A stretch of DNA of 62,795 bases from positions 1 through 62,795 of the IMG/VR virus record IMGVR_UViG_3300025151_000035; one strand, 5' to 3'. This document shows positions 1 to 62,795 of this stretch, piece by piece. Made by a program: the position numbers and the translations under genes. The notes under the pieces are model-generated. The model saw nothing but the letters and a program-made list of their open reading frames with translations. It made no database searches and had not been told where the DNA came from. Positions within the stretch are counted from its first letter, which is position 1. Each line of letters begins with the position of its first letter. The DNA is from a virus (lineage: Duplodnaviria > Caudoviricetes).

Positions 1-84
1 GGACTTAAGTCAAAGTATATTAACCGGTTCAAGGAATTGCATGAATCTACTATTCCTTGGAACACAATCAGATATATATTCTAA
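1..84 (+). CDS. 3' end of a CDS truncated by the window edge
   Basis: Frame 1 is open from base 1 (GLKSKYINRFKELHESTIPWNTIRYIF) to TAA at 82-84; same strand as the next gene. Confidence 0.4.
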   Translation, partial: GLKSKYINRFKELHESTIPWNTIRYIF

Positions 85-217
85 TGAAAAGGTTTCAAAA
101 ACGCAGAGTAACACTTAGAAATACACTTTTGTTAAAGAAGTATTTCTTTCCATTTTTCTTTATCGTAAATGTGATCAACGTAATGTTAATAGTAACAATC
201 ATAAAATTTATGTACCC

Positions 218-616
218 ATGGGCTTAGATGCATATATGTTCTCTTACAAGGGAAGAAACAAGAAAGAAGTAGATTTTTCTCACGATCAAAAGACCAATGA
301 CTTAGTACACTACTGGAGAAAACATCCAAACTTAGAACAATGGATGTCTGACCTGTACTTCGAGAAAGGAGGTACAGGAACATACGGTATAGCAGGTAAA
401 GCTTTTAACTGCAATAAACTGCAGCTTACAAGAGAAGATCTGTTAGAACTTAGAGATGTTACAGATAAGAATGCATTACCTATCGGTGGTGGATTCTTTC
501 ACGGTAGTCCTCAAGGTGCTAATGAATACTATAGAGAGGAAACTCTTGAAGCTATAGATCTTGCTTTAGAAGCTATAGAGAATAAAAGGAAGGTATACTA
601 TACTTCCTGGTGGTAA
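218..616 (+). CDS. conserved phage hypothetical protein
   Basis: 132-aa ORF with the MGLD...YWRKHPNL...W...YYTSWW pattern seen in many phage hypotheticals; its stop abuts the convergent late operon. Confidence 0.75.
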   Translation: MGLDAYMFSYKGRNKKEVDFSHDQKTNDLVHYWRKHPNLEQWMSDLYFEKGGTGTYGIAGKAFNCNKLQLTREDLLELRDVTDKNALPIGGGFFHGSPQGANEYYREETLEAIDLALEAIENKRKVYYTSWW

Positions 617-3600
617 TTATTTATCACCGGTTACAAAAGTATAGAACTGATTGTACCCTAATCCAACTGTTTCTGCAAGCTCTCTACCTGCAGATTTCAT
701 TCTACCATCTAACTTGTCTGTAGTAGCCTGCCTATGTATCACAGATACAAGACGTAAGGCATCCTCTACAATACCCAATGAAGGTATAGCGGACTTGTTC
801 AGCTTTATCAATTCATTTGGGTTCAGAGCAAATGTAACTTCCAACTGAACCTTAGCAAGCACTTCAGAAAACATGCGTAATGCATGATTCTGTTGTGCTA
901 AGGTTTCGTCGTCATCTGGTCCAAATCCTCTCATTGCAAATAGTGAGCCTAGCAAAGTAAGTGCTATGGCTATCTGTACCTCTCTTAGTCCTGATCGTAC
1001 AGATGCTTCACGCATTTCTATGTAGGATTCAAGATCTAAGTTTTTAAAGTCAGGATCGTTAGTATTCTTTTTAAGGTAATCCAGTTCTAATTGTATAGAT
1101 GCTCTCTGAGCATTATACTTCTTCTGATCAGAAGCAGACCACTTACCTTTAGCTTCTAAACGGGCCTTTCTTTTATTACTGATATTATATCCTTGGAACA
1201 GTACCAAGTGTGACATAAAATTCTTAGCGGTCTTTAGGTTATTACCTAACCATGTCATGATAGTTTCTCCTTCGTCAAAGTTCTCTCTTTGACTCATGCC
1301 TCTGGCCAGTCCTCCGAATCTTCCTTCTACTGGCGCATCTTCAATGTAATCGAAGTATCTACCTTTAAATCTCTTGTGTAGATATCCAGGCATCCACCAC
1401 TTAAACGTACCAAATAATCTAAATGCCATTTCGGTATGAGCAGCTACAATATTATCTGCACCTTGCTCACCCTTTATACCGGATACAATTCTCTTTACTT
1501 TTTGTCTGAATGTAGTAAAAGCTTCATCAGATAAGGTACCTATCTCTACCCTCATATCACCTTTTTCATTGGTGACAATACCTTCTTTAAGTACTTCTAT
1601 AAGAGGCTTTGTACCTTCTGGTAATTGAGCTAATCTTTTTATTTCTCCATCCTCACTGATACCGTGAGAGTGCATCATAGCTACCGCTACATTTCTATCT
1701 ATAGACCTATCTGTAAGTCCTAACGGCTCATAAAGAAACGATGTGTCTAAAGCTTGAGACAGTGTAGAGCTTTGCATTCTTCTAGCTCTGTGGTATGTAT
1801 GCCCTTCTGTGTGAAGATTCAAGTAATCTGTAACAGCATAGTAAGCTCTTCTGTCACTGGATGCGAACATCTTTATAGACTTATTAAGGTCTTCTCCTGA
1901 ATAGTGTACACCTCCTCTACCCTCAACATGAGTAAATAAACTACCTGCAATCTTAGTAGATATACCTAATCGTACCGGTAAAGAGATCTTCATAAGACTG
2001 AATATGCTATTCATCTTACTGATCATCTTTTGAGCGCTTATATTACCTATGAACATATCGTCACTACTGTATGAGTGACCGTACATGTAGTAGTTAAATA
2101 GCTGATCGTAAAGCTGTATTGTTTCCGGATCTATCTTTTCGTCTCTGAATGTTCCTGCTGCAGTCTTTTCAATAGAACCATAAGCTAATTTACCCTTTAC
2201 AGCTCTCTTCTGCTTAAGCTGTCTGCCTGAAAGCTTTTCAGTTACAAGCTGGTGACGCATGAATTGGAGTTCAGATTCTATTTTAGATTTCTCCATATAG
2301 TTATAGATACTAGAACCCATTAGATACATGGATCTTGATAGGTCTCTAGATACTAACTGAGAACTTTTATCTCCTTTTCTATTACGCAAAGCCTGAATAA
2401 AAGGAAGAGGTATTTTATTTACATTATTACCTCCAGATGTATCATCTTCATCTTCTTTTACAACCCATCCCCTTGAAGCCCAGTCTGTAAGGACGTCTTT
2501 ATCAAAGAACTCTCCCTTGACGGCTCTTTCTACAAGAGAGGTTCTAACTGATGGTATCATATCATAGTTAAGAGATACTCCATCTAGCTCTTCGTTCCAT
2601 TCTTGTAGCTGGTCTTTCCAAGCAGTATAATAATTCAGTAGAGCTTCATTACCTGGAGCATTAAGCATGGTGTACTCTTTACTCCAAACCTCTTTAGCAA
2701 CTTCAGGTTTAACTTCCAGGTAAGCTCTATACCTTGAAGATGTCCAAGCTTTAGGATTACCTCCAAATACATTATACCTGTCTTTAAAAGACTGTAGTTC
2801 AGCATCATAAGCCCTTCCTTGATCAGGGTACTCTAACTTTAACTGCGCAATTCTTTTTTTAAGTAATGCATCGTAAGATTTTTTAGCACCTTCTTTTACT
2901 TGAAAGTGTTTTTTCATCCACTCTATATCTGCATTTGCATCTCTACCTTCTTTATCCGGAGATACTCTCTCTTCAACTTCCCCCCAAAACTCTTTTTTGA
3001 ACATCGGTATAAGCTTAAGCTCTTCACCGGTATCCCTTATAAACATTTCATAGGTCTCTGTTAAAGACCTATTATTATTCTTAGCCCAGACTTTAAGTGT
3101 GTCGTTAAGATCTTCCCACTTCAATCGTAGCTCTTCAGTTCTTCGAGCTATGATATCATGTGTAATATTTATTCTCCTTTTAGTCTCTTTGAAAATAGGA
3201 TTGTCTATTTGGTCCATTACTGTGAACTTCGATAGATACCCTACTTTAGGTGCTAGTACAGTTGTATCTAGCCTAGAAGATTCTTGAGTTCTGAATACAA
3301 GCTCATTCTGTATCTTATTGACACTTCCTCGTACAAGCCTGTCTAAAACTATAAGGTCTTTCTCAAGTTTCTCTTTAGCTTCCTTTGTTTTAAGTGTGTC
3401 TTTTTTGTCCTCCATTATCTCTTCGACATTGGAAAACATTGTAAGAACTTCAAGGGAGTGATGGAGTTCTTCAAACGTTATGAATCCTTCTGAATCAGGA
3501 TCTCTATTATCTACATTCTCCTGTACTTTATTTACAGTATCGTTAAGCTCTTTAATAAGGTTGGAAAAGTTAGACTCTACTACAAAGCTTTGAATAGCTG

Positions 3601-5536
3601 CATAGATAATATCCTTCTCTCTTCTAACCTTTGCACTTGGCTTTTTTATATTAAGCTCTGTAAGCCTGTTGTACAGTTCAGAAAGCTTAGAGTTTATCTT
3701 AGCATCATCAGTATACTCAGATGCTACAGATATATGCTGTAAAAATCTATTCTTCTTAGACCCTATGTTAAAGGTGTTTATACCTGTAGGCTTTCCAGTA
3801 GACCTATCCCAAGAAAAATCCATGTGTCCAGGGATAATTCTTGATCGTCTAATGTTGGTTATACCATAGTTATCTCTTAGAGTTTTACTGTACATGGATA
3901 ACTGTGAGTCATAACTTTCTTTACGGCCTCCTCTAAAAGGATCTATAGCTATCTGTTTAGATCCTGCTTTACCGGTTGTAAACTTTTCTCTAGGGCTTAT
4001 AAACTTGAAGTCGTATACTGCTGCAGATCCATCAGAGAATAGAAAAAGAATATCTATACTACCCCCTGTATCTGTAGCCTTATCATATACACGTACCTCT
4101 GTAAATATTTTAAAATCCTTATCAGGATCAATTTCTTTTTGTATTTCTCGAGCACTATTAAGAAGTCTGGATGTTTCCTCTTTGTACTCTTTAAGCATAG
4201 AGTCGTTAAGACCTGCTGTATTTTGAGCTTCCTTTACAGATACAGTAGGGTTATCATCAAGCTTTACTACTTGAGCACCTTTCATCCTTTTACCTTCAGA
4301 CTCTATAAGTACCTGACCTAATGTGTGAAGATTAGTTCCGGATTCTGCTGCAAACTTAGGCTTCTCTCTTCTTTGAGCTACCTTAACTGCGTCTATGCCT
4401 CCCATGCTACGCATGAACTTTATAGTTGAAGGGTCTGTAACTCTTCGTGATACTACTCTTTCCGATCCGTCGTCCTCAGTATACATGTACCTTGCTATCA
4501 GACCTTGATCGTCCTCAAACAGTTCTACATTCTTCATCTTCCCTTCCACCATGTCTTTGGTAAGTTCAGGGTTGATTCTCAATCTGTTATGTGTCTTTAC
4601 AAGCTCTTCCTCTACAAGTTCTGCAGGCTTACCTGCTTCTAAAGACCTGAAGATCGTAGTATTAGTAGTAGAGTTTACCGCATCTTTATACTCAGAAAGA
4701 TTAGAGTTGAATAGGTTGTATGCTGCTTTTTTATAAGGATCTTCTAAATTGAACATCTCTTTTAAAGCTTTCCAAGCTCTTTGCCACCATCTAGAATCCC
4801 TATCTTCTACAGCATCTTCTCCGACTCTGTTAGTTATTATCTTGGCTATAGCCTCATCTATAAGAGCTTCTTGATCGTAGGTTTCTAGACCTGAATACTT
4901 TTCTACTACCTCTGTATACTCAGGAGTTTTAGTAACTCTGTTTCTCATAGAAGAGTATAAAGGACTGTTTGTATCCTTCAGTGCATTTACATAAAAGTGT
5001 GCAAGCTCTTCTGTTATCTCTGACTCGTTACCCAGAGTAATAAGAACCGCTTTATTCAATAGGTCTGCTGCAGCTACACCTTCTAGTGGATTGCCTTCAC
5101 TGTCTTTAAGGTTCTCCATTACTTTTAATGAAAGACCTAACTGCTCCATAACAGATTTGGCAGATGCAGATATGTTAGTCTCTGCCTCCTCTATCCTGGC
5201 CTGTATTTCTTCTTCTGCGTTTTCAGGGGATACATCTGCAAGTTCCTGGAACTTTTCTAACTCTGATCCTCTGAATCGGACAAGAGTATTTCTTACCATA
5301 TTATCTCTCAGGTAAGAGTGACCTCTTAATGCTTTTGTTTCTGAGCCGTGAAGGTATATTACCGGCTCAGTTTGAATACCGTATGTAGATTCAAGTGTAT
5401 TCTGAATACGAGCTGCTTCTTGGTTAAACTCATATGCAGGTGCAGTAAGTTCATAGAGTCTTCTACTTTCATTGTACTCCATAAGGTCCTTTCCGACCAT
5501 ATTATCTATAACTCTTTGTCGTATACTGCAACTCAT
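617..5536 (-). CDS. large ejected virion (cargo) protein with a PD-(D/E)xK nuclease domain
   Basis: 1639 aa, directly downstream of the vRNAP as in crAss-like phages; motifs GTNLH...TEVRV...GSIDIL...VYDFK...QLSMY; degenerate zincin-like EELAHF near the N-terminus. Confidence 0.75.
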   Translation of the reverse strand: MSCSIRQRVIDNMVGKDLMEYNESRRLYELTAPAYEFNQEAARIQNTLESTYGIQTEPVIYLHGSETKALRGHSYLRDNMVRNTLVRFRGSELEKFQELADVSPENAEEEIQARIEEAETNISASAKSVMEQLGLSLKVMENLKDSEGNPLEGVAAADLLNKAVLITLGNESEITEELAHFYVNALKDTNSPLYSSMRNRVTKTPEYTEVVEKYSGLETYDQEALIDEAIAKIITNRVGEDAVEDRDSRWWQRAWKALKEMFNLEDPYKKAAYNLFNSNLSEYKDAVNSTTNTTIFRSLEAGKPAELVEEELVKTHNRLRINPELTKDMVEGKMKNVELFEDDQGLIARYMYTEDDGSERVVSRRVTDPSTIKFMRSMGGIDAVKVAQRREKPKFAAESGTNLHTLGQVLIESEGKRMKGAQVVKLDDNPTVSVKEAQNTAGLNDSMLKEYKEETSRLLNSAREIQKEIDPDKDFKIFTEVRVYDKATDTGGSIDILFLFSDGSAAVYDFKFISPREKFTTGKAGSKQIAIDPFRGGRKESYDSQLSMYSKTLRDNYGITNIRRSRIIPGHMDFSWDRSTGKPTGINTFNIGSKKNRFLQHISVASEYTDDAKINSKLSELYNRLTELNIKKPSAKVRREKDIIYAAIQSFVVESNFSNLIKELNDTVNKVQENVDNRDPDSEGFITFEELHHSLEVLTMFSNVEEIMEDKKDTLKTKEAKEKLEKDLIVLDRLVRGSVNKIQNELVFRTQESSRLDTTVLAPKVGYLSKFTVMDQIDNPIFKETKRRINITHDIIARRTEELRLKWEDLNDTLKVWAKNNNRSLTETYEMFIRDTGEELKLIPMFKKEFWGEVEERVSPDKEGRDANADIEWMKKHFQVKEGAKKSYDALLKKRIAQLKLEYPDQGRAYDAELQSFKDRYNVFGGNPKAWTSSRYRAYLEVKPEVAKEVWSKEYTMLNAPGNEALLNYYTAWKDQLQEWNEELDGVSLNYDMIPSVRTSLVERAVKGEFFDKDVLTDWASRGWVVKEDEDDTSGGNNVNKIPLPFIQALRNRKGDKSSQLVSRDLSRSMYLMGSSIYNYMEKSKIESELQFMRHQLVTEKLSGRQLKQKRAVKGKLAYGSIEKTAAGTFRDEKIDPETIQLYDQLFNYYMYGHSYSSDDMFIGNISAQKMISKMNSIFSLMKISLPVRLGISTKIAGSLFTHVEGRGGVHYSGEDLNKSIKMFASSDRRAYYAVTDYLNLHTEGHTYHRARRMQSSTLSQALDTSFLYEPLGLTDRSIDRNVAVAMMHSHGISEDGEIKRLAQLPEGTKPLIEVLKEGIVTNEKGDMRVEIGTLSDEAFTTFRQKVKRIVSGIKGEQGADNIVAAHTEMAFRLFGTFKWWMPGYLHKRFKGRYFDYIEDAPVEGRFGGLARGMSQRENFDEGETIMTWLGNNLKTAKNFMSHLVLFQGYNISNKRKARLEAKGKWSASDQKKYNAQRASIQLELDYLKKNTNDPDFKNLDLESYIEMREASVRSGLREVQIAIALTLLGSLFAMRGFGPDDDETLAQQNHALRMFSEVLAKVQLEVTFALNPNELIKLNKSAIPSLGIVEDALRLVSVIHRQATTDKLDGRMKSAGRELAETVGLGYNQFYTFVTGDK

Positions 5537-5546
5537 TAGGTTCTTT

Positions 5547-8500
5547 TTAAGCTGTGTAACAGGTAATATCTACATCACCTTCATTATTATCAGGACTTAT
5601 TCTATTCTTGTCAAGCATCTCATTCCTAGGGATACGAATAGTATCTGTCATATTTACAAAAGTACGACTTCCTGTTACAGGAATACTGACTGACTGCATT
5701 GAGTTAGCTGCTCCCCCTGATCTATCTGCTTTAAAGTTTCTATAGAAATACTTCTGAACTTTAGGTAAAGGTAGTCCTGCTTTTCTAGCAGCCTTTCTAG
5801 CCTGCAATGACTCCTTTGTTATCTTGTATGTAAATGGATATAGTTTCTGAGAGAAGCTATTGTCTTTAGGTACTATCTGCCTATCATTATGGTTATCCAT
5901 AAAGAACTTATCAAAGTAAGAGCCTTCTATATTAAGTTGGCTACTGCCATTTAAATAAGAATCCAAATAATCTTCCATATACTCTAATACAAAATCACCA
6001 GGGATGGTATTTAGGAAAGATACCGGTGATGATCCTACACCACTTTGCAGTAATGCTGTCTGCACAAATGCTCTTGCAAGATCAGGGTCTGTAGCTCTAA
6101 TGTCATTGAACCCATCAAAGATAGTTCGCATTTCATAAGAGGTCATAGTTCTACTTACAGGTTGTAGGTAATCATTTGTTCTATCCTGCCCCTCTCTTGA
6201 AGCTGATAGTACAGGAACAAGAGATAGTATAAATGGGTTATCTCTCAAAGGATGATCTCCTTTAGGATCCTGAATCTTCTGAAGCCTGTTTGCCATAGAG
6301 TCATCCCCAAACATAAGTGTCTCTATGTTATTACCTAAAGGTATCATACCTTCTTTATATGCATTCTGTAATATGAATGATATAAATCCATCTTCAAACT
6401 TAGATAGGATACGTGCTCTATCATCTACAGACAGTCCCTTGATTTTAGGGTTTGTAAATATTTTCTGCACTCTTCTAAAGTCATCTCTGTATTGCTCTCC
6501 TGCCTTTTCTGTCAAGAACATTTCATTGAAAACTGTCTGCATACTGAAATTGTATGAGGTCATAGCTTTCATAAAGTTTGCTGGTTCTGACTCATCTGTC
6601 TCACTCAGTTCTTCTGCAGCTACAGATCCTGGAATGTTCATCCCAGATATTCTTTCTACGTTTTCAAACAGGTCAGTACTTACAGCGCTCTCGTACATGT
6701 CAAGTACCACTCTTAGATGGTTTCTATTCTTAGGTACTTTAGTATCAAAGGATTGTGCTGTTACAATATTACCTAAGTCATCTCCTATCTTACTGTACAC
6801 CATCATATCTGTTAAGATTTGAAGCTGTTCAAACTTCTGCTTCTCTGTAAGGTCATTTACATCTTGAGCTACAGTCTCAGCTAGAATATCTGAATTAAAT
6901 GCACGTACTCCAGATTCTGTTTCTGGTACTTTATAACTAGTAGCGTACTTCTTTCTAAGAGATTTTGCTATTTCTTCCTCATACTCACTCTTCTCCATAA
7001 CCTTCATAGTCCTACTTCTTCCTACTTCAAGCTTACTTAAGTAGTCTTTAACTATAGGTTGGTTAGCAAACATTGCTATAGTCTCCATATCTACTCCAGC
7101 TCTAATAAGGAACATCCACATGTTCGCATTATCTGGATTGATATTAAGTATATGAAGTATAGGGGTATTAACTACATCTACAGATGCGTTTACAAGCTGA
7201 CTTATAGCATCAGATATACGCATAGTATTGTTGATGTTCATAGTTCTACCTAGAGAGTATGATTCTGCTAAAGGATCAAATCCTTCAAAGTTCAATCTTA
7301 CTTTTGCAAGTCTCCCCGGTAACTGTATAGACATGTCCTTAGCATTAAGTCTAAGGCCTGCCATCTGTCCCTTAATGTTGTGAGTAGATGCAAGTGCAGC
7401 TATACCTACTAATGTTTTACCCTTATTGAATGCTTCAGACACTTTAATAAGATAAGGTATATCTGTATTTAAGTTGTAATCAGTTATACCTGAAAGGTCA
7501 GGAAGTTTATCAGTCCCTTTATAAAGGTCTGTAATTTTTTCAGCAACGTTCTCAGCATCAGAAGTATTTACCGGCTGCATCCAGGTATCAAACCTTTCTT
7601 GCTTTGCTTCTTCATTAGTTACACCTTTAGCTTGTAATAAGGCTATCATATCCTCCATTACAGCATTCTGCATAGCTCCTCTACTTTGTACATTATATAC
7701 AGTAGCTTCTGGGTTATCCTTCTTCCAGTCTTCAAAAGGTTGTTTACCTACACTCTTTGCAAAGTTGTATACAAGGGCTTGTGTAAGAGAGTCTCCTTTA
7801 AGTTGCTCTAACTCTTCAGGGGTAACTCTATCCTGTGCATTGTACCATTCTTCTAGGGTAGGGTAAAACTTTTCTTTTACAAGTCTATTCCCTACTTTTT
7901 TATAGGATGGAAAATACAATACAAGTTTGTCAATATCAAAGTCAGATCCTGATTTAGTAACCATCTCAGATGGAATTACCACTGTAGGACCGGCACTCCT
8001 AGGTAAGAATCCTTTTACTTTGATAGCCTCAATAGAGTGTATACCATCTGTAGGAATACGTATACCTATCATTTCTACAAGGTCAAGTCCTCCTATAAGT
8101 TCTCCATCGGCAAATATTCCTTCTTGAGTAATAACTACATCTTTATCTACCATCTCTTTGAAGTGATGTGGTAGATATACTTCCATGTACTGATCACCTA
8201 CAGTGTAAGGCTTAAGCTCTTTTAATCTTACTCCTGGAACATCCTCTATTTTGGCAGTCTCAAATCCAAGAGAAGATTGCTGTACATACATGTCCCCATC
8301 AAACTTCTGACGGATAACTCTTTTACCTGCAAGGCTCCATAGTACTCCTTCTAGCCTTCCTTTGTTAGAAACAGCATCAAAGTACATAGGCTTTTTAGCA
8401 TCATTTCTCTCTTGAAGTTTATCCAAAGACGCCATAAGCTGCATAGGCATTTGCCTTCTAATGCTCTCATCTTTAATAGCTTCTAAAAACTTGCTATAGT

Positions 8501-11500
8501 CTTGATTCTTTACAGTATAGGTTCTTATACCCTGATCATCTATAGATTCTTCAAGGTTAAGTTCATCTAATAGCTCTTTGTATCCTCTGTCTATAAGTGC
8601 ATTCAGAACTTCGTTATATCTTTCTACAGTAGGAGCAAGCTCTCTGAACTCTTCTCTTAGCTGTCCATCTTCAAATAGGTCAGAAAGTACTTGTACCCTA
8701 GCCTGTGTAGCAAGAGGTGACTTACCTTTAAACTTAGATGGCACTTCTAACTGTGTACCCATAAAGGTGTAATCTATATTTACTTTCTGTCCTTCAGAGA
8801 ATGATGCTGTAAGATCTTCTGAACTACGGATAACATCTCCGTCCATAAGTTGTAGCTGTCCTGCATCTCCGGGTACACCGATCTTAAATGCAGATGGAAG
8901 TATAAGTCCACCTAATTTATTAGATGTAAGGAAATCATACATATTAAGGATGCCTGGGAATGTCTCATTTCCCATCTTGGCCAAACCTGGATAGATAGGT
9001 GCAGCAGACATTTTAAAGAATCCTGGCACCTGTGTATCTACATTACCATTAGGTAAGTATCCGAAGTATTGGAACTTAAGAGGTGGGAATTTACCGTACT
9101 CTTCTTCAGTAAGAACATCTCCACGCATAGCATTTTCATACGCTCTTTCCTGCTCTACACTCCAAGTATTGCCTCGTATAGCCATTTCTCTATACGATGG
9201 TAAAGTAAGTAATAGTGTACCGTCTGCTTTGTCTGCAGCTCTTCTATATGCTGCTGCTATCTCCGGAGATAAAGTCTCTAAGTATTCGTTGTAGTATGGA
9301 GTAACTCTTTGCGGCTCCTGTATAACTGCAAGGTCCTCTGTACCATCAGACTTTCTACCGTCGTACTTAGCTCTAGCATTTTCAGATTCATTAAGCCACT
9401 TATCAAGTTGAGGATCTACACTGAATATATCCTTTACACCTGCAGCACCCTTAATCCTCTTAAATAATGCTTTATAGAATGCAGGGTCTCCAAAGAATAC
9501 TTTAAAGGTTTCATTCTTATAGACTGTTTGCTTAGTAATTACCTCTTCTAAGAATGCATCTAACTGCTCTGAGTTTATGTTATCAGGGAGTTCTTTTGAA
9601 AAGTGCTCTCTATTAAGTCCTAATACCTGATAAGTACCGTCCTCATTGTCATGAATAACCTTAAGGTCTAACATGTAATCTTTAAGAGTGCGCATATTCA
9701 CTCTAAGATTAGCATCTATAGATTCAAAGATCTGATCAGAATTTTCATTTACAAACTTCTGTACATCTATACGCCCTGCTTTAGGATCGTTCATGATCTC
9801 TGTCATACGGTCTATTATAGACGTATCTACTTTAGACATCAAAGACTCGAACATTCTTAGTGAGCCTAGTCCTGGACGATTGATCCTCTCTGTAAAATAA
9901 TCTACATCTATACCTTCTTTCCTTCCTTTGTTTACAGCCATTATCTCATCCATAAGATAGCCTAAGAAAGCTTCTTTTGCAGAGTCAATGGTTTTAAAAT
10001 CTTGTATAGGGAACCTTATAGCAAAGTTTGTAGATATGTCTGCAGCCTGTAGCAAAGGCATAATGCCTTGCATAATAGATTCTACATAACTTACAAGATT
10101 ATCTGTAGGTCTAAGTTTAGAAGTCTTAACTCCTGTCTCTCCTACACCTTCAATTGTAAGTCCCTCTCTAATGATTATATCTATATTCTTATTCTCATTC
10201 TCTTGCAATGCTTTTAGTGTAAGCGATGAGAATGCATAAGGATTCTTAGATAGATTTTTTGGAGAGGAGTAATATACCCCTCTTAACTTATCCATTCCAG
10301 TATTTGCTATAGTGGTCAGGTAGTTATTCAGGGAGATACTGTATACTATTTTACCTTCAGGATTCTGATGCTGAAACTCATAGTCCATCTTAGTGGTTTC
10401 AAGTTCCAGTTTGGCTAAAGCGTTCATTCTTGTAACACTCTGAGCTTCCTCCCTGTCAAATAGTGCCGCTAAGTTTGTAGTACCTTTAATAAGGTCTCCA
10501 TACACAAATGCAAGACCGTCCTCTAAAACCTCTTTATAGGTCATTTCAGAGTTCTTAAGAGTACGTTCCGGATCTATTTCTAGTATCTCTTCCAGCTTTT
10601 CTCTGTTAGAGAATGTGATACCTATGTGCTCAAGTGCGTCCAGCTTCATACCGTATCCTTTAAGAATTACCTTATCACGTATTTCTTCAAGGGTCAGTTT
10701 TTCTCTATTGAAGTTTGCTTTTGCTTTATTGTCAAATACAATACTGCCTTCTGGACTCATAGTCATATGAGCACTGGTCTTCTCTTTACTTCGTAAGAAC
10801 GAGTCCCACCTTGCACGGATACTCTTTAAGTTTCTTTCAAGGCTAGGATCTATATTTCCTATTCTTCCATTCTCCTGCAGTATAGTATACTGCGTATCAT
10901 ACATAGTTTTTGCAAACTGACTACGTACTGCAGTATGGAGTAATACAGTTTCTATAGCTGTACCTCCATCCATCTCATAATCTCCTAGTCTTTCAAGTAC
11001 TTGTGGTGCCCACTCATAATCTTCAGAAATACCATCTATAATTTCAAGTTGCGTCTCAAAATCAAGTGTACCTTCTAAGTTTGTCTGCAAAGTTTTAAGA
11101 ACTGTTTTAAGTTCATACACTCCTCGTAGACCGGTAGAGTTTGTCTCTCCTGTATTAATAGGAATTGTACCAAGAAGAAGTTTTACTATGCCTTTTGCAG
11201 AATCTGTAGGGGACATTTCCATCCTATCAGATACATCTGCAAACATTCTACTTGATACCTCATCTTCATCTCTTGTATCTTCTATCTCAAAGTCAAGCCC
11301 TAACTCTGATAAGAATTGTTTATGAAGCTGTACGGCCTCTAATCTTTTTTGACGTCCTCCTGCTTCATCTCCGTATAGATACTTTAAGGTTGCTAGAGTC
11401 TGAGCCTGCTCTTCAGATCCTTCTTTTGCGCTATTGTACTTTGCAAGAAGATCATTATACATATTGGTCCAGGCATTGAAGTATGCCATACGTATCTGAG

Positions 11501-14500
11501 CATCTCTTTCTCCTGTAGATAGGTCTAAGAAATCTTCAAACTTTACAGATATTTCCTGCTGTTCTCCGGCTTCGTTTGTAAATGTTCCTCCTTGAAGTGC
11601 ATCTGCAAAGTAAGCTGTAAGTGTAGAGTTAAGGTCTGCTGTAAATCGAGCTGTAGTTTCTCCAGCTAACTTAGCTGACATCATTACATCATCTGCAACA
11701 TCTAAATTCTCTACAGTTCTTTGAGCATTTTTAAAACCTCCCCTCTCAATCTTTGCAAAAAGTTCCTCAACACCTTGAAGATCAAAATCTGTATCCAAAG
11801 CTTTATCCAGTTTGAACATAGCTCTGAATGTGTTCCTGATAAAGTTGAAAAGCTTTTTAAAGAAGTTTTCTTCTCTAGGTGTAACTGTGTCTTTACCTAT
11901 CTTATACTTTCCTTTTGAAAGTGCATACCTTCTAAACTCTTCTGCAAGCCACTCCTCTGTCTCCTTATCCGTAAACTCTGAAAGAGGTTTTGATTTAGGC
12001 TTATAAGATCTGTCTTGCTCTCCTTTAGCTATCTCTTGATAAGGTACCGCTTTACCTTTAAGGTTTCGTACAATATCATATATCTTATTTCTATCTTCTT
12101 TTGATAGCATTGTAAGAGATACATCGTGGAAAGCCTCATGGTATAGTGCCCCACCTGGTGCAAGGTTGGATACTAAGATCTTACCATCTCTTCTAAGCAT
12201 GGCATAACCTTCTCCACTCATACCTTTAACCATACCTATAACAGGTATTATTTCAGCAGAGGTCATTCCTTTTACTCGAGCTAACTCTTCTGCAAACTCC
12301 TCTTTTATATAGTCATCTGAGGCAAGCTCATAAGAACTTGAAAGAAAGTTTTCTTCTTCCCCAGGCTTAGGAGCTTCAAACGTATTAGAATCAGGAGAAG
12401 CATCTGTATCAGAGCTAGAGTTTAACCACTCTTCTACGTAACCTTTAACTTCATCTGTAAGATTTCCTTCTTTGTAAAGTTCTTCAAGACGTTTACCTGA
12501 AGCATTCTTATCATCAAGGTATTCAAATACAAGATCTTTAGATGCCATATTTAATGCATCATCTATCTGAGCTTGTTGAGCTTTTGCAGCTTCATCCTTT
12601 ATAGCTTGATCAGCTTTTTCTTCTGGGGATAGTTCTTGATCAGCCCGTTCTCTAGCATTATTCATAACATCCTCCATGGTTTGACCCTGATCTGGATCAG
12701 GCGGTGTTGGAGGCTGTGGAGTAAATCCTTGTTCTTTCAAAGTCTGTAAAGCAGCTCGTGCTCCTGCTTCTGCAGCATCTGCTAATTCTTGCTCCCTTTT
12801 AGTTTTAAAAGTAGTTTTAACTGCAGGCGCTTTAGCTCTTCTCCCCGCTAAAGACTCTCTTCTTTTTTCTGAAGGATCAAATTTGATATATCCACCTAAA
12901 GCTCTAGGAGCATCTAGAGGTCTAAAGTTTACAGTCTTACCATCTCTTGTCTCTTTCATAAAGATAGGAGTAGCTCTTGTCATTAATGGTGACTGCCCTA
13001 TATCTCTATCTCTTAATAAGTACTCGTTATAGTTTCTCCAAGAGACGTTTGTTTTATCTTCATCTACGCCTAAATTTTCATCAAGTACAAGCTCTACCCA
13101 TCCATCGGTTGCTGTACCGAGGCTACCTTTATTTACGTTATGGTATTTTGTAGATAAGAAGTCAGTAAATGCTTTAACTACTTCAGTACCTTCTTCAAAA
13201 TCCTTAAGTTCAATTGTTTGCTCATCAGCTCCAAATACTAAAGATCCTTTATTGTGGTATAGTTGAAAATCTACATTATCCTTTTCCTTCTTAGAAGATT
13301 GGAAGTATATAAGATCTTCAATTGCTTTTTTAAGATTAACCTTTTTACCTTCTACTTCTATAGTAAAGGCTTGAAGGTTTTTCATTGCAGCTTTATAAGC
13401 TTCAGGAGTTTTTTTCTTTTTCTCTTCAGCTATAAACTCTTCACGTTTCTTCAAAAACAGATGTAATAAGCGAGATGCGTTTACAACTTCTTCTTCAGAA
13501 AGGGTTCTTCCCACCATAGGAATAGGCATCTGCCTTGCAGTATCCTGTGCCCATACAAGTCCCGGTCTAGTAGCAACAGTAGTTTTACCTATAGGTAGGC
13601 CTATTGTGCTAGTAAGTCCTTCATTAGATGATCCTATATATAAAGGAACTTTGCTGTATTCGTTTTTACCGTTAAGCTTTCCACTGTTCTGCTCAGGTTC
13701 TTTATTAAGAATAAGCTCCCCAATAGATTTTTCTTTGATAGGGTATAGGAATATCTCTTGATTTTCTTTAGCCTGATCAATAATCTCATTTCTCCAAGAC
13801 TCATGTGCTGCTCGAATATCTTCTCTCTCAGAGTCTTCTAGATTATAATCATTTCTAAACCTCTCCCTACCATCTATGTCTAGTGTAGGAAGCATAGAGT
13901 TAGCAAAGACCAATCCTTTACCTTGCTCATCTTCTACAGTTACAAACTCATTTACGTTTTCAAACTCAGTTTTACCTGTCTTCTTATTATAGGTGCTTTT
14001 TTGATTTTGAAATACTACGAGTTTAATCTCAGAGCTAGGAAGACCCTGCTCTATTTCTTCTGGAGTTCTATAGAAATCTTCTACAGTAAGCATATCCCCT
14101 AACTCTTCTGGGATATTGTTTACAGTTATTGCAGCTACAGAGTGGCTGTAGTAAGTCTTTTTAGTTGTCTTACTGTGATTAACTGCAAGCTTAACAGAGT
14201 CTTTCCAGTTATGGAATCTTAAAACAGATATAGCGTGAGCAAGTCTTCTTTGCTCATCCTCTGTAGGATTGTCTACATCCTTAAGTTCTTTGTAAGTATC
14301 AAGCGCTCCTTCTTTTATACCCTTACTCAGATCCTTTTTATGGTTGGTTACAGTTTTAGAGTACCCGGTATCTTTAATATCAGGCTTCCTTAAAACTTGT
14401 ACTCCTTCTTTAGAGTTAGATGCATCTTCAAAAGAGTAATCATAGTCTTTACTTGGCTTTGTAGGAGAGGATGTATCTTTCTCCACGCCTGTCATAGAAT

Positions 14501-17500
14501 CTATCTTTGCGAATGTGTACAATCGCATATAAGAATCATCTAGCACTGTAGCCGCAGTAGACAAAGCTTTACTTTCAACAGATTCTTTTTCAAATATCTG
14601 TCTATTTCCTCTTTCTTTTAGAGCGTCTATAGCCTCCTGTGTGATCTTAAGCTCTCTGTTTAGAAACTCCCGATCCTTTAAAATCGCATCTTTATTCTGT
14701 TCATACCATTCAGGTATTTCTTCTAAGTTCAGTTCACTAAGTGCAAGATCAGAGGAAAGGTCATAATCTATGTTATCATAGAATAACTTACTTAAAAGGT
14801 TTCTCTTCTTATATAATTCAGCTAAGGCTGCTTTAACTTCTTCTGTAGCAGCATCCATAGCTTTAAAGTGCTCCGTATGGTAGTCTTTAATGCCTTTAAT
14901 TTCCCGCATCATCTCTAGACTGAAAGCAGAAAGGTCATCTTCAATACCCAGTGTAGCCATCATCTGTTCTACACTGCCATGCATTTCTGCTGCGTAAGTG
15001 TCTAGATTAGGGGGTGTTTCTTCAAACTCTTCTATTATAGCTAAAGACTCTAAAAGACTGTCTCTATCCTTAGCAATATCCTGTAAGATGGTCTCACCCT
15101 CTGCAATAGTTCTTTCAATATTATTGATAAGATCTAAAGCGTCTTTATTGGACATGAACTGTCCATTCTTTTTACGTATCCTTTGTCCGGCTTCAAGCTT
15201 ATCTACAAGTTCTGCAAGGTCTCCTAAGTAAGAATCTATAAGAGCCTGTGTTTCCTCTGCCTGCCTTTCAAAGCCTTCAATCTGTCTAAGCGTAACCTTT
15301 TTAGCTTCTGCAATCTTAGACTTGAAATTCTCAATACGTTCTTTTTCTTTTTTCTCTCTTCTCTTTTTAGCAGCCTTCTCCGCCTCTGTAAGATCAGTAT
15401 CCATTGCATTGATCTTCTCCTGAATACTTTGGATAGCCTGTGGACGATATGTAGGATCCATAAGCTGCTTGTACATCTCTACAGCTTTTTGTCTTCTAGC
15501 TCTAAGTTTTCTAAGATCTATAAGATAGGTCTGTACCTGGTCTCCATTTACAGCTACTCCATCTGGATCTGATTCAAACCAAGGCTTTATAATCTCTTCA
15601 AACTCTTGTCCAGAAAGTTTATTGTCTTCACCCACTTCTTTTGCAAGCTCAGATAGCTCAAGCTTTCTATCATACAATTCTTTAAGCTGCTCTTTAACTT
15701 CATCAGTTTGCTCTCCCATTTCAAGAGCATTTATGATAGTTTCCATTTCAGCTATAGCAGCTCTTATAGGTGCGTCTTCATAAAATGCACCTATATCTAC
15801 ACTTCTAGTATTGCCTTCTGCATCAGTGTAATCTATAGTAGATGTTCTATCTTCTCTTTCAGCTTTACCCTCTTTATCTACAGACCATGCAGTACTGGAT
15901 ACTTTACCTCCTGTAAGTCTAGCTACTTCTTTTATTAGAGCTTCTTCTCTCTCTTGAACATTATCCATTACAGATAAGCTATGGATAAGCTGCTTACGCA
16001 AATACCCCATAGAGCCTACTTTTTCTGACTCAAGTACCTTTTGCTTATCATCAAGTCTAAGATGCTCATCAACTTTTTCTACAGCTTCTTTTATCTTAGC
16101 AGCTCTTTTTCTAGTAGCCTCTACTACTTCAGACTTACGAGTATTTATTTCTGCAGACGGTAAGCTTTCTTCTGTATACCCTCCAAGTTCTCTGAACTCT
16201 GCCTCTGACATTTCAAGAATGTCCTGAGTTTGAGATTCGATATCCTCGTATTGACCTGTCATGATCTTAGCCATGACAAAATCAAAGAAATTATCATGCT
16301 CAAGATCTTTTACCAATGAAAGATCACCTCCTTCATAAGCACTATCTAAAAGCTCACTTCGTTTAGCTACGTTCATGAAAAAACTTCCATGTTGGCGTAG
16401 AGAGTTCATAACCTCCGGGTGATCTTTTTGAAGCTGTTCAAGTTTATTTATATACTCTCTTCTAAATTTAGTGTCCTTATATGCTTCTACAGCGGTCATA
16501 TTAACACCAGGTACACCTAGTCCACCTAGCATAGCACCTATAACGACTTCTTTAAGTCCTTCTGTAGTAGTGTAAGACTGTTCTGCACCGTACATAAAAG
16601 AGTCATATACAGAGTCGAATAGGTCATTCATACCTGCATCTTCTCTGATACCGGATAGAAGAGCGTAGTCTGCAGAAGCTCTACCCATTGCTCCTTGAAG
16701 ACCTTCTTCTACAAATCCTTCGTATCCTGCAGTTCCTAAAGTAGATCCTACTACTCTAGCTGCATCTCCTATCTTTTTACCGCTTTCGGTACGTGCTGCA
16801 TCTCCTACCTTCTTAGCAAGTCTACCTGCAGCAGTATCACTGAGGTATTCTTTAGCAGCATTTTTAATGGTCTTTTGAGTTTGCCCTGCGTACTTTAAAG
16901 TACTGTTTACACCAGGCAGATTTCGTATTATATCTTTTGCTCCCTGACCATAAAGCTTAGGTATCATAAGCATGTTACTCATACCTACTAAAGCAAAGTT
17001 ACCTGCAAATACACCGTTAGATATAGTAGTAGACTCGTTCTCTATCTTTTGTCTTTCGTCTGTAGTAAGAGCTTCAAGCTTTTCATCTTCAGACATTACA
17101 GACCAGTCCAGTCCCTTATTTTCTAAAGCTACTTTAACAAGGTTTTCTTTTATAGTGTCGTAAGAATGTCTGGCTTCTACACCTGACTCATAACTTGCAC
17201 CGGTTGCCAGCTGTCGAATGAGCCTACTTCCTTGAAGTATATCTTTTCTATTCATAAACTCTGCACCTCTACCGATAACTCCTTCTATTCTATTTGCTCT
17301 AGAAGAGTTTTTAAGGAGTCTTGTAGCTTGCTGCATACGAGCAAATGTTGCTCCTAGTGTAGCACTTCCTACACCTGCTGTAAGCATTTCGGTCAGTACA
17401 GCTCCTGCTACGAAGCTCATACCGTTCATTACCTGGTCAGACCAGAAGTTTGCAGTACCCATCTGGTCCCACAATCCTTTATTTCTTTCTTGTACTGTAT

Positions 17501-17984
17501 AATGGTTAGGTAGAGTTTCATCCATATACTTATTGATGTCGTCTATACCTCTTGCAAACTCATTATTATAGAACGAGTTAAACTCACCATCTCTAATACC
17601 TGAGTAGATTCCATACCCTAGACCTATAGTACTACCTACAACGTTAGTAAGGGTTTTACCTCCGAACTTTAATAGACCGTTACCCCACTTATCTGCAACT
17701 GTTTGAGTGTATCCTCTAAACTCTTGTAGATTTTGAGCTTGTTCAATATTAGCAACTTCAAAATCTTGCTTATACTTTCCAAACTCTGGATCTATATATT
17801 CACCTACAGCTTGTACTTCAGCAGTTGGAGTAGCCTCTTGTATAAGACCTAAAGCACTTACACCTGAAGAAATAGCATCTATTTCTGCTTGGAGCTCTTC
17901 TTGACTAAGTGATGGTACTATAGGGTCAGTTTCAGGAGTTAGATCAGTTTCTAACCCTTCTACGATTTCATCTTCTTCATCCAT
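5547..17984 (-). CDS. giant virion-packaged DNA-dependent RNA polymerase (crAss-like vRNAP) with zincin-like domain
   Basis: 4145 aa; RIPTDGIHSI...GSDFDIDKL catalytic motif (about 7923-8060) typical of crAss-like two-barrel RNAPs; LYHEAFH...EEWLAEEF zincin motif (about 11935-12145); Gly-rich hydrophobic N-terminal part. Confidence 0.92.
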   Translation of the reverse strand: MDEEDEIVEGLETDLTPETDPIVPSLSQEELQAEIDAISSGVSALGLIQEATPTAEVQAVGEYIDPEFGKYKQDFEVANIEQAQNLQEFRGYTQTVADKWGNGLLKFGGKTLTNVVGSTIGLGYGIYSGIRDGEFNSFYNNEFARGIDDINKYMDETLPNHYTVQERNKGLWDQMGTANFWSDQVMNGMSFVAGAVLTEMLTAGVGSATLGATFARMQQATRLLKNSSRANRIEGVIGRGAEFMNRKDILQGSRLIRQLATGASYESGVEARHSYDTIKENLVKVALENKGLDWSVMSEDEKLEALTTDERQKIENESTTISNGVFAGNFALVGMSNMLMIPKLYGQGAKDIIRNLPGVNSTLKYAGQTQKTIKNAAKEYLSDTAAGRLAKKVGDAARTESGKKIGDAARVVGSTLGTAGYEGFVEEGLQGAMGRASADYALLSGIREDAGMNDLFDSVYDSFMYGAEQSYTTTEGLKEVVIGAMLGGLGVPGVNMTAVEAYKDTKFRREYINKLEQLQKDHPEVMNSLRQHGSFFMNVAKRSELLDSAYEGGDLSLVKDLEHDNFFDFVMAKIMTGQYEDIESQTQDILEMSEAEFRELGGYTEESLPSAEINTRKSEVVEATRKRAAKIKEAVEKVDEHLRLDDKQKVLESEKVGSMGYLRKQLIHSLSVMDNVQEREEALIKEVARLTGGKVSSTAWSVDKEGKAEREDRTSTIDYTDAEGNTRSVDIGAFYEDAPIRAAIAEMETIINALEMGEQTDEVKEQLKELYDRKLELSELAKEVGEDNKLSGQEFEEIIKPWFESDPDGVAVNGDQVQTYLIDLRKLRARRQKAVEMYKQLMDPTYRPQAIQSIQEKINAMDTDLTEAEKAAKKRREKKEKERIENFKSKIAEAKKVTLRQIEGFERQAEETQALIDSYLGDLAELVDKLEAGQRIRKKNGQFMSNKDALDLINNIERTIAEGETILQDIAKDRDSLLESLAIIEEFEETPPNLDTYAAEMHGSVEQMMATLGIEDDLSAFSLEMMREIKGIKDYHTEHFKAMDAATEEVKAALAELYKKRNLLSKLFYDNIDYDLSSDLALSELNLEEIPEWYEQNKDAILKDREFLNRELKITQEAIDALKERGNRQIFEKESVESKALSTAATVLDDSYMRLYTFAKIDSMTGVEKDTSSPTKPSKDYDYSFEDASNSKEGVQVLRKPDIKDTGYSKTVTNHKKDLSKGIKEGALDTYKELKDVDNPTEDEQRRLAHAISVLRFHNWKDSVKLAVNHSKTTKKTYYSHSVAAITVNNIPEELGDMLTVEDFYRTPEEIEQGLPSSEIKLVVFQNQKSTYNKKTGKTEFENVNEFVTVEDEQGKGLVFANSMLPTLDIDGRERFRNDYNLEDSEREDIRAAHESWRNEIIDQAKENQEIFLYPIKEKSIGELILNKEPEQNSGKLNGKNEYSKVPLYIGSSNEGLTSTIGLPIGKTTVATRPGLVWAQDTARQMPIPMVGRTLSEEEVVNASRLLHLFLKKREEFIAEEKKKKTPEAYKAAMKNLQAFTIEVEGKKVNLKKAIEDLIYFQSSKKEKDNVDFQLYHNKGSLVFGADEQTIELKDFEEGTEVVKAFTDFLSTKYHNVNKGSLGTATDGWVELVLDENLGVDEDKTNVSWRNYNEYLLRDRDIGQSPLMTRATPIFMKETRDGKTVNFRPLDAPRALGGYIKFDPSEKRRESLAGRRAKAPAVKTTFKTKREQELADAAEAGARAALQTLKEQGFTPQPPTPPDPDQGQTMEDVMNNARERADQELSPEEKADQAIKDEAAKAQQAQIDDALNMASKDLVFEYLDDKNASGKRLEELYKEGNLTDEVKGYVEEWLNSSSDTDASPDSNTFEAPKPGEEENFLSSSYELASDDYIKEEFAEELARVKGMTSAEIIPVIGMVKGMSGEGYAMLRRDGKILVSNLAPGGALYHEAFHDVSLTMLSKEDRNKIYDIVRNLKGKAVPYQEIAKGEQDRSYKPKSKPLSEFTDKETEEWLAEEFRRYALSKGKYKIGKDTVTPREENFFKKLFNFIRNTFRAMFKLDKALDTDFDLQGVEELFAKIERGGFKNAQRTVENLDVADDVMMSAKLAGETTARFTADLNSTLTAYFADALQGGTFTNEAGEQQEISVKFEDFLDLSTGERDAQIRMAYFNAWTNMYNDLLAKYNSAKEGSEEQAQTLATLKYLYGDEAGGRQKRLEAVQLHKQFLSELGLDFEIEDTRDEDEVSSRMFADVSDRMEMSPTDSAKGIVKLLLGTIPINTGETNSTGLRGVYELKTVLKTLQTNLEGTLDFETQLEIIDGISEDYEWAPQVLERLGDYEMDGGTAIETVLLHTAVRSQFAKTMYDTQYTILQENGRIGNIDPSLERNLKSIRARWDSFLRSKEKTSAHMTMSPEGSIVFDNKAKANFNREKLTLEEIRDKVILKGYGMKLDALEHIGITFSNREKLEEILEIDPERTLKNSEMTYKEVLEDGLAFVYGDLIKGTTNLAALFDREEAQSVTRMNALAKLELETTKMDYEFQHQNPEGKIVYSISLNNYLTTIANTGMDKLRGVYYSSPKNLSKNPYAFSSLTLKALQENENKNIDIIIREGLTIEGVGETGVKTSKLRPTDNLVSYVESIMQGIMPLLQAADISTNFAIRFPIQDFKTIDSAKEAFLGYLMDEIMAVNKGRKEGIDVDYFTERINRPGLGSLRMFESLMSKVDTSIIDRMTEIMNDPKAGRIDVQKFVNENSDQIFESIDANLRVNMRTLKDYMLDLKVIHDNEDGTYQVLGLNREHFSKELPDNINSEQLDAFLEEVITKQTVYKNETFKVFFGDPAFYKALFKRIKGAAGVKDIFSVDPQLDKWLNESENARAKYDGRKSDGTEDLAVIQEPQRVTPYYNEYLETLSPEIAAAYRRAADKADGTLLLTLPSYREMAIRGNTWSVEQERAYENAMRGDVLTEEEYGKFPPLKFQYFGYLPNGNVDTQVPGFFKMSAAPIYPGLAKMGNETFPGILNMYDFLTSNKLGGLILPSAFKIGVPGDAGQLQLMDGDVIRSSEDLTASFSEGQKVNIDYTFMGTQLEVPSKFKGKSPLATQARVQVLSDLFEDGQLREEFRELAPTVERYNEVLNALIDRGYKELLDELNLEESIDDQGIRTYTVKNQDYSKFLEAIKDESIRRQMPMQLMASLDKLQERNDAKKPMYFDAVSNKGRLEGVLWSLAGKRVIRQKFDGDMYVQQSSLGFETAKIEDVPGVRLKELKPYTVGDQYMEVYLPHHFKEMVDKDVVITQEGIFADGELIGGLDLVEMIGIRIPTDGIHSIEAIKVKGFLPRSAGPTVVIPSEMVTKSGSDFDIDKLVLYFPSYKKVGNRLVKEKFYPTLEEWYNAQDRVTPEELEQLKGDSLTQALVYNFAKSVGKQPFEDWKKDNPEATVYNVQSRGAMQNAVMEDMIALLQAKGVTNEEAKQERFDTWMQPVNTSDAENVAEKITDLYKGTDKLPDLSGITDYNLNTDIPYLIKVSEAFNKGKTLVGIAALASTHNIKGQMAGLRLNAKDMSIQLPGRLAKVRLNFEGFDPLAESYSLGRTMNINNTMRISDAISQLVNASVDVVNTPILHILNINPDNANMWMFLIRAGVDMETIAMFANQPIVKDYLSKLEVGRSRTMKVMEKSEYEEEIAKSLRKKYATSYKVPETESGVRAFNSDILAETVAQDVNDLTEKQKFEQLQILTDMMVYSKIGDDLGNIVTAQSFDTKVPKNRNHLRVVLDMYESAVSTDLFENVERISGMNIPGSVAAEELSETDESEPANFMKAMTSYNFSMQTVFNEMFLTEKAGEQYRDDFRRVQKIFTNPKIKGLSVDDRARILSKFEDGFISFILQNAYKEGMIPLGNNIETLMFGDDSMANRLQKIQDPKGDHPLRDNPFILSLVPVLSASREGQDRTNDYLQPVSRTMTSYEMRTIFDGFNDIRATDPDLARAFVQTALLQSGVGSSPVSFLNTIPGDFVLEYMEDYLDSYLNGSSQLNIEGSYFDKFFMDNHNDRQIVPKDNSFSQKLYPFTYKITKESLQARKAARKAGLPLPKVQKYFYRNFKADRSGGAANSMQSVSIPVTGSRTFVNMTDTIRIPRNEMLDKNRISPDNNEGDVDITCYTA

Positions 17985-17988
17985 ATTG

Positions 17989-17996
17989 TAAAGATA
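17989..17996 (-). promoter_or_regulatory. possible Bacteroidota -7 promoter variant (TATCTTTA) before the vRNAP gene
   Basis: One mismatch to TAnnTTTG; 4 nt upstream of the ATG, the same spacing as at the scaffold gene. Confidence 0.35.
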
Positions 17997-18001
17997 GAGT
18001 A

Positions 18002-20122
18002 TTAAGGATTTTGGTATGCATCTTTAGAGTCAATTTGATCATGCCAAACTTGACTTCCAGGTATTCTACTGTTTAAGAAGGTTTTCATTGCTCCCTCAGT
18101 AATAGCATTGATGTAATTACCTGCTCCAGGAGTAGAACTTATCAATGTTCCGTCTGGAGCTCTTACAATTAAAGAGATATCTGATACATACGATAGCTTA
18201 CCATTTTTATCTCTCTGAGGTAAAATATCTTCTTTAAGGTATCTTATGTTTCCATCTGCAGATACTGTAGGAATAGGCACTTCTACTCCTCTATAATTTC
18301 CTTGCTGAATAGCTACCAGTCTAGATGCAGGTTCAAAGAACTGTCTGTTATTTATTGCAGACTCTACAAAAATACTTCTAGATCCCGGCTTATCATTTCT
18401 AGTAACAATCATTTCATACGCACCAGGATGTTTAGGGTCAAAAGAAGTTCCTCTGATCTGTATCTTATAAGGAGTATCTGTAAAATCTTTTGCCCCCTCT
18501 GCAGCATTTTCAATAGCTTTTATAAGATCTATTTTATTTTCTACAGCATCACTTTCAGTTTTAAAGAAAAAATAGTCTGCTAAAGTATCTGACCACTGAT
18601 CAATATTTACAGGGGCTCCACCACGAACTTCCGGATCGTACAATTTTGTATCTGCAGAAATAATATCTTCTGTCATCAAAGAGGCTATAGCTTCTCTTCC
18701 TGCAGTAGGTATACCTCTGATCTTTCTAACTTGATGCGTTCCCTGCGTAAACATTTTTTCTAAAGCTTCTATATGCTCTGCATCTGTAGCATTAGGATCT
18801 CTTATATCTTGATATTTTTCAAGCATATAGACATATCTACCGTAGTCATCATCTATATCTAAAGGATTTGTGCTTGTACTAGGCTGTCCTGTAACTGGAT
18901 CTAATACTTGAACTTGTGCCAACTGCTCCATAGCTCTTGCAAGTGCAGTTGCTCTATCTACATCTAAAGTGGCGCTTATTGTATTTCCAAGAAGCTGTTT
19001 ATCCTTATAACTTAATTCCTCATATACAGGATTAGGCATAGATGTATTACTTCTTAAACTACCATCCTTATTAAAAGCTTTGCTTTTTCCTTGACTAATA
19101 TTCTTTCTAGCCTTATCCCATCGAGTTTTAGTTTCATTCAAATCTACTCCTGGGCTGTAAGGAGTATATACTAAAGTTTTGTCAGTTGACGGGTCAGTAG
19201 TTTTAACTACAGGATCTCTAGGTATAGAAGTTAAAGTTTGAGTCATACCTATTTGAGTCTGACCTGCAAGTCTAAGATCTTCTATAAGAGCTGTCCTTAT
19301 CTGTTCAGGTGTAAACAATTGACTTGTAGCCCTATTTATAGTTCTACTAAGATCCTTTTGGCGTTGTAAGCCCTCGTCAGTTCCTTCATATAATCCTACA
19401 AGCTGTTCTGCAAGTCCAAATACTTTTTCATCACTTAGCCATTGTCCTGACATAAGAAACTTTTCAGCTTTATCCTTTGGTAAGCCTGGATATACTTTTT
19501 CAAGTAACTGTATTGCTCTAGGATCTTTAGCAATATTTTTCATTATCTCATAAGCCTTTGCTTGATGATCTAATACTTGCTCAGAGTTTCCTAGGTATGC
19601 ACCTTGAACTCCTGAATCCCAAGAGTTCCTTAGATCTTTCATAATAATGTTACCTTCCGAATCATACTGAGCAATTCCTCTTACAGGGTCATCTGTAGGC
19701 TGGCCAGTTTCAGGATCTATAAGATCTGGTACAATATTGTAATCTTTATACTTGCTAGGATTAGCTGCTATAAGCTGCTTTTCCTTTTTCATAGTTTGAA
19801 AAGATTCTACAGCATTTTTAACATTATTATCAGTCATAAACCTTGTAAGAGAATCTGATACTGCAAAGTTTGCAAGATCATATCTACCTGTTTCGAGAAC
19901 GCCTTGCATAGTATTCTCTATATCATTTTCTAAAGTATTGATATACTTTGAGTCTACGTCTGTAGTTTCTAGAGCTCCAATAGTTCTCTTAAGAGTATCG
20001 TACTCTGCTTTATTCTGATTAAACTCTTGCCGGGTTCTATCAGCTAACTCCTCTCTACGACCCGTAGCAAAGTTTGACTCGTACGGAGTAAAATCAAATG
20101 TACTGTAGTTTTCTTGTGCCAT
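18002..20122 (-). CDS. putative ejected cargo/internal virion protein
   Basis: 706 aa with a helical N-terminus; lies between the muzzle-adjacent cargo gene and the vRNAP in crAss-like synteny. Confidence 0.65.
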   Translation of the reverse strand: MAQENYSTFDFTPYESNFATGRREELADRTRQEFNQNKAEYDTLKRTIGALETTDVDSKYINTLENDIENTMQGVLETGRYDLANFAVSDSLTRFMTDNNVKNAVESFQTMKKEKQLIAANPSKYKDYNIVPDLIDPETGQPTDDPVRGIAQYDSEGNIIMKDLRNSWDSGVQGAYLGNSEQVLDHQAKAYEIMKNIAKDPRAIQLLEKVYPGLPKDKAEKFLMSGQWLSDEKVFGLAEQLVGLYEGTDEGLQRQKDLSRTINRATSQLFTPEQIRTALIEDLRLAGQTQIGMTQTLTSIPRDPVVKTTDPSTDKTLVYTPYSPGVDLNETKTRWDKARKNISQGKSKAFNKDGSLRSNTSMPNPVYEELSYKDKQLLGNTISATLDVDRATALARAMEQLAQVQVLDPVTGQPSTSTNPLDIDDDYGRYVYMLEKYQDIRDPNATDAEHIEALEKMFTQGTHQVRKIRGIPTAGREAIASLMTEDIISADTKLYDPEVRGGAPVNIDQWSDTLADYFFFKTESDAVENKIDLIKAIENAAEGAKDFTDTPYKIQIRGTSFDPKHPGAYEMIVTRNDKPGSRSIFVESAINNRQFFEPASRLVAIQQGNYRGVEVPIPTVSADGNIRYLKEDILPQRDKNGKLSYVSDISLIVRAPDGTLISSTPGAGNYINAITEGAMKTFLNSRIPGSQVWHDQIDSKDAYQNP

Positions 20123-20128
20123 AGTTAT

Positions 20129-22849
20129 TTATTTTTTTTGAGCCTCGTAATTCTTCCAAAACTGTGCTTCTGCCTCTTCTCTAGTCATACCATACTTATC
20201 CATAAACATTTTAATTGCCCCTTCTTTTACTTCATATTCATCTACTCCAGCAGGCAATGTTCTATTGATATATTCTTTTTTGTATAATCCAGAAGCAAGT
20301 TCATTTCCAAGCTCTCCCATTACAGATCCCATATACTTCTTACGCATGTTCTCAAACGACTGCTTTCTAAGAGACTCTGCTCTTCTAGATTCAGATGTTG
20401 TAAGATCTTTACGTTGGTTAGCCATATCTGCCTGAAGCTTTGCTTGCTGATTAAGTTGCTGTTCTGTAGCACTTGCCTGTCTATTGATATCATAAACATT
20501 TTGTGCAGCCTCTTCTTGAGCTCTTAAGCTTATCATTCTAGCAGCATTAAGCTGTCCTTGTCCAGAACCTATTCTTTGCTGTATTCCTCTTTTAGCAGCT
20601 ACAAGCTCAGATTCTCTTGCTCCTACTCTTGTATCTTTAGCTCTATCTATAAATACTTTTTCAGCTTTTACATCTCTTGCTGTAATAGGAGCTACAGGTG
20701 TATACTTTTGACTCATAGTCATACCTATATCACCAGCTGCACCAGCTACACTAGCTAAAGGTGCACCATATTCAGCTAAAAATTTTCCAGTAGCTGTTCT
20801 TACTACTCTTTCTTCATCAGGGTTTCCACCATTTCCATACTTCATAAGTCCACCATATCTAGCACTTTTCTTATTTCTATTAGCAAAGTTTCTAGCAGCT
20901 TCCTCACTGCCAAAACCCCACTTCTTAAGTGCTAAAGCTTTTCTTGTAGGCTCACCTTTTTCATTTTTCATAGGCCCTTTCATACCTGCAAATCTTGCAG
21001 CAAAAGAAACTCTACGTGGGTTTGTACCTGAACTTACAGGAGCTTTTAAGTTAGAACCTTCTGCTTTTGCAGATGCTCTACCTTTTGCATTTAGTCCCCC
21101 GCTAGGATTCTGTCCTTCTTTACGTGTCCAGGCTGGACTTTTAAATCCACCTTTCTTATACTCAAGGTATCCTCCGTCTCTTTTAGACTCTCTTAAAGCT
21201 TTTGCTGTAGGAGCTCCTTCAGACCCAGGCTTACGCATCTTTTCTCCAGATCCAGCTGCTATTCTTTTCCTTTTAGCATGGATATTAGCCCATAGACCTC
21301 CTCCTTTATACTCACTGAGATACTTTTGTGCTTCTGCATCAGACATGTGGGATTCTAATCTAGACTCAAGTACTTCTTTAGGTAGTTTACCACCTTCTTC
21401 CATGTAGTGCATCATGCCTCCATCTCTCTTAGCAAAGTTCTTTGCAAAGTTTGCTTTCTTTCTCATCTCTGGTGAGTATTTACCTTCAGGAGCGCTGAGA
21501 ATTTTACTTGCTGCTTCTTGTACTCCCATACCCATTTTAGATGCTTGAGCTTTAAATGTACCTCGTTTAGCAGGGTCAATATGGATACCTCCACCTTTGT
21601 ACTTCATCATACCACCATACTTTGCGTATAGTTTACTGGGATCTCTTTTAGCTGCAAGCTCTTGCTCTATTCTTAGCTTTTCAATATCTCCAGGTCTAGC
21701 TCCTTTTTTCTTCATTTGTTCAAATTTTTTAGCAAAGCTCATACCTCCGGTTTTAAGATGGTCTGACCAGATATATTTTTTAGAGGCAACTCCTCCTCCT
21801 CTCATTTCTTCTATAATCTCTCCTCCTTCTAATTCAGAGTCTACTACACCATCTCCACTAAGATCCATAGGTACACCACCGTTCTCATGTGAGGGACCTG
21901 TTACTTTTGTAAAGCCTCCACCCATATACTTCATTAAACCTCCATATCGTGCTGATGGAACATTAAAATATTGTTGCGCATTCATTGCTGCGTTTTTAGC
22001 TTTTTGCTCTTCAGCTCTCTGCTCTAGCTTTTTTCTATCTGCAACTAATCTATCATAATCAGCTCCAAGTTTTTGTTGTTTAGATCCATAGTCTGCTGCA
22101 GCTCCTTCACTTGCAGCTGCCATAATTCCTCCTATAGCAACAGGTATAGCTGCAAAAGGTCCGAGCACTGGAGTTAAACTGGCTCCAACTGTTGCAATAC
22201 TTTGACCTACAGAAGATACACCTTTAGATGTAGCTATCTTCCTATTATATTCTTCAAGTTTAGCTTTAGTATCTTTATTGTAATACCTATTAGGATCGTC
22301 AATAGTTTTCTTTTTAGCTGCTTGAGCTATAACTCCTGTTACTCCTGGCAGAGCTTGAGAAACACCCTCTGCAATTGCTTGGTCTCGTTCTTGCTTTGAA
22401 GGACCTTTAGGATCAGGTTTGTACTCAGCTTTCATAATATCAGACCTGTTAGACCTGTCTCCAAACGCTGTCTTTGTATCTTTATAATAGTCAGTAAGAG
22501 ATCTAGGCTCTAAGCTTCTATCTAAAGAAGTATCCAGACCAGTAAAAGAAGGATCTGAAACATTTGATAAATGTCCTGAAGAAAAACTAGGAGTAGTGCT
22601 GCCTCCATATAAAGTATTGAACTTGGAAACTGCTGCATCATATGATGGAGTAGTTTGAAGATAATTGCCTGATCCTAGACTATAACCTGTATTTAAACCT
22701 CCAGACCCCAAATTGCCTGTACCAAAACCTGTACTTGGTGTAGTAGGAATTGTAGGTGTAACCATACTTCCTGTCTGATACTTTTTAAGAGGACTTTTTT
22801 TCTTCCTGCTCTTACCTTTTACAGTGGATTTTTTGCTAGATCTTCTCAT
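20129..22849 (-). CDS. putative cargo protein with a membrane hairpin and YxxGG-delimited basic modules
   Basis: 906 aa; hydrophobic SIATVGASLTPVLGPFAAIPVAIGGIMAAA segment; GPSHENGG domain; repeated (R/K)(Y/D)GG-x-(M/L)-x-Y-x(2,3)-GG linkers; directly follows the muzzle gene. Confidence 0.7.
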   Translation of the reverse strand: MRRSSKKSTVKGKSRKKKSPLKKYQTGSMVTPTIPTTPSTGFGTGNLGSGGLNTGYSLGSGNYLQTTPSYDAAVSKFNTLYGGSTTPSFSSGHLSNVSDPSFTGLDTSLDRSLEPRSLTDYYKDTKTAFGDRSNRSDIMKAEYKPDPKGPSKQERDQAIAEGVSQALPGVTGVIAQAAKKKTIDDPNRYYNKDTKAKLEEYNRKIATSKGVSSVGQSIATVGASLTPVLGPFAAIPVAIGGIMAAASEGAAADYGSKQQKLGADYDRLVADRKKLEQRAEEQKAKNAAMNAQQYFNVPSARYGGLMKYMGGGFTKVTGPSHENGGVPMDLSGDGVVDSELEGGEIIEEMRGGGVASKKYIWSDHLKTGGMSFAKKFEQMKKKGARPGDIEKLRIEQELAAKRDPSKLYAKYGGMMKYKGGGIHIDPAKRGTFKAQASKMGMGVQEAASKILSAPEGKYSPEMRKKANFAKNFAKRDGGMMHYMEEGGKLPKEVLESRLESHMSDAEAQKYLSEYKGGGLWANIHAKRKRIAAGSGEKMRKPGSEGAPTAKALRESKRDGGYLEYKKGGFKSPAWTRKEGQNPSGGLNAKGRASAKAEGSNLKAPVSSGTNPRRVSFAARFAGMKGPMKNEKGEPTRKALALKKWGFGSEEAARNFANRNKKSARYGGLMKYGNGGNPDEERVVRTATGKFLAEYGAPLASVAGAAGDIGMTMSQKYTPVAPITARDVKAEKVFIDRAKDTRVGARESELVAAKRGIQQRIGSGQGQLNAARMISLRAQEEAAQNVYDINRQASATEQQLNQQAKLQADMANQRKDLTTSESRRAESLRKQSFENMRKKYMGSVMGELGNELASGLYKKEYINRTLPAGVDEYEVKEGAIKMFMDKYGMTREEAEAQFWKNYEAQKK

Positions 22850-25800
22850 CGGTCTTGGATTCTATATGGAGCTTCAGTATTATACAAATTTATCAAATTA
22901 TTATCAAGGTTATTGCAGATCAATCGAAGTGCTAAGAACCTGTCTATAAATTTACCTTGCTTATTCCAAGGCTTAGTCAAGTCTAAGTAGCTAGTATTGA
23001 ATGTTTCATACATACCATCTACTGTAAACATTGCTAAAGGAGTAGCTGTAGGAACACTTGTAGTAACTGTACCGGCAACTGTAGCTCCTGTTATACCGTA
23101 GTTACCTCCTGTAAATGGTCCTGTGTAATAAATAGCACTATCTGCTACCTCTAAAGACATATCTCTGAACTGATTTACTTTCCATGATCCTCCTGTTTTT
23201 CGAGTATTGATCATGTACTCTATATCAGACTCTCCAGAGTTTGCATCAGAGTTATATACTATGAATGAAGTAAACCCTGCATTTAAATCTTTGATATCCC
23301 TATTACCAGATGTTTGAGGTTCAAATACATCTGCTAACCAGTTGATGCTATAGAATAGTTTATTGTTTCCTCTTTGGAAGTTATGGATTATCTCTAGCTC
23401 AAAATTAGAAGGGGTCTGTCCATAGAACTTGCCTAAGTGAGACCCTCTATCATGACGGTAAATACCTCTATCTGTAGCTGTAGAGTATCCGTTTACAAAA
23501 GAGTAAAAGTCTATTCCTAGTGTAGCATAGATATAGGGTACGTAATCGTGGAAAGAGGTCCAACTACCTGCTTTACCTTGAGATATTTCAACTGTAAACG
23601 AAATAGTCCATCCGGTCTGTTCAAAATACCTATTTATTTGAACGTCATCACTCTCTGCAACGATATCAAAAGGTTGCCAGCTCTGCAAAGCTCCTTCTGT
23701 CACTAATCTATAATAAGATCCGTTTACCCATATTACTCCTGTAGCCCCAGCTGTAAATGCTGCTGTAGTGCTTTTATACTCTCCACTATAGTCTCTGATA
23801 AAAGTAGCTGTAGGTTTTATATCTCTCTTTGTAAGTATAACTCTACTATACCTTTGATCCCATACAGCATGAAATCCCATTCCAGTTATAGGACTATCTA
23901 TAAGTCCATCAAACCCATATGCTTCTAGTGCAAAAGGAATATTTGTTTGGAACCATCGCTGCATACCGTAAGCTGTAGATGTAAGATCTATAGGGGAGGA
24001 TCCTACTATAAAGAATATCTTTCTGGTTTTTACATCCACTGAAAAATATCCATTAGGAGTAATTACAGATGCTCTCTGTGCTCTTGTACCTACATATCCT
24101 GTATCTGCCATTACAAGCTCGTCAGGATCTTGTGCAAAAAGATCTCCGCTTCCTACATAAGCACTGGTCCCGTCGTCAAGCTTCATCTTCTGCTTTCCTT
24201 TGGTACGGAAAAGAGTGTCTTCCATATGGAAATAGAGCAGGTTATCAGCACTTATAAGTTTCCAAAGCTCTCCTTTATGTGTAGGTAGTTCTCTATACTG
24301 ATCTACTTTAAAAATCCTATAAGTATCGATGATACTATCTCTTTCAAGCTTGTTGGATCTGATTACCCGGCCTGGAAAGCTTGTAGTTTCATCTATATTC
24401 AGTGGCTTTGGAAATACTGATTTAATATCATTTACAGATGAATAAGCTTCATTGTACCTCATGTTACCAGTTCCATCATCTGGTGCATATGTAAGGTCTT
24501 CATCTGCTTTTATATCTAACAGATCTGCAACAGGTGCTCCTGGAAAATAGGTTGATTTTAAATCTTGTATATGTCTAAAGTTGATGTTATCTGTGCTTTC
24601 TACAATAGCCATAAACACAGATTTTATATCTTCTCCTGTAGGAAAATAAGCTCTGTTAAGAGTCTGCTCTCTTGAAGTTGTCCTATATCCGTGTCGACAT
24701 ATAAATGTATCTCCCCCATAGATATCTTCAGTCTCAAATCTATTAGGTAAAGCTGTATTAGGTGCCGGTATAGGAGTTCCGTTATCATCTACTACAAAGT
24801 TATCCAGATCATCTCCTACTACTTCGTATCCTGTCCATACAAGGTCCTGTACATCAAAAGAGTTATATAGATTAGTTCTAAATGCTTTTAAGTTTGCAAG
24901 TAAAAGTGTTAGCCCTTTTGAGTCTTCATTATCAGTACTAAGGTTAGAAAAAGAGATAGGAGAACTATTTGCATTAGAACTATAATTATTCCAATTCCAT
25001 GGAGATGAAGTTCCTATACCTCCTCCTGAAACAGTATTTGGTGTAGGTACTTGAGTAGTAGCCAGGGCTAAAATAGTTTCTCCTCCAATATTGTATATTT
25101 CTTCGTTGAATCCAAAAGCCTTCCCTTTAAATCTTATGTTACCATTTACGTACGCTTTTGCTTTATCTCTTAAAACATAATTTGCTCTCGGGCTTGAGCC
25201 TGGACCTGTAATAGAAGAAATGTGATTTCCTGCTGCAAAAAATGCAGTCCATACGCTAGGAGACACACATGACGAAGCTCCTTCACCAGTTATAAGCGGG
25301 TCTGGATATACCTCATCATTGTAAAAAGTAGTATTACCTCTAAATTGATATGTACCTAGAAGGTATTGAGTTTTAATGTGCGTAGCCGGAGTAACATCTT
25401 TCTGTCCATTTAAAAGATAAAAATCATGAAAAGAAAACTCTCTAATTAAAGATTCTGAGTTTTTACGTGTTGGCGCACCTACAGGGTACAGATAGTCTGA
25501 AGAGTCTGTAATAGTGTTTGGTATAGGCTGATACCCTGGACAATTAGCAGTGTCTCTATCAAACCTCATGTCCATATCATGTATAGGATTTTGTCCTAGT
25601 ACAGTTCTATTTTCATGGGTTCTATTAGCATAGTATATTCTAAATCCTTGAACCTTATCTGCAATAGATTTAGGAATCTTAATATCACTTAATTTAAACC
25701 CTAAAGCTTGAACAGTATTTGTAATTGCTGATTCCTCTGTATCTTCAAATACAGGCTCACATGTAGCCCATGCAATCCATCCAGGTCTTGAACTTGCCGC

Positions 25801-28155
25801 CTTAGGAGGAAATTTATAGGGGGAATTACCTCCATTTCCTTTTGGATCCATCCAGCAGTATGAATTATTTCCTACAGTCCAACTTCCACGTACCCATCCA
25901 AAAGCTGTATTTCCACAAGCAGCATTACTACCTGCAGGAATATTTGGGGTGTCTCTCCACCATCCCAACATCACATAAGATCCTTGAGGCGGAGCTGTAC
26001 CTGCATAAACATGCTGTACTTCTGCAATATTTTCAGGGTCTTCTTCACACCAATGCCAATCTTCTGGGCTAACTTCTCCATTTACAAAATCTTGAAATGC
26101 GCCATCTCTTGGATCTGTAATTGTATTTCTAGGGGGATTACAGCTGTTAGTATTCATACCATCCCAATAGCTACACACATTATCAGTCACAGCTACATTT
26201 ATACCATCTACAAAATCTTCAAAATCAGGACAACTAGAATTTTCATTCATGCCTCCTGCAGAAAAACTAGCTATAGAGTAATGATTAGATTGTCCTCCCC
26301 CACTACCACCACCTATATTTTCTCCATCTATATTACAATCATTAAGCGCTCTATACCAAGTATAGTTTACTACAAGTTTTATTTTAGTTCCTGCAGACAC
26401 AGTTGTAGACGGTCCACTGGATCTTGTTACTGTAGCTCTGTCAGGATTAAGATTTGATGGGAATCTATGATGTCTTACATTCTCTGTCCTTAAAGAAGGA
26501 TTAGTCACATTTGGTTGTTGAGCATCTACTACATCAAAATCTTCTGTATCTGGATAAAACTCATTTAAGTTTTGCCAGTAATTCATTTTCTTACTAGCCT
26601 GCAGAGTAGAGAAATCATACCATTGAAAAAAGTAAGAAATAGGGTTTTGCCACCCTCCTGTAATATTTAGTATGTGCCAATTATTATACCCATTTCCTGG
26701 AGTATAAAGTTTATCATCTTCATTTATATATGTAAAAAGGCTAGTTCCGCTTACCCACTCGTCTGTTGTACCATTTCTAAGTTCTGGAACAAGAGTTCTA
26801 AGCACATTTTTAAGAGGGCCTCTACCAGGAATATGATAAGCATAACTCATGCTACCATCTCTAAGAATGAATGCTATATAGAATGCATATACTTCTTCTC
26901 TTGTATATCCTTTATATTTAAAAATATTCAAGGCATCTCTATATCCTTGATCTCTTTCCCATTTAACACCTGTTTTTTTGTTTTGAAGGTTATCGAGACT
27001 GAGTTGAAAAGGATCAAATGGGTTAAACTCTTTTACTACAGATTCTAATGAGATATAATTAGCATACTTTTGATATCCAAGATCTCGTGTGGCTTCTAGG
27101 TTTCCTAAGTAAAGAGTTCCATCTAACTGTGTAATAGACTTAGCAACATCGTATGAAGCTTTATCTATAGTAACTTCTTCTATACTGAATAGCTCAGAAC
27201 CTCTTTCTCCTGAGTACACAACTTCCATTTCAGGGTTGCCAAGGATCTCAAGTTCTGGAAGCTTTCTTGCCTGTCTTCCTTCTCCTACATCAAATACTAT
27301 TGCAGCAGTAAGAAACTTATAATCTGTATTGATATTGGTTACTTTCCACTTTATAGATTTTCCAGTGGGAGTTCCTGCAGGAGCACCGTCATAAGATTCT
27401 ATAGGGTATATACCTTCTGTAGCAGGAACTACAGATACAGGATTTGCTACAGTTACAAAGTTTGTTCTTGTAAAATCCTCATCTGTATAAGCTAGCGCTA
27501 AGTAGTATACTCCACTTTTACACTCTCCACCCATATTAATAGTAGCCTCATCTACATGAGGAACTGTTCCTGCATTGGGAAATAAATCTAATATTCCTAC
27601 GTAAGATCTATTATTAGAAGTTAAAAGATCTACACCATAGATTCTACCTATAGCGCTATTTTGCTGTCTTGTAATATTCAGTGTACGAGGAGGGTTAAGA
27701 TCGTCTGTCCAATATATTACCTGGTCTCCATCTCCCTGCTCTACAAATGTTCCTTCAATAGGATTACTCTCTTGAAAGTTTAAAGTCTTTCCTATAGGAT
27801 CCCATGTAGGATCTGCATTTTCTTCAGCAAGACTAAGAATAGTTTCATATACTCCGTCACTGTAGATACCTATTTTACAAGAAGCATCCAACTGAGTATT
27901 AGGATTGTCCACTCTTAAGAATAGAGCTATCTTATTATCTAATATAGGTATAGCTCCTATTACAGTACTGTACTCCGGCAATGAAGCCATAAGAGTATTA
28001 CCCTCCTCATTGGATATGGCTCCATAAGCTCTATTGACCACTGCATTTTTTGCATAGCGTACGGTTCCTGCAGGCTGATCTAAATGAGAAGTATCTTTAA
28101 ATAACCCTTGGATATACCGTATTGAAGAAGGCTGATTAGAATCGTTTTCTGCCAT
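22846..28155 (-). CDS. tail stabilisation / muzzle protein (P22 gp10-like)
   Basis: 1769 aa; RYAKNAV...ISNEEGN, IYWTDDLNPPR, GGDTFICR and WTSFHDY motifs of crAss-like stabilisation proteins; synteny. Confidence 0.85.
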   Translation of the reverse strand: MAENDSNQPSSIRYIQGLFKDTSHLDQPAGTVRYAKNAVVNRAYGAISNEEGNTLMASLPEYSTVIGAIPILDNKIALFLRVDNPNTQLDASCKIGIYSDGVYETILSLAEENADPTWDPIGKTLNFQESNPIEGTFVEQGDGDQVIYWTDDLNPPRTLNITRQQNSAIGRIYGVDLLTSNNRSYVGILDLFPNAGTVPHVDEATINMGGECKSGVYYLALAYTDEDFTRTNFVTVANPVSVVPATEGIYPIESYDGAPAGTPTGKSIKWKVTNINTDYKFLTAAIVFDVGEGRQARKLPELEILGNPEMEVVYSGERGSELFSIEEVTIDKASYDVAKSITQLDGTLYLGNLEATRDLGYQKYANYISLESVVKEFNPFDPFQLSLDNLQNKKTGVKWERDQGYRDALNIFKYKGYTREEVYAFYIAFILRDGSMSYAYHIPGRGPLKNVLRTLVPELRNGTTDEWVSGTSLFTYINEDDKLYTPGNGYNNWHILNITGGWQNPISYFFQWYDFSTLQASKKMNYWQNLNEFYPDTEDFDVVDAQQPNVTNPSLRTENVRHHRFPSNLNPDRATVTRSSGPSTTVSAGTKIKLVVNYTWYRALNDCNIDGENIGGGSGGGQSNHYSIASFSAGGMNENSSCPDFEDFVDGINVAVTDNVCSYWDGMNTNSCNPPRNTITDPRDGAFQDFVNGEVSPEDWHWCEEDPENIAEVQHVYAGTAPPQGSYVMLGWWRDTPNIPAGSNAACGNTAFGWVRGSWTVGNNSYCWMDPKGNGGNSPYKFPPKAASSRPGWIAWATCEPVFEDTEESAITNTVQALGFKLSDIKIPKSIADKVQGFRIYYANRTHENRTVLGQNPIHDMDMRFDRDTANCPGYQPIPNTITDSSDYLYPVGAPTRKNSESLIREFSFHDFYLLNGQKDVTPATHIKTQYLLGTYQFRGNTTFYNDEVYPDPLITGEGASSCVSPSVWTAFFAAGNHISSITGPGSSPRANYVLRDKAKAYVNGNIRFKGKAFGFNEEIYNIGGETILALATTQVPTPNTVSGGGIGTSSPWNWNNYSSNANSSPISFSNLSTDNEDSKGLTLLLANLKAFRTNLYNSFDVQDLVWTGYEVVGDDLDNFVVDDNGTPIPAPNTALPNRFETEDIYGGDTFICRHGYRTTSREQTLNRAYFPTGEDIKSVFMAIVESTDNINFRHIQDLKSTYFPGAPVADLLDIKADEDLTYAPDDGTGNMRYNEAYSSVNDIKSVFPKPLNIDETTSFPGRVIRSNKLERDSIIDTYRIFKVDQYRELPTHKGELWKLISADNLLYFHMEDTLFRTKGKQKMKLDDGTSAYVGSGDLFAQDPDELVMADTGYVGTRAQRASVITPNGYFSVDVKTRKIFFIVGSSPIDLTSTAYGMQRWFQTNIPFALEAYGFDGLIDSPITGMGFHAVWDQRYSRVILTKRDIKPTATFIRDYSGEYKSTTAAFTAGATGVIWVNGSYYRLVTEGALQSWQPFDIVAESDDVQINRYFEQTGWTISFTVEISQGKAGSWTSFHDYVPYIYATLGIDFYSFVNGYSTATDRGIYRHDRGSHLGKFYGQTPSNFELEIIHNFQRGNNKLFYSINWLADVFEPQTSGNRDIKDLNAGFTSFIVYNSDANSGESDIEYMINTRKTGGSWKVNQFRDMSLEVADSAIYYTGPFTGGNYGITGATVAGTVTTSVPTATPLAMFTVDGMYETFNTSYLDLTKPWNKQGKFIDRFLALRLICNNLDNNLINLYNTEAPYRIQDR

Positions 28156-28158
28156 ATC

Positions 28159-29124
28159 TTAGAAATTATCTTCTGTAAACCGTTCCCGATCATTCATTGT
28201 CTCAAAGAAATAGTGATGAGCATTGATATCAGGAGTAAGTCTTACCCACTGATTCAAGAATGATTCATACTTATCTATATCTGGATAGTTAGCAGAGTTA
28301 CGTGCTTGTGTACAGTAGTTCTGCCACATTGCTTCTGCATACTCATATCCTATCTTCTGATTTCTTCCGGGGATAGCTTGAAGAAGTAACTTCTTGTAGA
28401 TATACCAAAACATTGCCTCCCTGAAAGAAATATCATCAGGTACCATAGGAAAACACTCATCATCTACTGGGAATGCCATATAGCTTATGCATACCTTACC
28501 GTCAGAAAATGAAGTTTTGATGTGATCACAATCTATTATGTAGGTATCCTTATATCTGATATTTGCATTTACACAGTCATCACAGTGAATGCTTGCATGG
28601 AATGTAGATGCTCCATATTGAAGCGGTGCTAGACAATTATTGTCTGAGAAGTAAACATTATTGAGTACGCCTATGCGTGAGTTTATTTCTCTTAGCTGTT
28701 CAGTATTGGTCTTATACCTTGTATCAAAAGTATCTATATCTTCTGTAGTAAGTGATGATACATATCTGCCATCTGCAGTTCTTGATACCAGCTCATTTAC
28801 ACTGTCGTAATAAGTCCCAAGATCTGCATTAAGTGCGTCTATCTGCTTATTAAGTATATCAAGTTCGTTATCTACATTAGGAGATACACAGGTATTCACT
28901 GCTACCTGATTGATGTAATATAGATCTCCTGGTAAGCATGCTCTATGATCTTTGATGTCCAGAACACATTGCTTACGGCAAAGCTGAGGTGCGGACCCTA
29001 TATGCTCTAGAGCCTCTCCTATCCATTCTATAGCATCATGTACAAAGTCAGCTGTAGCCGGCTTTATATCTCTGAATACTTTACGTACTATCTCTTTACT
29101 TGATACGTGCTTATAGATCGCCAT
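28159..29124 (-). CDS. tail tubular / ring protein
   Basis: 321 aa; DAIEWIGEAL, ISYMAFPVDDECFPMVPD motifs; immediately upstream of the muzzle gene. Confidence 0.75.
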   Translation of the reverse strand: MAIYKHVSSKEIVRKVFRDIKPATADFVHDAIEWIGEALEHIGSAPQLCRKQCVLDIKDHRACLPGDLYYINQVAVNTCVSPNVDNELDILNKQIDALNADLGTYYDSVNELVSRTADGRYVSSLTTEDIDTFDTRYKTNTEQLREINSRIGVLNNVYFSDNNCLAPLQYGASTFHASIHCDDCVNANIRYKDTYIIDCDHIKTSFSDGKVCISYMAFPVDDECFPMVPDDISFREAMFWYIYKKLLLQAIPGRNQKIGYEYAEAMWQNYCTQARNSANYPDIDKYESFLNQWVRLTPDINAHHYFFETMNDRERFTEDNF

Positions 29125-29602
29125 TTTTGTATTCTTTAAATCTTAGATATGCCAGGTCATCAGTATTTATAAGGTTTATAAGTTTTTGCTTATTACCTTT
29201 TACACCTCTGGTAGGATCAAATCTATATACTGTTTTATTCTTTACTCTGCACTTATCCTTATACCATCTGAATCTAAAGTACTGTCCATCGGTAAAGTAT
29301 GTCAACCACTTTTCTCCTTTACCGGTCTTGTTATCATAAGGTTGGATATTATTTTCTTCTAATTCCCTCTTTATCTTCAATGACTCTCCCCAGTTCACTC
29401 TTGGAGTTCGTGGGTCTCTTTTCCTTCTCCAGATACTAAGGAAAGAAAGCCTATACCCCATGTCAAAAGATCCTCCTTCTAATAGGTGATCCATAATCCC
29501 ATTATTAAAGCTTATAAGAATCTTTTTAAAAGTCTTATAGTCTACAGGGTCCTTAGACATTTCCTTATAGGTATTGTATATTTCCTTACTTGCTTTGGCC
29601 AC
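29111..29602 (-). CDS. IHF/HU-like DNA-binding protein of the crAss tail module
   Basis: 163 aa, basic; FKKIL...LLEGGSFDMGYRLSFLSI...VNWGES...YFRFRW pattern; conserved location. Confidence 0.65.
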   Translation of the reverse strand: MAKASKEIYNTYKEMSKDPVDYKTFKKILISFNNGIMDHLLEGGSFDMGYRLSFLSIWRRKRDPRTPRVNWGESLKIKRELEENNIQPYDNKTGKGEKWLTYFTDGQYFRFRWYKDKCRVKNKTVYRFDPTRGVKGNKQKLINLINTDDLAYLRFKEYKNGDL

Positions 29603-30293
29603 GTCTACCTTGTGTTTGTTGAGCCATTAAATGTCCTGCTTGTAATGTATCATTCTCTGTATCAGATACGGTTTGAGCTATCATCATAAAGGTACCCTTT
29701 ACAAGTCCATCTGTTATAGCCTGTACCATATCTAAGGGCATTGGAAAATCTGATTGATCGTCATAGCAGTTTCCTCCGTCACATTCAAACTTTGCTACTA
29801 CTTCAGGATCTTCAAATACTCCACGGATATTGATTGTATCCATACCTCCTGGATTGTAGATATACAGTTTGTCCTCTATCATATAGGCTTTACGAGTGTT
29901 TTTAGTAAACCTATCGTAAGGTAAGAATTGAACTGTAAGCGGGTCTACAACCGGTATTGTAATAAGTCCTGAAGGATCTGATACGTGTGTAATAGCATCT
30001 GTAAAGTTGAACCTTACGGTTCTAGGTATATCTACTACTGTACGTACTACATCACATTCTATAGGTAGTTTACAACATTTAGATGCGTTTACTTTTTCAA
30101 GCTCTATACATCCTAAGTCTTGTTCTACATGTCGTGATACTAATCCATTACGAGCAAAATCTCTTCTTAGAAGCATTGCCCGGTAATGTTTTACATTGAA
30201 CTCTATCTGTCTTAGAGATATGTGCTCATTATTGGAAGAGCGACCTCCTCTGTAGAGGTTCAATATGTTGTATGAGATCTCTTTAAGTGTCAT
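29586..30293 (-). CDS. tail ring protein
   Basis: 235 aa; MTLKEISY...RQIEF...QDLGCIEL...IRGVFEDP...FPMP pattern of crAss-like ring proteins. Confidence 0.7.
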   Translation of the reverse strand: MTLKEISYNILNLYRGGRSSNNEHISLRQIEFNVKHYRAMLLRRDFARNGLVSRHVEQDLGCIELEKVNASKCCKLPIECDVVRTVVDIPRTVRFNFTDAITHVSDPSGLITIPVVDPLTVQFLPYDRFTKNTRKAYMIEDKLYIYNPGGMDTINIRGVFEDPEVVAKFECDGGNCYDDQSDFPMPLDMVQAITDGLVKGTFMMIAQTVSDTENDTLQAGHLMAQQTQGRRGQSK

Positions 30294-31032
30294 TTGGATC
30301 TATTACTTTAAGTTTACCTACTACGTATGCCAGTACATCTCCATTGCTACTTAACTGAGATACACTCATTTTTAATGTTTCCCTCTCATTGAATGTTATA
30401 GGGTAGTCAAATTTTTGTATTCTTTCAAACTGAGTTTCTCTATACATAGAAGTGTATACTGTTTGAATTACTTCTTGAGCATCTACTATAGTACTTTTAG
30501 TAAGTTTCCAGGCTAGAGATGTAGTGTTAATAGTTTTAGGGACTACAGATATTGACTCTATTTCTAGCACATGGTTTCTAGGTACAGTAAAACATATTGT
30601 TTCTGATCTAGAAATAGCCTGATCTATAACACAGTAGGGAGTTGCAGGTACACCTGATGTTACAGTTCCTACTCCAGCATATATTACACCTTTATTTACT
30701 CCATCTGCACCAGCATCAATTACTTCAATACCATTAATAGCTCTAAAAGATTGTATAGTTTCTACAGCTGTTTGACCATTAGGTATAACAGTTTCTGATA
30801 CCCTGTCATAGTTAGAATCAAGACCGTACACAGTAATTAAGTGAGCCCCAGCGTTAGTAGGCAGATCTGTAGTTACACTGCTTGAGATGGTTACCCGTCT
30901 TAAAATTTCAGGTATAGGAATTGTTGCCGTAGCTGCTGCTATAGGCCATACGTCTCTTGTAGCAGTTACACCTGAAACATACCCGCTTAAATGCACCGCA
31001 CTTTCAGTGCTATTTATCGGGGTAATTATCAT
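30283..31032 (-). CDS. putative beta-rich structural protein
   Basis: 249 aa, Thr/Val-rich, overlapping its neighbours in the tail operon. Confidence 0.6.
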   Translation of the reverse strand: MIITPINSTESAVHLSGYVSGVTATRDVWPIAAATATIPIPEILRRVTISSSVTTDLPTNAGAHLITVYGLDSNYDRVSETVIPNGQTAVETIQSFRAINGIEVIDAGADGVNKGVIYAGVGTVTSGVPATPYCVIDQAISRSETICFTVPRNHVLEIESISVVPKTINTTSLAWKLTKSTIVDAQEVIQTVYTSMYRETQFERIQKFDYPITFNERETLKMSVSQLSSNGDVLAYVVGKLKVIDPNDT

Positions 31033-31388
31033 CCTACTGCCCAGTGACCGTATTCACATATACAAGCTCCTGTATCAGCTATAAGCTCTAGCCCTGAAGA
31101 TGCTGCTAAAGGAAATAATGCAAACTCTCCAGCTCTAAGTATAGCTAAAGTATCATCTGCAGTATTCTTAACTCTAACATAGTTTGTAGCATCTGTATTA
31201 CGTATGTATACATAAGATTGTACATTAGTATTTGCCAGTATTACAGTATCTCCTACTGTAGCTACAGAAACCTTTGCCATATTAAGCAAAGGTTCTGTTA
31301 CCGTTACTAACTTTTCTACAGCGTAATCTACTTTATCTGGCCCTACAGTAGAGCTTGATACATTGAGTCTGAATTTTACTGTTGCCAT
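31029..31388 (-). CDS. small beta-rich structural protein
   Basis: 119 aa; YVYIRNTD...LRAGEFALFP; ATGA-type overlap with the next gene. Confidence 0.6.
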   Translation of the reverse strand: MATVKFRLNVSSSTVGPDKVDYAVEKLVTVTEPLLNMAKVSVATVGDTVILANTNVQSYVYIRNTDATNYVRVKNTADDTLAILRAGEFALFPLAASSGLELIADTGACICEYGHWAVG

Positions 31389-31391
31389 TTT

Positions 31392-31799
31392 TTACACTAT
31401 TAATAGTTTTAAACCTCTTATCTGTTGTGCGTTTATTTTATTAGGTAGCATATTACTTGGAATTTTGATAAGTTCTATTTCAACTTGATCTTGCAGCATT
31501 GCTTCTACTGTAGCAATTTGCTTTTTCCTTTCATCTACTAACTCAGCATTTTGCTCTTCAAGTTCTGCGATCTTTTCTTGATCACCTTGCACCTCTTGAA
31601 TAATTTTTGCAAATGCTTCAAATTCCTTAGACGGTTTCATAACCTCATCTAAAGGCTTAAGTCGCTCTTCAATATTTGACATATTGATAGCAACCTTACT
31701 TGCAAATTTCAAACCTTCCAATTCTTGAACACCGTAGAGTGCTTGCAGTAAGTCTACTGCTTGTTGAATTGTTACTACTTCTGTTTCTGACTTTCCCAT
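31392..31799 (-). CDS. hypothetical coiled-coil protein (possible fibre chaperone)
   Basis: 135-aa helical ORF directly downstream of the fibre gene. Confidence 0.55.
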   Translation of the reverse strand: MGKSETEVVTIQQAVDLLQALYGVQELEGLKFASKVAINMSNIEERLKPLDEVMKPSKEFEAFAKIIQEVQGDQEKIAELEEQNAELVDERKKQIATVEAMLQDQVEIELIKIPSNMLPNKINAQQIRGLKLLIV

Positions 31800-31835
31800 T
31801 TTAATTTATAATTGATAATTGATTAAACTTCCCTT

Positions 31836-33215
31836 TTAAGCAATTGCATAACCATGGCCCCCCATAACATGCCATCCTGCATTTGTAAATAATAAAGATA
31901 CGCTATCTCCAACTGCATCAAATGTGATAGTGGTTCCTTGTGCAAAATTTGATGGGGTAAGTGTTCCATTACCTCCATCTGTCTTCATTACAATATATTT
32001 TGTTTGACCCTCTACACCGTCAGCAAGAGTCAGTGCATCTGCTCCTGTTGTAACAATCCATGTAATTGCACTGGTCACATCTACTGCTCCTGGACCTGTA
32101 AGAGTCTGTGGAGTCTCACTGAACTGTAAGTAACCATTAGGTATCTGTACATTCTGAGCATTTGTAACTGTAACTCCAGGTAGTGGAGATCCTGCGCCTG
32201 ATCCAGAATAAGTAGTAAGGCTTAGAGACCCTCCTGCACCTGAAGATCCTCCAGGACCTCCAAATACGGTCATACTTCCACCATTACCATTTCCTGCACC
32301 CGTACCTCCTGTAATAGACATGGTTCCTCCATTGTTATTAGAGGCCCCTGTAGATCCTTGAATAGTAAGTCCTGCTCCGGATCCGCTTGCTGCAGTTTTT
32401 ACACCTATTGTATAAGCTTTATAAACAGCATCGTTACCTATCTCTATAGCATTAGAAGATGCTCCTTGTAGAGATAGTTGTGCAGTACTTGCATCAGTAG
32501 CGTGAGTTCCATCTTGAATTATAACCCTACCGTTAGCATCAACTGTAACACCTTCATCTGTACCATCTCCAGATAACCATGATTGTCCAGCTGCAGCATC
32601 AAGATTGATATTATAGGTATTCATATCAATATCACCTGCTGCACTTGAGAAGGTTGAAGCCAGTGTGATGGTTCCTGCTCCGTTGGTAACAGTCATGTTT
32701 GTACCTGCAGTAAGGGTTGCTACACTTGGGTATCCGTTTGTAGCATTACCTATAAGGAGCTGTCCATTAGTAGCTAAAGGACTTGTAGCAGCAATTGTAT
32801 TAGTTGCAGATGCATATAGCATTGCTCCTTTTGCAATAGAGGTCAGTCCTGTACCACCGTTTGTAACTCCTAATGCACCTGTAACATTAGATGCCAGATT
32901 AACTGTACTCAAAAATGCTGATGTAGAGTTATTACATTGACTTAGGTCTATGCCTGCTTCAAGAACTGTAAGTACAATATTGTCAGATGCAGTAGCTACT
33001 GTAAGTAGTCCTGTGTCTCCTGACTTTATACCTTTAAAGTTAAGCTGGTTTTTACTTGTAATATCCTTATACAGACTTTCAGCACCTGCACCTGCAGTTG
33101 CTAAGGCAGGAAATAAGGATTGAAGTTGAAACTTCTTTTTACCTGTAACCGGGATATAGTCTCCCGAAGCTACACTTGTTTTGGCTAATGTGGTCCAATT
33201 TTTTACTTCTGACAT
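31836..33215 (-). CDS. tail fibre protein
   Basis: 459 aa, Gly/Thr/Ala-rich; LNFKGIK, VTNGGTG and LTAGTNMTVTNGAGTITL fibre motifs; Gly-rich beta-helix-like tract. Confidence 0.75.
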   Translation of the reverse strand: MSEVKNWTTLAKTSVASGDYIPVTGKKKFQLQSLFPALATAGAGAESLYKDITSKNQLNFKGIKSGDTGLLTVATASDNIVLTVLEAGIDLSQCNNSTSAFLSTVNLASNVTGALGVTNGGTGLTSIAKGAMLYASATNTIAATSPLATNGQLLIGNATNGYPSVATLTAGTNMTVTNGAGTITLASTFSSAAGDIDMNTYNINLDAAAGQSWLSGDGTDEGVTVDANGRVIIQDGTHATDASTAQLSLQGASSNAIEIGNDAVYKAYTIGVKTAASGSGAGLTIQGSTGASNNNGGTMSITGGTGAGNGNGGSMTVFGGPGGSSGAGGSLSLTTYSGSGAGSPLPGVTVTNAQNVQIPNGYLQFSETPQTLTGPGAVDVTSAITWIVTTGADALTLADGVEGQTKYIVMKTDGGNGTLTPSNFAQGTTITFDAVGDSVSLLFTNAGWHVMGGHGYAIA

Positions 33216-33232
33216 TGTTCAGTTCTTTAATG

Positions 33233-36200
33233 TTAGAGATCTAATTCTTCTCCTTCTATATTTAGAGATGTGCCATCTTCTGTTGCAGGTGTTCTAGCGT
33301 CAGAAGTAGGTCTAGGGTTATTGTCAATAGGTGTAAATCCAGGTATGTTACAGTCTTTACATTCTTGTCTAATGTACGCAAGATATTTATCGAGCCTGTT
33401 AGTTATATCTGCAAACTCAAAAGGTTCTTTGCAGTACTCCCAGTACTGTAATCCTGCTTGCGTTTCAGGATCTGATCCTACGACGTAAGATCCTATGTTA
33501 GGGTTGAGTGTCATTGTGTAAATATCATCACTTGTAGGATGCTTCACTATATCTCCCCATACGTAAGTTGCAGTTGCAGACCATGTAAGAGAGTCTCCTG
33601 ATGGTCCACCTTCGCTCCATTTGTCTCCACATGTAGTACCTTGAGGTGTTTCGCTATAAGTAGGAGATAGAGAGTCTGCACAGTTATACACACATTCAAG
33701 ACCTTTTCTTGAGATGATATATCTCATAAGCTTTAGAACAATTGCATCCTTTGTTTTACAAGGAGTTGTTCTACCTGCTTTGATCATGTTATAAAGTGTG
33801 TTAAGTTTTCCGTTAAGACACTTATCCAGTTCTTTTCTTATCTGCTCTGTTTGACCAGGGACACAAGGAGACTGCCCAAATGTGTATTCACACTGAGAAG
33901 CTCTTGTTAAAGGATCAGATGCATTAGCTGCAGGATTATAGTTATCTGCATAAATGTCCATACATCCGTATACTATAGTTGTATTTACACCTAGCGTATA
34001 ATCATCTGTACATCCGTTACCGTCAGTTACAGTTACTGTATATACTCCGTCTGCAAGATCTGGTCCTACAGTAGTATCTTCTGTAGTTATAGATGCTCCT
34101 GTCTCATTGTTTACCCAAGTTACACTATAAGATGTAGTGATGTTTGTAAATGAGATAGTTATAGCTCCTGTATCTTCTACAGTTATAGAGTTTATTATCT
34201 GCTCGCTACAAGCATTAAAACATGATCCATCATCGATAGTTGCATTGGGATCATAGTTAGTAGCCTGTGGATCTGTACAACCTATTACTCCATATATACA
34301 GGATCCGTCATTGATCTCTGCGTTTGGATTAAAGTTAGCTGCTTCAGGATCAGTACATCCTAATACAGGGTATGAACAAGAGCCATCATTTACTGTAGCA
34401 CTTGGATTATAGTTTTCTGCAGCAGGATCAGTACATCCAGGTACTTCAGGTTCTGGATCAGGAGGACAGTTGAATAATGCTTCTCCAAGCTCAAATGTTT
34501 CTGTATATATTTTACAGTTTGGATTAGCAGAGTTAAGATTTAATGATACATATACTGTATCACCTTGTTCAACAATTACAGGATCTGAAAGATCGTATTG
34601 AGTATTATTAACTGTAAAGTATCCTCCCACAAGAGACGTTCCTTCTGGGAAATTGTAGTTAATATGCATAGCTCCTGTACAAGGATCTATATCAAGATCT
34701 ACAAAAGCTTCGCAGTCAGACTCTCCTTCTTGATACCCTATGTAATAGTAATAAGTAGCAATGCATGTAGCGCTTCCTGTTCCGGGTACTACTTTAACTG
34801 CATACCACCCTGAAGCAAGAGTACTAAAAGTTGTAGCTGGACTCGTAGCTCCTGTTTCTGTAGCTATAGCTGCACTAAGAGCTCCTCCATTTCCAGTAGT
34901 AGTGTGAAGTGTAATATCAAAATCACTAGCTATAAACGGATCTACTGAAGGATCTATCTGTCCTGAAAATTGTATAGAGCCATCTGTAGCTACATTCGTG
35001 CTTGCATTTGTAATAGTTGTACCAGAATCCGATACAAAGTTTCCTACAACAACTCCTCCAACTATAAGCTGTCCTGTAGACTTACATAATATACATGATC
35101 CGTCATCTACGGTAGCATTAGAATTATAGTTAAAAGAGTTAGAGTCTGTACATCCTTCAAGGTTATTTAAGCTGCCTTCTGAGATAGGCATGTATACCTT
35201 AAAGCTTCTTGTACATCCTCCTGAAGCACCAGCATCATTTACACTGATCGTGTACAATCCTCCAGCTGTAGCTTGTGTACCGGATACACCTGTAAAAGTG
35301 TGGCTTGTAGAAGATGTAGCTCCAGGATTAGGAGTTCCACCATAAGTTACTCCGGACGGTACTGTAAGAAGGTATGTATAGTTAGCTGTACCTCCTGATA
35401 CAGTGATAGTAAATGTACCATCATTAGCAGCTGTACTAGTAGCAGGAGTTATAGTCAATCCTGCAGTCATGCCTAGACAGTCTACTGCACATCCACATCC
35501 ATCATTAAATATTGCGTTAGTACTTCCATTAAGTACATCTGCAGGTATAGCTACTCCACTACAGTTTTGACCTGTGGTAGTAAAGTAAGAAGGGGAGGCA
35601 GGATCTTTACAGACATCGTACGACCTACTTGTTTTACATGATCTAAGATCAAGTGACCAATCAAATGCTATTATGGCCCCGTAGTTTGTAGTTACATCGT
35701 ATAGAGCATGCATAAAGAGCCCTGCTCCTCCCGCCATTGGATCTATACCTAATGCATAAAGATCTTGAATTGTAGTATTTACAGCTGTTACAAATCTTAC
35801 ATGCTGTAATCCTTGTATAGTAGATACTGGTAACCCTCCTGAATAACCGTTAGCTAACCAAGTATTGCTAATAACACTCCCATTAAAATTAAATAGACTT
35901 GTTTCAGGCTGCTCCCATAGATTCTGGTAACCAAATACATTTCCAGGATCTGATATTGCAAGAGCTGCATAAGTGTTGACCTGATTTTGTAACCCACGTC
36001 CAAATGCAGATTGAATGTAGTTCATATCTACAGAGCAATCTCCTGCAAGACCTACATGTCCGGTTGTAAATTGTGCTACGGCTCTATTTGTGCCAAGAAC
36101 ATCTACGTTTATATCTGCAGTGTACCCTGACTGAAAAGTTACCTGATAGGTTTTAAAGCCTCCTATAGGAGAGTTATAGTTGAGGTATTTTATAGTTACC

Positions 36201-36361
36201 TTATTGAGAGAGTATTCTACACTGCTAGGTGCAACTCCTCCTACGGTAACATCTTCTACATTTCCTAAAGGATCGTGTCCAAAATCAGAAGAGTAATTAA
36301 AGATTACGTATAGAGTATCTTGATATACCCCTGAAAGACCACTTATGTGCTTTTTAACCAT
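33233..36361 (-). CDS. tail hub/fibre-like protein with GCTD-NYNP-DGSC repeats and SprB-like repeats
   Basis: About 1042 aa (start at the TAATG overlap, 36361); five GC(T/M)D..(A/S).N(Y/F) repeats; DGVYTVTVTDGNGC; C-terminal W...Y..GD.V carbohydrate-binding-like motif. Confidence 0.65.
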   Translation of the reverse strand: MVKKHISGLSGVYQDTLYVIFNYSSDFGHDPLGNVEDVTVGGVAPSSVEYSLNKVTIKYLNYNSPIGGFKTYQVTFQSGYTADINVDVLGTNRAVAQFTTGHVGLAGDCSVDMNYIQSAFGRGLQNQVNTYAALAISDPGNVFGYQNLWEQPETSLFNFNGSVISNTWLANGYSGGLPVSTIQGLQHVRFVTAVNTTIQDLYALGIDPMAGGAGLFMHALYDVTTNYGAIIAFDWSLDLRSCKTSRSYDVCKDPASPSYFTTTGQNCSGVAIPADVLNGSTNAIFNDGCGCAVDCLGMTAGLTITPATSTAANDGTFTITVSGGTANYTYLLTVPSGVTYGGTPNPGATSSTSHTFTGVSGTQATAGGLYTISVNDAGASGGCTRSFKVYMPISEGSLNNLEGCTDSNSFNYNSNATVDDGSCILCKSTGQLIVGGVVVGNFVSDSGTTITNASTNVATDGSIQFSGQIDPSVDPFIASDFDITLHTTTGNGGALSAAIATETGATSPATTFSTLASGWYAVKVVPGTGSATCIATYYYYIGYQEGESDCEAFVDLDIDPCTGAMHINYNFPEGTSLVGGYFTVNNTQYDLSDPVIVEQGDTVYVSLNLNSANPNCKIYTETFELGEALFNCPPDPEPEVPGCTDPAAENYNPSATVNDGSCSYPVLGCTDPEAANFNPNAEINDGSCIYGVIGCTDPQATNYDPNATIDDGSCFNACSEQIINSITVEDTGAITISFTNITTSYSVTWVNNETGASITTEDTTVGPDLADGVYTVTVTDGNGCTDDYTLGVNTTIVYGCMDIYADNYNPAANASDPLTRASQCEYTFGQSPCVPGQTEQIRKELDKCLNGKLNTLYNMIKAGRTTPCKTKDAIVLKLMRYIISRKGLECVYNCADSLSPTYSETPQGTTCGDKWSEGGPSGDSLTWSATATYVWGDIVKHPTSDDIYTMTLNPNIGSYVVGSDPETQAGLQYWEYCKEPFEFADITNRLDKYLAYIRQECKDCNIPGFTPIDNNPRPTSDARTPATEDGTSLNIEGEELDL

Positions 36362-36867
36362 TAGCAATTACATCCACAGCTATCAGAACATAGTTCTAAA
36401 GCCTTGTTATACTTACCTCTACTGTTAGTTATAATAGCTGTGTTTGCAGCTTCATCTCCTCCGATCTGTGCTAGTTCAGTTTCTATTGCTGCGATCAATA
36501 GATGAACTCTCTCTGCAACTATAAGTGTGTCGTTACACTTTGTACAGCTGCAGTCGCATCCTAGTAAGGAGTCTACTTTCTTTGCAATGCAACAGTCCAG
36601 ATCACACTTACCTAAAGCTCCTGCATAAGCTATAGTTCCACTTCCAGAATCTATAGCTGTAATTTCAAATACACCAGCTTGTGATCCTACAGTAGTACTT
36701 AGATAAATTGCTGTTGTATAGTTTCCTGACAGATTTGCATCTGCAGATATAAGATAGGAGTTGGATCCGTCTGATACTGTAATAGATACTTCTGCTTGAG
36801 AAGTAGCTCCTGTTACAGATATACTCATAAATCTACAATCTCCTGTAATACTGGCTGTAAGGTTCAT
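36361..36867 (-). CDS. Cys-rich tail hub-like structural protein
   Basis: 168 aa; CDLDCCIAK...CDCSCTKC...CSDSCGCNC; coupled to the next gene. Confidence 0.6.
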   Translation of the reverse strand: MNLTASITGDCRFMSISVTGATSQAEVSITVSDGSNSYLISADANLSGNYTTAIYLSTTVGSQAGVFEITAIDSGSGTIAYAGALGKCDLDCCIAKKVDSLLGCDCSCTKCNDTLIVAERVHLLIAAIETELAQIGGDEAANTAIITNSRGKYNKALELCSDSCGCNC

Positions 36868-36886
36868 TGCGAATATTTTAAAAAAT

Positions 36887-36925
36887 AAAAACCGAGAAGG
36901 AGGTTAATTCCTCCCTCCCGGTTTT
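36887..36925 (-). terminator. intrinsic terminator after the capsid-accessory genes
   Basis: Minus strand AACCGGGAGGGAGG-AATTAA-CCTCCTTCTCGGTT followed by a T-rich tract. Confidence 0.75.
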
Positions 36926-36945
36926 AAATTAAATCAAGTTCTGGA

Positions 36946-37431
36946 TTATGATAAATCCCCAGTAAGAACGTACTCTACGTATACTGTCATTTTACCAGCT
37001 GTAACTGTGTTAGTTGCAGTAGTAATCATGATTTCCTCGTTAGCCGTACAGTGGATAGCAGTTGCTGCGATAGCAGCGGCTCCTGCAATTGCAGTTCTTG
37101 CATTTCCGTCTAGTGCTGGAACTCCAACTAAAGTTCCTCGAACTCCTGCATCCCAAACATTTCCTGCAGCACTAATTGCAATTGCAGCTACCATATTGTC
37201 ATCGTTGGAAGTAGTTCCAAGCTTAATAGTAGCAGCATCACTACCTCCACCTGCAAAGGTAGTGTGTACATGATACCATGCTCTAGTAATTACAGCTCCG
37301 TCAGGAATAAATACTCCTGATTTTACAATATCTGCAGCAGCTAGTGTGCCTGTTTCTGCAATATCAAAGGTTGCTTCTGCACAGTGTAGAATACCTGGCT
37401 TATTTTTCTGTGATAATTGATGTGTTGCCAT
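36946..37431 (-). CDS. putative head decoration/fibre protein
   Basis: 161 aa, Ala/Thr-rich beta-sandwich-like (IPDGAVITRAW...TAGKMTVYVEY); in the capsid operon. Confidence 0.6.
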   Translation of the reverse strand: MATHQLSQKNKPGILHCAEATFDIAETGTLAAADIVKSGVFIPDGAVITRAWYHVHTTFAGGGSDAATIKLGTTSNDDNMVAAIAISAAGNVWDAGVRGTLVGVPALDGNARTAIAGAAAIAATAIHCTANEEIMITTATNTVTAGKMTVYVEYVLTGDLS

Positions 37432-37460
37432 CTTTTCTAAATTTTATAAGTTAACAATTA

Positions 37461-38381
37461 TTATAGATTGACTGCACCAAAAGCTCCAGGACAAGATGCC
37501 AACCATGGGTTGATCTTGTTTTCAAAAACTGCACCATCAGCATCTCCTGCTGGAGAAGCGACAATGATTTCCCTGTAGTTATCTACACCTCTGATGTTAC
37601 CTTCTGAAGCGTTACCAAAACGAAGCTTGTAAAGATCGTAAGTAGTAGCAGCTACAGCGTAAGCAGTAGGAGTGTTAGGAAGCTCTACTCTGTTGTAGAA
37701 TCCTCGACCCATACCTTGTAGGCTTTTTTCTAGCTCTACGATAAGGTTACCGTCACCACCGTTTCCTAGATCAGGAGTTCCAGTAGTAGCGTTTACAGCT
37801 ACAGTGCCTGTAGTACCGTAAGTTCCGTCTAGATTTTGCAATACAGTTTCAAAAGACGAAAGCAATGTGTAAGGATCGCTATCAAACGTCTTACCTACAA
37901 TTGTTAACACGCCTGCACCACTATCTGCAACACTTTCTATAAAATCAGGAAGGTTACCATTCATTAAATCAAAGATACCAGTAGCAACTTGTGCGTTAGT
38001 AGCAGTAGCTCCTGCAGAAAAAGTATAGCTTTTACGCTCAAATTGAGCTTGACCTGGAGTTCTAGAAACTAGTTTTAAAGTAGCATCAAATGCTGCACTA
38101 GCTCCAGTAGCAAAAGTAACTGTAGTAGTTTGAGGCTGTTGCGCAGCGTAAGATTGTCCTGCCCAGTTAGTAACTGAGGTACCATCGATCCAAGGACTTA
38201 CAATGTTGTGTGAAGCAGTTCCTTGAACAATTCGGATTGCAGCATAGTCTGAAATAGTTTCTCCTGGTGCAAGAGAAGTAGGTCCAGCAGAAGATAGACC
38301 TTGAACGTCGATAGCGCCTGCTGCAAGAAGTCCACCGGAGTAGCTTGCTGTAGCACCATCTGAAATTAATAGCTGTCTCAT
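37461..38381 (-). CDS. putative auxiliary capsid protein
   Basis: 306 aa, Ala/Thr/Gly-rich; position matches crAss-like auxiliary capsid genes. Confidence 0.6.
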   Translation of the reverse strand: MRQLLISDGATASYSGGLLAAGAIDVQGLSSAGPTSLAPGETISDYAAIRIVQGTASHNIVSPWIDGTSVTNWAGQSYAAQQPQTTTVTFATGASAAFDATLKLVSRTPGQAQFERKSYTFSAGATATNAQVATGIFDLMNGNLPDFIESVADSGAGVLTIVGKTFDSDPYTLLSSFETVLQNLDGTYGTTGTVAVNATTGTPDLGNGGDGNLIVELEKSLQGMGRGFYNRVELPNTPTAYAVAATTYDLYKLRFGNASEGNIRGVDNYREIIVASPAGDADGAVFENKINPWLASCPGAFGAVNL

Positions 38382-38411
38382 AGCTTATTATTTTAAAATT
38401 GATAAATAGAA

Positions 38412-39566
38412 TTATTCTCTGTTAATAGATTCTGCTACCTGAGTCTTATACCTTGGATCAGCAGACTCTTCTAGAATTGAAGAAGCAGCCATAGCTATTA
38501 TTTCCTCATGTGTGTGATCTGGTAGTTCACAATCTGTTGTCAAAGATAAGTTAATAGGTTGTGGATTTCTTAGATACGTAATTTTTGCACTAGATGTTAT
38601 AAATATAGCATTACTGTAGATATCTATAAAGTTACCTCTTATTGTAGTTAGTGGAGAGGTATGAGTAGTACTATTGAAAGGATCGTCTAAAAGACGGAAT
38701 ATATCGTCTTGTTGTGAAAACTTATTTAAGACCATATCCTCTGTATAAGTACTATCTCTAGGCTCTCTTACAAGGTTATTACTTTGATCTTCAAACTGAG
38801 GTGGTACAGAGTTTATCTGATCATTATTATCTATAGATACAAGAGGTGTAGGTGTACCTAAAGAAGCATCATGAATAAACCATGGGTACGTGTCCGGATC
38901 GACAATTACAATAAAATTGCTCGGTGCGTTTAATGGACCATAAGACTCCCAATATATTTCAAAACCAGGTTGAGGATTAGCTATAAGATCTGCTCTAACC
39001 TCATTTATAAACTGTGGATATGCACCGGATGTATAACCAAGAGCTAAAAGATCACTGCTAGGATTCCATACTGTAGGAAAGTTTGTAGTAGGATTTGTAC
39101 CGAACTCGGTATGCTGCATTCTAATGCTATCTACAAACTCATTACCGTTCACTAATAGCTGATCAAAAGTGAATGTAAAATAGTATATATCCGGCCTAGC
39201 TATAAGATTGTAAGCTATAGGCTGACAATCATTTATAAAGACTTTAGATCTTTGGTTTACCAGGTACATATAGTTTGCTGGTAATTGAAATTGATCGACA
39301 AAGACACGCCCAGGTCTGAGTACTTCTTTAAACGTTACGCCTGATTCGTACTCTGTAAGTAGTGTACGAAGTTCATCTATACGTTTCTGTGATTCTTCAA
39401 AACCTTCCTGATATACATTATTCTTCCCGTACCTCTGGTTTATAAATCTCTGCATAGCACGATTCAGCTCCAGATCAATTTCTTGATCTAGAAGCTGGTC
39501 GGCTCTTTGCGAGTTTATCCTGTCTACCGTTTGGCGCAGGGAAATATGCATATCAGTTACGTTCAC
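38412..39566 (-). CDS. ring / head-tail adaptor protein
   Basis: 384 aa; EIDLELNRA...GFEESQKRIDELRTL and YLRNP...CELPDHTHEEII motifs conserved in crAss-like ring proteins. Confidence 0.75.
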   Translation of the reverse strand: MNVTDMHISLRQTVDRINSQRADQLLDQEIDLELNRAMQRFINQRYGKNNVYQEGFEESQKRIDELRTLLTEYESGVTFKEVLRPGRVFVDQFQLPANYMYLVNQRSKVFINDCQPIAYNLIARPDIYYFTFTFDQLLVNGNEFVDSIRMQHTEFGTNPTTNFPTVWNPSSDLLALGYTSGAYPQFINEVRADLIANPQPGFEIYWESYGPLNAPSNFIVIVDPDTYPWFIHDASLGTPTPLVSIDNNDQINSVPPQFEDQSNNLVREPRDSTYTEDMVLNKFSQQDDIFRLLDDPFNSTTHTSPLTTIRGNFIDIYSNAIFITSSAKITYLRNPQPINLSLTTDCELPDHTHEEIIAMAASSILEESADPRYKTQVAESINRE

Positions 39567-39573
39567 TGTCTAT

Positions 39574-40470
39574 CTATTTAGAGAGTTCTTTATGTCGAAG
39601 TCTAAGAGTGTTGAGTAGCCCTGAATGTTTAGGGCTTTTAAGTACTCTTATAGCATCATCCATATCCTCCCCTACGGTCTCGTCTACATTTACAATAGCG
39701 TTACCTATCTTATTAAGTACGCCTGATTCTATAAACGTTGCTATTTCAGCTCTTATATCCAGATTTTCATCTGTAGCAAATTTAAGGAATTTTGCCGGAT
39801 CTTTCTGCTTGATATCATAAAGCATGTTCTCTATCTGCTCAGAGTCGTACTTATCTACACTTACGTTACTAAGTACACGAGCGATATTCCTCATTCTTGT
39901 ATGATCATCAGAAGCTTTGATAAACTCTCTATCTGCACGTTTTGCAAGCTGTACTTTATTGTTCTTCTTCTTATCATCCTTAGAAGGATCTTGAATGTAG
40001 AATCTTATACGAGTACTTTTCATCATCTCTTCTTCGCTATCTGCTACAAGAGGATGTCTTTTTGCAAACTTATACTTGATGTAATCCATTAGATTTAATG
40101 GCTCACCATCCATATCTGTTCCGATCTCAAGTTCTACTCCGGTAAATCCTACACCGATACGTAGCTCTGCCCAGAACTTACGCACGTAACGAGACCACTC
40201 TCTATCTTCAGGACCTACATCTAGTAGAGTTCTAAGATATTTTGTCTCTGTTTCCGTGTCTGTAAATCCTCGGATAGGTTGACGGTTAACAAATACACTT
40301 GATAGTTTAACAACTGCTTCAGCTCTGATTTCCTTTGGAAGGTGGCTAGCAATTTCTTTTCTTCGGAGATATACCTTTTTGGTACCGAAGTTTTCTGGAG
40401 TTTTTGTCTCGACTGTCTCCTCTTTAGCCGCTGCTTTAGGTGCAGACCCCTTTTTTGTACGTGTTGTCAT
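39574..40470 (-). CDS. conserved crAss-like protein downstream of the MCP
   Basis: 298 aa; FW...PLNLMDYIKYKF...HPLVA pattern; synteny. Confidence 0.7.
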   Translation of the reverse strand: MTTRTKKGSAPKAAAKEETVETKTPENFGTKKVYLRRKEIASHLPKEIRAEAVVKLSSVFVNRQPIRGFTDTETETKYLRTLLDVGPEDREWSRYVRKFWAELRIGVGFTGVELEIGTDMDGEPLNLMDYIKYKFAKRHPLVADSEEEMMKSTRIRFYIQDPSKDDKKKNNKVQLAKRADREFIKASDDHTRMRNIARVLSNVSVDKYDSEQIENMLYDIKQKDPAKFLKFATDENLDIRAEIATFIESGVLNKIGNAIVNVDETVGEDMDDAIRVLKSPKHSGLLNTLRLRHKELSK

Positions 40471-40519
40471 AGTTCTTTCTAGTTAAGGTTTTCAGGGTGA
40501 AAAGAATAACTCACCTGAA

Positions 40520-40553
40520 AGTAGAAATAGGAAGGGAGATTGCTCTCCCCTCC
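40520..40553 (-). terminator. intrinsic terminator after the major capsid gene
   Basis: Minus strand GGAGGGGAGA-GCAA-TCTCCCTTCC-TATTTCT; a second hairpin follows at 40490-40520. Confidence 0.7.
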
Positions 40554-40569
40554 TTTATCTACAGTTATA

Positions 40570-42024
40570 TTACGATGCGATGCACTCGATATCGAGGCTA
40601 GTATCGAATCGGCTTAGGCAAACTGCGCCTGTCTTCAACATGTGAACAGAAGCACCGTCTACGTCAGATGCACGTGAAGTGTTTGCATCAAAACCTTTAG
40701 GTACTACTGAACCTGGTACACACCATCGTAGGTGCTCACGGCCTTTCTTGGAGATCATCTTCAAGTTAGCCTGACCGTCGTAGTTAGACTGGTCTACAAA
40801 TACCATTCTGTAAGACTCCAAAGAGTATCCTGTCACTGGGTGAAGGTCTCTTGCACGAGCTACAGGACCGTGGTCGAACAATGGCATCTTAACTACATTG
40901 ACAGCGTGGCCATCGATGTGCTCATAACGCTTGAAGTATCCTGTAAGTCCAAGATTTCTTCCTGATCCGTTGATGAACTCAGTAGTTGCACTTGCTTGCC
41001 ATGTGTTAGCTCCGAAGAAGTTCTTCAATGCAGCGTCAAACTCACGCATACCACCTGTACCAGTGTAAAGAGTAACTTGCTTTTGGTTAGCATCGGTCAT
41101 TCCGTAGAATAGGTCACCAATGATGTTCAAAAGCTGAGTCTCTGTAAGAGAAGAGTAAGTCTCACGGTTAATGATCTGCTCAAGAAGTCCAGGTCCTACA
41201 ACTACAGGCTGTCCATTCTCATCACGCATGTTAACAACACCGTCGTCACCATACGTACGCTGACCATACCAGTACATCATCTCACACTCTTCTTTAAACT
41301 CAAGCATATGCTGGTACTCTTCATAATCCATCCAAAGCTTAGTAGTACCGCCTCCTTTCTTAGGTAGAGAGAACTCGGCTACAAAGTCCTTAGCGTTTCC
41401 AGACATGTGGTAAGACTTACGTACAGTAGTAAGCTTGTTACGAACAAGTCCAGGTGCTTGCCAGTTAGAAGCATTTCCACGAGAGAAATCAACTCCTACA
41501 GGAGCAAACAATTGAGCCCAAAGATCTCCTGCAGTAAAACCAGTGGTCAATACTGTAGCAGCTGTAGGGCTTACAAGTTGTAGGGTGTATACCCATCCCT
41601 GTCCTGTAGAAGAAGGTACAGGCTCACGCATAATACGTGCCTGCTCTCCAGCTCCGTTTACAAGAACGTAAGGGTGAACAAACCACTTGTCAGGGAAAGT
41701 AAGCTCGAAAGTAGCTCCTCCTTGACCGATGTTTGTACCAGCGTTAGTAACGGCTACAGGTCGGGTCATTAGTTTACGAGTGGCTACTCGATACTCATAC
41801 TCAAGACGGTCAATAGACTGTACGTTTCCAACACCTTCAGACATGAAAGTAAGTGGGAATCGTAGGTCGTCTTTACCTGCGAGGTGAGTTACAATTGGAG
41901 ATAGCTCCGTTGGTTTTGACAACATTGCGTTAGCCAGACTGTTCATGTCTGTCATCTGCGCATCGTTGAAAGTTGTGCGTACGACGGAAATGTTACTTCC
42001 GCCATTTGATGGTCCATTAATCAT
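40570..42024 (-). CDS. major capsid protein (HK97-fold, crAss-like)
   Basis: 484 aa; FPLTFMSEG, RNKLTTVRKS, GPGLLEQI, LYTGTGGMREF and GYFKRYEHIDGH motifs; follows the scaffold gene. Confidence 0.92.
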   Translation of the reverse strand: MINGPSNGGSNISVVRTTFNDAQMTDMNSLANAMLSKPTELSPIVTHLAGKDDLRFPLTFMSEGVGNVQSIDRLEYEYRVATRKLMTRPVAVTNAGTNIGQGGATFELTFPDKWFVHPYVLVNGAGEQARIMREPVPSSTGQGWVYTLQLVSPTAATVLTTGFTAGDLWAQLFAPVGVDFSRGNASNWQAPGLVRNKLTTVRKSYHMSGNAKDFVAEFSLPKKGGGTTKLWMDYEEYQHMLEFKEECEMMYWYGQRTYGDDGVVNMRDENGQPVVVGPGLLEQIINRETYSSLTETQLLNIIGDLFYGMTDANQKQVTLYTGTGGMREFDAALKNFFGANTWQASATTEFINGSGRNLGLTGYFKRYEHIDGHAVNVVKMPLFDHGPVARARDLHPVTGYSLESYRMVFVDQSNYDGQANLKMISKKGREHLRWCVPGSVVPKGFDANTSRASDVDGASVHMLKTGAVCLSRFDTSLDIECIAS

Positions 42025-42049
42025 TTTTTTTCAATTTAAGGGTCGGAGA

Positions 42050-43162
42050 TCAGCCTCCTAGATTAGAAAAGTCAAGGTCGATAGACTCCAAGTTATTATT
42101 AGAACTATTACTTGCAGTTCTTACGCTCTTGGCTCTCTTACTATTATTCTCTAATTTTTCTTTTAGGGTTTTGGCAGCTTTAGTGCTTGCTTTCTTCCCA
42201 ATAAACTTATTTAGATCAAAACCTTTGAACATCAAAAAGTCTATCGCAAGTTTTTGGTCTAGCTCTGCTTTATAAAAGTCTAAATCTCTTTGCGTGTTAC
42301 CTTCTGAATCGATAGGTTTTGATATGTAGTCAAAAAACTTTGACTTGTCTCTTTGAGATATAGGTATACCTGAAAGATCAGATGCATCAGATATAGTGGT
42401 GTTTACATTTTCCCACATCTTTCTTGTTTCCTCTTGCTGCTGTGCATATGCCTGACGTTGCTGATCAAGTGTAGCTTGTCTTTGTGCGGCCTGTGCATCA
42501 GAAAGAGCTTTTTTAGCTGCTTCTGCTTTATCTTTTAAAGTGCCTTTATCTTCATAGGATTCTATCATATCTCCAATAAAATCTCTTTCTGTACCTCTTG
42601 CTATAAGATAGTCTTCAAGGATTCTTTTTTGAGAGTCTGTATCCTCCTCTTTAAGTTCTACTCTAGAGTAATCTATTTCCGGAGTGAAAGCCCTCATGAA
42701 CTCACTTGGGTCACCTCCCTGTTGTACATACTCTAAATGTCTCTGTACAGTAGGAAATCTTTCAAATAGATTATCTAATGTCTCTACCGCAAGTTTTTCA
42801 GATATTGTCTGAGTGAGTTTAGTAAGTCCTTCAGTCGTATCTTCAAATTCTTCATCAATGTCATCATATCCAAATTTTTGAATGATTTCTTCTACAATCG
42901 TAGTTTCTGTATCTTCAGTAGTATCCTCTACATCTTCTACAACTTCTTCTTTAACTTCAGCTACAGGCTCTTCTTTTTTCTCTTCGAGTTTTTCCTCTAG
43001 CTCTTTTTTCTCTTCTTCAGAGTCAATATCTGCAGGTACAATATCTGCAGCGGGTTCTTGTGTTTCCACAGCTTCTTCCTTAGCAGGCTCTTCCCTTACC
43101 GGCTCAGGTGACAGAATATCATCGATCTCGATATCTATCGGCTGTATTTGGTCTTTATCCAT
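42050..43162 (-). CDS. putative scaffolding protein (conserved gene upstream of the MCP)
   Basis: 370 aa; very acidic N-terminus, helical/coiled-coil body; directly upstream of the MCP. Confidence 0.75.
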   Translation of the reverse strand: MDKDQIQPIDIEIDDILSPEPVREEPAKEEAVETQEPAADIVPADIDSEEEKKELEEKLEEKKEEPVAEVKEEVVEDVEDTTEDTETTIVEEIIQKFGYDDIDEEFEDTTEGLTKLTQTISEKLAVETLDNLFERFPTVQRHLEYVQQGGDPSEFMRAFTPEIDYSRVELKEEDTDSQKRILEDYLIARGTERDFIGDMIESYEDKGTLKDKAEAAKKALSDAQAAQRQATLDQQRQAYAQQQEETRKMWENVNTTISDASDLSGIPISQRDKSKFFDYISKPIDSEGNTQRDLDFYKAELDQKLAIDFLMFKGFDLNKFIGKKASTKAAKTLKEKLENNSKRAKSVRTASNSSNNNLESIDLDFSNLGG

Positions 43163-43166
43163 ATTA

Positions 43167-43174
43167 CAAAATTA
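43167..43174 (-). promoter_or_regulatory. Bacteroidota sigma-70 -7 element (TAATTTTG)
   Basis: Exact TAnnTTTG match 4 nt before the scaffold ATG. Confidence 0.65.
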
Positions 43175-43235
43175 ATTTGACTATTTTATTATAGCCAATA
43201 ATATTCTTTTTTAAAAGTGTAGTTATAATATAACA

Positions 43236-45068
43236 CTATTCGTCTTCATTTCTATTTGCGTACCTATGAATTGCAGCAGATCCTAGAGCAGAAGAACCGG
43301 CTCCAAGTCCTACAGCTGCTCTTTTAATATTTTTAGGATTACGCCTAACCCAGCTATCCCCCTTTTCCATCATACCTTTTATTCCCGGAGTAGTTATTTT
43401 ACTATCTGCAAATATTGTGGGAGCGTAAACTCTTTTTCCGTAAGGAGTTTCAACTATTTTAGCATTTGGAATTTTAGATCCATGAGTCTTATTTAACTCT
43501 GCAATTTTTTTATTGATCATTTCTAAGGTAGCGTCAGCTCCATAAGTTTTAACTACTCCGTCTGCATCTACAACATCTTCTCCTTTAGGGCTGTATCCAG
43601 GCTGATAAGATCGGGTCCTAGTATCCCACTTCATCTTATCTCCCAAAAAATTTAACTCGTTCCATTTCCCTGAAAACTTTATGTCTACTAAATCCTTAGT
43701 ATTTTTCTTGTTCAATTTATCTATCATAAACGGATAAGAGTCTGTAGAAAGACTTCTTTCTTGAAATCTTGCGCCTGGATTTTTTGTTACATCGTTAATT
43801 ATGTTTTTCAGATGCAAGGCAGCTCCTATTGTTCCTGTAGGATCTTTAGGAGTTTTAAATTCAGATTTTTTTACATAAGAATGTGAAACGTCTCCTATAT
43901 GAGATCCCTTTTCTTGAGCAGACCTGTATAAAGATCTAGGACTATATCTCCCCGTTTGAAGGTCTATGTCTAAAGTTGCTCTTCTATCTTTTAGATTATC
44001 TACTATTCCTTCAACTCTATCTTTAATTTTATCTTTTAAAGTCTTAGGTCTTTGATCTAAAGGAGTTTCGAGATCTTTATATCTCATAGATTCTCCAGAA
44101 AAAGGATTATCTATTCTAGTAGTCTCTTTACCAAAAGGGCCATCAAATTGTCTTACAGTACTGGCGTCTCTAAATAATTCAGAATTACGATTTCTTTGTG
44201 CTCCTAAAAAATTATCAGTTGTAAACATGACTGGTTCAAAGTCGCCTTGAGGATTTCTTTCTAGTCTTGTAATTATGTCTGTATTGCTTGCTGCTATGTC
44301 AGCAGGAAGTTTTCTAGATACACTTTCAGGTAGTATTCCAGGAGGCGCTCCTCTCTGAATTTGTATTCCTCCTGCATCTACTAACTCTCTAAGCCTATCA
44401 GCTCGTATATCCTCATTACGATTTATGTCATCTATCGCAGCTCTAGCTTCCTCAGTTATATACCCTTCAGCCGCTGTAGACTCGTCTGCAATTCTATCTA
44501 TTTCTTGTTCAGCTAACATTCTATCTCTAGAGATCTGATCTTCTATCTCTCTTGTATTTCTATTTATATTATCATAAATCTCATCTTGAGTTAGAGGTCT
44601 ACCATCAGAGGTAAGTCTAGGCTGTAGTAAGTTGGCTTTTTCTAAAACTTCTTTTCCTCTCCCTCTAAATTTATTTATTAGCTTTTTACCTGCTTTTAAA
44701 CCTCCCATAGTTACTCCCGGTAAAGCTGCTGCAAGTCCTGCCATACCTAATGTGCCGTAGTCTCTTTTATCTAGAGCTTCCAGTAACATAGCTGCATCCA
44801 TAACATCTCCTGTTCCAGGTGCAAACTCTAAAGGAGTTCTTAAAGCCTCGGCAACATTACCTGTAGCGCCTCGAGCTGCATAGGCTATAGGGTCATTTTC
44901 TCTACTCCAGTTTCTTACTGCGGTAGGATCAGTCCTATCTAACTTATCAGATATTACTACTTCAGGTAGAGAGTATGGTGCCTCATATACTTGTTCGCCA
45001 TCTAAGGTGTTTTCAGGGTCTATATTTACAAGCCCTGCTTTTTGATATCTATGTAATCCTCTATACAT
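43236..45068 (-). CDS. putative internal virion protein with a pre-toxin-like hydrophobic hairpin
   Basis: 610 aa; N-terminal RYQKAG; LEFAPGTGDVMDA...LGMAGLAAALPG segment; located between portal and scaffold. Confidence 0.55.
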   Translation of the reverse strand: MYRGLHRYQKAGLVNIDPENTLDGEQVYEAPYSLPEVVISDKLDRTDPTAVRNWSRENDPIAYAARGATGNVAEALRTPLEFAPGTGDVMDAAMLLEALDKRDYGTLGMAGLAAALPGVTMGGLKAGKKLINKFRGRGKEVLEKANLLQPRLTSDGRPLTQDEIYDNINRNTREIEDQISRDRMLAEQEIDRIADESTAAEGYITEEARAAIDDINRNEDIRADRLRELVDAGGIQIQRGAPPGILPESVSRKLPADIAASNTDIITRLERNPQGDFEPVMFTTDNFLGAQRNRNSELFRDASTVRQFDGPFGKETTRIDNPFSGESMRYKDLETPLDQRPKTLKDKIKDRVEGIVDNLKDRRATLDIDLQTGRYSPRSLYRSAQEKGSHIGDVSHSYVKKSEFKTPKDPTGTIGAALHLKNIINDVTKNPGARFQERSLSTDSYPFMIDKLNKKNTKDLVDIKFSGKWNELNFLGDKMKWDTRTRSYQPGYSPKGEDVVDADGVVKTYGADATLEMINKKIAELNKTHGSKIPNAKIVETPYGKRVYAPTIFADSKITTPGIKGMMEKGDSWVRRNPKNIKRAAVGLGAGSSALGSAAIHRYANRNEDE

Positions 45069-45070
45069 GT

Positions 45071-46849
45071 CTACGATCCTATATTAATAATACTTTGTCT
45101 TGAAGAAGGATCTCCAGGATCGCTTCCTAAATACTGTGCTAAGTTTCTAGCTGTTCGATATGCGCTGTCACTTTTAGATTTTTCCCAAGCTTCTTTAAAC
45201 CCTACATCTTCAGATTCTTCTATCCCGTAAGATCCAGGATTAAAATCATAACCCTTGTCTACAGCTAATGTATCTGAAGGTAATCCTTCATATGATGGAG
45301 TGATAACTATATCTGTTCTTCCTACAGTACTTTGCATTTGTGTAGCAGGATCTAAGAATATGTTTTTAATAGCCTCTTTGTTTCCTATGTCTCCTCTATA
45401 AGCTTCATTTACATCTATAGCTCCTTCTTTTTTATAGTCTGGATAGTCAATATACCTTCTACCAGAAGCAAGTGCGTCTTTTGCAGCTCTATTCAGCACT
45501 GCAAGTTGTTCTGAAGTTATATCTCTTTCAGACATGGGGCTTGGACGGGTTTCTAATCCTGTGAATTTGTTAAACTGTTTTCTGGCTACATCTCCTATTA
45601 AATTTGTTATAGCTCCAGTCATATTGCTTAAAGCAGGACTTCCAGAATATTCTCTTTTAAACCTTTTGTAAGCTTTTGCAGTTTCAGGTCCCCATACTCC
45701 CTCTGTATTAAGATTCAATTCGGGATATATGTTATTTAAAGCTCTTTGCAAAGACTCTATGTTTTGACCTGATGATGTCATAACTTCAGCATCTTCTCCT
45801 CCTTCTCCTACCATACCTGCAAGTTGGTATTTAGGTAATATCGGTTTATCAACCTTTTTTTGCAATCTTTCCAATGATCTAGCATCTCTTTTAGTCCAAT
45901 TAGAATCTCCATATACACCTTGAAATATATCAGAGTCTTTTCCAGCTATATTAATTTCACCACTTTTTATGGCTTTTTCTATACTCTCTTTAGTCCTCTC
46001 TCTTCTGTTTTCCCACTCATTCAACTCCTTTCTGGCATTTTCTCTTGCCTCTTTAGGGGATTGTTGTTTAAAATCTCTGTTAAATTCTTTAAGTCCTTTA
46101 AGTGCCCCTCTCTTTGATATCTGTCTATTGTTCCCTCTATAACCTGTCATACGTTGTTCTACAGGGTCATCACTATAACCCTGTTTATTATACATGTCAA
46201 TATTATCAAACCAATTTCGCATACTATCAGAGCGCCCAAGACTAACCCCCATCTCACTAAATTTATGATAACGTGAATTTATAAGGGGATTTATCTCTTT
46301 CCGCATAAACTTTTTAGATTCCCTCCAAGCTTCTTTTCTGGACACATCAGGATCTGCAAGATTATATTTATAAAGATCTTGAAGGAGTAGGTTTTTTCTA
46401 TCTTTTGTTGATTCAGGTAATTGTGGGGGATTAATGCCTCCGTCTGCTGTATTATATACATGGCTTCCTGCGTATCCTCCCACAATTTGAGGTTCGTATG
46501 CAAACCTCTTAATATTCCAATGTCTATCCCCTTTATAATCTACTTCAGGATATTGTTCACTTATATCAGGGTATAAGCGGCCTGTTCCTGGTTGGCCTTT
46601 CCACTCTATTTTATCTTTATCCTCTATAAAATTTTGGTCTGAAAACTTATGTCTTCCAATAGAAAATTGTCTATAAAACTCTGATTCAGCGCGAGTTTCT
46701 GGCCTTTCAGTATTTCGTCTAATGCTTCTTCTTGTAGGATTTCCACCTTTTTGAAACTTATCAAGGGGCTTAACGTACTTTTTAATGTCATCTAGACTAG
46801 ATGCACGTAATTTAGATGGAAGAATGCCTCTAGGTTTCTTCTTCCTCAT
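45071..46849 (-). CDS. putative internal virion protein with a peptidoglycan-binding-like domain
   Basis: 592 aa; KFQKGG and KYQLAG motifs; IESLQRALN...EGVWGPETAKAYKRF resembles PG_binding_1. Confidence 0.6.
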   Translation of the reverse strand: MRKKKPRGILPSKLRASSLDDIKKYVKPLDKFQKGGNPTRRSIRRNTERPETRAESEFYRQFSIGRHKFSDQNFIEDKDKIEWKGQPGTGRLYPDISEQYPEVDYKGDRHWNIKRFAYEPQIVGGYAGSHVYNTADGGINPPQLPESTKDRKNLLLQDLYKYNLADPDVSRKEAWRESKKFMRKEINPLINSRYHKFSEMGVSLGRSDSMRNWFDNIDMYNKQGYSDDPVEQRMTGYRGNNRQISKRGALKGLKEFNRDFKQQSPKEARENARKELNEWENRRERTKESIEKAIKSGEINIAGKDSDIFQGVYGDSNWTKRDARSLERLQKKVDKPILPKYQLAGMVGEGGEDAEVMTSSGQNIESLQRALNNIYPELNLNTEGVWGPETAKAYKRFKREYSGSPALSNMTGAITNLIGDVARKQFNKFTGLETRPSPMSERDITSEQLAVLNRAAKDALASGRRYIDYPDYKKEGAIDVNEAYRGDIGNKEAIKNIFLDPATQMQSTVGRTDIVITPSYEGLPSDTLAVDKGYDFNPGSYGIEESEDVGFKEAWEKSKSDSAYRTARNLAQYLGSDPGDPSSRQSIINIGS

Positions 46850-47292
46850 TTTTTTCTGGTTTTTCTGTATAGATCTATTTTTTCAGAGAATGATAACTCT
46901 TCTTTAGCCTTGCCTCCGAACTTGTATTGTGTAGGGTTTTCTATAACCGTATCTACTTTGGGTCCCATAGGTATACTTTCTATACCTGGAGGTACTGCTT
47001 CGTAAGATCTTACAAGTCCTCCTTGATTATCAAACCCTTGTATATCTATAGGGTAGTCCATACCCATAGTATTAAAATCCTGTCCCTGTGTGTCAGGAAA
47101 TACCATAGGTCGTGGAGGTCCCTGTGTAAGACCTACTTGTTGTTCCATAGCTGTAGATGCAACTTCTGCTCCAGCTTCGATCATAGCATCTTCTTGCATA
47201 GCTGCAGCTTCTTCAGCCATTATAAGTTCTGTAATGCTGCCTTGATAATTATCAGCATAAGCTTGCTTCATTATATCAATAGGTGAGATCAT
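46846..47292 (-). CDS. hypothetical protein downstream of the portal
   Basis: 148 aa; TMGMDYPIDI...VPPG...VIENP followed by QYKFGG; TAATG-coupled to the portal. Confidence 0.6.
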   Translation of the reverse strand: MISPIDIMKQAYADNYQGSITELIMAEEAAAMQEDAMIEAGAEVASTAMEQQVGLTQGPPRPMVFPDTQGQDFNTMGMDYPIDIQGFDNQGGLVRSYEAVPPGIESIPMGPKVDTVIENPTQYKFGGKAKEELSFSEKIDLYRKTRKK

Positions 47293-49499
47293 TACTTGCT
47301 TCCTTTATCTTTTTTTCTAGATATCTCTTCTTTAGCTCTATTAGATCTTTCTGTTTCAGCGATCTGCCTCTCTTTAAGATCGTTTGATCTATCCTGTACA
47401 TGTGTATCTACAGGCTCTGGAGGTAATGGTTCAGGATGAGTGATCATAGCTACATCGATCTTATTCTTTCTATCTAGCTCTTTATTAAGGTTATCATCAT
47501 TCCTTTCCCTCTCTTTCATTTCCATTTCTGCAGCTCTAGCTTCTTGCTCTGCTTGGCCTTGTGCAGCTTCAAGCTCCTGTCGTGCTCGTTCTGCCTGCTT
47601 GATCTTATCCTTCATCATAACGAAGTTTTCAGAATCAACTATATCTGCTACTGTACTTGCCGGTGTGCCATTCTGTAGCATACCCATACCGAACTCTCTC
47701 ATAAGGTTCAGTTTTTCAAGTTCTTTAGTAGCATCTGATACAAAGATTCCAAGATCAGATTCAAGATAAGGGAGGGGGTCTATAGCAAAGAACTCAACTG
47801 TACCATCAGGCATTACATACTGTGCCTGCTTTCCTGTTATCCATGCTTCCTTAGAGTAGTCAAGAAGTGCTTGTAGGTCTCTTTGTTCTACACCGGCAAA
47901 CTTCCTGTATAGGTCCTCAGTTGTATGAGCACTCTGTACAATTGCTTGCTGGCTTGTAGCCTTACCGTCATATTGAGACATCCCTCCCATTCTTTGACGG
48001 TTAACACCGGATACTCTTTCCCACTCCATCTGTATAGAGTTCAATAACTCTACATACATACCCATTGTCTTCATTGACAGGTCAAGTACGGATTGATGCT
48101 GCGGACTCAGTTTTACGCCTTCTTTGTTGTAGTCTATCCATGCAATCCCAGTACCTTCTACATAGTACATAAACTTGTCCATATCCCATTTTTTAGGGAT
48201 CATGTTTATATCAAGTTGTGCGATTATGTCTTTTGACCTGGCAATAGCCAATTCCAATCGATATTTGTATACGTTATAGTTAAGCTGATACGGTATACCA
48301 AGCATCACTAATGAGATGTTATTGGTATTTATATCAGAGTATCTACGTCCGTTTATAGGGAGTTTGTTCTTAGAAGGATTATTGATAGACATCCTTTGAT
48401 TGTCAAAAGGACGCATGTTTATGTATATATCCTCTCCTATGCATACACCTTGATAAACAAGGTTATGCCATTCCCACTCCATTTTTGCTCCAAGCTCTTT
48501 CAGTTCTGGAGGTAGTCTATATCCGTCTTCTACTTCAAACATCTCCATGTCTCCTGTTTCAGGATCGAAGTAGGATACGAATCCCGTTCTTTGCATAGAC
48601 TGCCAGTACAGTATACGTACTCTTACAAGTCTATCTCTAAGGTCATCGTATCTATCAATATAAGTAGAGTCATAGATAAAGCTACCTGTGCCTGCGCTTT
48701 GGAATACCTGATCTATCTGATCTGGTTTAAGATCTCTACCAAAAGCTTCAATTACAGATGATGGGTGCATGTATTTAGTTACCATTGCCCAATCACCATC
48801 TTCTACGTAGTCTAGATCTGGATCAAGATCATAGTCTACATCTAACGGGTTCAGTATATCGTAGAATACTTCTCCGTTTCTTACTCCCCTTTCTGTATAG
48901 CATTCTCCTGATACAAGAAAATGAAACCATCCTTTCTGCAGTTTTTCATGAACCTTGCAATCCTGCATAATATAGTTCATGCCTTTCTGTCCTAGAATAG
49001 CTCTTGTATCTATATAGCTCCTTTCAAACATGTTTGCCAGTTCTTCAGGGAGCTGTGGTTGTTCTTGACTTGGAACGCCTGTTTCTATACCCATAGCATT
49101 TACCTCATTTACAAAGGCTTGCTTCATGGCTTCTAAAACTGCGGCTTTCTTTTCTTCTTCCATACGGGAAACGGAGTCCGAATTTTGTACGGTCACTGAG
49201 TAATTTAATGGACGTTTAGCTTTTTCCCCCAGAAGTAGGTCTACGATAGGTTTGATAAGGGGATAGTTGCGCATTTTTGAAGGGAAGTTCTTACGGGCTT
49301 TGCCATAAGGCTGCACAACATAGCGATAGTCATCATCATGAATCACCCCATTGTAGTAATCATACAATTTCCGGAGCTCCTCTTTCCTGTTAGTTCTTCC
49401 AAAGTCAGCTAGAGAAAAATAGGCTTCCATCGTATTGATGGCCCATTCTCTGGTTTTTCTTGACTGTGGTATACGTTGGTTTGGGATTTCGCTGTACAT
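47292..49499 (-). CDS. portal protein
   Basis: 735 aa; NYPLIKPIVDLLLGE, NKLPING, PYQLNYN and SGVNRQRMG motifs of crAss-like portals; follows the terminase. Confidence 0.92.
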   Translation of the reverse strand: MYSEIPNQRIPQSRKTREWAINTMEAYFSLADFGRTNRKEELRKLYDYYNGVIHDDDYRYVVQPYGKARKNFPSKMRNYPLIKPIVDLLLGEKAKRPLNYSVTVQNSDSVSRMEEEKKAAVLEAMKQAFVNEVNAMGIETGVPSQEQPQLPEELANMFERSYIDTRAILGQKGMNYIMQDCKVHEKLQKGWFHFLVSGECYTERGVRNGEVFYDILNPLDVDYDLDPDLDYVEDGDWAMVTKYMHPSSVIEAFGRDLKPDQIDQVFQSAGTGSFIYDSTYIDRYDDLRDRLVRVRILYWQSMQRTGFVSYFDPETGDMEMFEVEDGYRLPPELKELGAKMEWEWHNLVYQGVCIGEDIYINMRPFDNQRMSINNPSKNKLPINGRRYSDINTNNISLVMLGIPYQLNYNVYKYRLELAIARSKDIIAQLDINMIPKKWDMDKFMYYVEGTGIAWIDYNKEGVKLSPQHQSVLDLSMKTMGMYVELLNSIQMEWERVSGVNRQRMGGMSQYDGKATSQQAIVQSAHTTEDLYRKFAGVEQRDLQALLDYSKEAWITGKQAQYVMPDGTVEFFAIDPLPYLESDLGIFVSDATKELEKLNLMREFGMGMLQNGTPASTVADIVDSENFVMMKDKIKQAERARQELEAAQGQAEQEARAAEMEMKERERNDDNLNKELDRKNKIDVAMITHPEPLPPEPVDTHVQDRSNDLKERQIAETERSNRAKEEISRKKDKGSK

Positions 49500-49504
49500 T
49501 CCTA

Positions 49505-49512
49505 CAAAGTTA
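49505..49512 (-). promoter_or_regulatory. Bacteroidota sigma-70 -7 element (TAACTTTG)
   Basis: Exact TAnnTTTG match 5 nt before the portal ATG. Confidence 0.6.
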
Positions 49513-49573
49513 CTTGTTACCGTTTATAGCTTTGAATATAGCTATATTTTAATTGACTATATATAATAGCACA

Positions 49574-51550
49574 CTAACCATACTGTTGATCAAACCATTC
49601 ATCTACCGATCTGTCTCCTAATACCTCCGATACTTCCGTGTTATAAAGTTCTTGAGTGTGGTACATTCCTATCATTAACGCCATGACTCTATCGAAGTTT
49701 CCTTTATGGTTGAACTTTATAAGCTCCTGGAGTAATGCCGGATCATAGATCCTATGCACATTGTATAACTGATTACCGTCTGCGTCTTTACCTCTAGGAG
49801 TCTGTAGCCAATCTCTTATGTATAACTCTCCTTGACGTTTACGTGCTACGGTCATGTGCATACCGTAGTTACGCTTTACTGTTCTGGACTGCAGCTCTTT
49901 TTTATCAAGCATTTCAAATTCTTCCTGTAAGAAATGCAGTTTCCGGAATCTTTTAGCAAAGCCTATAACATCGCCACGATCGTTCTCAAATCCTATCTTA
50001 GCATTGTAGTACTGTGACAGCATAAACATGATATTATTATAGTCATCCTGAGATTTAGGTCTCCCTATATAAGATGCTACGATCATGTCATCAGGCTTAG
50101 AAACGTTATTTACCCTTTTGATAACATATGCTGCCCCTAATGATCTGGAGTCACCTGATTGATCCTGACCGTACGGGTCATGACATAGGAAGTACAGTAA
50201 GTTGGGTACCTTACCTTCTACCTTGTGTGGAGTTTCATATACTACAACGGTGCCTTTTACATCATCACCTTTTCTATGAGGGAACTTATAAATAGGTTTT
50301 GCATCTCCGTTAGGTTTGAATGATACCTCTCCTTTTGTACCTAGGCTCATGTCCCCGGCTGTACCTACCACATGCAGTGCTTTTGCCCTGACTTTATTAT
50401 ACTGTTCCTGTAACATAGCAAGATCAAACAGATTACTTGATACTTGTAGTGTAGCTTCTGCAGGACAGAAAGGATGTTCAGCTAGGTACTGATCATAGGC
50501 ACTTGCATCATTTCCTCCTCTTTTCTTTTCTCTTTCTGCAGACTCAAACTCTTTAGCCTCTTCTATAAGTGAGTTTCCGTCGTCATCTATAAAGCCGTCT
50601 AATATCTCATAGATAGGTACAAAGTACCCGCACTTGGTTCCCTGGAGCCCTTCATCCCATTCATTCTCAAATTCCAGACAGTCATAGGTGTCAGGATGAT
50701 AAAACAGTTCTTCTAATGCTTCAAATCCCTCTCCCTCTGTACCACCTGTACCAAAGGCTATCATAGTACCCAGTGTTTTAGAACCTTGTCTCATAGTAGG
50801 CATGGCCATACCCCATGCTTCTAATAGACCAGGGAATGCTCCTGCTTCCTCAAAGAATATGAGTTCACCGGCTTTACCTCTTACCTTATCAGGGTCATCT
50901 TTCAGTGATACTCCTGCTATAGATGACTGTGTACCTGCATCTATAAACTGCCCCCCTACTTTCTTTTTATACCCTGATGTTTTAGCCATAGCTGTATCTA
51001 ACAGTCTAGGCTGGGTCCATGCAGTGTTACCGTCTATAAAGTTTACTATCTCCCACGCCTTTGTAAGGATGGCGTCAACACCCGTCAAGTATTCTTTCAT
51101 ACCTGCGAATACAAAGTTTTTAGAACCTTTCATAAGGAAGTAGTTCCTTGCAAGCATAGATGCAGCTTTATACGAATAACCTTTACGACGTGCTTTCAGC
51201 ACAACCATATGTTTATTCTCATTCCTGCATTTTTCCAGGTTTGTAAAGTACTTATGGTCGTTATCGTAGAATCTAGGCCAGTACTGCTTTCTTATAGGTC
51301 GTACTGTACCATCAGGTAACACTTCATCTTTTACTACCTTGATACGGCAATAGTTAAGATAGAAATAATGAAACCCTGAAATTGTTATATCTCCTTCAGG
51401 AGTTGTATATCCGTATAGACATCTGTCCCTCTCCCTATCCCAAAAGTCGTAGTATGCTTTAGTTCCTTTCGGTGCAGGTGTATAGAACCCGTTCTCGTCA
51501 AAGTAGTTGGCTGCAGGTGATAGTCTATGTGTATCCTTGAATTTACTCAC
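49574..51550 (-). CDS. terL: terminase large subunit
   Basis: 658 aa; HYFYLNY, LKARRKGYS (Walker A), FFEEAG (Walker B), AFGTGG, HDPY and NFDRVMA nuclease motifs; no intron or intein evident. Confidence 0.95.
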   Translation of the reverse strand: MSKFKDTHRLSPAANYFDENGFYTPAPKGTKAYYDFWDRERDRCLYGYTTPEGDITISGFHYFYLNYCRIKVVKDEVLPDGTVRPIRKQYWPRFYDNDHKYFTNLEKCRNENKHMVVLKARRKGYSYKAASMLARNYFLMKGSKNFVFAGMKEYLTGVDAILTKAWEIVNFIDGNTAWTQPRLLDTAMAKTSGYKKKVGGQFIDAGTQSSIAGVSLKDDPDKVRGKAGELIFFEEAGAFPGLLEAWGMAMPTMRQGSKTLGTMIAFGTGGTEGEGFEALEELFYHPDTYDCLEFENEWDEGLQGTKCGYFVPIYEILDGFIDDDGNSLIEEAKEFESAEREKKRGGNDASAYDQYLAEHPFCPAEATLQVSSNLFDLAMLQEQYNKVRAKALHVVGTAGDMSLGTKGEVSFKPNGDAKPIYKFPHRKGDDVKGTVVVYETPHKVEGKVPNLLYFLCHDPYGQDQSGDSRSLGAAYVIKRVNNVSKPDDMIVASYIGRPKSQDDYNNIMFMLSQYYNAKIGFENDRGDVIGFAKRFRKLHFLQEEFEMLDKKELQSRTVKRNYGMHMTVARKRQGELYIRDWLQTPRGKDADGNQLYNVHRIYDPALLQELIKFNHKGNFDRVMALMIGMYHTQELYNTEVSEVLGDRSVDEWFDQQYG

Positions 51551-52058
51551 TGTATCTATCTACCTGTACTCCACCCCATGTGTCACTTATCTCTGACTCT
51601 TTACGTACAGCTTCCTCTAGATCTTTTAGACCGTTAGTGGTCTTCCCCATCGTCTCAAGTATCCTTACATGTTTTGTAGGATCGTAGTCTTCGTCAGTTA
51701 CATCTATATTCTCTAACCACTCTTTTAAATAGGCTATTGAGTTTCTTGCAGCTTTCAGTAAGGACATAGCAGAGGTATCGTGACGATCATACTCTTCCAT
51801 AGCTGCTTTTACATATTTATCTACTTTATAGGTTTTACCAAACAATGCTTTAGATACCTCTATATGTTTCTGCTTGTTTTCATAAGCGCTATAAATAGAA
51901 TGTACGTCGCACATAAAATATACATAAGACAGTCTTTTTACAGCCTCTTCCTGATCAAAGTTGTCTACGATATCTTTAAACTGCTTTACACTTAAACAGT
52001 ATGCTGTAGGCTCAACTTTCAGATTGTCCTTTGTCTGTAGTAGACTTTCTCTTAGCAT
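51543..52058 (-). CDS. conserved protein upstream of terL (candidate terminase small subunit)
   Basis: 171 aa, helical; YVYFMCD..S.Y; overlaps the terL start. Confidence 0.55.
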   Translation of the reverse strand: MLRESLLQTKDNLKVEPTAYCLSVKQFKDIVDNFDQEEAVKRLSYVYFMCDVHSIYSAYENKQKHIEVSKALFGKTYKVDKYVKAAMEEYDRHDTSAMSLLKAARNSIAYLKEWLENIDVTDEDYDPTKHVRILETMGKTTNGLKDLEEAVRKESEISDTWGGVQVDRYSE

Positions 52059-52251
52059 CGTTTATATATTTTAACCTACTCTTCTTTACTCTAAATACTC
52101 CAAAGAATGGGAGTCTTACTGCTTCAAACCTACCTTCTGACATAGTTTTGGCTACGAGTTTAAACTGGGAGTTTACTATCTTCTCTACTTCATTAAGTGG
52201 AAGATCATGCTCAGTCGCTAGCAGCTGTATCAGTTTTTTCTTCTCCCCCAT
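52012..52251 (-). CDS. HU/IHF-like DNA-binding protein
   Basis: 79 aa; LIQLLA...VEKIVNSQF...VRLPFFGVFRVK matches the HU/IHF fold signature. Confidence 0.75.
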   Translation of the reverse strand: MGEKKKLIQLLATEHDLPLNEVEKIVNSQFKLVAKTMSEGRFEAVRLPFFGVFRVKKSRLKYINDAKRKSTTDKGQSES

Positions 52252-52492
52252 TTGTTTTTACATTCACCCATTTAGGTGGGTTATCCGGACATACACTTGT
52301 TCTCCATCTAGCTTTAACAGGCATATAGCATCCACATAGATTACATGTTTGCCTCTCTGAAAAGTTAGGACACTTTGTACACATCCCTATCCTTTCAGCA
52401 TATTTGGATACGCTTACATTTTTAAATCCGTCATTACCGTGCTTTTTTAAAGCTTCGGCAAAGTCCCATACCATTTTAGCCAATCCTTTCAT
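52211..52492 (-). CDS. small Cys-rich (metal-binding) protein
   Basis: 93 aa; R...CTKC...CNLCGC...K......CP....W. Confidence 0.65.
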   Translation of the reverse strand: MKGLAKMVWDFAEALKKHGNDGFKNVSVSKYAERIGMCTKCPNFSERQTCNLCGCYMPVKARWRTSVCPDNPPKWVNVKTNGGEEKTDTAASD

Positions 52493-52603
52493 TATTCTGC
52501 AGCTTCTAATATTATCTGTAAAAGTTTTCCTGTGTTGCTATAAGTAATGCTTACAACAGAATCTTCATTTGTAAATACTACAACTATGTTATTTGAACTA
52601 AAA

Positions 52604-52927
52604 TCACCTAAGTATATCGATCTCCACTCCATCAAAATCTGAAAATAACTTTGAGTATGAATACTTTTTATCATTATAAGATACTGCTTTTTTATCTTTC
52701 AGTCTTTTGATGTAGGTATTTATAGCTGATAAAGGCATATCGGTATCTTTAGCTACTGCCTCTCTATGATCTCTATCACAGAACTCTTTATAAGGTTGAT
52801 CTATAAAAGAAGATAGTACAGTCATTTCTTTATCTGTAAGATTGTATATACCATTCCACAGACTTATTCTTTGGTATGTACTTTTTACCGGGATCTTTAG
52901 TTTGAGTATTTTGCTATCAGTCGACAT
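52604..52927 (-). CDS. putative winged helix-turn-helix DNA-binding protein
   Basis: 107 aa; LTDKEMTVL...REAVAKDTDMPLSAINTYIKRLKDKKAV. Confidence 0.65.
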   Translation of the reverse strand: MSTDSKILKLKIPVKSTYQRISLWNGIYNLTDKEMTVLSSFIDQPYKEFCDRDHREAVAKDTDMPLSAINTYIKRLKDKKAVSYNDKKYSYSKLFSDFDGVEIDILR

Positions 52928-53142
52928 CGTTCAGGTGTTACTTCTAATTTAGATAGTGCATCAGGCAATCTGTTATAACTTTCAGCTATCAATCTCATAT
53001 CATTGGTCTTTGCCATATGCTCGAGGAGTCTAGATACTTCCCTATCCAGATCTCCTGCGAGCTTTTTAGCTTTAACCCCTACTTCTGAGTTTTTTTGAAG
53101 AGTTTCAAAATCCTCTAAGGATATTGTAACTGTTCCTTTCAT
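52897..53142 (-). CDS. hypothetical protein
   Basis: 81 aa; MKGTVTISLEDF; TAATG-coupled to the upstream gene. Confidence 0.6.
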   Translation of the reverse strand: MKGTVTISLEDFETLQKNSEVGVKAKKLAGDLDREVSRLLEHMAKTNDMRLIAESYNRLPDALSKLEVTPERCRLIAKYSN

Positions 53143-53435
53143 TACTCAACCATCATGATCTGGTTCTCTTGTACAACCAGATATCCCTTCTCATCCTTAT
53201 CATGCACTACGGCAAAAGGCATTCTAGGGTCTACGATCACATTTTTACCTGCTTCGATAGATTTATCTAGAACTCGCTCTCCTACGGAGTGCACTTCAAG
53301 AATGTTTGTTTTGATCTCATCTACCTGGTCATCTTCCATAGCAGCTTTCGCTTCTTTAGATAGGTGGATAACAGGTTTCTCTTTTTTTGGTTCTCTTGGA
53401 TCTATTAAGGCAATCCATGTTCCCGTAGCTTTCAT
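53142..53435 (-). CDS. GroES/Cpn10-like co-chaperonin
   Basis: 97 aa; MKATGTWIALI...EVHSVG...IEAGKNVIV...YLVVQENQIM follows the GroES beta-barrel pattern. Confidence 0.65.
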   Translation of the reverse strand: MKATGTWIALIDPREPKKEKPVIHLSKEAKAAMEDDQVDEIKTNILEVHSVGERVLDKSIEAGKNVIVDPRMPFAVVHDKDEKGYLVVQENQIMMVE

Positions 53436-53461
53436 TATAAAATATGTTATTGATTTGATTA

Positions 53462-53469
53462 CAAATCTA
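53462..53469 (-). promoter_or_regulatory. Bacteroidota sigma-70 -7 element (TAGATTTG)
   Basis: Exact TAnnTTTG match in the intergenic gap upstream of the GroES-like gene. Confidence 0.6.
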
Positions 53470-53477
53470 GTAATATT

Positions 53478-54296
53478 TTATTTATCGTTAAGCTCTGCCT
53501 GTTTTGCGTTCCAATCCTGTTCAAGCTTCTGCTGCCAGACTTTATTAGAGATTGTAAAGTATCTTTGACACCTTTTAACTAAGCACTGCAATTGATGTTT
53601 AGGGATACCCGAAGCACTGTATCTTGTCTTTCTTAACTTGACTTTTTCTGATCCACATGATGGGCATGAAAATCTTCCGTAACCTGTCTGCGCACCTGCA
53701 TGTATGTTGTGGTTTACATACGGTTGCAGCTTATGGAATACATCTTCTAATAGCTCTACATCTTTCTTGCAGTACTCTACCATCTTATCTAACGCCTCTT
53801 GGTCATTGTTTAAGGTTATCTTAACCCAATCACTAAAACCTACTGGGCTTTTACCTTCATCAAATAGCAGTTTACCTAGATAATCAAGTTTGTTACTGTT
53901 AAACCTGAAATGTGCACGAGCTTTTTTAAGTGTGTCGTAGCTATTTAGTTTAGGGGGGCATGATATATCGTGTATAAGGCACCGTGTACGTATCCACTTT
54001 TCATCAAACCTATCACCATTATGTGCTACAAGTTCATCAGCAAGGCTTGCTACCTCCATAAAATGTGAAAGGAGCGCTTTATCACACCCCTCTTCCCAAC
54101 TCAAACTATGTACTTTGCTTTGTCCTTCCCACTTATAACAGATGCATATAATCGCTCTTTCTTTGATTATGTTATCCGGTGGGATACTTACTTTATATCC
54201 AGAACTCCAGAAGAATCCTATATTCGGAGATGTTTCTATATCGTAGAACAGACGCTTAAATCCGTCTGGTGGCATTACAAAGTTCAGTGGTTTCAT
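53478..54296 (-). CDS. DEDD/RNase H-like 3'-5' exonuclease with a C-terminal Zn ribbon
   Basis: 272 aa; FYDIET (ExoI), HNGDRFD (ExoII), YCKKDV (ExoIII); CPSC...CLVKRC. Confidence 0.85.
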   Translation of the reverse strand: MKPLNFVMPPDGFKRLFYDIETSPNIGFFWSSGYKVSIPPDNIIKERAIICICYKWEGQSKVHSLSWEEGCDKALLSHFMEVASLADELVAHNGDRFDEKWIRTRCLIHDISCPPKLNSYDTLKKARAHFRFNSNKLDYLGKLLFDEGKSPVGFSDWVKITLNNDQEALDKMVEYCKKDVELLEDVFHKLQPYVNHNIHAGAQTGYGRFSCPSCGSEKVKLRKTRYSASGIPKHQLQCLVKRCQRYFTISNKVWQQKLEQDWNAKQAELNDK

Positions 54297-54502
54297 TTGT
54301 CCTGGGGCATTATTCTCTCTCTGTAGAACTTGATATCCAGGGTTTTGATCTTAGCTGCAATTTCCATCCACTTATTATTAGCGGCTTTTCTTTCCTCGTC
54401 TGTGCTGTCTATTCCAAGGTTAGCCTGTATAGATGCGTTCTGTCTTAGCAGATCGTCTATTTTTTCCTTGATATCTTCTTCAGTGTAGTAGTAGTATGTC
54501 AT
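54293..54502 (-). CDS. hypothetical protein
   Basis: 69 aa; ATGA overlaps on both sides. Confidence 0.6.
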   Translation of the reverse strand: MTYYYYTEEDIKEKIDDLLRQNASIQANLGIDSTDEERKAANNKWMEIAAKIKTLDIKFYRERIMPQDK

Positions 54503-55104
54503 CTATTGATAAAGTTACGTCCGACTCCTACCATTATAAAATGATCGCTGTTATATGCGTAACTACCGCTAATATAAGTATTTTTTATAGTAGTATGTAG
54601 GCCTAACCCGAATAATGGTTTATAAGATCGGTTAAAATCGCTTTGTAATCCGGCTATACCATGTAATCCTAACGACCATGTGGTCTTAGTCTTTACCGGG
54701 GTGTATGTTACTTTGAGGTTCTCAGATACATTCTGATAGTTCTGCCACTTCAGGTTTACAAGAGAGGTTGTAAAGTCTAGTGTGGTGTCGTACTTATTTA
54801 CTTCTGTAAGCCACGTTTCTATGATAGATATTGTATCTACTTTGAATACCGTATCCTTACGTATAATGTTGTTAGTTATGGTGTCGTAATGCGTTACGAT
54901 CTTCTTTTCTACAAATCTAACAGTATCAGTCTGCCATCTATCTACATACTCTGTAACATAGACAGGTTTTTCTACTTCTATAGTTTGTGTTACGGGTTTA
55001 CCGCTACTTGTACCGCACCCTTTCCAGGCTACAACCACTCCTAGAAGGAATGCTATTAAATACGGTAGATACTCTTTTATCAGATTTACAACGATCAAGT
55101 TCAT
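54499..55104 (-). CDS. membrane-anchored, spanin-like lysis accessory protein
   Basis: 201 aa; N-terminal hydrophobic segment ending WKGC, DT-rich stalk, C-terminal amphipathic beta strands; follows the amidase. Confidence 0.55.
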   Translation of the reverse strand: MNLIVVNLIKEYLPYLIAFLLGVVVAWKGCGTSSGKPVTQTIEVEKPVYVTEYVDRWQTDTVRFVEKKIVTHYDTITNNIIRKDTVFKVDTISIIETWLTEVNKYDTTLDFTTSLVNLKWQNYQNVSENLKVTYTPVKTKTTWSLGLHGIAGLQSDFNRSYKPLFGLGLHTTIKNTYISGSYAYNSDHFIMVGVGRNFINR

Positions 55105-55198
55105 TTTCGAGTTTTTCTACTTTAACCCCTAATAATACCATAACTATTAAGAATACAAAGGTCAACCCATAAAATAACTTTGTTTCAAAGTCTTTCAT
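55004..55198 (-). CDS. small TM protein (candidate i-spanin-like)
   Basis: 64 aa; N-terminal TM helix plus a short coiled coil with Cys; ATGA-coupled to the amidase stop. Confidence 0.45.
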   Translation of the reverse strand: MKDFETKLFYGLTFVFLIVMVLLGVKVEKLENELDRCKSDKRVSTVFNSIPSRSGCSLERVRYK

Positions 55199-55605
55199 AT
55201 GTCCTTATACTCTTCTCTTGCATCAAATGACGGACATGCTTTACTTGATACATCTCTATGTCCTATGATCTGTGCTTGCGGGTATCGATCTTTTAGGTCT
55301 TCTAATATACACCTTAAAGTTTCTTTCTGTGTATCTGTACGTGTATCCTTTGGATCTAGATTTTTATCTACACCTCCCACGTAACATACCCCTATAGAGT
55401 TCTTATTGAATCCTTTCGCGTGAGCTCCATTCTTATACTCAGGTCTTCCTTCTTCTAAAGTACCATTAAGAGTTATAACCCAGTGATAACCTATATCAGA
55501 CCAATTACGGTCTTCTACATGCCACCTTCTGATCTCATCTACACTTACATCTCTACCTTCAGGGGTAGCACTACAATGGACTATGATTTTGTTTATGTTT
55601 CTCAT
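55195..55605 (-). CDS. endolysin, N-acetylmuramoyl-L-alanine amidase (T7 lysozyme-like, Amidase_2)
   Basis: 136 aa; IIVHCSAT, WSDIGYH, GAHAKGFN, IGVCYVGG, GHRD...KACPSF. Confidence 0.95.
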   Translation of the reverse strand: MRNINKIIVHCSATPEGRDVSVDEIRRWHVEDRNWSDIGYHWVITLNGTLEEGRPEYKNGAHAKGFNKNSIGVCYVGGVDKNLDPKDTRTDTQKETLRCILEDLKDRYPQAQIIGHRDVSSKACPSFDAREEYKDI

Positions 55606-55955
55606 GCCTCTTCAATCTTTTCCCATTTATCATAGTATGCTTGCAATGCAAGATAAAACTCATTTTCTGTAAGAGGTGCAGATGAAAGTCCCCCTTTATA
55701 AAATACGAATTGCTTTTCATGCGAAGTTGCTATGTACACTATCCTATCATGTTTTGAAGTCTCTCCTCTCATAGGAACTTCATAGAGTACTTCAACAATA
55801 TCTCCTGCGCAATGCATTGCATGCGAGTAATTTTTTAAGTTTTTTTCTTTTGCAAATTCATCTACTGGAAATTGAGGTTTTCCGTCTGCATATATTACCA
55901 ATCTGTAATCTTTACTCGGATCAAACCGTGTATCTACTCCTCTATACTTTGTCAT
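55602..55955 (-). CDS. hypothetical protein within the lysis cassette
   Basis: 117 aa; ATGA overlap with the amidase. Confidence 0.6.
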   Translation of the reverse strand: MTKYRGVDTRFDPSKDYRLVIYADGKPQFPVDEFAKEKNLKNYSHAMHCAGDIVEVLYEVPMRGETSKHDRIVYIATSHEKQFVFYKGGLSSAPLTENEFYLALQAYYDKWEKIEEA

Positions 55956-56074
55956 TTTTTCTTTGGGGTTATTCCTTTAACTGAGCAGTTACCGGTTTTT
56001 ACACACCTAGGATCACATTCTCTAGGAGATATATCGCACCATATTTTCTTAGGCTCTTTTGGACCAACCTTCAA
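55952..56074 (-). CDS. small Cys-rich peptide (not in the ORF track)
   Basis: TTG start, 40 aa (M)KVGPKEPKKIWCDISPRECDPRCVKTGNCSVKGITPKKK; fills the gap after the holin and ends in an ATGA overlap with the next gene. Confidence 0.45.
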   Translation of the reverse strand: MKVGPKEPKKIWCDISPRECDPRCVKTGNCSVKGITPKKK

Positions 56075-56444
56075 TCTTATTCATCAAATGTTTCCAGATA
56101 TCTACACCTGTAATACTTGCGATGTTCTCCATATTACTCTTGAACTCAACGATAGCAATGTATCCAGCAGTTAACTTAGCAACAGGCATCCAATCCATGA
56201 AAGATACTTCCATTACTCTACTCAAGATAATAGCGATAGAGTAGAAGATAATTTTAGAAACTGTTCGGGCTAGACGATTAGAGCGTATCTCTTCGCCTCT
56301 TAGCTTGGCTGCTCTGCATCCGGTTATAACGTCAAAGAATATTAGAACCGCTAGTCCAATGATAGCTGCCGTGATAGGTGCAAAGAAAAGTACTATGTAA
56401 GGTACTCCTAGCTTCAATAGTGTACTCAGTTCAAAGGCTTTCAT
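56049..56444 (-). CDS. phage holin (Phage_holin_4-like)
   Basis: 131 aa; several TM segments; D.ITG...IRSNRL..T..K...Y and EFKSNMEN motifs. Confidence 0.85.
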   Translation of the reverse strand: MKAFELSTLLKLGVPYIVLFFAPITAAIIGLAVLIFFDVITGCRAAKLRGEEIRSNRLARTVSKIIFYSIAIILSRVMEVSFMDWMPVAKLTAGYIAIVEFKSNMENIASITGVDIWKHLMNKIEGWSKRA

Positions 56445-56671
56445 TCTTCTTCAGGATCTGGCGGAAAGTTTTCATTGTACCAAGTTACAAATGCAGGGGG
56501 AGGAGTTTCATGATACTCCCATCCATCTACAGGATAGTCATACTCTGCATGGTCTTCAATCAGTAGCGTGTAGTTAGCATTCTCTACTTTCTCAAGACCT
56601 ACAGACCAAAACTCTGATGGCTCTGTTTGTTGCTTGTAAAAAGCTGGTTGTGTCGGTAATGATTTTAACAT
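56441..56671 (-). CDS. hypothetical protein (fibre-associated)
   Basis: 76 aa; AFYK...YDYPVDGWEY; follows the repeat protein. Confidence 0.55.
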   Translation of the reverse strand: MLKSLPTQPAFYKQQTEPSEFWSVGLEKVENANYTLLIEDHAEYDYPVDGWEYHETPPPAFVTWYNENFPPDPEEE

Positions 56672-56675
56672 CTTC

Positions 56676-57929
56676 TTATGTTGTTACTGTCCACCCTTTA
56701 TTGGTGGCGATTAATAAGTCAGCGGCAGTAAGGTCTCCTACACCTGGATTATTAGTAATAGTTATAGTGGCTGAAGCCGTACCAAGGTCGTTGAACACTT
56801 GAACTAATGCTTCTCTACTCATATTGCAGTTGGTAAGATCAAATGAGACTGTTAGACCTGTTATTCTCAACCACTCTAGGCTACGACAATCTTGGAATGC
56901 TCCTGTGGTATTAGTTACCCCTGAACCATCTATTGTTTCAACTCTTCCAAGAACATAATCGTTACGGAACATCCTGTAAATACTTAATGGTGCGGTGCTT
57001 GCCTCCCTAAAATATGCTTGCTTTAGATTAGTACAAGATTGAAATGCTTGCGAAAATCCACTTGCATTATCAATGCTATCCCATCTTGTAGGATTTGCAG
57101 ATGTTCCAACTGTAATTAAAGAGGAGCATGATTCCAGAATACTAAGCGGATACTTTACTCCTTTGAATAGATTTTCTGCGGCAGTCCCCGTAATTGTTCG
57201 GATTCTAGATGACTTTAGTGCTTGCGTACTTGTTGTAATTCCTGACGTTGGCGTTTGTAATTCGGATATGTCGATATCACCAGCCAATCCAAACATTTGT
57301 TGCCAGTTAGTTATATCTTCAAAATTCCCCTTGATCTTACAAAATTCGTCACAGTTATAGAAGGCATAAGTTGCAGTTGTTACATTACAAGTACCCACCC
57401 ACTCAAACTCTTCAAGTGATTTGTGAAATGACTTACTTGTTGTCCCCCTGAAACAATTATTCAAACTTGTAATTGTCTGAGAGGTTATCTTAACCGATAA
57501 TGTAGGTTGAAGGAATCCACCGTTAGCGTCAGCGTGAGTCCGATACATATCAAACCCTGTAAGAGTACCAGTTTCAGGAGTTATCTTAGTGATAACCTGC
57601 TTGTAACCAAACTCAGAGACCTCACCTGTTCCTTTGCTATAATCAAGGTCAAAATCTGCTTGCGCTGCTGATGAATGGTTGGTAACAGTTGTACCATCAT
57701 TATACAGGTCTACAGTATAGTTCCCTGACGATACGGTAGCATAGACGGACATAAAGTTCGGTCTGTCATCTCCATACACTTGAGATAGGATGTATATTAC
57801 ATCATCACCATCTGAAGTAGACGGGAGGTCAAGCCAATCTGGGTTACGTACCCATGCTCTAGAAGTACATGTACCTCCACCACCACCTGAACCTCCTCTT
57901 GGTCCTGTTAATCCTACACCTATAGCCAT
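56676..57929 (-). CDS. BspA/DUF285-like repeat (solenoid) protein, candidate receptor-binding or accessory fibre
   Basis: About 417 aa from MAIGVG; repeated (A/M)F..C..L units; ends IATNKGWTV as in phage LRR-like fibre proteins. Confidence 0.65.
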   Translation of the reverse strand: MAIGVGLTGPRGGSGGGGGTCTSRAWVRNPDWLDLPSTSDGDDVIYILSQVYGDDRPNFMSVYATVSSGNYTVDLYNDGTTVTNHSSAAQADFDLDYSKGTGEVSEFGYKQVITKITPETGTLTGFDMYRTHADANGGFLQPTLSVKITSQTITSLNNCFRGTTSKSFHKSLEEFEWVGTCNVTTATYAFYNCDEFCKIKGNFEDITNWQQMFGLAGDIDISELQTPTSGITTSTQALKSSRIRTITGTAAENLFKGVKYPLSILESCSSLITVGTSANPTRWDSIDNASGFSQAFQSCTNLKQAYFREASTAPLSIYRMFRNDYVLGRVETIDGSGVTNTTGAFQDCRSLEWLRITGLTVSFDLTNCNMSREALVQVFNDLGTASATITITNNPGVGDLTAADLLIATNKGWTVTT

Positions 57930-57931
57930 GA

Positions 57932-58249
57932 TTACAGCATATAGATTATACAATCACCACTAGCCATGGTAATAGCTGTGATCTGTGACCCTTTAGGTAC
58001 CGGTAAGTACGCTCCTGCCTTTACAGTTATTCCTGATAGTCCATAATCAGAAAGCTTTGCTACGCCATTAACAAGGAATTTTGTAAACACTGTATCCGTG
58101 TTAGCTACGATAGCGTAACCTGTCAATGAAGTATGATCTCCTGTACCCGTAAGCATTTTAAAACCTCCTGTCCCTGTAATACTCTTAAGATCTTCAGAGT
58201 TTATAGAGGTTGTCCTTAAATATTGTTCTGATGGTGTTGATGCTGCCAT
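57932..58249 (-). CDS. small beta-rich structural-like protein, first gene of the late operon
   Basis: 105 aa from ATG 58249 (the TTG at 58270 lies within the promoter element). Confidence 0.65.
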   Translation of the reverse strand: MAASTPSEQYLRTTSINSEDLKSITGTGGFKMLTGTGDHTSLTGYAIVANTDTVFTKFLVNGVAKLSDYGLSGITVKAGAYLPVPKGSQITAITMASGDCIIYML

Positions 58250-58267
58250 TTTAATTAAGTCTTTGTT

Positions 58268-58275
58268 CAAAGATA
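58268..58275 (-). promoter_or_regulatory. Bacteroidota sigma-70 -7 element (TATCTTTG)
   Basis: Exact TAnnTTTG match followed by an A-rich leader with no SD sequence, then ATG 58249. Confidence 0.6.
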
Positions 58276-58284
58276 TAAAAAGTC

Positions 58285-58555
58285 CCTTGAGAGTTTTACC
58301 TCTCTAACTCTTTCAATCGGGATTTAGACCTGACCAGTGCTTCCTTTCGGATACCTAGGGTTGACTTTCTTGGTGTTACTTCACCTACACTTACCTATGT
58401 GTTGCCTTATGGCAGTCAACCCAAATCGGGCCCTATATTCCGTCTCTTCTGTATCCTATCGGAGAAAACTCCACCTCTATTTAAGGCTACAATCCGACTT
58501 CTGACCCCTTACTGCTCTTTCGATCCTCTTGGGTGATCACTTTCGTGGGATACGG
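58285..58555 (-). ncRNA. candidate ~270-nt structured non-coding RNA
   Basis: No ORF of 60 aa or more; minus-strand GAAA-capped hairpins (CACGAAAGTG, TCCGAAAGGA); long-range stems GGGTTGAC/GTCAACCC and GTATCC/GGATAC; promoter element immediately upstream. Confidence 0.55.
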
Positions 58556-58558
58556 TTA

Positions 58559-58566
58559 CAAAATTA
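58559..58566 (-). promoter_or_regulatory. Bacteroidota sigma-70 -7 element (TAATTTTG) with an upstream TTTG
   Basis: Exact TAnnTTTG match; a TTTG lies about 22 nt upstream. Confidence 0.6.
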
Positions 58567-58716
58567 GTATAAAAAATTCTCAATACACCAAAAAAATTTT
58601 TGAAGTGGGAAAATTTGTGTGAGGGGTGACCTACTTAAAGAACACCCCGGTACATTATTGGAGTTTAAAACCTCCGGTCATAAACAAATAATTATTTAAC
58701 CTAACATTAAAACGAA

Positions 58717-58941
58717 ATGGATATTACGTTTGAACGTTTCCTAGCGGATCATGGCATGATTAAAGTAACCATCGAAGCTGGTTTAATCAAGAAACAATTG
58801 ACTCTTGGTCTTAGTAAGAAAGGGCAAGCCCTTGTTACAGACCTCGAGAAAGACACATTGATAGATCCTAAAGCTCATAAAGAGCTTTATGAACTATTAA
58901 AACCTCTACTTGACAAGCATGCCAAGGTAGAGATTTGGTAA
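58717..58941 (+). CDS. hypothetical early protein
   Basis: 74 aa; A-rich leader; followed by a terminator. Confidence 0.7.
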   Translation: MDITFERFLADHGMIKVTIEAGLIKKQLTLGLSKKGQALVTDLEKDTLIDPKAHKELYELLKPLLDKHAKVEIW

Positions 58942-58972
58942 AGAATAGGGGACTTTGTCCCCTTTCTTTTTT
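58942..58972 (+). terminator. intrinsic terminator
   Basis: AGGGGAC-TTT-GTCCCCT followed by TTCTTTTTT. Confidence 0.75.
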
Positions 58973-59100
58973 ATTATGTGTGTGTCTATAACAAATAGCG
59001 CAACAGAAGTGAGTGAGTGTGGCTACCAGACCGCATTCACCACTTTTTACCACTTTTCCTTATGTGTTATCATAACACATATTGTAATAACTATAACATT

Positions 59101-59123
59101 TACCGACTAAAACTAAAGTCATG
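59101..59123 (+). repeat. 23-nt leader repeat, copy 1 (TACCGACTAAAACTAAAGTCATG)
   Basis: 21/23 identical to 59695-59717; both copies end in the start codon. Confidence 0.8.
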
Positions 59124-59333
59124 TCAGCAGGAGAATTATATAGAAGTAAAAGAGATATTTATAATAAATTCAATCAATTGCAAGACAAAGATAGAGACGC
59201 TCTTGCTGATGAGCTTGATGCAGCTACTAAATATTGGATGTTGTGGGAGATTGTTGCTAAGTATAGCAAAATTCTTTATACAGACTATGGTATAGCCTTC
59301 AAAGCTTACTATGGTGATGAAAGTGAAGTATAA
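59121..59333 (+). CDS. hypothetical early protein
   Basis: 70 aa; starts in the leader repeat; a hairpin follows at 59342-59376. Confidence 0.65.
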   Translation: MSAGELYRSKRDIYNKFNQLQDKDRDALADELDAATKYWMLWEIVAKYSKILYTDYGIAFKAYYGDESEV

Positions 59334-59641
59334 AATACTTTAGTCGGTGGCCTTGCTTAATAGCGGGTCACTGACTTAACTTATTAACACGCAGATATAA
59401 ACAAGCTTTCACTGCGGCATATAAATCAAAGAGCCAGGTTGCTGGGATAGAGAAAACCTTAAATAACTATCCATATTTTAATTATAGAAGAGAGCGAAAC
59501 CTCGTGCAGTAAACCATCTACGGGTTGGTACGATTAACTTAGGTGTTAAGTCACTAAGCAGTTTCGGCTCAGGATAACAGAGCTCTCTTCTTTTTATTTA
59601 TAAGCTGTAGGGACGTACGCTTTCCATACAGAACAGGTTAA

Positions 59642-59693
59642 GGGAGCTCACCTAGTGTAGTGATTCTACACATACAAGTAGCTCCCGTTTTTT
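59642..59693 (+). terminator. terminator-like stem
   Basis: GGGAGCT...AGCTCCC followed by GTTTTTT, with an internal TGTAG/CTACA hairpin. Confidence 0.5.
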
Positions 59694-59694
59694 C

Positions 59695-59717
59695 TACCGA
59701 CTAAACTTAAAGTCATG
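59695..59717 (+). repeat. 23-nt leader repeat, copy 2 (TACCGACTAAACTTAAAGTCATG)
   Basis: 21/23 identical to 59101-59123. Confidence 0.8.
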
Positions 59718-59933
59718 TACCGAGAACCAAGATTTACACTTACTACAAGACCATTTAGTAACGGCATGCCTGGAAAATTTGTTATTCTTGACTGTGATAC
59801 ACAGCAAGTTGTAGCAATATGTATATCTCAAGTTGAAAAAGAAGCTTGGGAAGAGGTAAAAGAATATAACGCAGACTATGAAGAGTCTGTAAATCACAGA
59901 GATCCTACTGACGATTACTGTTACGAAGGATAA
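59715..59933 (+). CDS. hypothetical early protein
   Basis: 72 aa with an acidic C-terminus; starts in the leader repeat. Confidence 0.65.
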   Translation: MYREPRFTLTTRPFSNGMPGKFVILDCDTQQVVAICISQVEKEAWEEVKEYNADYEESVNHRDPTDDYCYEG

Positions 59934-59939
59934 AATACT

Positions 59940-60129
59940 ATCAACGACTGTTGCCAACACCGTAAGGTGAGACAAAGACTTATGTTTGTCTTTCACAATA
60001 CCCTGGACATCTTGGTGCCCTGCCAGCGGTTATAAGGACGAGTGAAAGAATAATGTAAAAAGAGTCAGGTTAAGGAACTCTTTATGTAACTCTTTGAGTG
60101 GGAATGTACGCCCATGAACAGTCGTTGAT
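59940..60129 (+). ncRNA. candidate multibranch structured RNA
   Basis: Perfect 13-bp closing stem ATCAACGACTGTT/AACAGTCGTTGAT enclosing at least four hairpins, including CACC-GTAA-GGTG. Confidence 0.5.
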
Positions 60130-60228
60130 TTAATCTTAAATCTTGTGAACTAACGATCAAGATTTAGTTATCAATCCCTAATGAAAGCTACGTGCCTCGT
60201 GAAATAGAATGGGTAATAACCTGGTTTG

Positions 60229-60259
60229 GAAGCTCGCCAGTGCAAGAGCTTCTTTTTTT
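60229..60259 (+). terminator. intrinsic terminator
   Basis: GAAGCTC...GAGCTTC followed by TTTTTTT. Confidence 0.65.
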
Positions 60260-60286
60260 ATACAATCATTTAAAATCATAATAATT

Positions 60287-60502
60287 ATGTATTTAATCAG
60301 CTTTGAGTCAATAGAACATAGACCAATTGAAAAGATTGAAGGTGATTTTCCTTCACAATATCTTCGCAAACTGTGGTTTGAGGATAATTTAAGATTTATA
60401 ATTATTTCTACTTATTCTAACACTATTAAGACACCTGTTGTCTATAATGATCATGGTGAAGAATATTTAGAGTTTACTGATTTTAAATTCTATGACTCAT
60501 GA
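60287..60502 (+). CDS. hypothetical early protein
   Basis: 71 aa from ATG 60287 (the upstream ATG 60209 would cross a terminator); ATGA overlap with the next gene. Confidence 0.6.
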   Translation: MYLISFESIEHRPIEKIEGDFPSQYLRKLWFEDNLRFIIISTYSNTIKTPVVYNDHGEEYLEFTDFKFYDS

Positions 60503-60729
60503 CATTTATTCTCTTTAATACCGAAAGTCAGTTGGTGAGTTACATCAAACGTAAGCTTGATAAACCGTATTGTCATTACGAAGGATGCGGTTGTTGTGGC
60601 TCATCATTGGAGTATCATGTCAATAGTAAAGGTGTACTGTTTCAGGTAGATAAATACTGGCAAGGAGATGCATATTCTACTAATCATACTCCAATTGGAA
60701 GAATAAAGAAATATAGAGCGCGGGGATGA
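60499..60729 (+). CDS. small Cys/His-containing early protein
   Basis: 76 aa; CHYEGCGCCG. Confidence 0.6.
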   Translation: MTFILFNTESQLVSYIKRKLDKPYCHYEGCGCCGSSLEYHVNSKGVLFQVDKYWQGDAYSTNHTPIGRIKKYRARG

Positions 60730-60913
60730 CAACCTCAATCCTTGAAAAGCCACAAGGTAGCAGAAACTTCACGTTATAGGCGAAGCGTGTCAAGGCAGAC
60801 AAGTCTTATACGTACTTATTATAGTGCGTAAAGGTCTGGAAGAGGGAGTGTGTCAGCTCTCTCTTCCAAGACTAATCATTTAAACCTTAAAAATCATAAT
60901 AATTATAATAATC

Positions 60914-61171
60914 ATGAAGTACTATTCAATAGATAATATCGTACTGATAGCTTACTCCGAAGAATTTAATTACATAGCTACATTAATGCCTTCAATTGGT
61001 ATATTAAAGAGTGGAGCATCAGATGCGAACATTCTTTTATTAGAGTTGACTGGATCTTCTAATGAAATAGATCCGAAAACATTTCAGGAGTTTATTGCAA
61101 AGCCTGAAAACAGCATGGATGCTGCACAAGTATCACTTTATTGGAAAACCGTTGAAAATACTAAGTCATGA
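60914..61171 (+). CDS. hypothetical early protein
   Basis: 85 aa; AT-rich leader; ATGA overlap with the next gene. Confidence 0.6.
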   Translation: MKYYSIDNIVLIAYSEEFNYIATLMPSIGILKSGASDANILLLELTGSSNEIDPKTFQEFIAKPENSMDAAQVSLYWKTVENTKS

Positions 61172-61380
61172 GAAGAATAGGTGTATTTTTATTTATATCA
61201 GCAGTTCCTACATTACTTATAAGTGCTGCTTGGATAGTGTCAATAGGTATGTTTAACTGGATGGAAGCAGTAAGGTCTGAAGTGGCTTTTATGTTTACCA
61301 TTTTCAGCATTCTATTTGCATTTCTAATAACTTGTTCAATGAGCAAGCATGAAATTTGTGAGTTTTACAAAGGCTTTTGA
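61168..61380 (+). CDS. small two-TM membrane protein
   Basis: 70 aa; two hydrophobic helices. Confidence 0.6.
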   Translation: MRRIGVFLFISAVPTLLISAAWIVSIGMFNWMEAVRSEVAFMFTIFSILFAFLITCSMSKHEICEFYKGF

Positions 61381-61381
61381 C

Positions 61382-61549
61382 ATGGTAGAAGTATTTGATT
61401 GGTGCGTTTGGGTCTTAGAGACCTGCGCACCGCCACTTGGACTCACATATAAAGAACTTAATGTGTGGGTATTTTGCATTATAGAGCCTATAGTATTTGT
61501 ACTTATGGCTATTTACATTTTAACAACATTTAAAAGGAAAAGATCATGA
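61382..61549 (+). CDS. small membrane protein
   Basis: 55 aa from ATG 61382; F.WCV..L...A...GLTYKELNVWVFCIIEP pattern common in phages. Confidence 0.6.
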   Translation: MVEVFDWCVWVLETCAPPLGLTYKELNVWVFCIIEPIVFVLMAIYILTTFKRKRS

Positions 61550-61968
61550 CTAACAATTCGATCATGAAAATTTGGGCTTACAAGCATAAAGGACAGTGGG
61601 TATTTGATGACGAAGACAGAGGTTTAGTTAAAGAACCATTTGTTGCAGGTGCAGATACACTTTTAGACATTATATCTAAAGGTAAGAACGCAGTCAGTCT
61701 TATATTTTCTGGAGATGATTTTCCTAAAGCGACTCTTGTTATCAATAGAGTTGGTGAAAGTGCGGGATCATTCGGTGGAGGTACAGATTATGTGTTTGAA
61801 GCTCCTGGTATAACACTGCCTGTATGGCTTTGTCCAGCATTGTTCAAGTTTTTCAAAGAAGCACCTGAAACTATTTATGTTTATGCTACACCAGCTGAAT
61901 ATAACGAGCCAGGATTCATAGCTAGAACTATGAGTAAAGTTTTAACGAAAATAGGGGAGGTCGTTTGA
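61546..61968 (+). CDS. DUF6717-like protein
   Basis: 140 aa; Y...GQWVFDD...GL.KEPFVAGAD.LLD...WLCPALFKFF..APETIY. Confidence 0.75.
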   Translation: MTNNSIMKIWAYKHKGQWVFDDEDRGLVKEPFVAGADTLLDIISKGKNAVSLIFSGDDFPKATLVINRVGESAGSFGGGTDYVFEAPGITLPVWLCPALFKFFKEAPETIYVYATPAEYNEPGFIARTMSKVLTKIGEVV

Positions 61969-61980
61969 CCTCTTCTATTT
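61950..61980 (+). terminator. terminator-like hairpin overlapping the stop codon
   Basis: AATAGGGGAGGTC-GTTT-GACCTCTTCTATT. Confidence 0.55.
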
Positions 61981-61984
61981 AAAA

Positions 61985-62176
61985 CAGGTGAACCTAAGAC
62001 CTGAGTGAGTAATCACTAAAGAAGATAAGGGAATAAATAACCTTATCCAGTGTACCCTTGAAATGCCATTAGAGAGGGAAACAGTTTAACGCGATTTAAC
62101 GTTGCATAAATCCTTAAAAGGGTTGACTTAATACACTGAGGAGTTGGCAGCTAGACCATTGAGGGATGGTGCTAAT
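61985..62176 (+). ncRNA. candidate pseudoknotted structured RNA, copy 1 (compact, about 190 nt)
   Basis: Six conserved stems and a TGCCA/TGGCA pseudoknot shared in the same order with copy 2; no ORF. Confidence 0.65.
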
Positions 62177-62190
62177 TTAAACGAACCGGT

Positions 62191-62589
62191 AAGGTCAAAC
62201 CTACGACCTTGTGATAAAAATTAAGGCACTTTAAGTGCGGTTGTGGTTGAAAACTCCACATCACTAAAAGAAGATAAGGGAAAGTGTAATAAGAATTTTA
62301 CTGGTGTAACTGATGAGGTAGGAAACAGAACTCATTGGGATTGGTGGAAAAAATATCTAAGTTACACATAACCTTATCCAGTGTACCCTTGAAAGTATAG
62401 TCTGCAATGTAGACTATCAGATGCCATTTGAAAGGGACTAACTGCAAAACAGATTTACACTGAGGAGTTGGCAGCAAAGAGATAATGAGCCTGGGCTACA
62501 TTTATGTAGGATGTGTAAAAGCATTAAGGAATATGAAGTAGTTATCTCGTGACCATTTATAGTAGTTTACTATTATAGATGGTGCTAAT
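62191..62589 (+). ncRNA. candidate pseudoknotted structured RNA, copy 2 (expanded, about 400 nt)
   Basis: Same conserved blocks as copy 1; the extra length comes from self-contained hairpins inserted at loops and junctions. Confidence 0.65.
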
Positions 62590-62795
62590 CTTAGACAGTT
62601 GTGGGATACACTCTTGACAACGATCAACTGTCTCAGGCGCATGTAAAATCGGACATGTTGCTGGTAAACAACCGTGATGGGATAGACCCTCATCTACTAA
62701 GATAGTAAGAACCTGGAAAGTCAAGCTGGTTCTGAATTACATAGGTGTACAACTATGTAAACGGACACATATGGTAGGCTATTGCCTATGTGTTT

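Follow-up and report, generated by a model that had tools for sequence, protein, structure and literature searches.

The HK022 put RNAs and the Bacillus EAR element are cis-acting, promoter-proximal RNAs of processive antitermination with no dedicated phage protein partner known. In the lambda late leader, 6S RNA is made from pR', ends at the strong intrinsic terminator tR', and is read through with Q. The phi29 pRNA is a phage-encoded structured packaging RNA. Few large RNAs combine an invariant core with several covarying domains, and those that do have mostly proved to be ribozymes, riboswitches, or ribonucleoprotein parts. Bacteroidota phages include the crAss-like phages, which dominate gut and marine viromes. 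GOLLD and ROOL, both Rfam families, are large ornate RNAs of phages and prophages (cryo-EM paper, PMC12286853). The hth-associated ncRNA is abundant in Flavobacteria and relatives, where it lies same-strand upstream of operons (Hoffmann et al., bioRxiv 10.1101/2025.06.10.658865). In phi14:2, a marine crAss-like phage of Cellulophaga, middle and late genes are transcribed by the host RNA polymerase, and long intergenic non-coding RNAs are highly transcribed in the early region g004-g006 (10.1101/2020.03.07.982082).

In this study, we analyzed a structured RNA encoded on the minus strand of a 62,795-nt stretch of Caudoviricetes DNA (referred to here as the window). Like put and EAR, it is a folded, promoter-proximal RNA that heads a long same-strand operon with no phage partner evident. 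However, it is 3-5 times larger and more elaborate, with three domains and a conserved 3' motif; no relation to them is seen in sequence or structure, and some of its copies have no operon behind them. As in the lambda late leader, a non-coding stretch separates the late promoter from the first late gene, but neither an intrinsic terminator nor a Q-like protein was found. It is a phage-encoded structured RNA like phi29 pRNA, and in two architectural types (B and C) of the RNA family described below it is found just upstream of terminase genes; its size, fold, and phage group are different, it also occurs in non-phage islands, and it has no Rfam match. It shares with GOLLD and ROOL the character of a large, highly structured RNA on phages and mobile DNA, whereas it is smaller (225-480 nt), belongs to another host phylum, and keeps a fixed operon-head place, again without an Rfam match. 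The same-strand position upstream of operons resembles that of the hth-associated ncRNA, and an HTH_17 gene precedes one of the island copies. By description, the hth-associated loci are susCD, two-component, and rpoE-dcas12f loci, whereas the present RNA is found at phage late operons and in integrase/restriction islands. phi14:2 is comparable as a marine crAss-like phage with highly transcribed intergenic RNAs, but those RNAs belong to the early region and ours to the late-operon head. The family models CM R2 and R3 matched nowhere in the 100-kb phi14:2 genome, including a CDS-free 1.7 kb.

The RNA-coding segment runs from window position 58553 to 58272 on the minus strand (282 nt). An earlier sequence-only reading of this DNA had proposed an ORF-free, relatively GC-rich segment heading the late operon. 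The ORF scan agreed, since no minus-strand ORF of at least 30 aa was found in 58271-58716, and the plus strand of this interval held just two GTG ORFs of 55 and 45 aa. The GC content of the RNA segment was 0.45-0.46 compared to 0.33-0.41 in most flanking 200-nt windows. The first ORF of the operon (57932-58249, minus strand) encodes 105 aa without a family. It is followed on the same strand by genes for a holin, an amidase, the terminase (TerL), the portal, and the capsid (major head protein), down to position 617. The RNA is the first element of this 58-kb lysis, packaging, and structural operon, as had been claimed. Across the intergenic region lies a divergent ORF of 74 aa (58717-58941, plus strand), which has no family in PHROGs, Pfam, or Atlas.

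The minus strand folded with a minimum free energy of -84.7 kcal/mol (z = -3.22), which none of 100 shuffled sequences equalled, as the sequence-only reading would have it. For the plus strand the z-score was -1.87, and 4/100 shuffles were as good. All of the sequence features named in that reading were found on the minus strand: the GAAA hairpins CAC-GAAA-GUG (58538-58547) and UCC-GAAA-GGA (58342-58351), GUAUCC at 58548-58553 and 58349-58354 with GGAUAC at 58451-58456, the GAGAG/CUCUC pairing (58300-58304/58289-58293), and an 8-bp stem (GGGUUGAC 58415-58422 / GUCAACCC 58358-58365) with three hairpins inside it (58404-58413, 58387-58402, and 58372-58385). The pairing is conserved in relatives. 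In the 5' domain, 22/28 pairs covary, and 92.0% of pairs were formed compared to 69.6% in shuffled controls (0/500 reached the observed value; slid controls, 29-50%). In the full 80-pair fold of the window clade, 37/80 pairs covary, with 95.4% paired compared to 88.6% (0/500; slid controls, 32-48%). CM-based alignments were used here, as MAFFT alignments of diverse members (A6 and A7) were too poor in the 5' half. Invariant G-U pairs would read C-A on the opposite strand, and the indels and substitutions of relatives concentrate in loops. These results show that the region encodes a genuine folded RNA and that the fold is strand specific. The earlier proposal of a structured minus-strand RNA starting at the promoter element 58559-58566 is supported.

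The conserved 5' domain (58451-58553, minus strand, 103 nt) comprises helices P1-P5, is common to every family member, and is small enough for biochemistry. P1 is formed by GUAUCC (58548-58553) and its partner GGAUAC (58451-58456), with changes on both sides at 6/6 pairs family-wide; many different P1 sequences begin directly 3' of CUCCGAUA. P2 is the hairpin CAC-GAAA-GUG (58538-58547), in which 3/3 pairs covary and the loop is GAAA or GCAA among close relatives. P3 (58504-58534) contains a conserved internal loop, GAGG / AGUA, and an inner hairpin, UC-GAAA-GA (58516-58523). All six pairs of P3a covary, and the inner hairpin is swapped for ACC-GUAA(U)-GGU in L021-type relatives and in one metatranscriptome contig. 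The invariant family core (58458-58498) consists of P4 (GUCGGA 58493-58498 / UCCGAU 58458-58463) around the UUGUAG loop, P5, and GGAGUUUUC. The P5 hairpin (58473-58487) covaries in 5/5 pairs, and P4 reads AUCGGU/ACCGGU in a copy found by CM in the island G299. The family core can be written as GUCGGAUUGUAG...GAGUUUUCUCCGAUAG, and the core used in the membership test, CAGAAGUCGGAUUGUAG ... GAGUUUUCUCCGAUAG, is closed by P1; its identity in the 49 sequences of the family is built in, since the search pattern itself fixed the core. The invariant loops of the family are UUGUAG and GAGUUUUC.

The central domain (58318-58442, minus strand) was modelled with RNAalifold. It has outer helices at 58440-58442/58318-58320 and 58425-58433/58326-58334, a 9-bp stem (58414-58422/58358-58366) around the three hairpins (58372-58413), and a hairpin carrying UCC-GAAA-GGA (58335-58357). 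Among 26 distinct rows, 7/8 pairs of helix 8, 5/9 pairs of helix 9, and one pair in each of the three hairpins covary. Covariation thus backs two elements of the earlier proposal, the GNRA hairpin P2 and the stem that closes three hairpins. The CACA..UGUG and CCUG..CAGG hairpins reappear in copies from metagenome-assembled genomes (MAGs). A terminal hairpin, AGAGAG-GUAAAA-CUCUC (58289-58305), follows, and 5/5 of its pairs covary in the type A clade. The conserved 3' motif, AAGGGAC-UUUU-UAUAUC (58272-58288), ends 22 nt before the first start codon. Its family form is [A/U]RGGGR, 3-7 nt, and URUR[U/C], located 100-270 nt after the 5' domain, and the window copy carries it as AAGGGACUUUUUAUAU at 58273-58288. 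The motif was present in 18/24 representative members compared to 0.75 expected from mononucleotide shuffles, for a pattern chosen post hoc. As a repeated late promoter the motif was rejected, because it is not enriched in the window (5 seen, 3.26 expected). By eye, the 3' GGGGA can pair with UUUUCUCC over 4-9 bp; both sides are invariant, so covariation is uninformative.

A candidate host-type promoter lies at 58559-58592 on the minus strand, with a -33 TTTG (58589-58592) and a -7 element TAATTTTG (58559-58566) ending 5 nt before P1. We take it to be of the Bacteroidota primary sigma type, on the consensus in the Bacteroides promoter literature. The -7 box and the spacing are identical in all type A/A' relatives, and TAnnTTTG is also found 4-8 nt before P1 in members of other types (L027, L024, L078, and L053). 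In the window, neither TAnnTTTG (56 seen, 60.8 expected) nor the full -33/-7 pattern (2 seen, 2.09 expected) is enriched. Conservation and the fixed place just before P1 in relatives support this upstream site as a candidate promoter. The sequence-only reading had bracketed the RNA with two TAnnTTTG elements. Both are present, and the upstream one is conserved, but the downstream element, TATCTTTG (58268-58275, minus strand), which overlaps the 3' motif and occurs in the window and L002, is lost in other relatives. Its site reads TATCTTAG in L003 and L021 and TATCTTCG in L019, with TTAG or TTCG in place of TTTG. In this particular phage, TATCTTTG could be a promoter.

The same reading had placed a final GAGAG/CUCUC hairpin before a U-tract. 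The hairpin stood up, with its five covarying pairs, but the U-run begins 7 nt past it, other bases occupy this place in other family types, and no terminator-like site was called at 58270-58310. A switch between two GUAUCC partners of GGAUAC had also been suggested. P1 retains 6/6 pairs in 26/27 rows, and the alternative GUAUCC site forms only 4-5 pairs in five rows with changed P1 and is absent from five further full-length rows. The second partner is not maintained where P1 changes, which argues against the switch.

Relatives were collected from a 20-nt core in viral contigs, metagenomes, and three Bacteroidota MAGs, and 49 distinct sequences of several architectural types were found, with RNA lengths of roughly 225-480 nt. 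An invariant core marks their 5' domain, the central domain varies, and the 3' motif is conserved. The carriers are phages of Bacteroidota, crAss-like and others, and a few integrative bacterial islands. CM R2 and R3 matched 48/48 member sources and 0/6 non-member sources. The window copy has all five helices P1-P5 and reaches 120.7 bits under R2 and 348 bits under R1, the latter model having been built from the window. The three MAG copies retain the structure, with 12/46 predicted pairs compensatory, and one genome carries two diverged copies. Other routes gave little. Against 50,697 GenBank phage records, blastn of 58200-58720 and of the 5' domain returned nothing or chance matches with E of at least 1. 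A first 17-mer probe found only two close relatives and three chance loci, the latter without a CM match. When relatives were sought by the first ORF, 5/7 loci (L004-L008) had coding sequence upstream, and the RNA was nowhere in their records. G007 was dropped as a close RNA-less relative, as it shares no capsid, portal, or terminase genes with the window. The variation among 49 distinct sequences of several types is enough for structure determination and mutational design.

The first downstream ORF of at least 60 aa was on the same strand in 26/30 loci with at least 1200 nt available, and the first upstream ORF was divergent in 27/32 loci; the locus rows are not independent and represent no fewer than 12 distinct first genes. 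These genes are unrelated and encode, among others, proteins of 105 aa, 120 aa, and 316 aa, acidic proteins of 61-66 aa, and an 84-aa lipoprotein-like protein. TerS and TerL follow closely on the RNA in types B and C. In G163, a 50-kb record, a 15-kb structural operon begins with it, as does a leftward operon in the G299 island. At blastp E 1e-4, no protein was common to the window, G163, and G011. In four bacterial copies (L091, L093, L094, and the metagenome copy L067), the downstream gene is convergent or absent. Island copies adjoin integrase or excisionase genes in integrase/restriction islands, and copies at the edges of integrase-bearing islands hint at traffic between phages and satellite-like elements. 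The small divergent ORFs belong to no family, and the small ORFs directly upstream of the MAG copies look spurious, one HTH_17 gene excepted. One family copy lies about 100 nt past a tRNA gene, a trait in common with GOLLD and ROOL. Taken together, we are highly confident that this is a real structured RNA family found at operon heads.

The sequence-only reading had called for a cmscan against Rfam, and no known family matched. With Rfam 15 (4227 models) the whole window gave no match at the gathering score, 58272-58553 gave none with E up to 10, and the RNA in eight loci with other family members gave none with E up to 1. The models covered include riboswitches, ribozymes, 6S, SRP, RNase P, tmRNA, GOLLD, ROOL, and HEARO, and the phi29 pRNA is also among them. 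The packaging-RNA, sponge, and ribozyme roles suggested in the sequence-only reading are no more than guesses. Resemblances to a 16S segment, conserved regions of RNase P, J2/3 of the purine riboswitch, and SRP domain IV (UCC-GAAA-GGA-AGCA) were discarded, being either not kept in relatives or without Rfam support. A guide RNA of the TnpB, IscB, or dCas12f type was also rejected, because no such protein is near and the sequence after the scaffold is semi-conserved and not guide-like. A literature search on large or structured RNAs of Bacteroidetes and on crAss-like and Cellulophaga phages found the RNA nowhere described. The family is absent from Rfam and undescribed in the literature searched, and its contexts differ from those described for the hth-associated ncRNA.

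Its exact place in many unrelated phages, after the late promoter and ahead of the first late gene, makes the RNA a concrete candidate for the control by which Bacteroidota phages time and sustain, with the host polymerase, the transcription of very long late operons. We tentatively favor a co-transcribed operon-head leader that would act in cis via a host factor, probably on transcription elongation. The RNA would be a late-operon leader made by the host RNA polymerase, and the conserved 5' domain would bind a host component; a host partner is proposed because distant carriers share no phage protein. Its cis action, aimed either at the polymerase during transcription or at termination, would let the long operon be read through, by processive antitermination or an anti-Rho effect like HK022 put or the Bacillus EAR element. 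As expected for an antitermination RNA, it is located between a promoter and a long same-strand operon (58 kb here and 15 kb in G163), and neither a canonical terminator nor a second, conserved promoter separates it from the first ORF. A purely cis role leaves the four bacterial copies without a same-strand gene unexplained. Mimicry of boxA was also considered. In the rrn leaders of five Bacteroidota genomes boxA reads GUUCAUUGAAAGAUU or GAUCUUUGAAAGAUU, and AUUGAAAGAgUUAG at 58303-58316 of the window shares with one rrn leader a 9-nt identity and four more nucleotides after a 1-nt gap, but it lacks the conserved UC; chance alone would give about one 9-mer identity per leader, so the likeness is within chance.

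A wider claim, that Bacteroidota phages and islands reprogramme the host RNA polymerase with a new class of large cis-acting RNA, is a tentative reading. In such a class, the late transcript would begin with ~280 nt that fold into the three-domain structure and stay on the elongating enzyme or block Rho/Nus-dependent termination. The polymerase might thereby be carried through tens of kilobases of late genes without a phage-encoded antiterminator. Just as compatible with the evidence are a new large ribozyme and a Bacteroidota counterpart of the RNA-only assemblies formed by GOLLD and ROOL.

Nearly as likely as the cis leader, and likewise a tentative reading, is a stable ncRNA released to act in trans. 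It would have its own promoter, end near 58272 or be cut from the leader, and serve as a scaffold, a host-protein sponge, or an RNA-only assembly similar to the large ornate RNAs of phages; its operon-head place would then serve just strong, timed expression. The bacterial copies that keep the fold without a same-strand downstream gene are consistent with this, as are the two diverged copies in one genome, the large multi-domain architecture with invariant internal loops, the absence of a conserved phage-encoded partner, and the abundant long non-coding RNAs of phi14:2 (10.1101/2020.03.07.982082). RNA libraries were examined as assembled contigs from four runs, nine listed runs holding small shares only. 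In one library, a 166-nt contig matching the 5' core only (58487-58537) had a depth of 72.5 compared to 10 for the first-ORF contig, but it comes from another variant, and contig depth cannot rank expression. Contigs from RNA libraries of two studies join the 3' part of the RNA to the first ORF (X1, 57912-58377; X3, 58164-58349); gaps between contigs are uninformative. A further X3 contig (58444-58634 and beyond) extends over the promoter into the DNA upstream, which fits DNA carry-over. The stand-alone transcript of the sequence-only reading was not borne out, since the RNA has no canonical terminator, the second promoter is unconserved, and library contigs bridge into the first ORF. No conserved processing signal was found either, and the operon-head place is kept over at least 12 gene contexts, which is needless for a purely trans-acting RNA.

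A self-processing RNA of a new ribozyme class is unlikely. It would cleave at or near the 3' motif, detach from the operon mRNA, and so set the 5' end of that mRNA. The core with invariant unpaired nucleotides and the 3' motif at a fixed place before the first ORF would suit it, and related phages carry small ribozyme-like elements, such as a twister-P1-like Rfam match of 54.5 bits located about 730 nt from the RNA in G163. However, the Rfam ribozymes give no match to the RNA, and the library contigs bridge the 3' motif, although contigs drop rare or cleaved forms.

We consider a riboswitch-like sensor slightly less probable still. Here a small molecule would be the ligand of the 5' domain, with late-operon expression set by the 3' part. 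A multi-helix junction of about 100 nt with conserved junction and internal-loop bases and covarying stems, followed by more variable sequence, has this appearance. But the downstream genes are unrelated among types and form no coherent class, the bacterial copies have nothing to regulate, and no Rfam riboswitch matches. Neither a terminator nor a helix sequestering the start site was seen, the only proposed alternative pairing is unconserved, and the 3' domains are themselves conserved folds.

Structured transcripts prime replication as hybrids with DNA at ColE1 (RNA II) and at the T4 origins. By analogy, the G-rich 3' motif and AT-rich DNA might form a persistent hybrid that starts phage or island replication, which we regard as very improbable. 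The turn of the cumulative GC skew falls at the divergent junction that holds the RNA, its G-rich motif is followed by T-rich sequence, and it is found in phages and beside island integrase or excisionase genes. The skew turn is uninformative alone because it coincides with the change of coding strand, and across types the RNA has no linked replication gene. Instead of a functional RNA, the region might be a conserved DNA site (regulatory, pac, or cos) or a chance fold; this would fit a regulatory intergenic space that in some types lies just upstream of packaging genes, but it is hardly tenable against strand-specific G-U pairs, indels and substitutions concentrated in loops, and compensatory changes at 22/28 and 37/80 pairs at a level reached by 0/500 shuffles.

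Nearly all large ORFs of the window, a 62.8-kb fragment of a viral record with a CheckV completeness estimate of 73%, are minus-strand ORFs located between 58249 and 617, and include a holin-like gene, an amidase, the large terminase, the portal and the major head protein (PHROGs). Since these ORFs start at 58249 and a plus-strand 74-aa ORF starts at 58717, the RNA under study (58553-58272, minus strand) lies within a 467-nt divergent intergenic region. The RNA region contains no minus-strand ORF of at least 30 aa, and its GC content is 0.45-0.46 versus mostly 0.33-0.41 in the surroundings. Folding of the minus strand gave -84.7 kcal/mol (z = -3.22), which none of 100 dinucleotide shuffles equaled, whereas the plus strand gave z = -1.87 with 4 of 100 shuffles equally good. 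All sequence features listed in the sequence-only reading, which had proposed that a structured RNA heads the late operon, were found on the minus strand where it had placed them. The Rfam 15 search that it had suggested gave no match at gathering score across the whole window and none in the RNA region even with E up to 10. ARAGORN found no tRNA or tmRNA in the window.

A search of viral contigs with the protein of the first ORF gave seven loci. In two of them, L002 and L003 (proteins 90% and 83% identical), the RNA was present upstream at about 97-98% nucleotide identity and was thus conserved more highly than the protein. Differences from the window were mainly in loops (GAAA to GCAA, one-base loop indels, G-C to G-U). 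The other five loci had coding sequence at this position and no RNA copy anywhere in their records. The alignment of the window, L002 and L003 contained no compensatory pairs, because three near-identical sequences are unable to show covariation. Small parts of the window stretch were found in six RNA libraries, and one 166-nt RNA-library contig (four libraries mapped) matched at 58487-58537 alone, with unlike flanks, which led to a conserved core. A search with the 20-mer GGTCAGAAGTCGGATTGTAG gave 8 new viral loci, a gapped core pattern gave one further viral locus, and a stricter gapped pattern gave 52 metagenome stretches and three Bacteroidota MAG contigs (titled Bacteroidetes bacterium, Flavobacterium sp. 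and Spirosoma fluviale). Once duplicates were dropped, the family comprised 49 distinct sequences.

The RNA is a real, conserved and strand-specific fold. The architecture of its 5' domain (58451-58553) is common to all members. The outer helix P1 starts directly after the invariant CUCCGAUA and varies in sequence between types (GUAUCC/GGAUAC, ACUGGU/ACCAGU, GACAA/UUGUC, CGCCC/GGGCG, GACGU/ACGUC, GUCUC/GAGAC, GCUAC/GUAGC). The domain further contains hairpin P2, variable in sequence and length; P3, whose inner hairpin varies and whose internal loop is conserved, one side being GAGG-like and the opposite side AGUA; a CAGAA strand between P3 and P4; P4 (GUCGGA/UCCGAU); a UUGUAG loop between the 5' strand of P4 and P5; the variable hairpin P5, with a loop end that is usually AAAUAG or ACAUAG; and the closing strand GAGUUUUC. 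R2, a covariance model of this domain built on six type A sequences (alignment A8) with a structure hand-written from the alignment, matched 48 of 54 sources, comprising every member supplied; the six without a match were the non-members, namely L004, L008, three chance loci and phage phi14:2 (first 12 kb). In the R2-derived alignment (34 distinct rows), which was itself fitted to the model, standard pairs occupied 92.0% of cells versus 69.6% when shuffled, 22 of 28 pairs changed on both sides versus 16.2, and the covariation score was 0.506 versus 0.140; none of 500 shuffles attained any of these values. When the 3' partners were slid by 1-3 columns, pairing was 29-50%. The invariance of P4 was imposed by the search pattern; the copy in record G299, found by the model alone, had AUCGGU/ACCGGU with all six pairs kept. 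Several invariant pairs are G-U, which the opposite strand would show as C-A, indicating that the structure belongs to the minus-strand transcript.

The full-length model R1, made from the window, L002 and L003, was run on 27 of the 54 sources (the wider clade of the window and L053) and matched all 27. Among 26 distinct rows, 95.4% of cells were paired versus 88.6% when shuffled, and 37 of 80 pairs changed on both sides versus 17.2; 0 of 500 shuffles attained the observed values, and slid controls gave 32-48% pairing. The 8-bp stem noticed from the sequence (9 pairs in the model) had five covarying pairs, its three enclosed hairpins had one each, the helix outside it had 7 of 8, and the terminal hairpin had 5 of 5. 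In distant types the layout was kept and the middle varied, being reduced to a short hairpin in type B (L016); lengths ranged from about 225 nt (G299 copy) to about 480 nt (L086). An A-rich linker with AUAUAR follows P1. The MAG copies and the window have in common two adjacent hairpins, CACA..UGUG and CCUG..CAGG, within a closing helix, and three MAG copies aligned alone showed compensatory changes in 12 of 46 predicted pairs. At the 3' end, a small hairpin is followed by [A/U]RGGGR, 3-7 bases and URUR[U/C]. This pattern, picked after inspection of the data, was present in 18 of 24 representatives versus 0.75 expected, with near variants in the other six. In the window it occupies 58288-58272 (minus strand), 22 nt before the ATG at 58249. 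Elsewhere in the window it was not above chance (5 versus 3.26), so the motif is part of the RNA element and not a general late promoter.

The RNA heads its operon behind a host-type promoter. The -7 box TAATTTTG (58559-58566, minus strand) has a TTTG 22 nt upstream and ends 5 nt before P1. Box and spacing were identical in all type A and A' relatives, and TAnnTTTG was found 4-8 nt before P1 in other types (L027, L024, L078 and L053). Since this motif was not enriched in the window and is no evidence alone, the assignment relies on the fixed position of the box before P1 across relatives. Upstream of the promoter is a hairpin, GGAG-GUUUUAAA-CUCC (58657-58672, minus strand), whose form in L003, GCAG-UUUAAAA-CUGC, is a compensatory change, and, further upstream than the -33 element, the block CUCACACAAAUUUUCCCACUUCAAAAA is kept in types A-C; each of these may be an operator or belong to a tripartite late promoter. 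The second promoter box that had been proposed behind the RNA reads TATCTTAG or TATCTTCG in L003, L021 and L019. The proposed U-tract after the terminal hairpin is a U-run 7 nt away, replaced by other bases in other types, and no terminator-like site was called at the RNA 3' end. The observation of a structured RNA at the late-operon head was confirmed, and its interpretation was upheld in part: with no terminator-like site and an unconserved second box a stand-alone RNA is unsupported, as is a switchable one.

Flanking genes were counted in loci whose flank was 1200 nt or longer, using ORFs of at least 60 aa, with duplicates and re-fetched loci removed and with L090-L094, the longer versions, standing for the MAG loci; G299 was omitted because its P4 is outside the count pattern. 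The first downstream ORF was on the strand of the RNA in 26 of 30 loci and the first upstream ORF was divergent in 27 of 32, in rows that are not independent but hold 12 or more distinct first genes. Behind the RNA of types B and C come a 61-66-aa acidic ORF, the small terminase and, further on, the large terminase. The RNA heads a 15-kb minus-strand block in G163 (a 50-kb record) and a short three-gene operon, divergent from endolysin and portal genes, in G011. No protein was common to the window, G163 and G011 at blastp E 1e-4.

We tentatively favor, at somewhat below an even chance, a co-transcribed leader: the RNA would be transcribed at the start of its operon and would act in cis on operon transcription via a host factor. 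This reading is favored because the RNA position is kept across unrelated operons, because terminators and a conserved second promoter were not found, and because the operons are long; a host factor is suggested by the finding of no conserved phage partners. It also agrees with phi14:2, a related marine crAss-like phage, in which middle and late genes are reported to be transcribed by the host polymerase (10.1101/2020.03.07.982082). In phi14:2 (NC_021806), a 1.7-kb stretch at 2905-4601, from which all former CDS annotations have been removed, matches the region for which that paper describes two abundant long non-coding RNAs; it was unrelated to our family by either covariance model.

Four RNA libraries, each from a different study and labelled as marine, marsh or seawater metagenomes, contributed contigs that aligned to the region at 90-99% identity. 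X5 gave one 175-nt contig (58302-58473); X7 gave one 151-nt contig (58395-58515), which continues with an L021-type hairpin in place of the inner P3 hairpin; X3 gave tiled contigs (58011-58634); and X1 gave one contig (57912-58377) and a deep core-only contig. Two contigs link the first ORF to the 3' motif. All contigs are assemblies and report presence in RNA libraries, not ends, strand or level, and one X3 contig also spanned the promoter and upstream DNA, consistent with DNA carry-over. Transcription of the RNA is therefore likely but not proven.

Copies were rare among the bacterial genomes searched, with strict filters and 26 candidates scored per genome: R2 matched 3 of 151 sampled Bacteroidota genomes, one doubtfully, and the model R3 matched 2 of 151 genomes from the family of G009, one being G009 itself. 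The contexts of the bacterial copies were mobile. A tyrosine integrase lies tail to tail with one of them, which adjoins two methyltransferases and a Bpu10I-type endonuclease; another follows an integrase and an HTH_17 gene, and a third adjoins a ResIII/Mrr helicase. A second copy in the Flavobacterium MAG (L092 about 7768-8945, G009 contig 10) has its 3' part broken by IS3-like ORFs. Its similarity to the paralogue ends about 200 nt past the 5' domain, where two overlapping same-strand ORFs start, which we take from their sequence to resemble an IS3-family transposase; this copy is probably disrupted. The copy in a Bacteroidetes MAG (L081) is about 100 nt after a same-strand tRNA gene (L081:1325-1398, plus strand, 74 bits) and presumably near rimP-nusA, genes that we named by reading the translation. 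The G299 copy heads a leftward operon at the distal end of a roughly 7.5-kb island, which we take, from the translated sequence, to start with a tRNA gene followed by a likely integrase. The RNA tends to be positioned at the borders of integrated elements. In L091, L093 and L094 the next gene after it is convergent. A stable RNA acting in trans, the main rival of the cis-acting leader and in our estimate only a little less probable, better fits bacterial copies in which the fold is kept with nothing behind it. A ribozyme, a riboswitch and a primer RNA are possible readings with little or no support.

By Rfam and literature searches the family is new, and literature searches found no description of the RNA. 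Within the phylum, the nearest analogue in function is, by its description, the 'hth-associated ncRNA' recently reported upstream of Flavobacteria operons (Hoffmann et al., bioRxiv 10.1101/2025.06.10.658865). Sequence comparison strongly supports a new RNA family, with a proposed function. A comparison with rrn-type boxA gave a similarity at chance level: AUUGAAAGAgUUAG (58303-58316) in the RNA is similar to AUUGAAAGAUUAG, the boxA region in a 16S leader from Flavobacteriaceae (L115, from G299), which has UGUAUC further on, in the right order yet within chance by estimate.

Several other features were observed. A twister-P1 ribozyme-like match (L089:2350-2401, plus strand; G163 about 16209-16260; 54.5 bits, gathering 67.2, E 7e-10) is in the divergent operon of the type B phage; its distance to the RNA copy of that phage, which is on the opposite strand, is about 730 nt. 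In the window, the hairpin AGGGGAC-UUU-GUCCCCU (58947-58963), which has T-runs on either strand and resembles a strong terminator in both directions, directly follows the plus-strand 74-aa ORF and probably accounts for a weak MicX match at 58814-58977 (32.5 bits, gathering 75). A 4145-aa ORF (5547-17984, minus strand) has relatives 32% identical in G011 and 50% identical in G162; it falls in the size class of the crAss-like phage virion RNA polymerase, for which it is a candidate by size. Inside the first ORF, two tandem 27-nt copies (58138-58191, 70% alike) correspond to a repeated peptide, ...TGTGG/TGTGD..., of the 105-aa protein.

Follow-up and report, generated by a model that had tools for sequence, protein, structure and literature searches.

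What kind of element occupies the end of this phage contig, where two adjacent non-coding stretches carry the same potential hairpins in the same order? The window, by which we mean the whole stretch of 62,795 nt that was analysed, comes from a marine crAss-like phage whose relatives infect Bacteroidota, in line with the crAss-like link suggested in a preliminary description of the locus. That description, made from the sequence, proposed a tandem pair of a pseudoknotted RNA with modular hairpin insertions, and all of its blocks lie at the positions it gave, as listed among the features below. The two adjacent units, here termed unit A, are one structured element occurring twice, with an identical core and five hairpin insertions that differ.

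Two copies of one element

The features of the two copies, and of the hairpin that forms the upstream edge of the cassette, are as follows.

61957-61972, + strand: ORF-end hairpin, which overlaps the stop codon ending the 140-aa ORF upstream and precedes a T-rich run; upstream boundary of the cassette
61985-62175, + strand: unit A copy 1, 191 nt, near-minimal, with P1, short H2, short H3, H4 enclosing H5, the pseudoknot, H6 and a 5-nt conserved tail
61985-62003, + strand: copy 1 P1 (H1 of the preliminary description), a hairpin of 5 bp whose loop is conserved; across the family, both-side changes in 4 of 5 pairs
62005-62016, + strand: copy 1 H2, an optional hairpin; 4 of 5 pairs covary
62024-62030 with 62041-62047, + strand: copy 1 H3, 7 bp; both-side changes in 5 of 7 pairs (helices 3 and 4 of the pair count)
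62048-62054 with 62132-62138, + strand: copy 1 H4, enclosing H5 and a variable insert; compensatory changes in loci L134, L136 and L137
62055-62059 with 62074-62078, + strand: copy 1 H5, inside H4
62064-62068 (loop strand) with 62145-62149, + strand: copy 1 pseudoknot; both-side changes in 2 of 5 pairs and pairing in 96.4% of cells in a 28-sequence core alignment
62139-62151, + strand: copy 1 post-H4 strand, near-invariant, holding the pseudoknot 3' strand (62145-62149)
62155-62170, + strand: copy 1 H6 (helix 10 of the pair count), followed by a conserved unpaired tail at 62171-62175
62191-62588, + strand: unit A copy 2, 398 nt, expanded; core as in copy 1 plus five insertions
62273-62279 with 62372-62378, + strand: copy 2 H3
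62379-62385 with 62456-62462, + strand: copy 2 H4
62422-62426 with 62469-62473, + strand: copy 2 pseudoknot
62479-62548, + strand: copy 2 H6a, an extra hairpin
62552-62583, + strand: copy 2 H6, extended

Copy 2 exceeds copy 1 by ~207 nt, which derive from insertions in H2, H3 and the H5 loop, from H6a and from the extension of H6. The helices of the preliminary description are present, with two lengths corrected: H5 consists of 5 pairs and ends in a U-G wobble, and H6 consists of 6 pairs. Its tandem arrangement is real in the window but is not general, as, among the loci compared, a second unit occurs only here and in L078, and possibly in L087; one copy per locus is the rule. For the ORF-end hairpin, a scan for terminator-like sites gave the - strand, and the + strand assignment was read from the sequence. 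It is a single site within the window, and for that reason its interpretation as a general promoter was dropped.

Conservation of the fold

Copy 1 has an MFE z-score of -4.23, with none of 200 shuffles folding as well, and copy 2 a score of -4.06 (0 of 100 shuffles). A covariance model, R1, was built from three minimal or near-minimal units, all from loci other than the window. It returns exactly two matches in the window, one on copy 1 (62002-62178; 69.7 bits, E 1.4e-15) and one on copy 2 (62355-62591; 48.6 bits, E 2.3e-10), and the sole further match has an E-value of 7.8.

Covariation among homologues, which the preliminary description had named as a test of its proposal, is extensive. Across 53 complete units, 25 of 51 pairs show both-side changes versus 7.3 in shuffles, and 96.3% of cells pair versus 92.5% in shuffles; neither value is reached by any of 500 shuffles, and slid controls give 36-44% pairing. 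Pair counts were taken from the MAFFT alignments A9 and A10 instead of R1, because R1 aligns the 5' part of long units poorly. Alignments A2 to A7 were discarded for misplacement of strands by MAFFT around long insertions or for an over-long model. Misalignments that persist in A10, of L134 in the H5 loop and L136 in the H4 3' strand, lower the pair counts of the core alignment; read by eye, the letters of L134 also leave the pseudoknot and H5 fully paired. Searching with exact core words accounts for part of the near-invariance of the core. Diverged members (L125, L134, L136 and L137), recovered by searches anchored on H6 or P1 and hence outside the core, carry compensatory changes in H4, H5 and the pseudoknot, and these changes substantiate the pseudoknot first proposed from the window.

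The predicted fold, as shown by these comparisons, comprises in order P1 with its conserved loop, the optional H2, an A-rich linker, H3, H4 directly after H3 and enclosing H5, the pseudoknot, H6 and the tail; we infer that H3 and H4 stack. P1 stems of minimal units are wholly different while the P1 loop is the same. No pairing partner for this loop was found, because variation is too low. H2 is missing from five loci (L036, L047, L074, L072 and L022), and in L022 a longer covarying stem takes the place of the H6 stem. About 146 nt suffices for a natural unit, the remainder being helix-capping modules that can move between helices. The comparisons support the picture put forward in the preliminary description, of a structured RNA family encoded by phages, with modular hairpins at the periphery of a conserved core. 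An alternative helix that pairs the post-H4 strand with the 3' tail is favoured by single-sequence folding, yet, read by eye, it is broken without compensation in 6 units, and the pseudoknot tolerates the same changes.

Comparison with described RNA families

The preliminary description recognised no known family, and Rfam agrees. At gathering threshold, Rfam 15 gives no matches in the whole window, only one tmRNA and one tRNA in ten related loci, both off the unit, and no match on the units of ten further loci. In E-value mode, the region 61800-62795 yields five matches only, with E-values of 1 to 8.7 and 11-22.5 bits versus thresholds of 40-86. Elsewhere in the loci, the Rfam search recovers true tRNAs, a tmRNA and a group I intron, and the units are unmatched. 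The proposed likeness to SAM-I and raiA RNAs did not hold up, as neither family matches 61800-62795 even at E-values up to 10.

Targeted models gave the same outcome. ARAGORN and the Rfam tRNA and tmRNA models make no call on unit A, the GOLLD and ROOL covariance models leave it unmatched at any threshold, and the group I intron model matches no unit, although that search gives the true intron in L134 a score of 100.7 bits. None of 50,697 phage records was matched by blastn at E ≤ 1e-3. With a minimal unit as query, GenBank phage records gave only matches of 19-26 nt (E ≥ 0.5, 88 records), which is chance level. Searches of article text by core words and keywords, including a 2026 preprint, found no description of such an RNA; the core words matched only an unrelated zebrafish paper.

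Several resemblances were considered and set aside. Hammerhead-like words and words like the GTPase centre of rRNA have no model match in their support. An RNase P P4-like reading of the post-H4 strand likewise has no model match, and the corresponding helix is unsupported when read by eye. ToxI-like type III antitoxin RNAs consist of tandem repeats of about 35 nt beside a toxin gene; units A usually occur singly, measure 146 to about 500 nt and lie beside no conserved protein gene.

Relatives and an optional cassette

An 18-nt core word searched against viral contigs gave 18 matches, 17 of which are true relatives, and a second scan added 2. Metagenomes contributed 65 stretches with relatives, and one of seven matches in genome contigs is real, in a Flavobacteriales MAG. 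Motif scans together yield 63 distinct units. Cellulophaga phage phi14:2 lacks the unit (best R1 match E 0.56). Judged by their sequence, the units in the window are true members of a previously undescribed pseudoknotted RNA family of uncultured marine crAss-like and other large phages.

Unit A is an optional cassette, because a close relative (G001; 97% complete, terminase 89% identical) lacks it at the same site, where a second structured RNA, element B, directly follows the same ORF-end hairpin. Could it then be a selfish element, intron-like and mobile or a recombination-prone RNA or DNA cassette with no function for the phage? Presence and absence at one exact site between close relatives would fit, as would the breadth of carriers, whose terminases are 27-95% identical (two records, 60% and 16% complete, have no terminase match). 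So would the shuffling of modules between helices across units, a remnant in L126 reduced to H6 and the tail, and fragments in L127, L130 and L133 in which the 5' domain alone is left. However, no mobility-enzyme ORF, conserved flanks or target duplication was found, the units are intergenic with no insertion inside genes seen, and the group I model that detects the L134 intron matches none of them. The complex fold is, moreover, under strong purifying selection that includes compensatory changes. We regard a functionless selfish element as improbable.

Element B

The non-coding locus runs past 62589, where the preliminary description ended it, into element B and a terminator that had been missed.

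62590-62795, + strand: element B, second structured RNA, about 215 nt; the window end cuts its final U-run

Element B is a second new structured RNA, directly downstream of unit A in this phage lineage. Two hairpins, the 5' one with a conserved loop, are followed by a long-range helix around three more and by an intrinsic terminator. Element B directly follows unit A in 13 distinct loci and occurs without unit A in G001. Of the 51 pairs that RNAalifold gives for 13 element B sequences, 20 carry compensatory changes, and Rfam has no match to the element. The conserved loop was considered as a promoter and rejected, because the stem that flanks it covaries and its spacing is too long.

An RNA or a DNA signal?

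The pairing patterns show that the predicted unit A RNA is read from the + strand. In 45 of 53 units H5 is closed by a U-G pair, and in 28 of 53 the first H3b pair is G-U; on the opposite strand both would be mismatches. In the eight largest clusters of neighbour ORFs, each with 5 to 8 loci, the recurring ORFs all lie on the same strand as unit A.

RNA libraries include sequences from the locus. One seawater RNA-Seq run holds a 151-nt contig identical to 62612-62762, and in a second run of the same study a 195-nt contig covers 62192-62287 without difference, joined to a copy-1-like core; both are of low depth, and DNA carry-over is possible in each. The coding flank (60800-61984) has no cover in any of four runs, which carries no evidential weight. 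Two runs, X3 and X4, are probably DNA, and only relatives occur in both.

The locus lies near the end of two linear contigs, those of the window and G001, which would suit a signal that acts as DNA, for instance an origin, a packaging site or a structured promoter. The end of the window contig, however, is an assembly break, because the sequence of a close relative (L016) runs on into ORFs past the equivalent position. The G-U type wobbles on one strand only, the covarying pseudoknot, the terminator downstream and the RNA-library contigs that cover the locus all argue for an RNA, and we consider a DNA signal very improbable.

Genomic neighbourhood

No protein family accompanies unit A: the largest neighbour cluster occurs in 8 of about 60 loci, and clusters of immediately downstream ORFs include 3-5 loci each. 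Among 46 usable downstream contexts, a terminator-like site precedes any ORF in 11, and in 18 the next ORF start is no more than 100 nt away and nothing terminator-like intervenes. In these 18 contexts the unit would sit in a 5' leader, an arrangement that fits a cis role and co-transcription alike. Only 3 of 50 units have a Bacteroidota-type promoter in the 150 nt before them, so that for most no promoter of their own can be recognised. The location of the units in the small-ORF arm, antiparallel to the structural genes, would fit the early expression that the preliminary description proposed for a ribozyme-like or protein-binding RNA.

A cis-acting leader, either riboswitch-like or a 5' UTR element that controls translation or stability of the next gene, would account for those leader-like contexts, for a core conserved as highly as an aptamer and for tandem copies, which some riboswitches have. 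Coherent downstream genes, as expected of a riboswitch, were not found; the downstream ORFs are diverse, and in 13 distinct loci the next element is another ncRNA followed by a terminator rather than a gene. The candidate switching helix, formed by the post-H4 strand and the tail, is the one that lacks conservation in 6 units, and large movable peripheral modules are unusual for aptamers. A leader role is unlikely on this evidence.

The scarcity of promoters and the position of units between ORFs, tRNAs and another RNA could also reflect a self-cleaving or processing ribozyme that cuts itself from polycistronic early transcripts or separates tRNA-like and RNA units. The compact, pseudoknotted core, with its invariant residues at junctions and the variable periphery around it, would be in keeping with this. 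No self-cleaving family in Rfam matches, however, there is no evidence for defined ends, and at 146 nt or more the units are above the typical size of self-cleavers, which makes such a ribozyme a doubtful proposition, even more so than a leader.

Association with tRNAs and a proposed role

Transfer RNAs lie near some of the units. In L134, eight tRNAs precede the unit on the same strand, in L059 one lies 133 nt upstream, and in L027 one lies 418 nt downstream. A tRNA-like fold stands where P1 and H2 normally lie in L024, and the 5'-domain-only fragment of L127 is inside a 23-tRNA island. By eye, tRNA-like pieces are present in L018, L024, L058, L062 and L125. Of 65 unit-bearing loci scanned with ARAGORN, many of which span only 1-3 kb, 6 yielded a tRNA or tmRNA call; the window yielded none, and we therefore treat the tRNA link as a minority feature.

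What, then, do the two units do? We lean towards reading 61985-62588 as two side-by-side genes of an undescribed ncRNA family whose product would be a stable RNA acting in trans, close to GOLLD and ROOL in lifestyle but not homologous to them. The two copies and element B may be made as one non-coding transcript, or cut from a longer early transcript as phage tRNAs are, and would act in trans as stable folded RNAs. A conserved partner from host or phage, perhaps a component of the tRNA or translation apparatus, could then dock on a surface or in a pocket made by their invariant junctions and loops.

A bolder idea, which we hold only tentatively, is that unit A represents a new class of ornate RNA aimed at a conserved part of the host: a ribozyme or RNA-only particle that might act on, mimic or capture tRNA or the translation machinery, with element B working alongside it. 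The internal pseudoknot would then resemble the pairing of several RNAs with the tRNA 3' end, and a tRNA-like fold can stand in for the 5' domain.

To our knowledge, a new class of large and complex natural RNA fold seldom comes to light, and for most of those described (GOLLD, ROOL, OLE and raiA) no function is known. Its 146-nt natural minimum, strong covariation that includes the pseudoknot, and movable modules make unit A tractable for probing, cryo-EM and activity screens, and it is accompanied in element B by a second structured RNA of no Rfam family. CrAss-like phages are globally abundant, and their early biology is poorly understood; neighbourhoods shared with phage tRNAs, tRNA-like folds and tmRNAs hint at unseen RNA-level host takeover or counter-defence in marine Bacteroidota phages.

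Relation to known RNAs

Among described RNAs, unit A has an invariant pseudoknotted core, variable helix-capping modules and GNRA loops on minimal stems, as do group I introns and RNase P RNAs. Unlike group I introns, it is intergenic, has no exons and has no Rfam match; the known RNase P RNAs are all far larger. With raiA and SAM-I RNAs it shares short words only. Like phage tRNAs and tmRNAs, unit A is an accessory, cassette-like RNA gene, mostly without its own promoter, variable between close relatives and found in the same neighbourhoods, but it has neither a cloverleaf nor a CCA end.

The closest parallels are with GOLLD and ROOL, the latter several hundred nt in size. Passages of a published study describe both as phage-encoded RNAs with multiple pseudoknots, for which no protein partner is known; tRNA islands are often close by, a tRNA is in some cases joined to the RNA, and GOLLD members are often >800 nt (PMC12286853). 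Unit A is also phage-borne and pseudoknotted, no partner gene was found, and in some loci tRNAs or tRNA-like folds lie beside it or replace its 5' domain. It differs in its much smaller size, its fold and its hosts, which are marine crAss-like phages. A homo-oligomeric cage is among the features expected of a GOLLD- or ROOL-like RNA. The novelty lies in the RNA family or class, and the lifestyle resembles that of GOLLD and ROOL.

A conserved RNA core in two units of different size

Unit A is a new and strongly constrained pseudoknotted RNA fold. It is an accessory cassette of large phages, marine crAss-like ones among them, and lies beside another new RNA that we call element B. Its two copies in the window, A1 and A2, were placed by reading the sequence of 61000-62795, and element B follows directly.

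Structured RNAs of the locus
61985-62175, + strand: unit A1
62191-62588, + strand: unit A2
62590-62795 (window end), about 215 nt, + strand: element B, the second structured RNA

Every block listed in the preliminary description was found in this sequence. In both copies the core opens with helices P1 and H2 and an A-rich linker; H3 comes next, then H4 with H5 inside it, a near-invariant strand, H6 and finally a tail of 5 nt. The extra length of A2, as had been claimed, comes from five insertions (about 207 nt), all placed in loops or junctions and each folding by itself. Compared with shuffled sequences, folding gave z -4.23 for A1 (0/200 shuffles as good) and z -4.06 for A2 (0/100). ORFs across the region are short (≤63 aa).

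Unit A matches no known RNA family. At gathering score, none of the 4227 models of Rfam 15 matched anywhere in the whole window. E-value mode on 61800-62795 returned five matches, all with E ≥ 1 and far under threshold, to animal lncRNA, miRNA and snoRNA families and one archaeal snoRNA family; SAM-I and raiA, to which likenesses had been proposed, are not among them. Nothing was found on any unit in related loci (ten searched at gathering score, ten in E-value mode), where the matches are all off-unit: true tRNAs, a tmRNA, a group I intron and a small DUF805b motif. The intron (L134 12561-12788, 100.7 bits) is on the same stretch as a diverged unit and a tRNA array, and the DUF805b motif (L137 273-305, 42.8 bits) lies about 650 nt downstream of a unit. 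No meaningful match to unit A was found by blastn against 50,697 phage records, Cellulophaga phage phi14:2 lacks it, and text searches of the literature, with supplementary files outside their reach, found no account of such an RNA.

Relatives were recovered by motif scans. An 18-nt core word matched 18 viral contigs, 17 of which carry the whole element, and a second pattern scan added two viral-contig relatives. The metagenome scan gave 65 stretches. One of seven matches in the genome_contigs scan is real (L096, a Flavobacteriales MAG contig); the other six, all GC-rich, had no covariance model match. Anchor parsing resolved 63 distinct units, the smallest natural ones being 146 nt and 149 nt (L072 and L022) and the longest about 500 nt. 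A covariance model built from only three minimal or near-minimal units of other loci recovered exactly the two window units, and gave 76 matches in 83 sources.

Covariation and the pseudoknot

Covariation among homologues is extensive. In a MAFFT alignment of 53 complete units, tested against the structure that we had named, 96.3% of 2447 cells pair (92.5% in shuffles) and 25 of 51 pairs have changed on both sides (7.3 in shuffles). Neither value was matched in 500 shuffles, and slid controls pair at 36-44%. The covarying parts are P1, H2, H3, the H3 extension, H6 and H6a, an extra hairpin before H6. H4, H5 and the pseudoknot hardly vary in this set, an invariance that is partly search bias, because the units were fished with words in exactly those parts. 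New searches were therefore anchored on H6 plus the tail and on P1, and these recovered four diverged units (L125, L134, L136 and L137).

Within the diverged set, the central pseudoknot pair changes from C-G to A-U, to G-C and to U-A, and compensatory changes, partly read by eye, also occur in H4 and H5. The pseudoknot proposed in the preliminary description is thus upheld: in a 28-sequence core alignment, two-sided changes are seen in two of its five pairs, and 96.4% of cells pair. Jointly, the three core helices pair at 94.9% (91.7% in shuffles, 0/500 as high); two rows of this alignment are partly misaligned, which lowers the count. The one-sided pseudoknot changes seen earlier in the 53-unit set are mostly wobbles. 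The units are oriented on the + strand, since U-G and G-U pairs occur on that strand. This pairing evidence counts against the rival reading of unit A as a DNA signal.

A periphery of movable caps

H2 and H6a are optional across units, and in minimal units H3 amounts to just 7 bp closed by a GNRA loop. One 32-nt module (96.9% identical) lies within H2 of L007, L017, L053 and L079 and also within H3 of L079, and a 73-nt module (85-86% identical) lies within H6 of L021 and L043 and within H3 of L040 and L088. Like modules cap different helices; the unit's periphery is therefore built of helix caps that can move. Partial units also occur. At about 960-1010 of L126, the H6 hairpin and tail occur together with the A-rich leader of a gene downstream, the rest of the unit being absent; this piece is either a remnant or a cassette recombination point. 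In other cases only the 5' domain is present (P1, H2, the linker and H3), and what follows is another type of hairpin and perhaps a small ORF; such elements lie at about 4200-4400 of L127, with the same sequence in L130 and L133, and downstream of the L010 unit.

Carrier phages and the neighbouring RNA

The window record is a linear virus, 73% complete, whose major head protein, portal and large terminase are crAss-like. This terminase shares about 41% identity with those of gut crAss-like phages, and its 160 matches include Bacteroides, Flavobacterium and Cellulophaga phages. Large genes occupy the - strand from 617 to 57953, and A1 and A2 come last in a short arm of small ORFs on the + strand. 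The structural arm includes very large - strand ORFs (5547-17984, 4145 aa; 22846-28155, 1769 aa; 617-5536, 1639 aa). In crAss-like phages, an RNA polymerase is part of a giant virion protein.

Among the carriers are phages whose terminases share 95%, 37% and 27% identity with that of the window; two carrier records (191 kb, 60% complete; 53 kb, 16% complete) have no terminase match. The close relative G001 (97% complete, terminase 89% identical) has no unit A. At the same place it has the ORF-end hairpin that the window also has and then element B directly, and unit A is therefore an optional cassette. A selfish cassette is a rival reading of this presence and absence. In G001, at about 82.4-83.7 kb (L122 380-1679), the stop codons of two paralogous ORFs are each spanned by a copy of this hairpin, with element B directly after. 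No neighbouring protein family is common to more than eight of about 60 loci; the neighbours that recur, all of them encoded on the unit's strand, comprise small uncharacterised proteins, a SET-domain protein and a family A DNA polymerase.

The non-coding locus extends past the end point of the preliminary description into element B, which lies 3' of unit A in 13 distinct loci. Its sources are the window, L007, L015, L016, L017, L043, L047, L053, L055, L058, L078, L083, L086 and G001 (L121/L122). This unannotated RNA has a hairpin whose loop is conserved, a long-range helix around three hairpins, and an intrinsic terminator (a hairpin, then a U-run) at the 3' end. RNAalifold gave 51 pairs, 20 with compensatory changes, and Rfam had no match. 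Both the G001 and window records stop inside the terminator. In L016, the relative whose terminase is 95% identical, the sequence past the terminator holds ORFs; the window therefore stops at a break in assembly rather than at the end of a genome.

Expression and possible function

Most units lack their own promoter: a Bacteroidota-type promoter occurs ≤150 nt upstream in 3 of 50 units (background, 0.5% of windows). L078 and L086 have a full -33/-7 match of this type 39-62 nt upstream of the unit start, which suggests that host polymerase may transcribe the unit in these phages. Among 46 usable downstream contexts, 11 have a terminator-like site ahead of any ORF (20/170 control windows), and in 18 an ORF starts ≤100 nt downstream with no such site between. 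Where an ORF starts so close, unit A would lie in a 5' leader, which would suit the rival reading of a cis-acting leader as well as co-transcription.

Low-depth contigs on the locus, from two seawater RNA-Seq runs of one study, show presence, not transcription. A 151-nt RNA-library contig is identical to 62612-62762. Another of 195 nt (run X2, on window 62033-62287) is identical to 62192-62287 and joined to a short H3 and a copy-1-like core; it mixes the copy 2 5' domain with that core and is therefore a natural recombinant relative.

tRNA genes lie near some units. ARAGORN called tRNAs or tmRNAs in 6 of 65 unit-bearing loci, and neither in the window's 62.8 kb. L134 has 8 to 10 tRNAs about 1.5 kb upstream on the unit's strand, L059 a tRNA-Arg 133 nt upstream, L027 a tRNA-Leu 418 nt downstream, and L021 tRNAs in the locus. 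The L024 unit (reverse strand, + strand about 11833-12362) has a tmRNA (58.2 bits, 9765-10142) about 1.7 kb downstream. By eye, with no ARAGORN call, a cloverleaf-like fold with a GNRA loop at the anticodon-loop position replaces its P1 and H2, and its H3 insert carries a T-arm-like hairpin. T-arm-like pieces also lie just upstream of units in L018, L058, L062 and L125, and the 5'-domain-only fragment of L127 sits between two tRNAs in an island of 23 tRNAs plus a tmRNA.

We favour a stable trans-acting RNA as the reading of unit A, with a mode of action that we infer. The RNA may be processed out of early transcripts or co-made with element B; were it to process itself, unit A would be a ribozyme, which is a rival to the trans-acting reading. 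The invariant junctions of a trans-acting RNA would presumably bind a conserved partner. The lifestyle of unit A would then be like that of the GOLLD and ROOL RNAs (PMC12286853).
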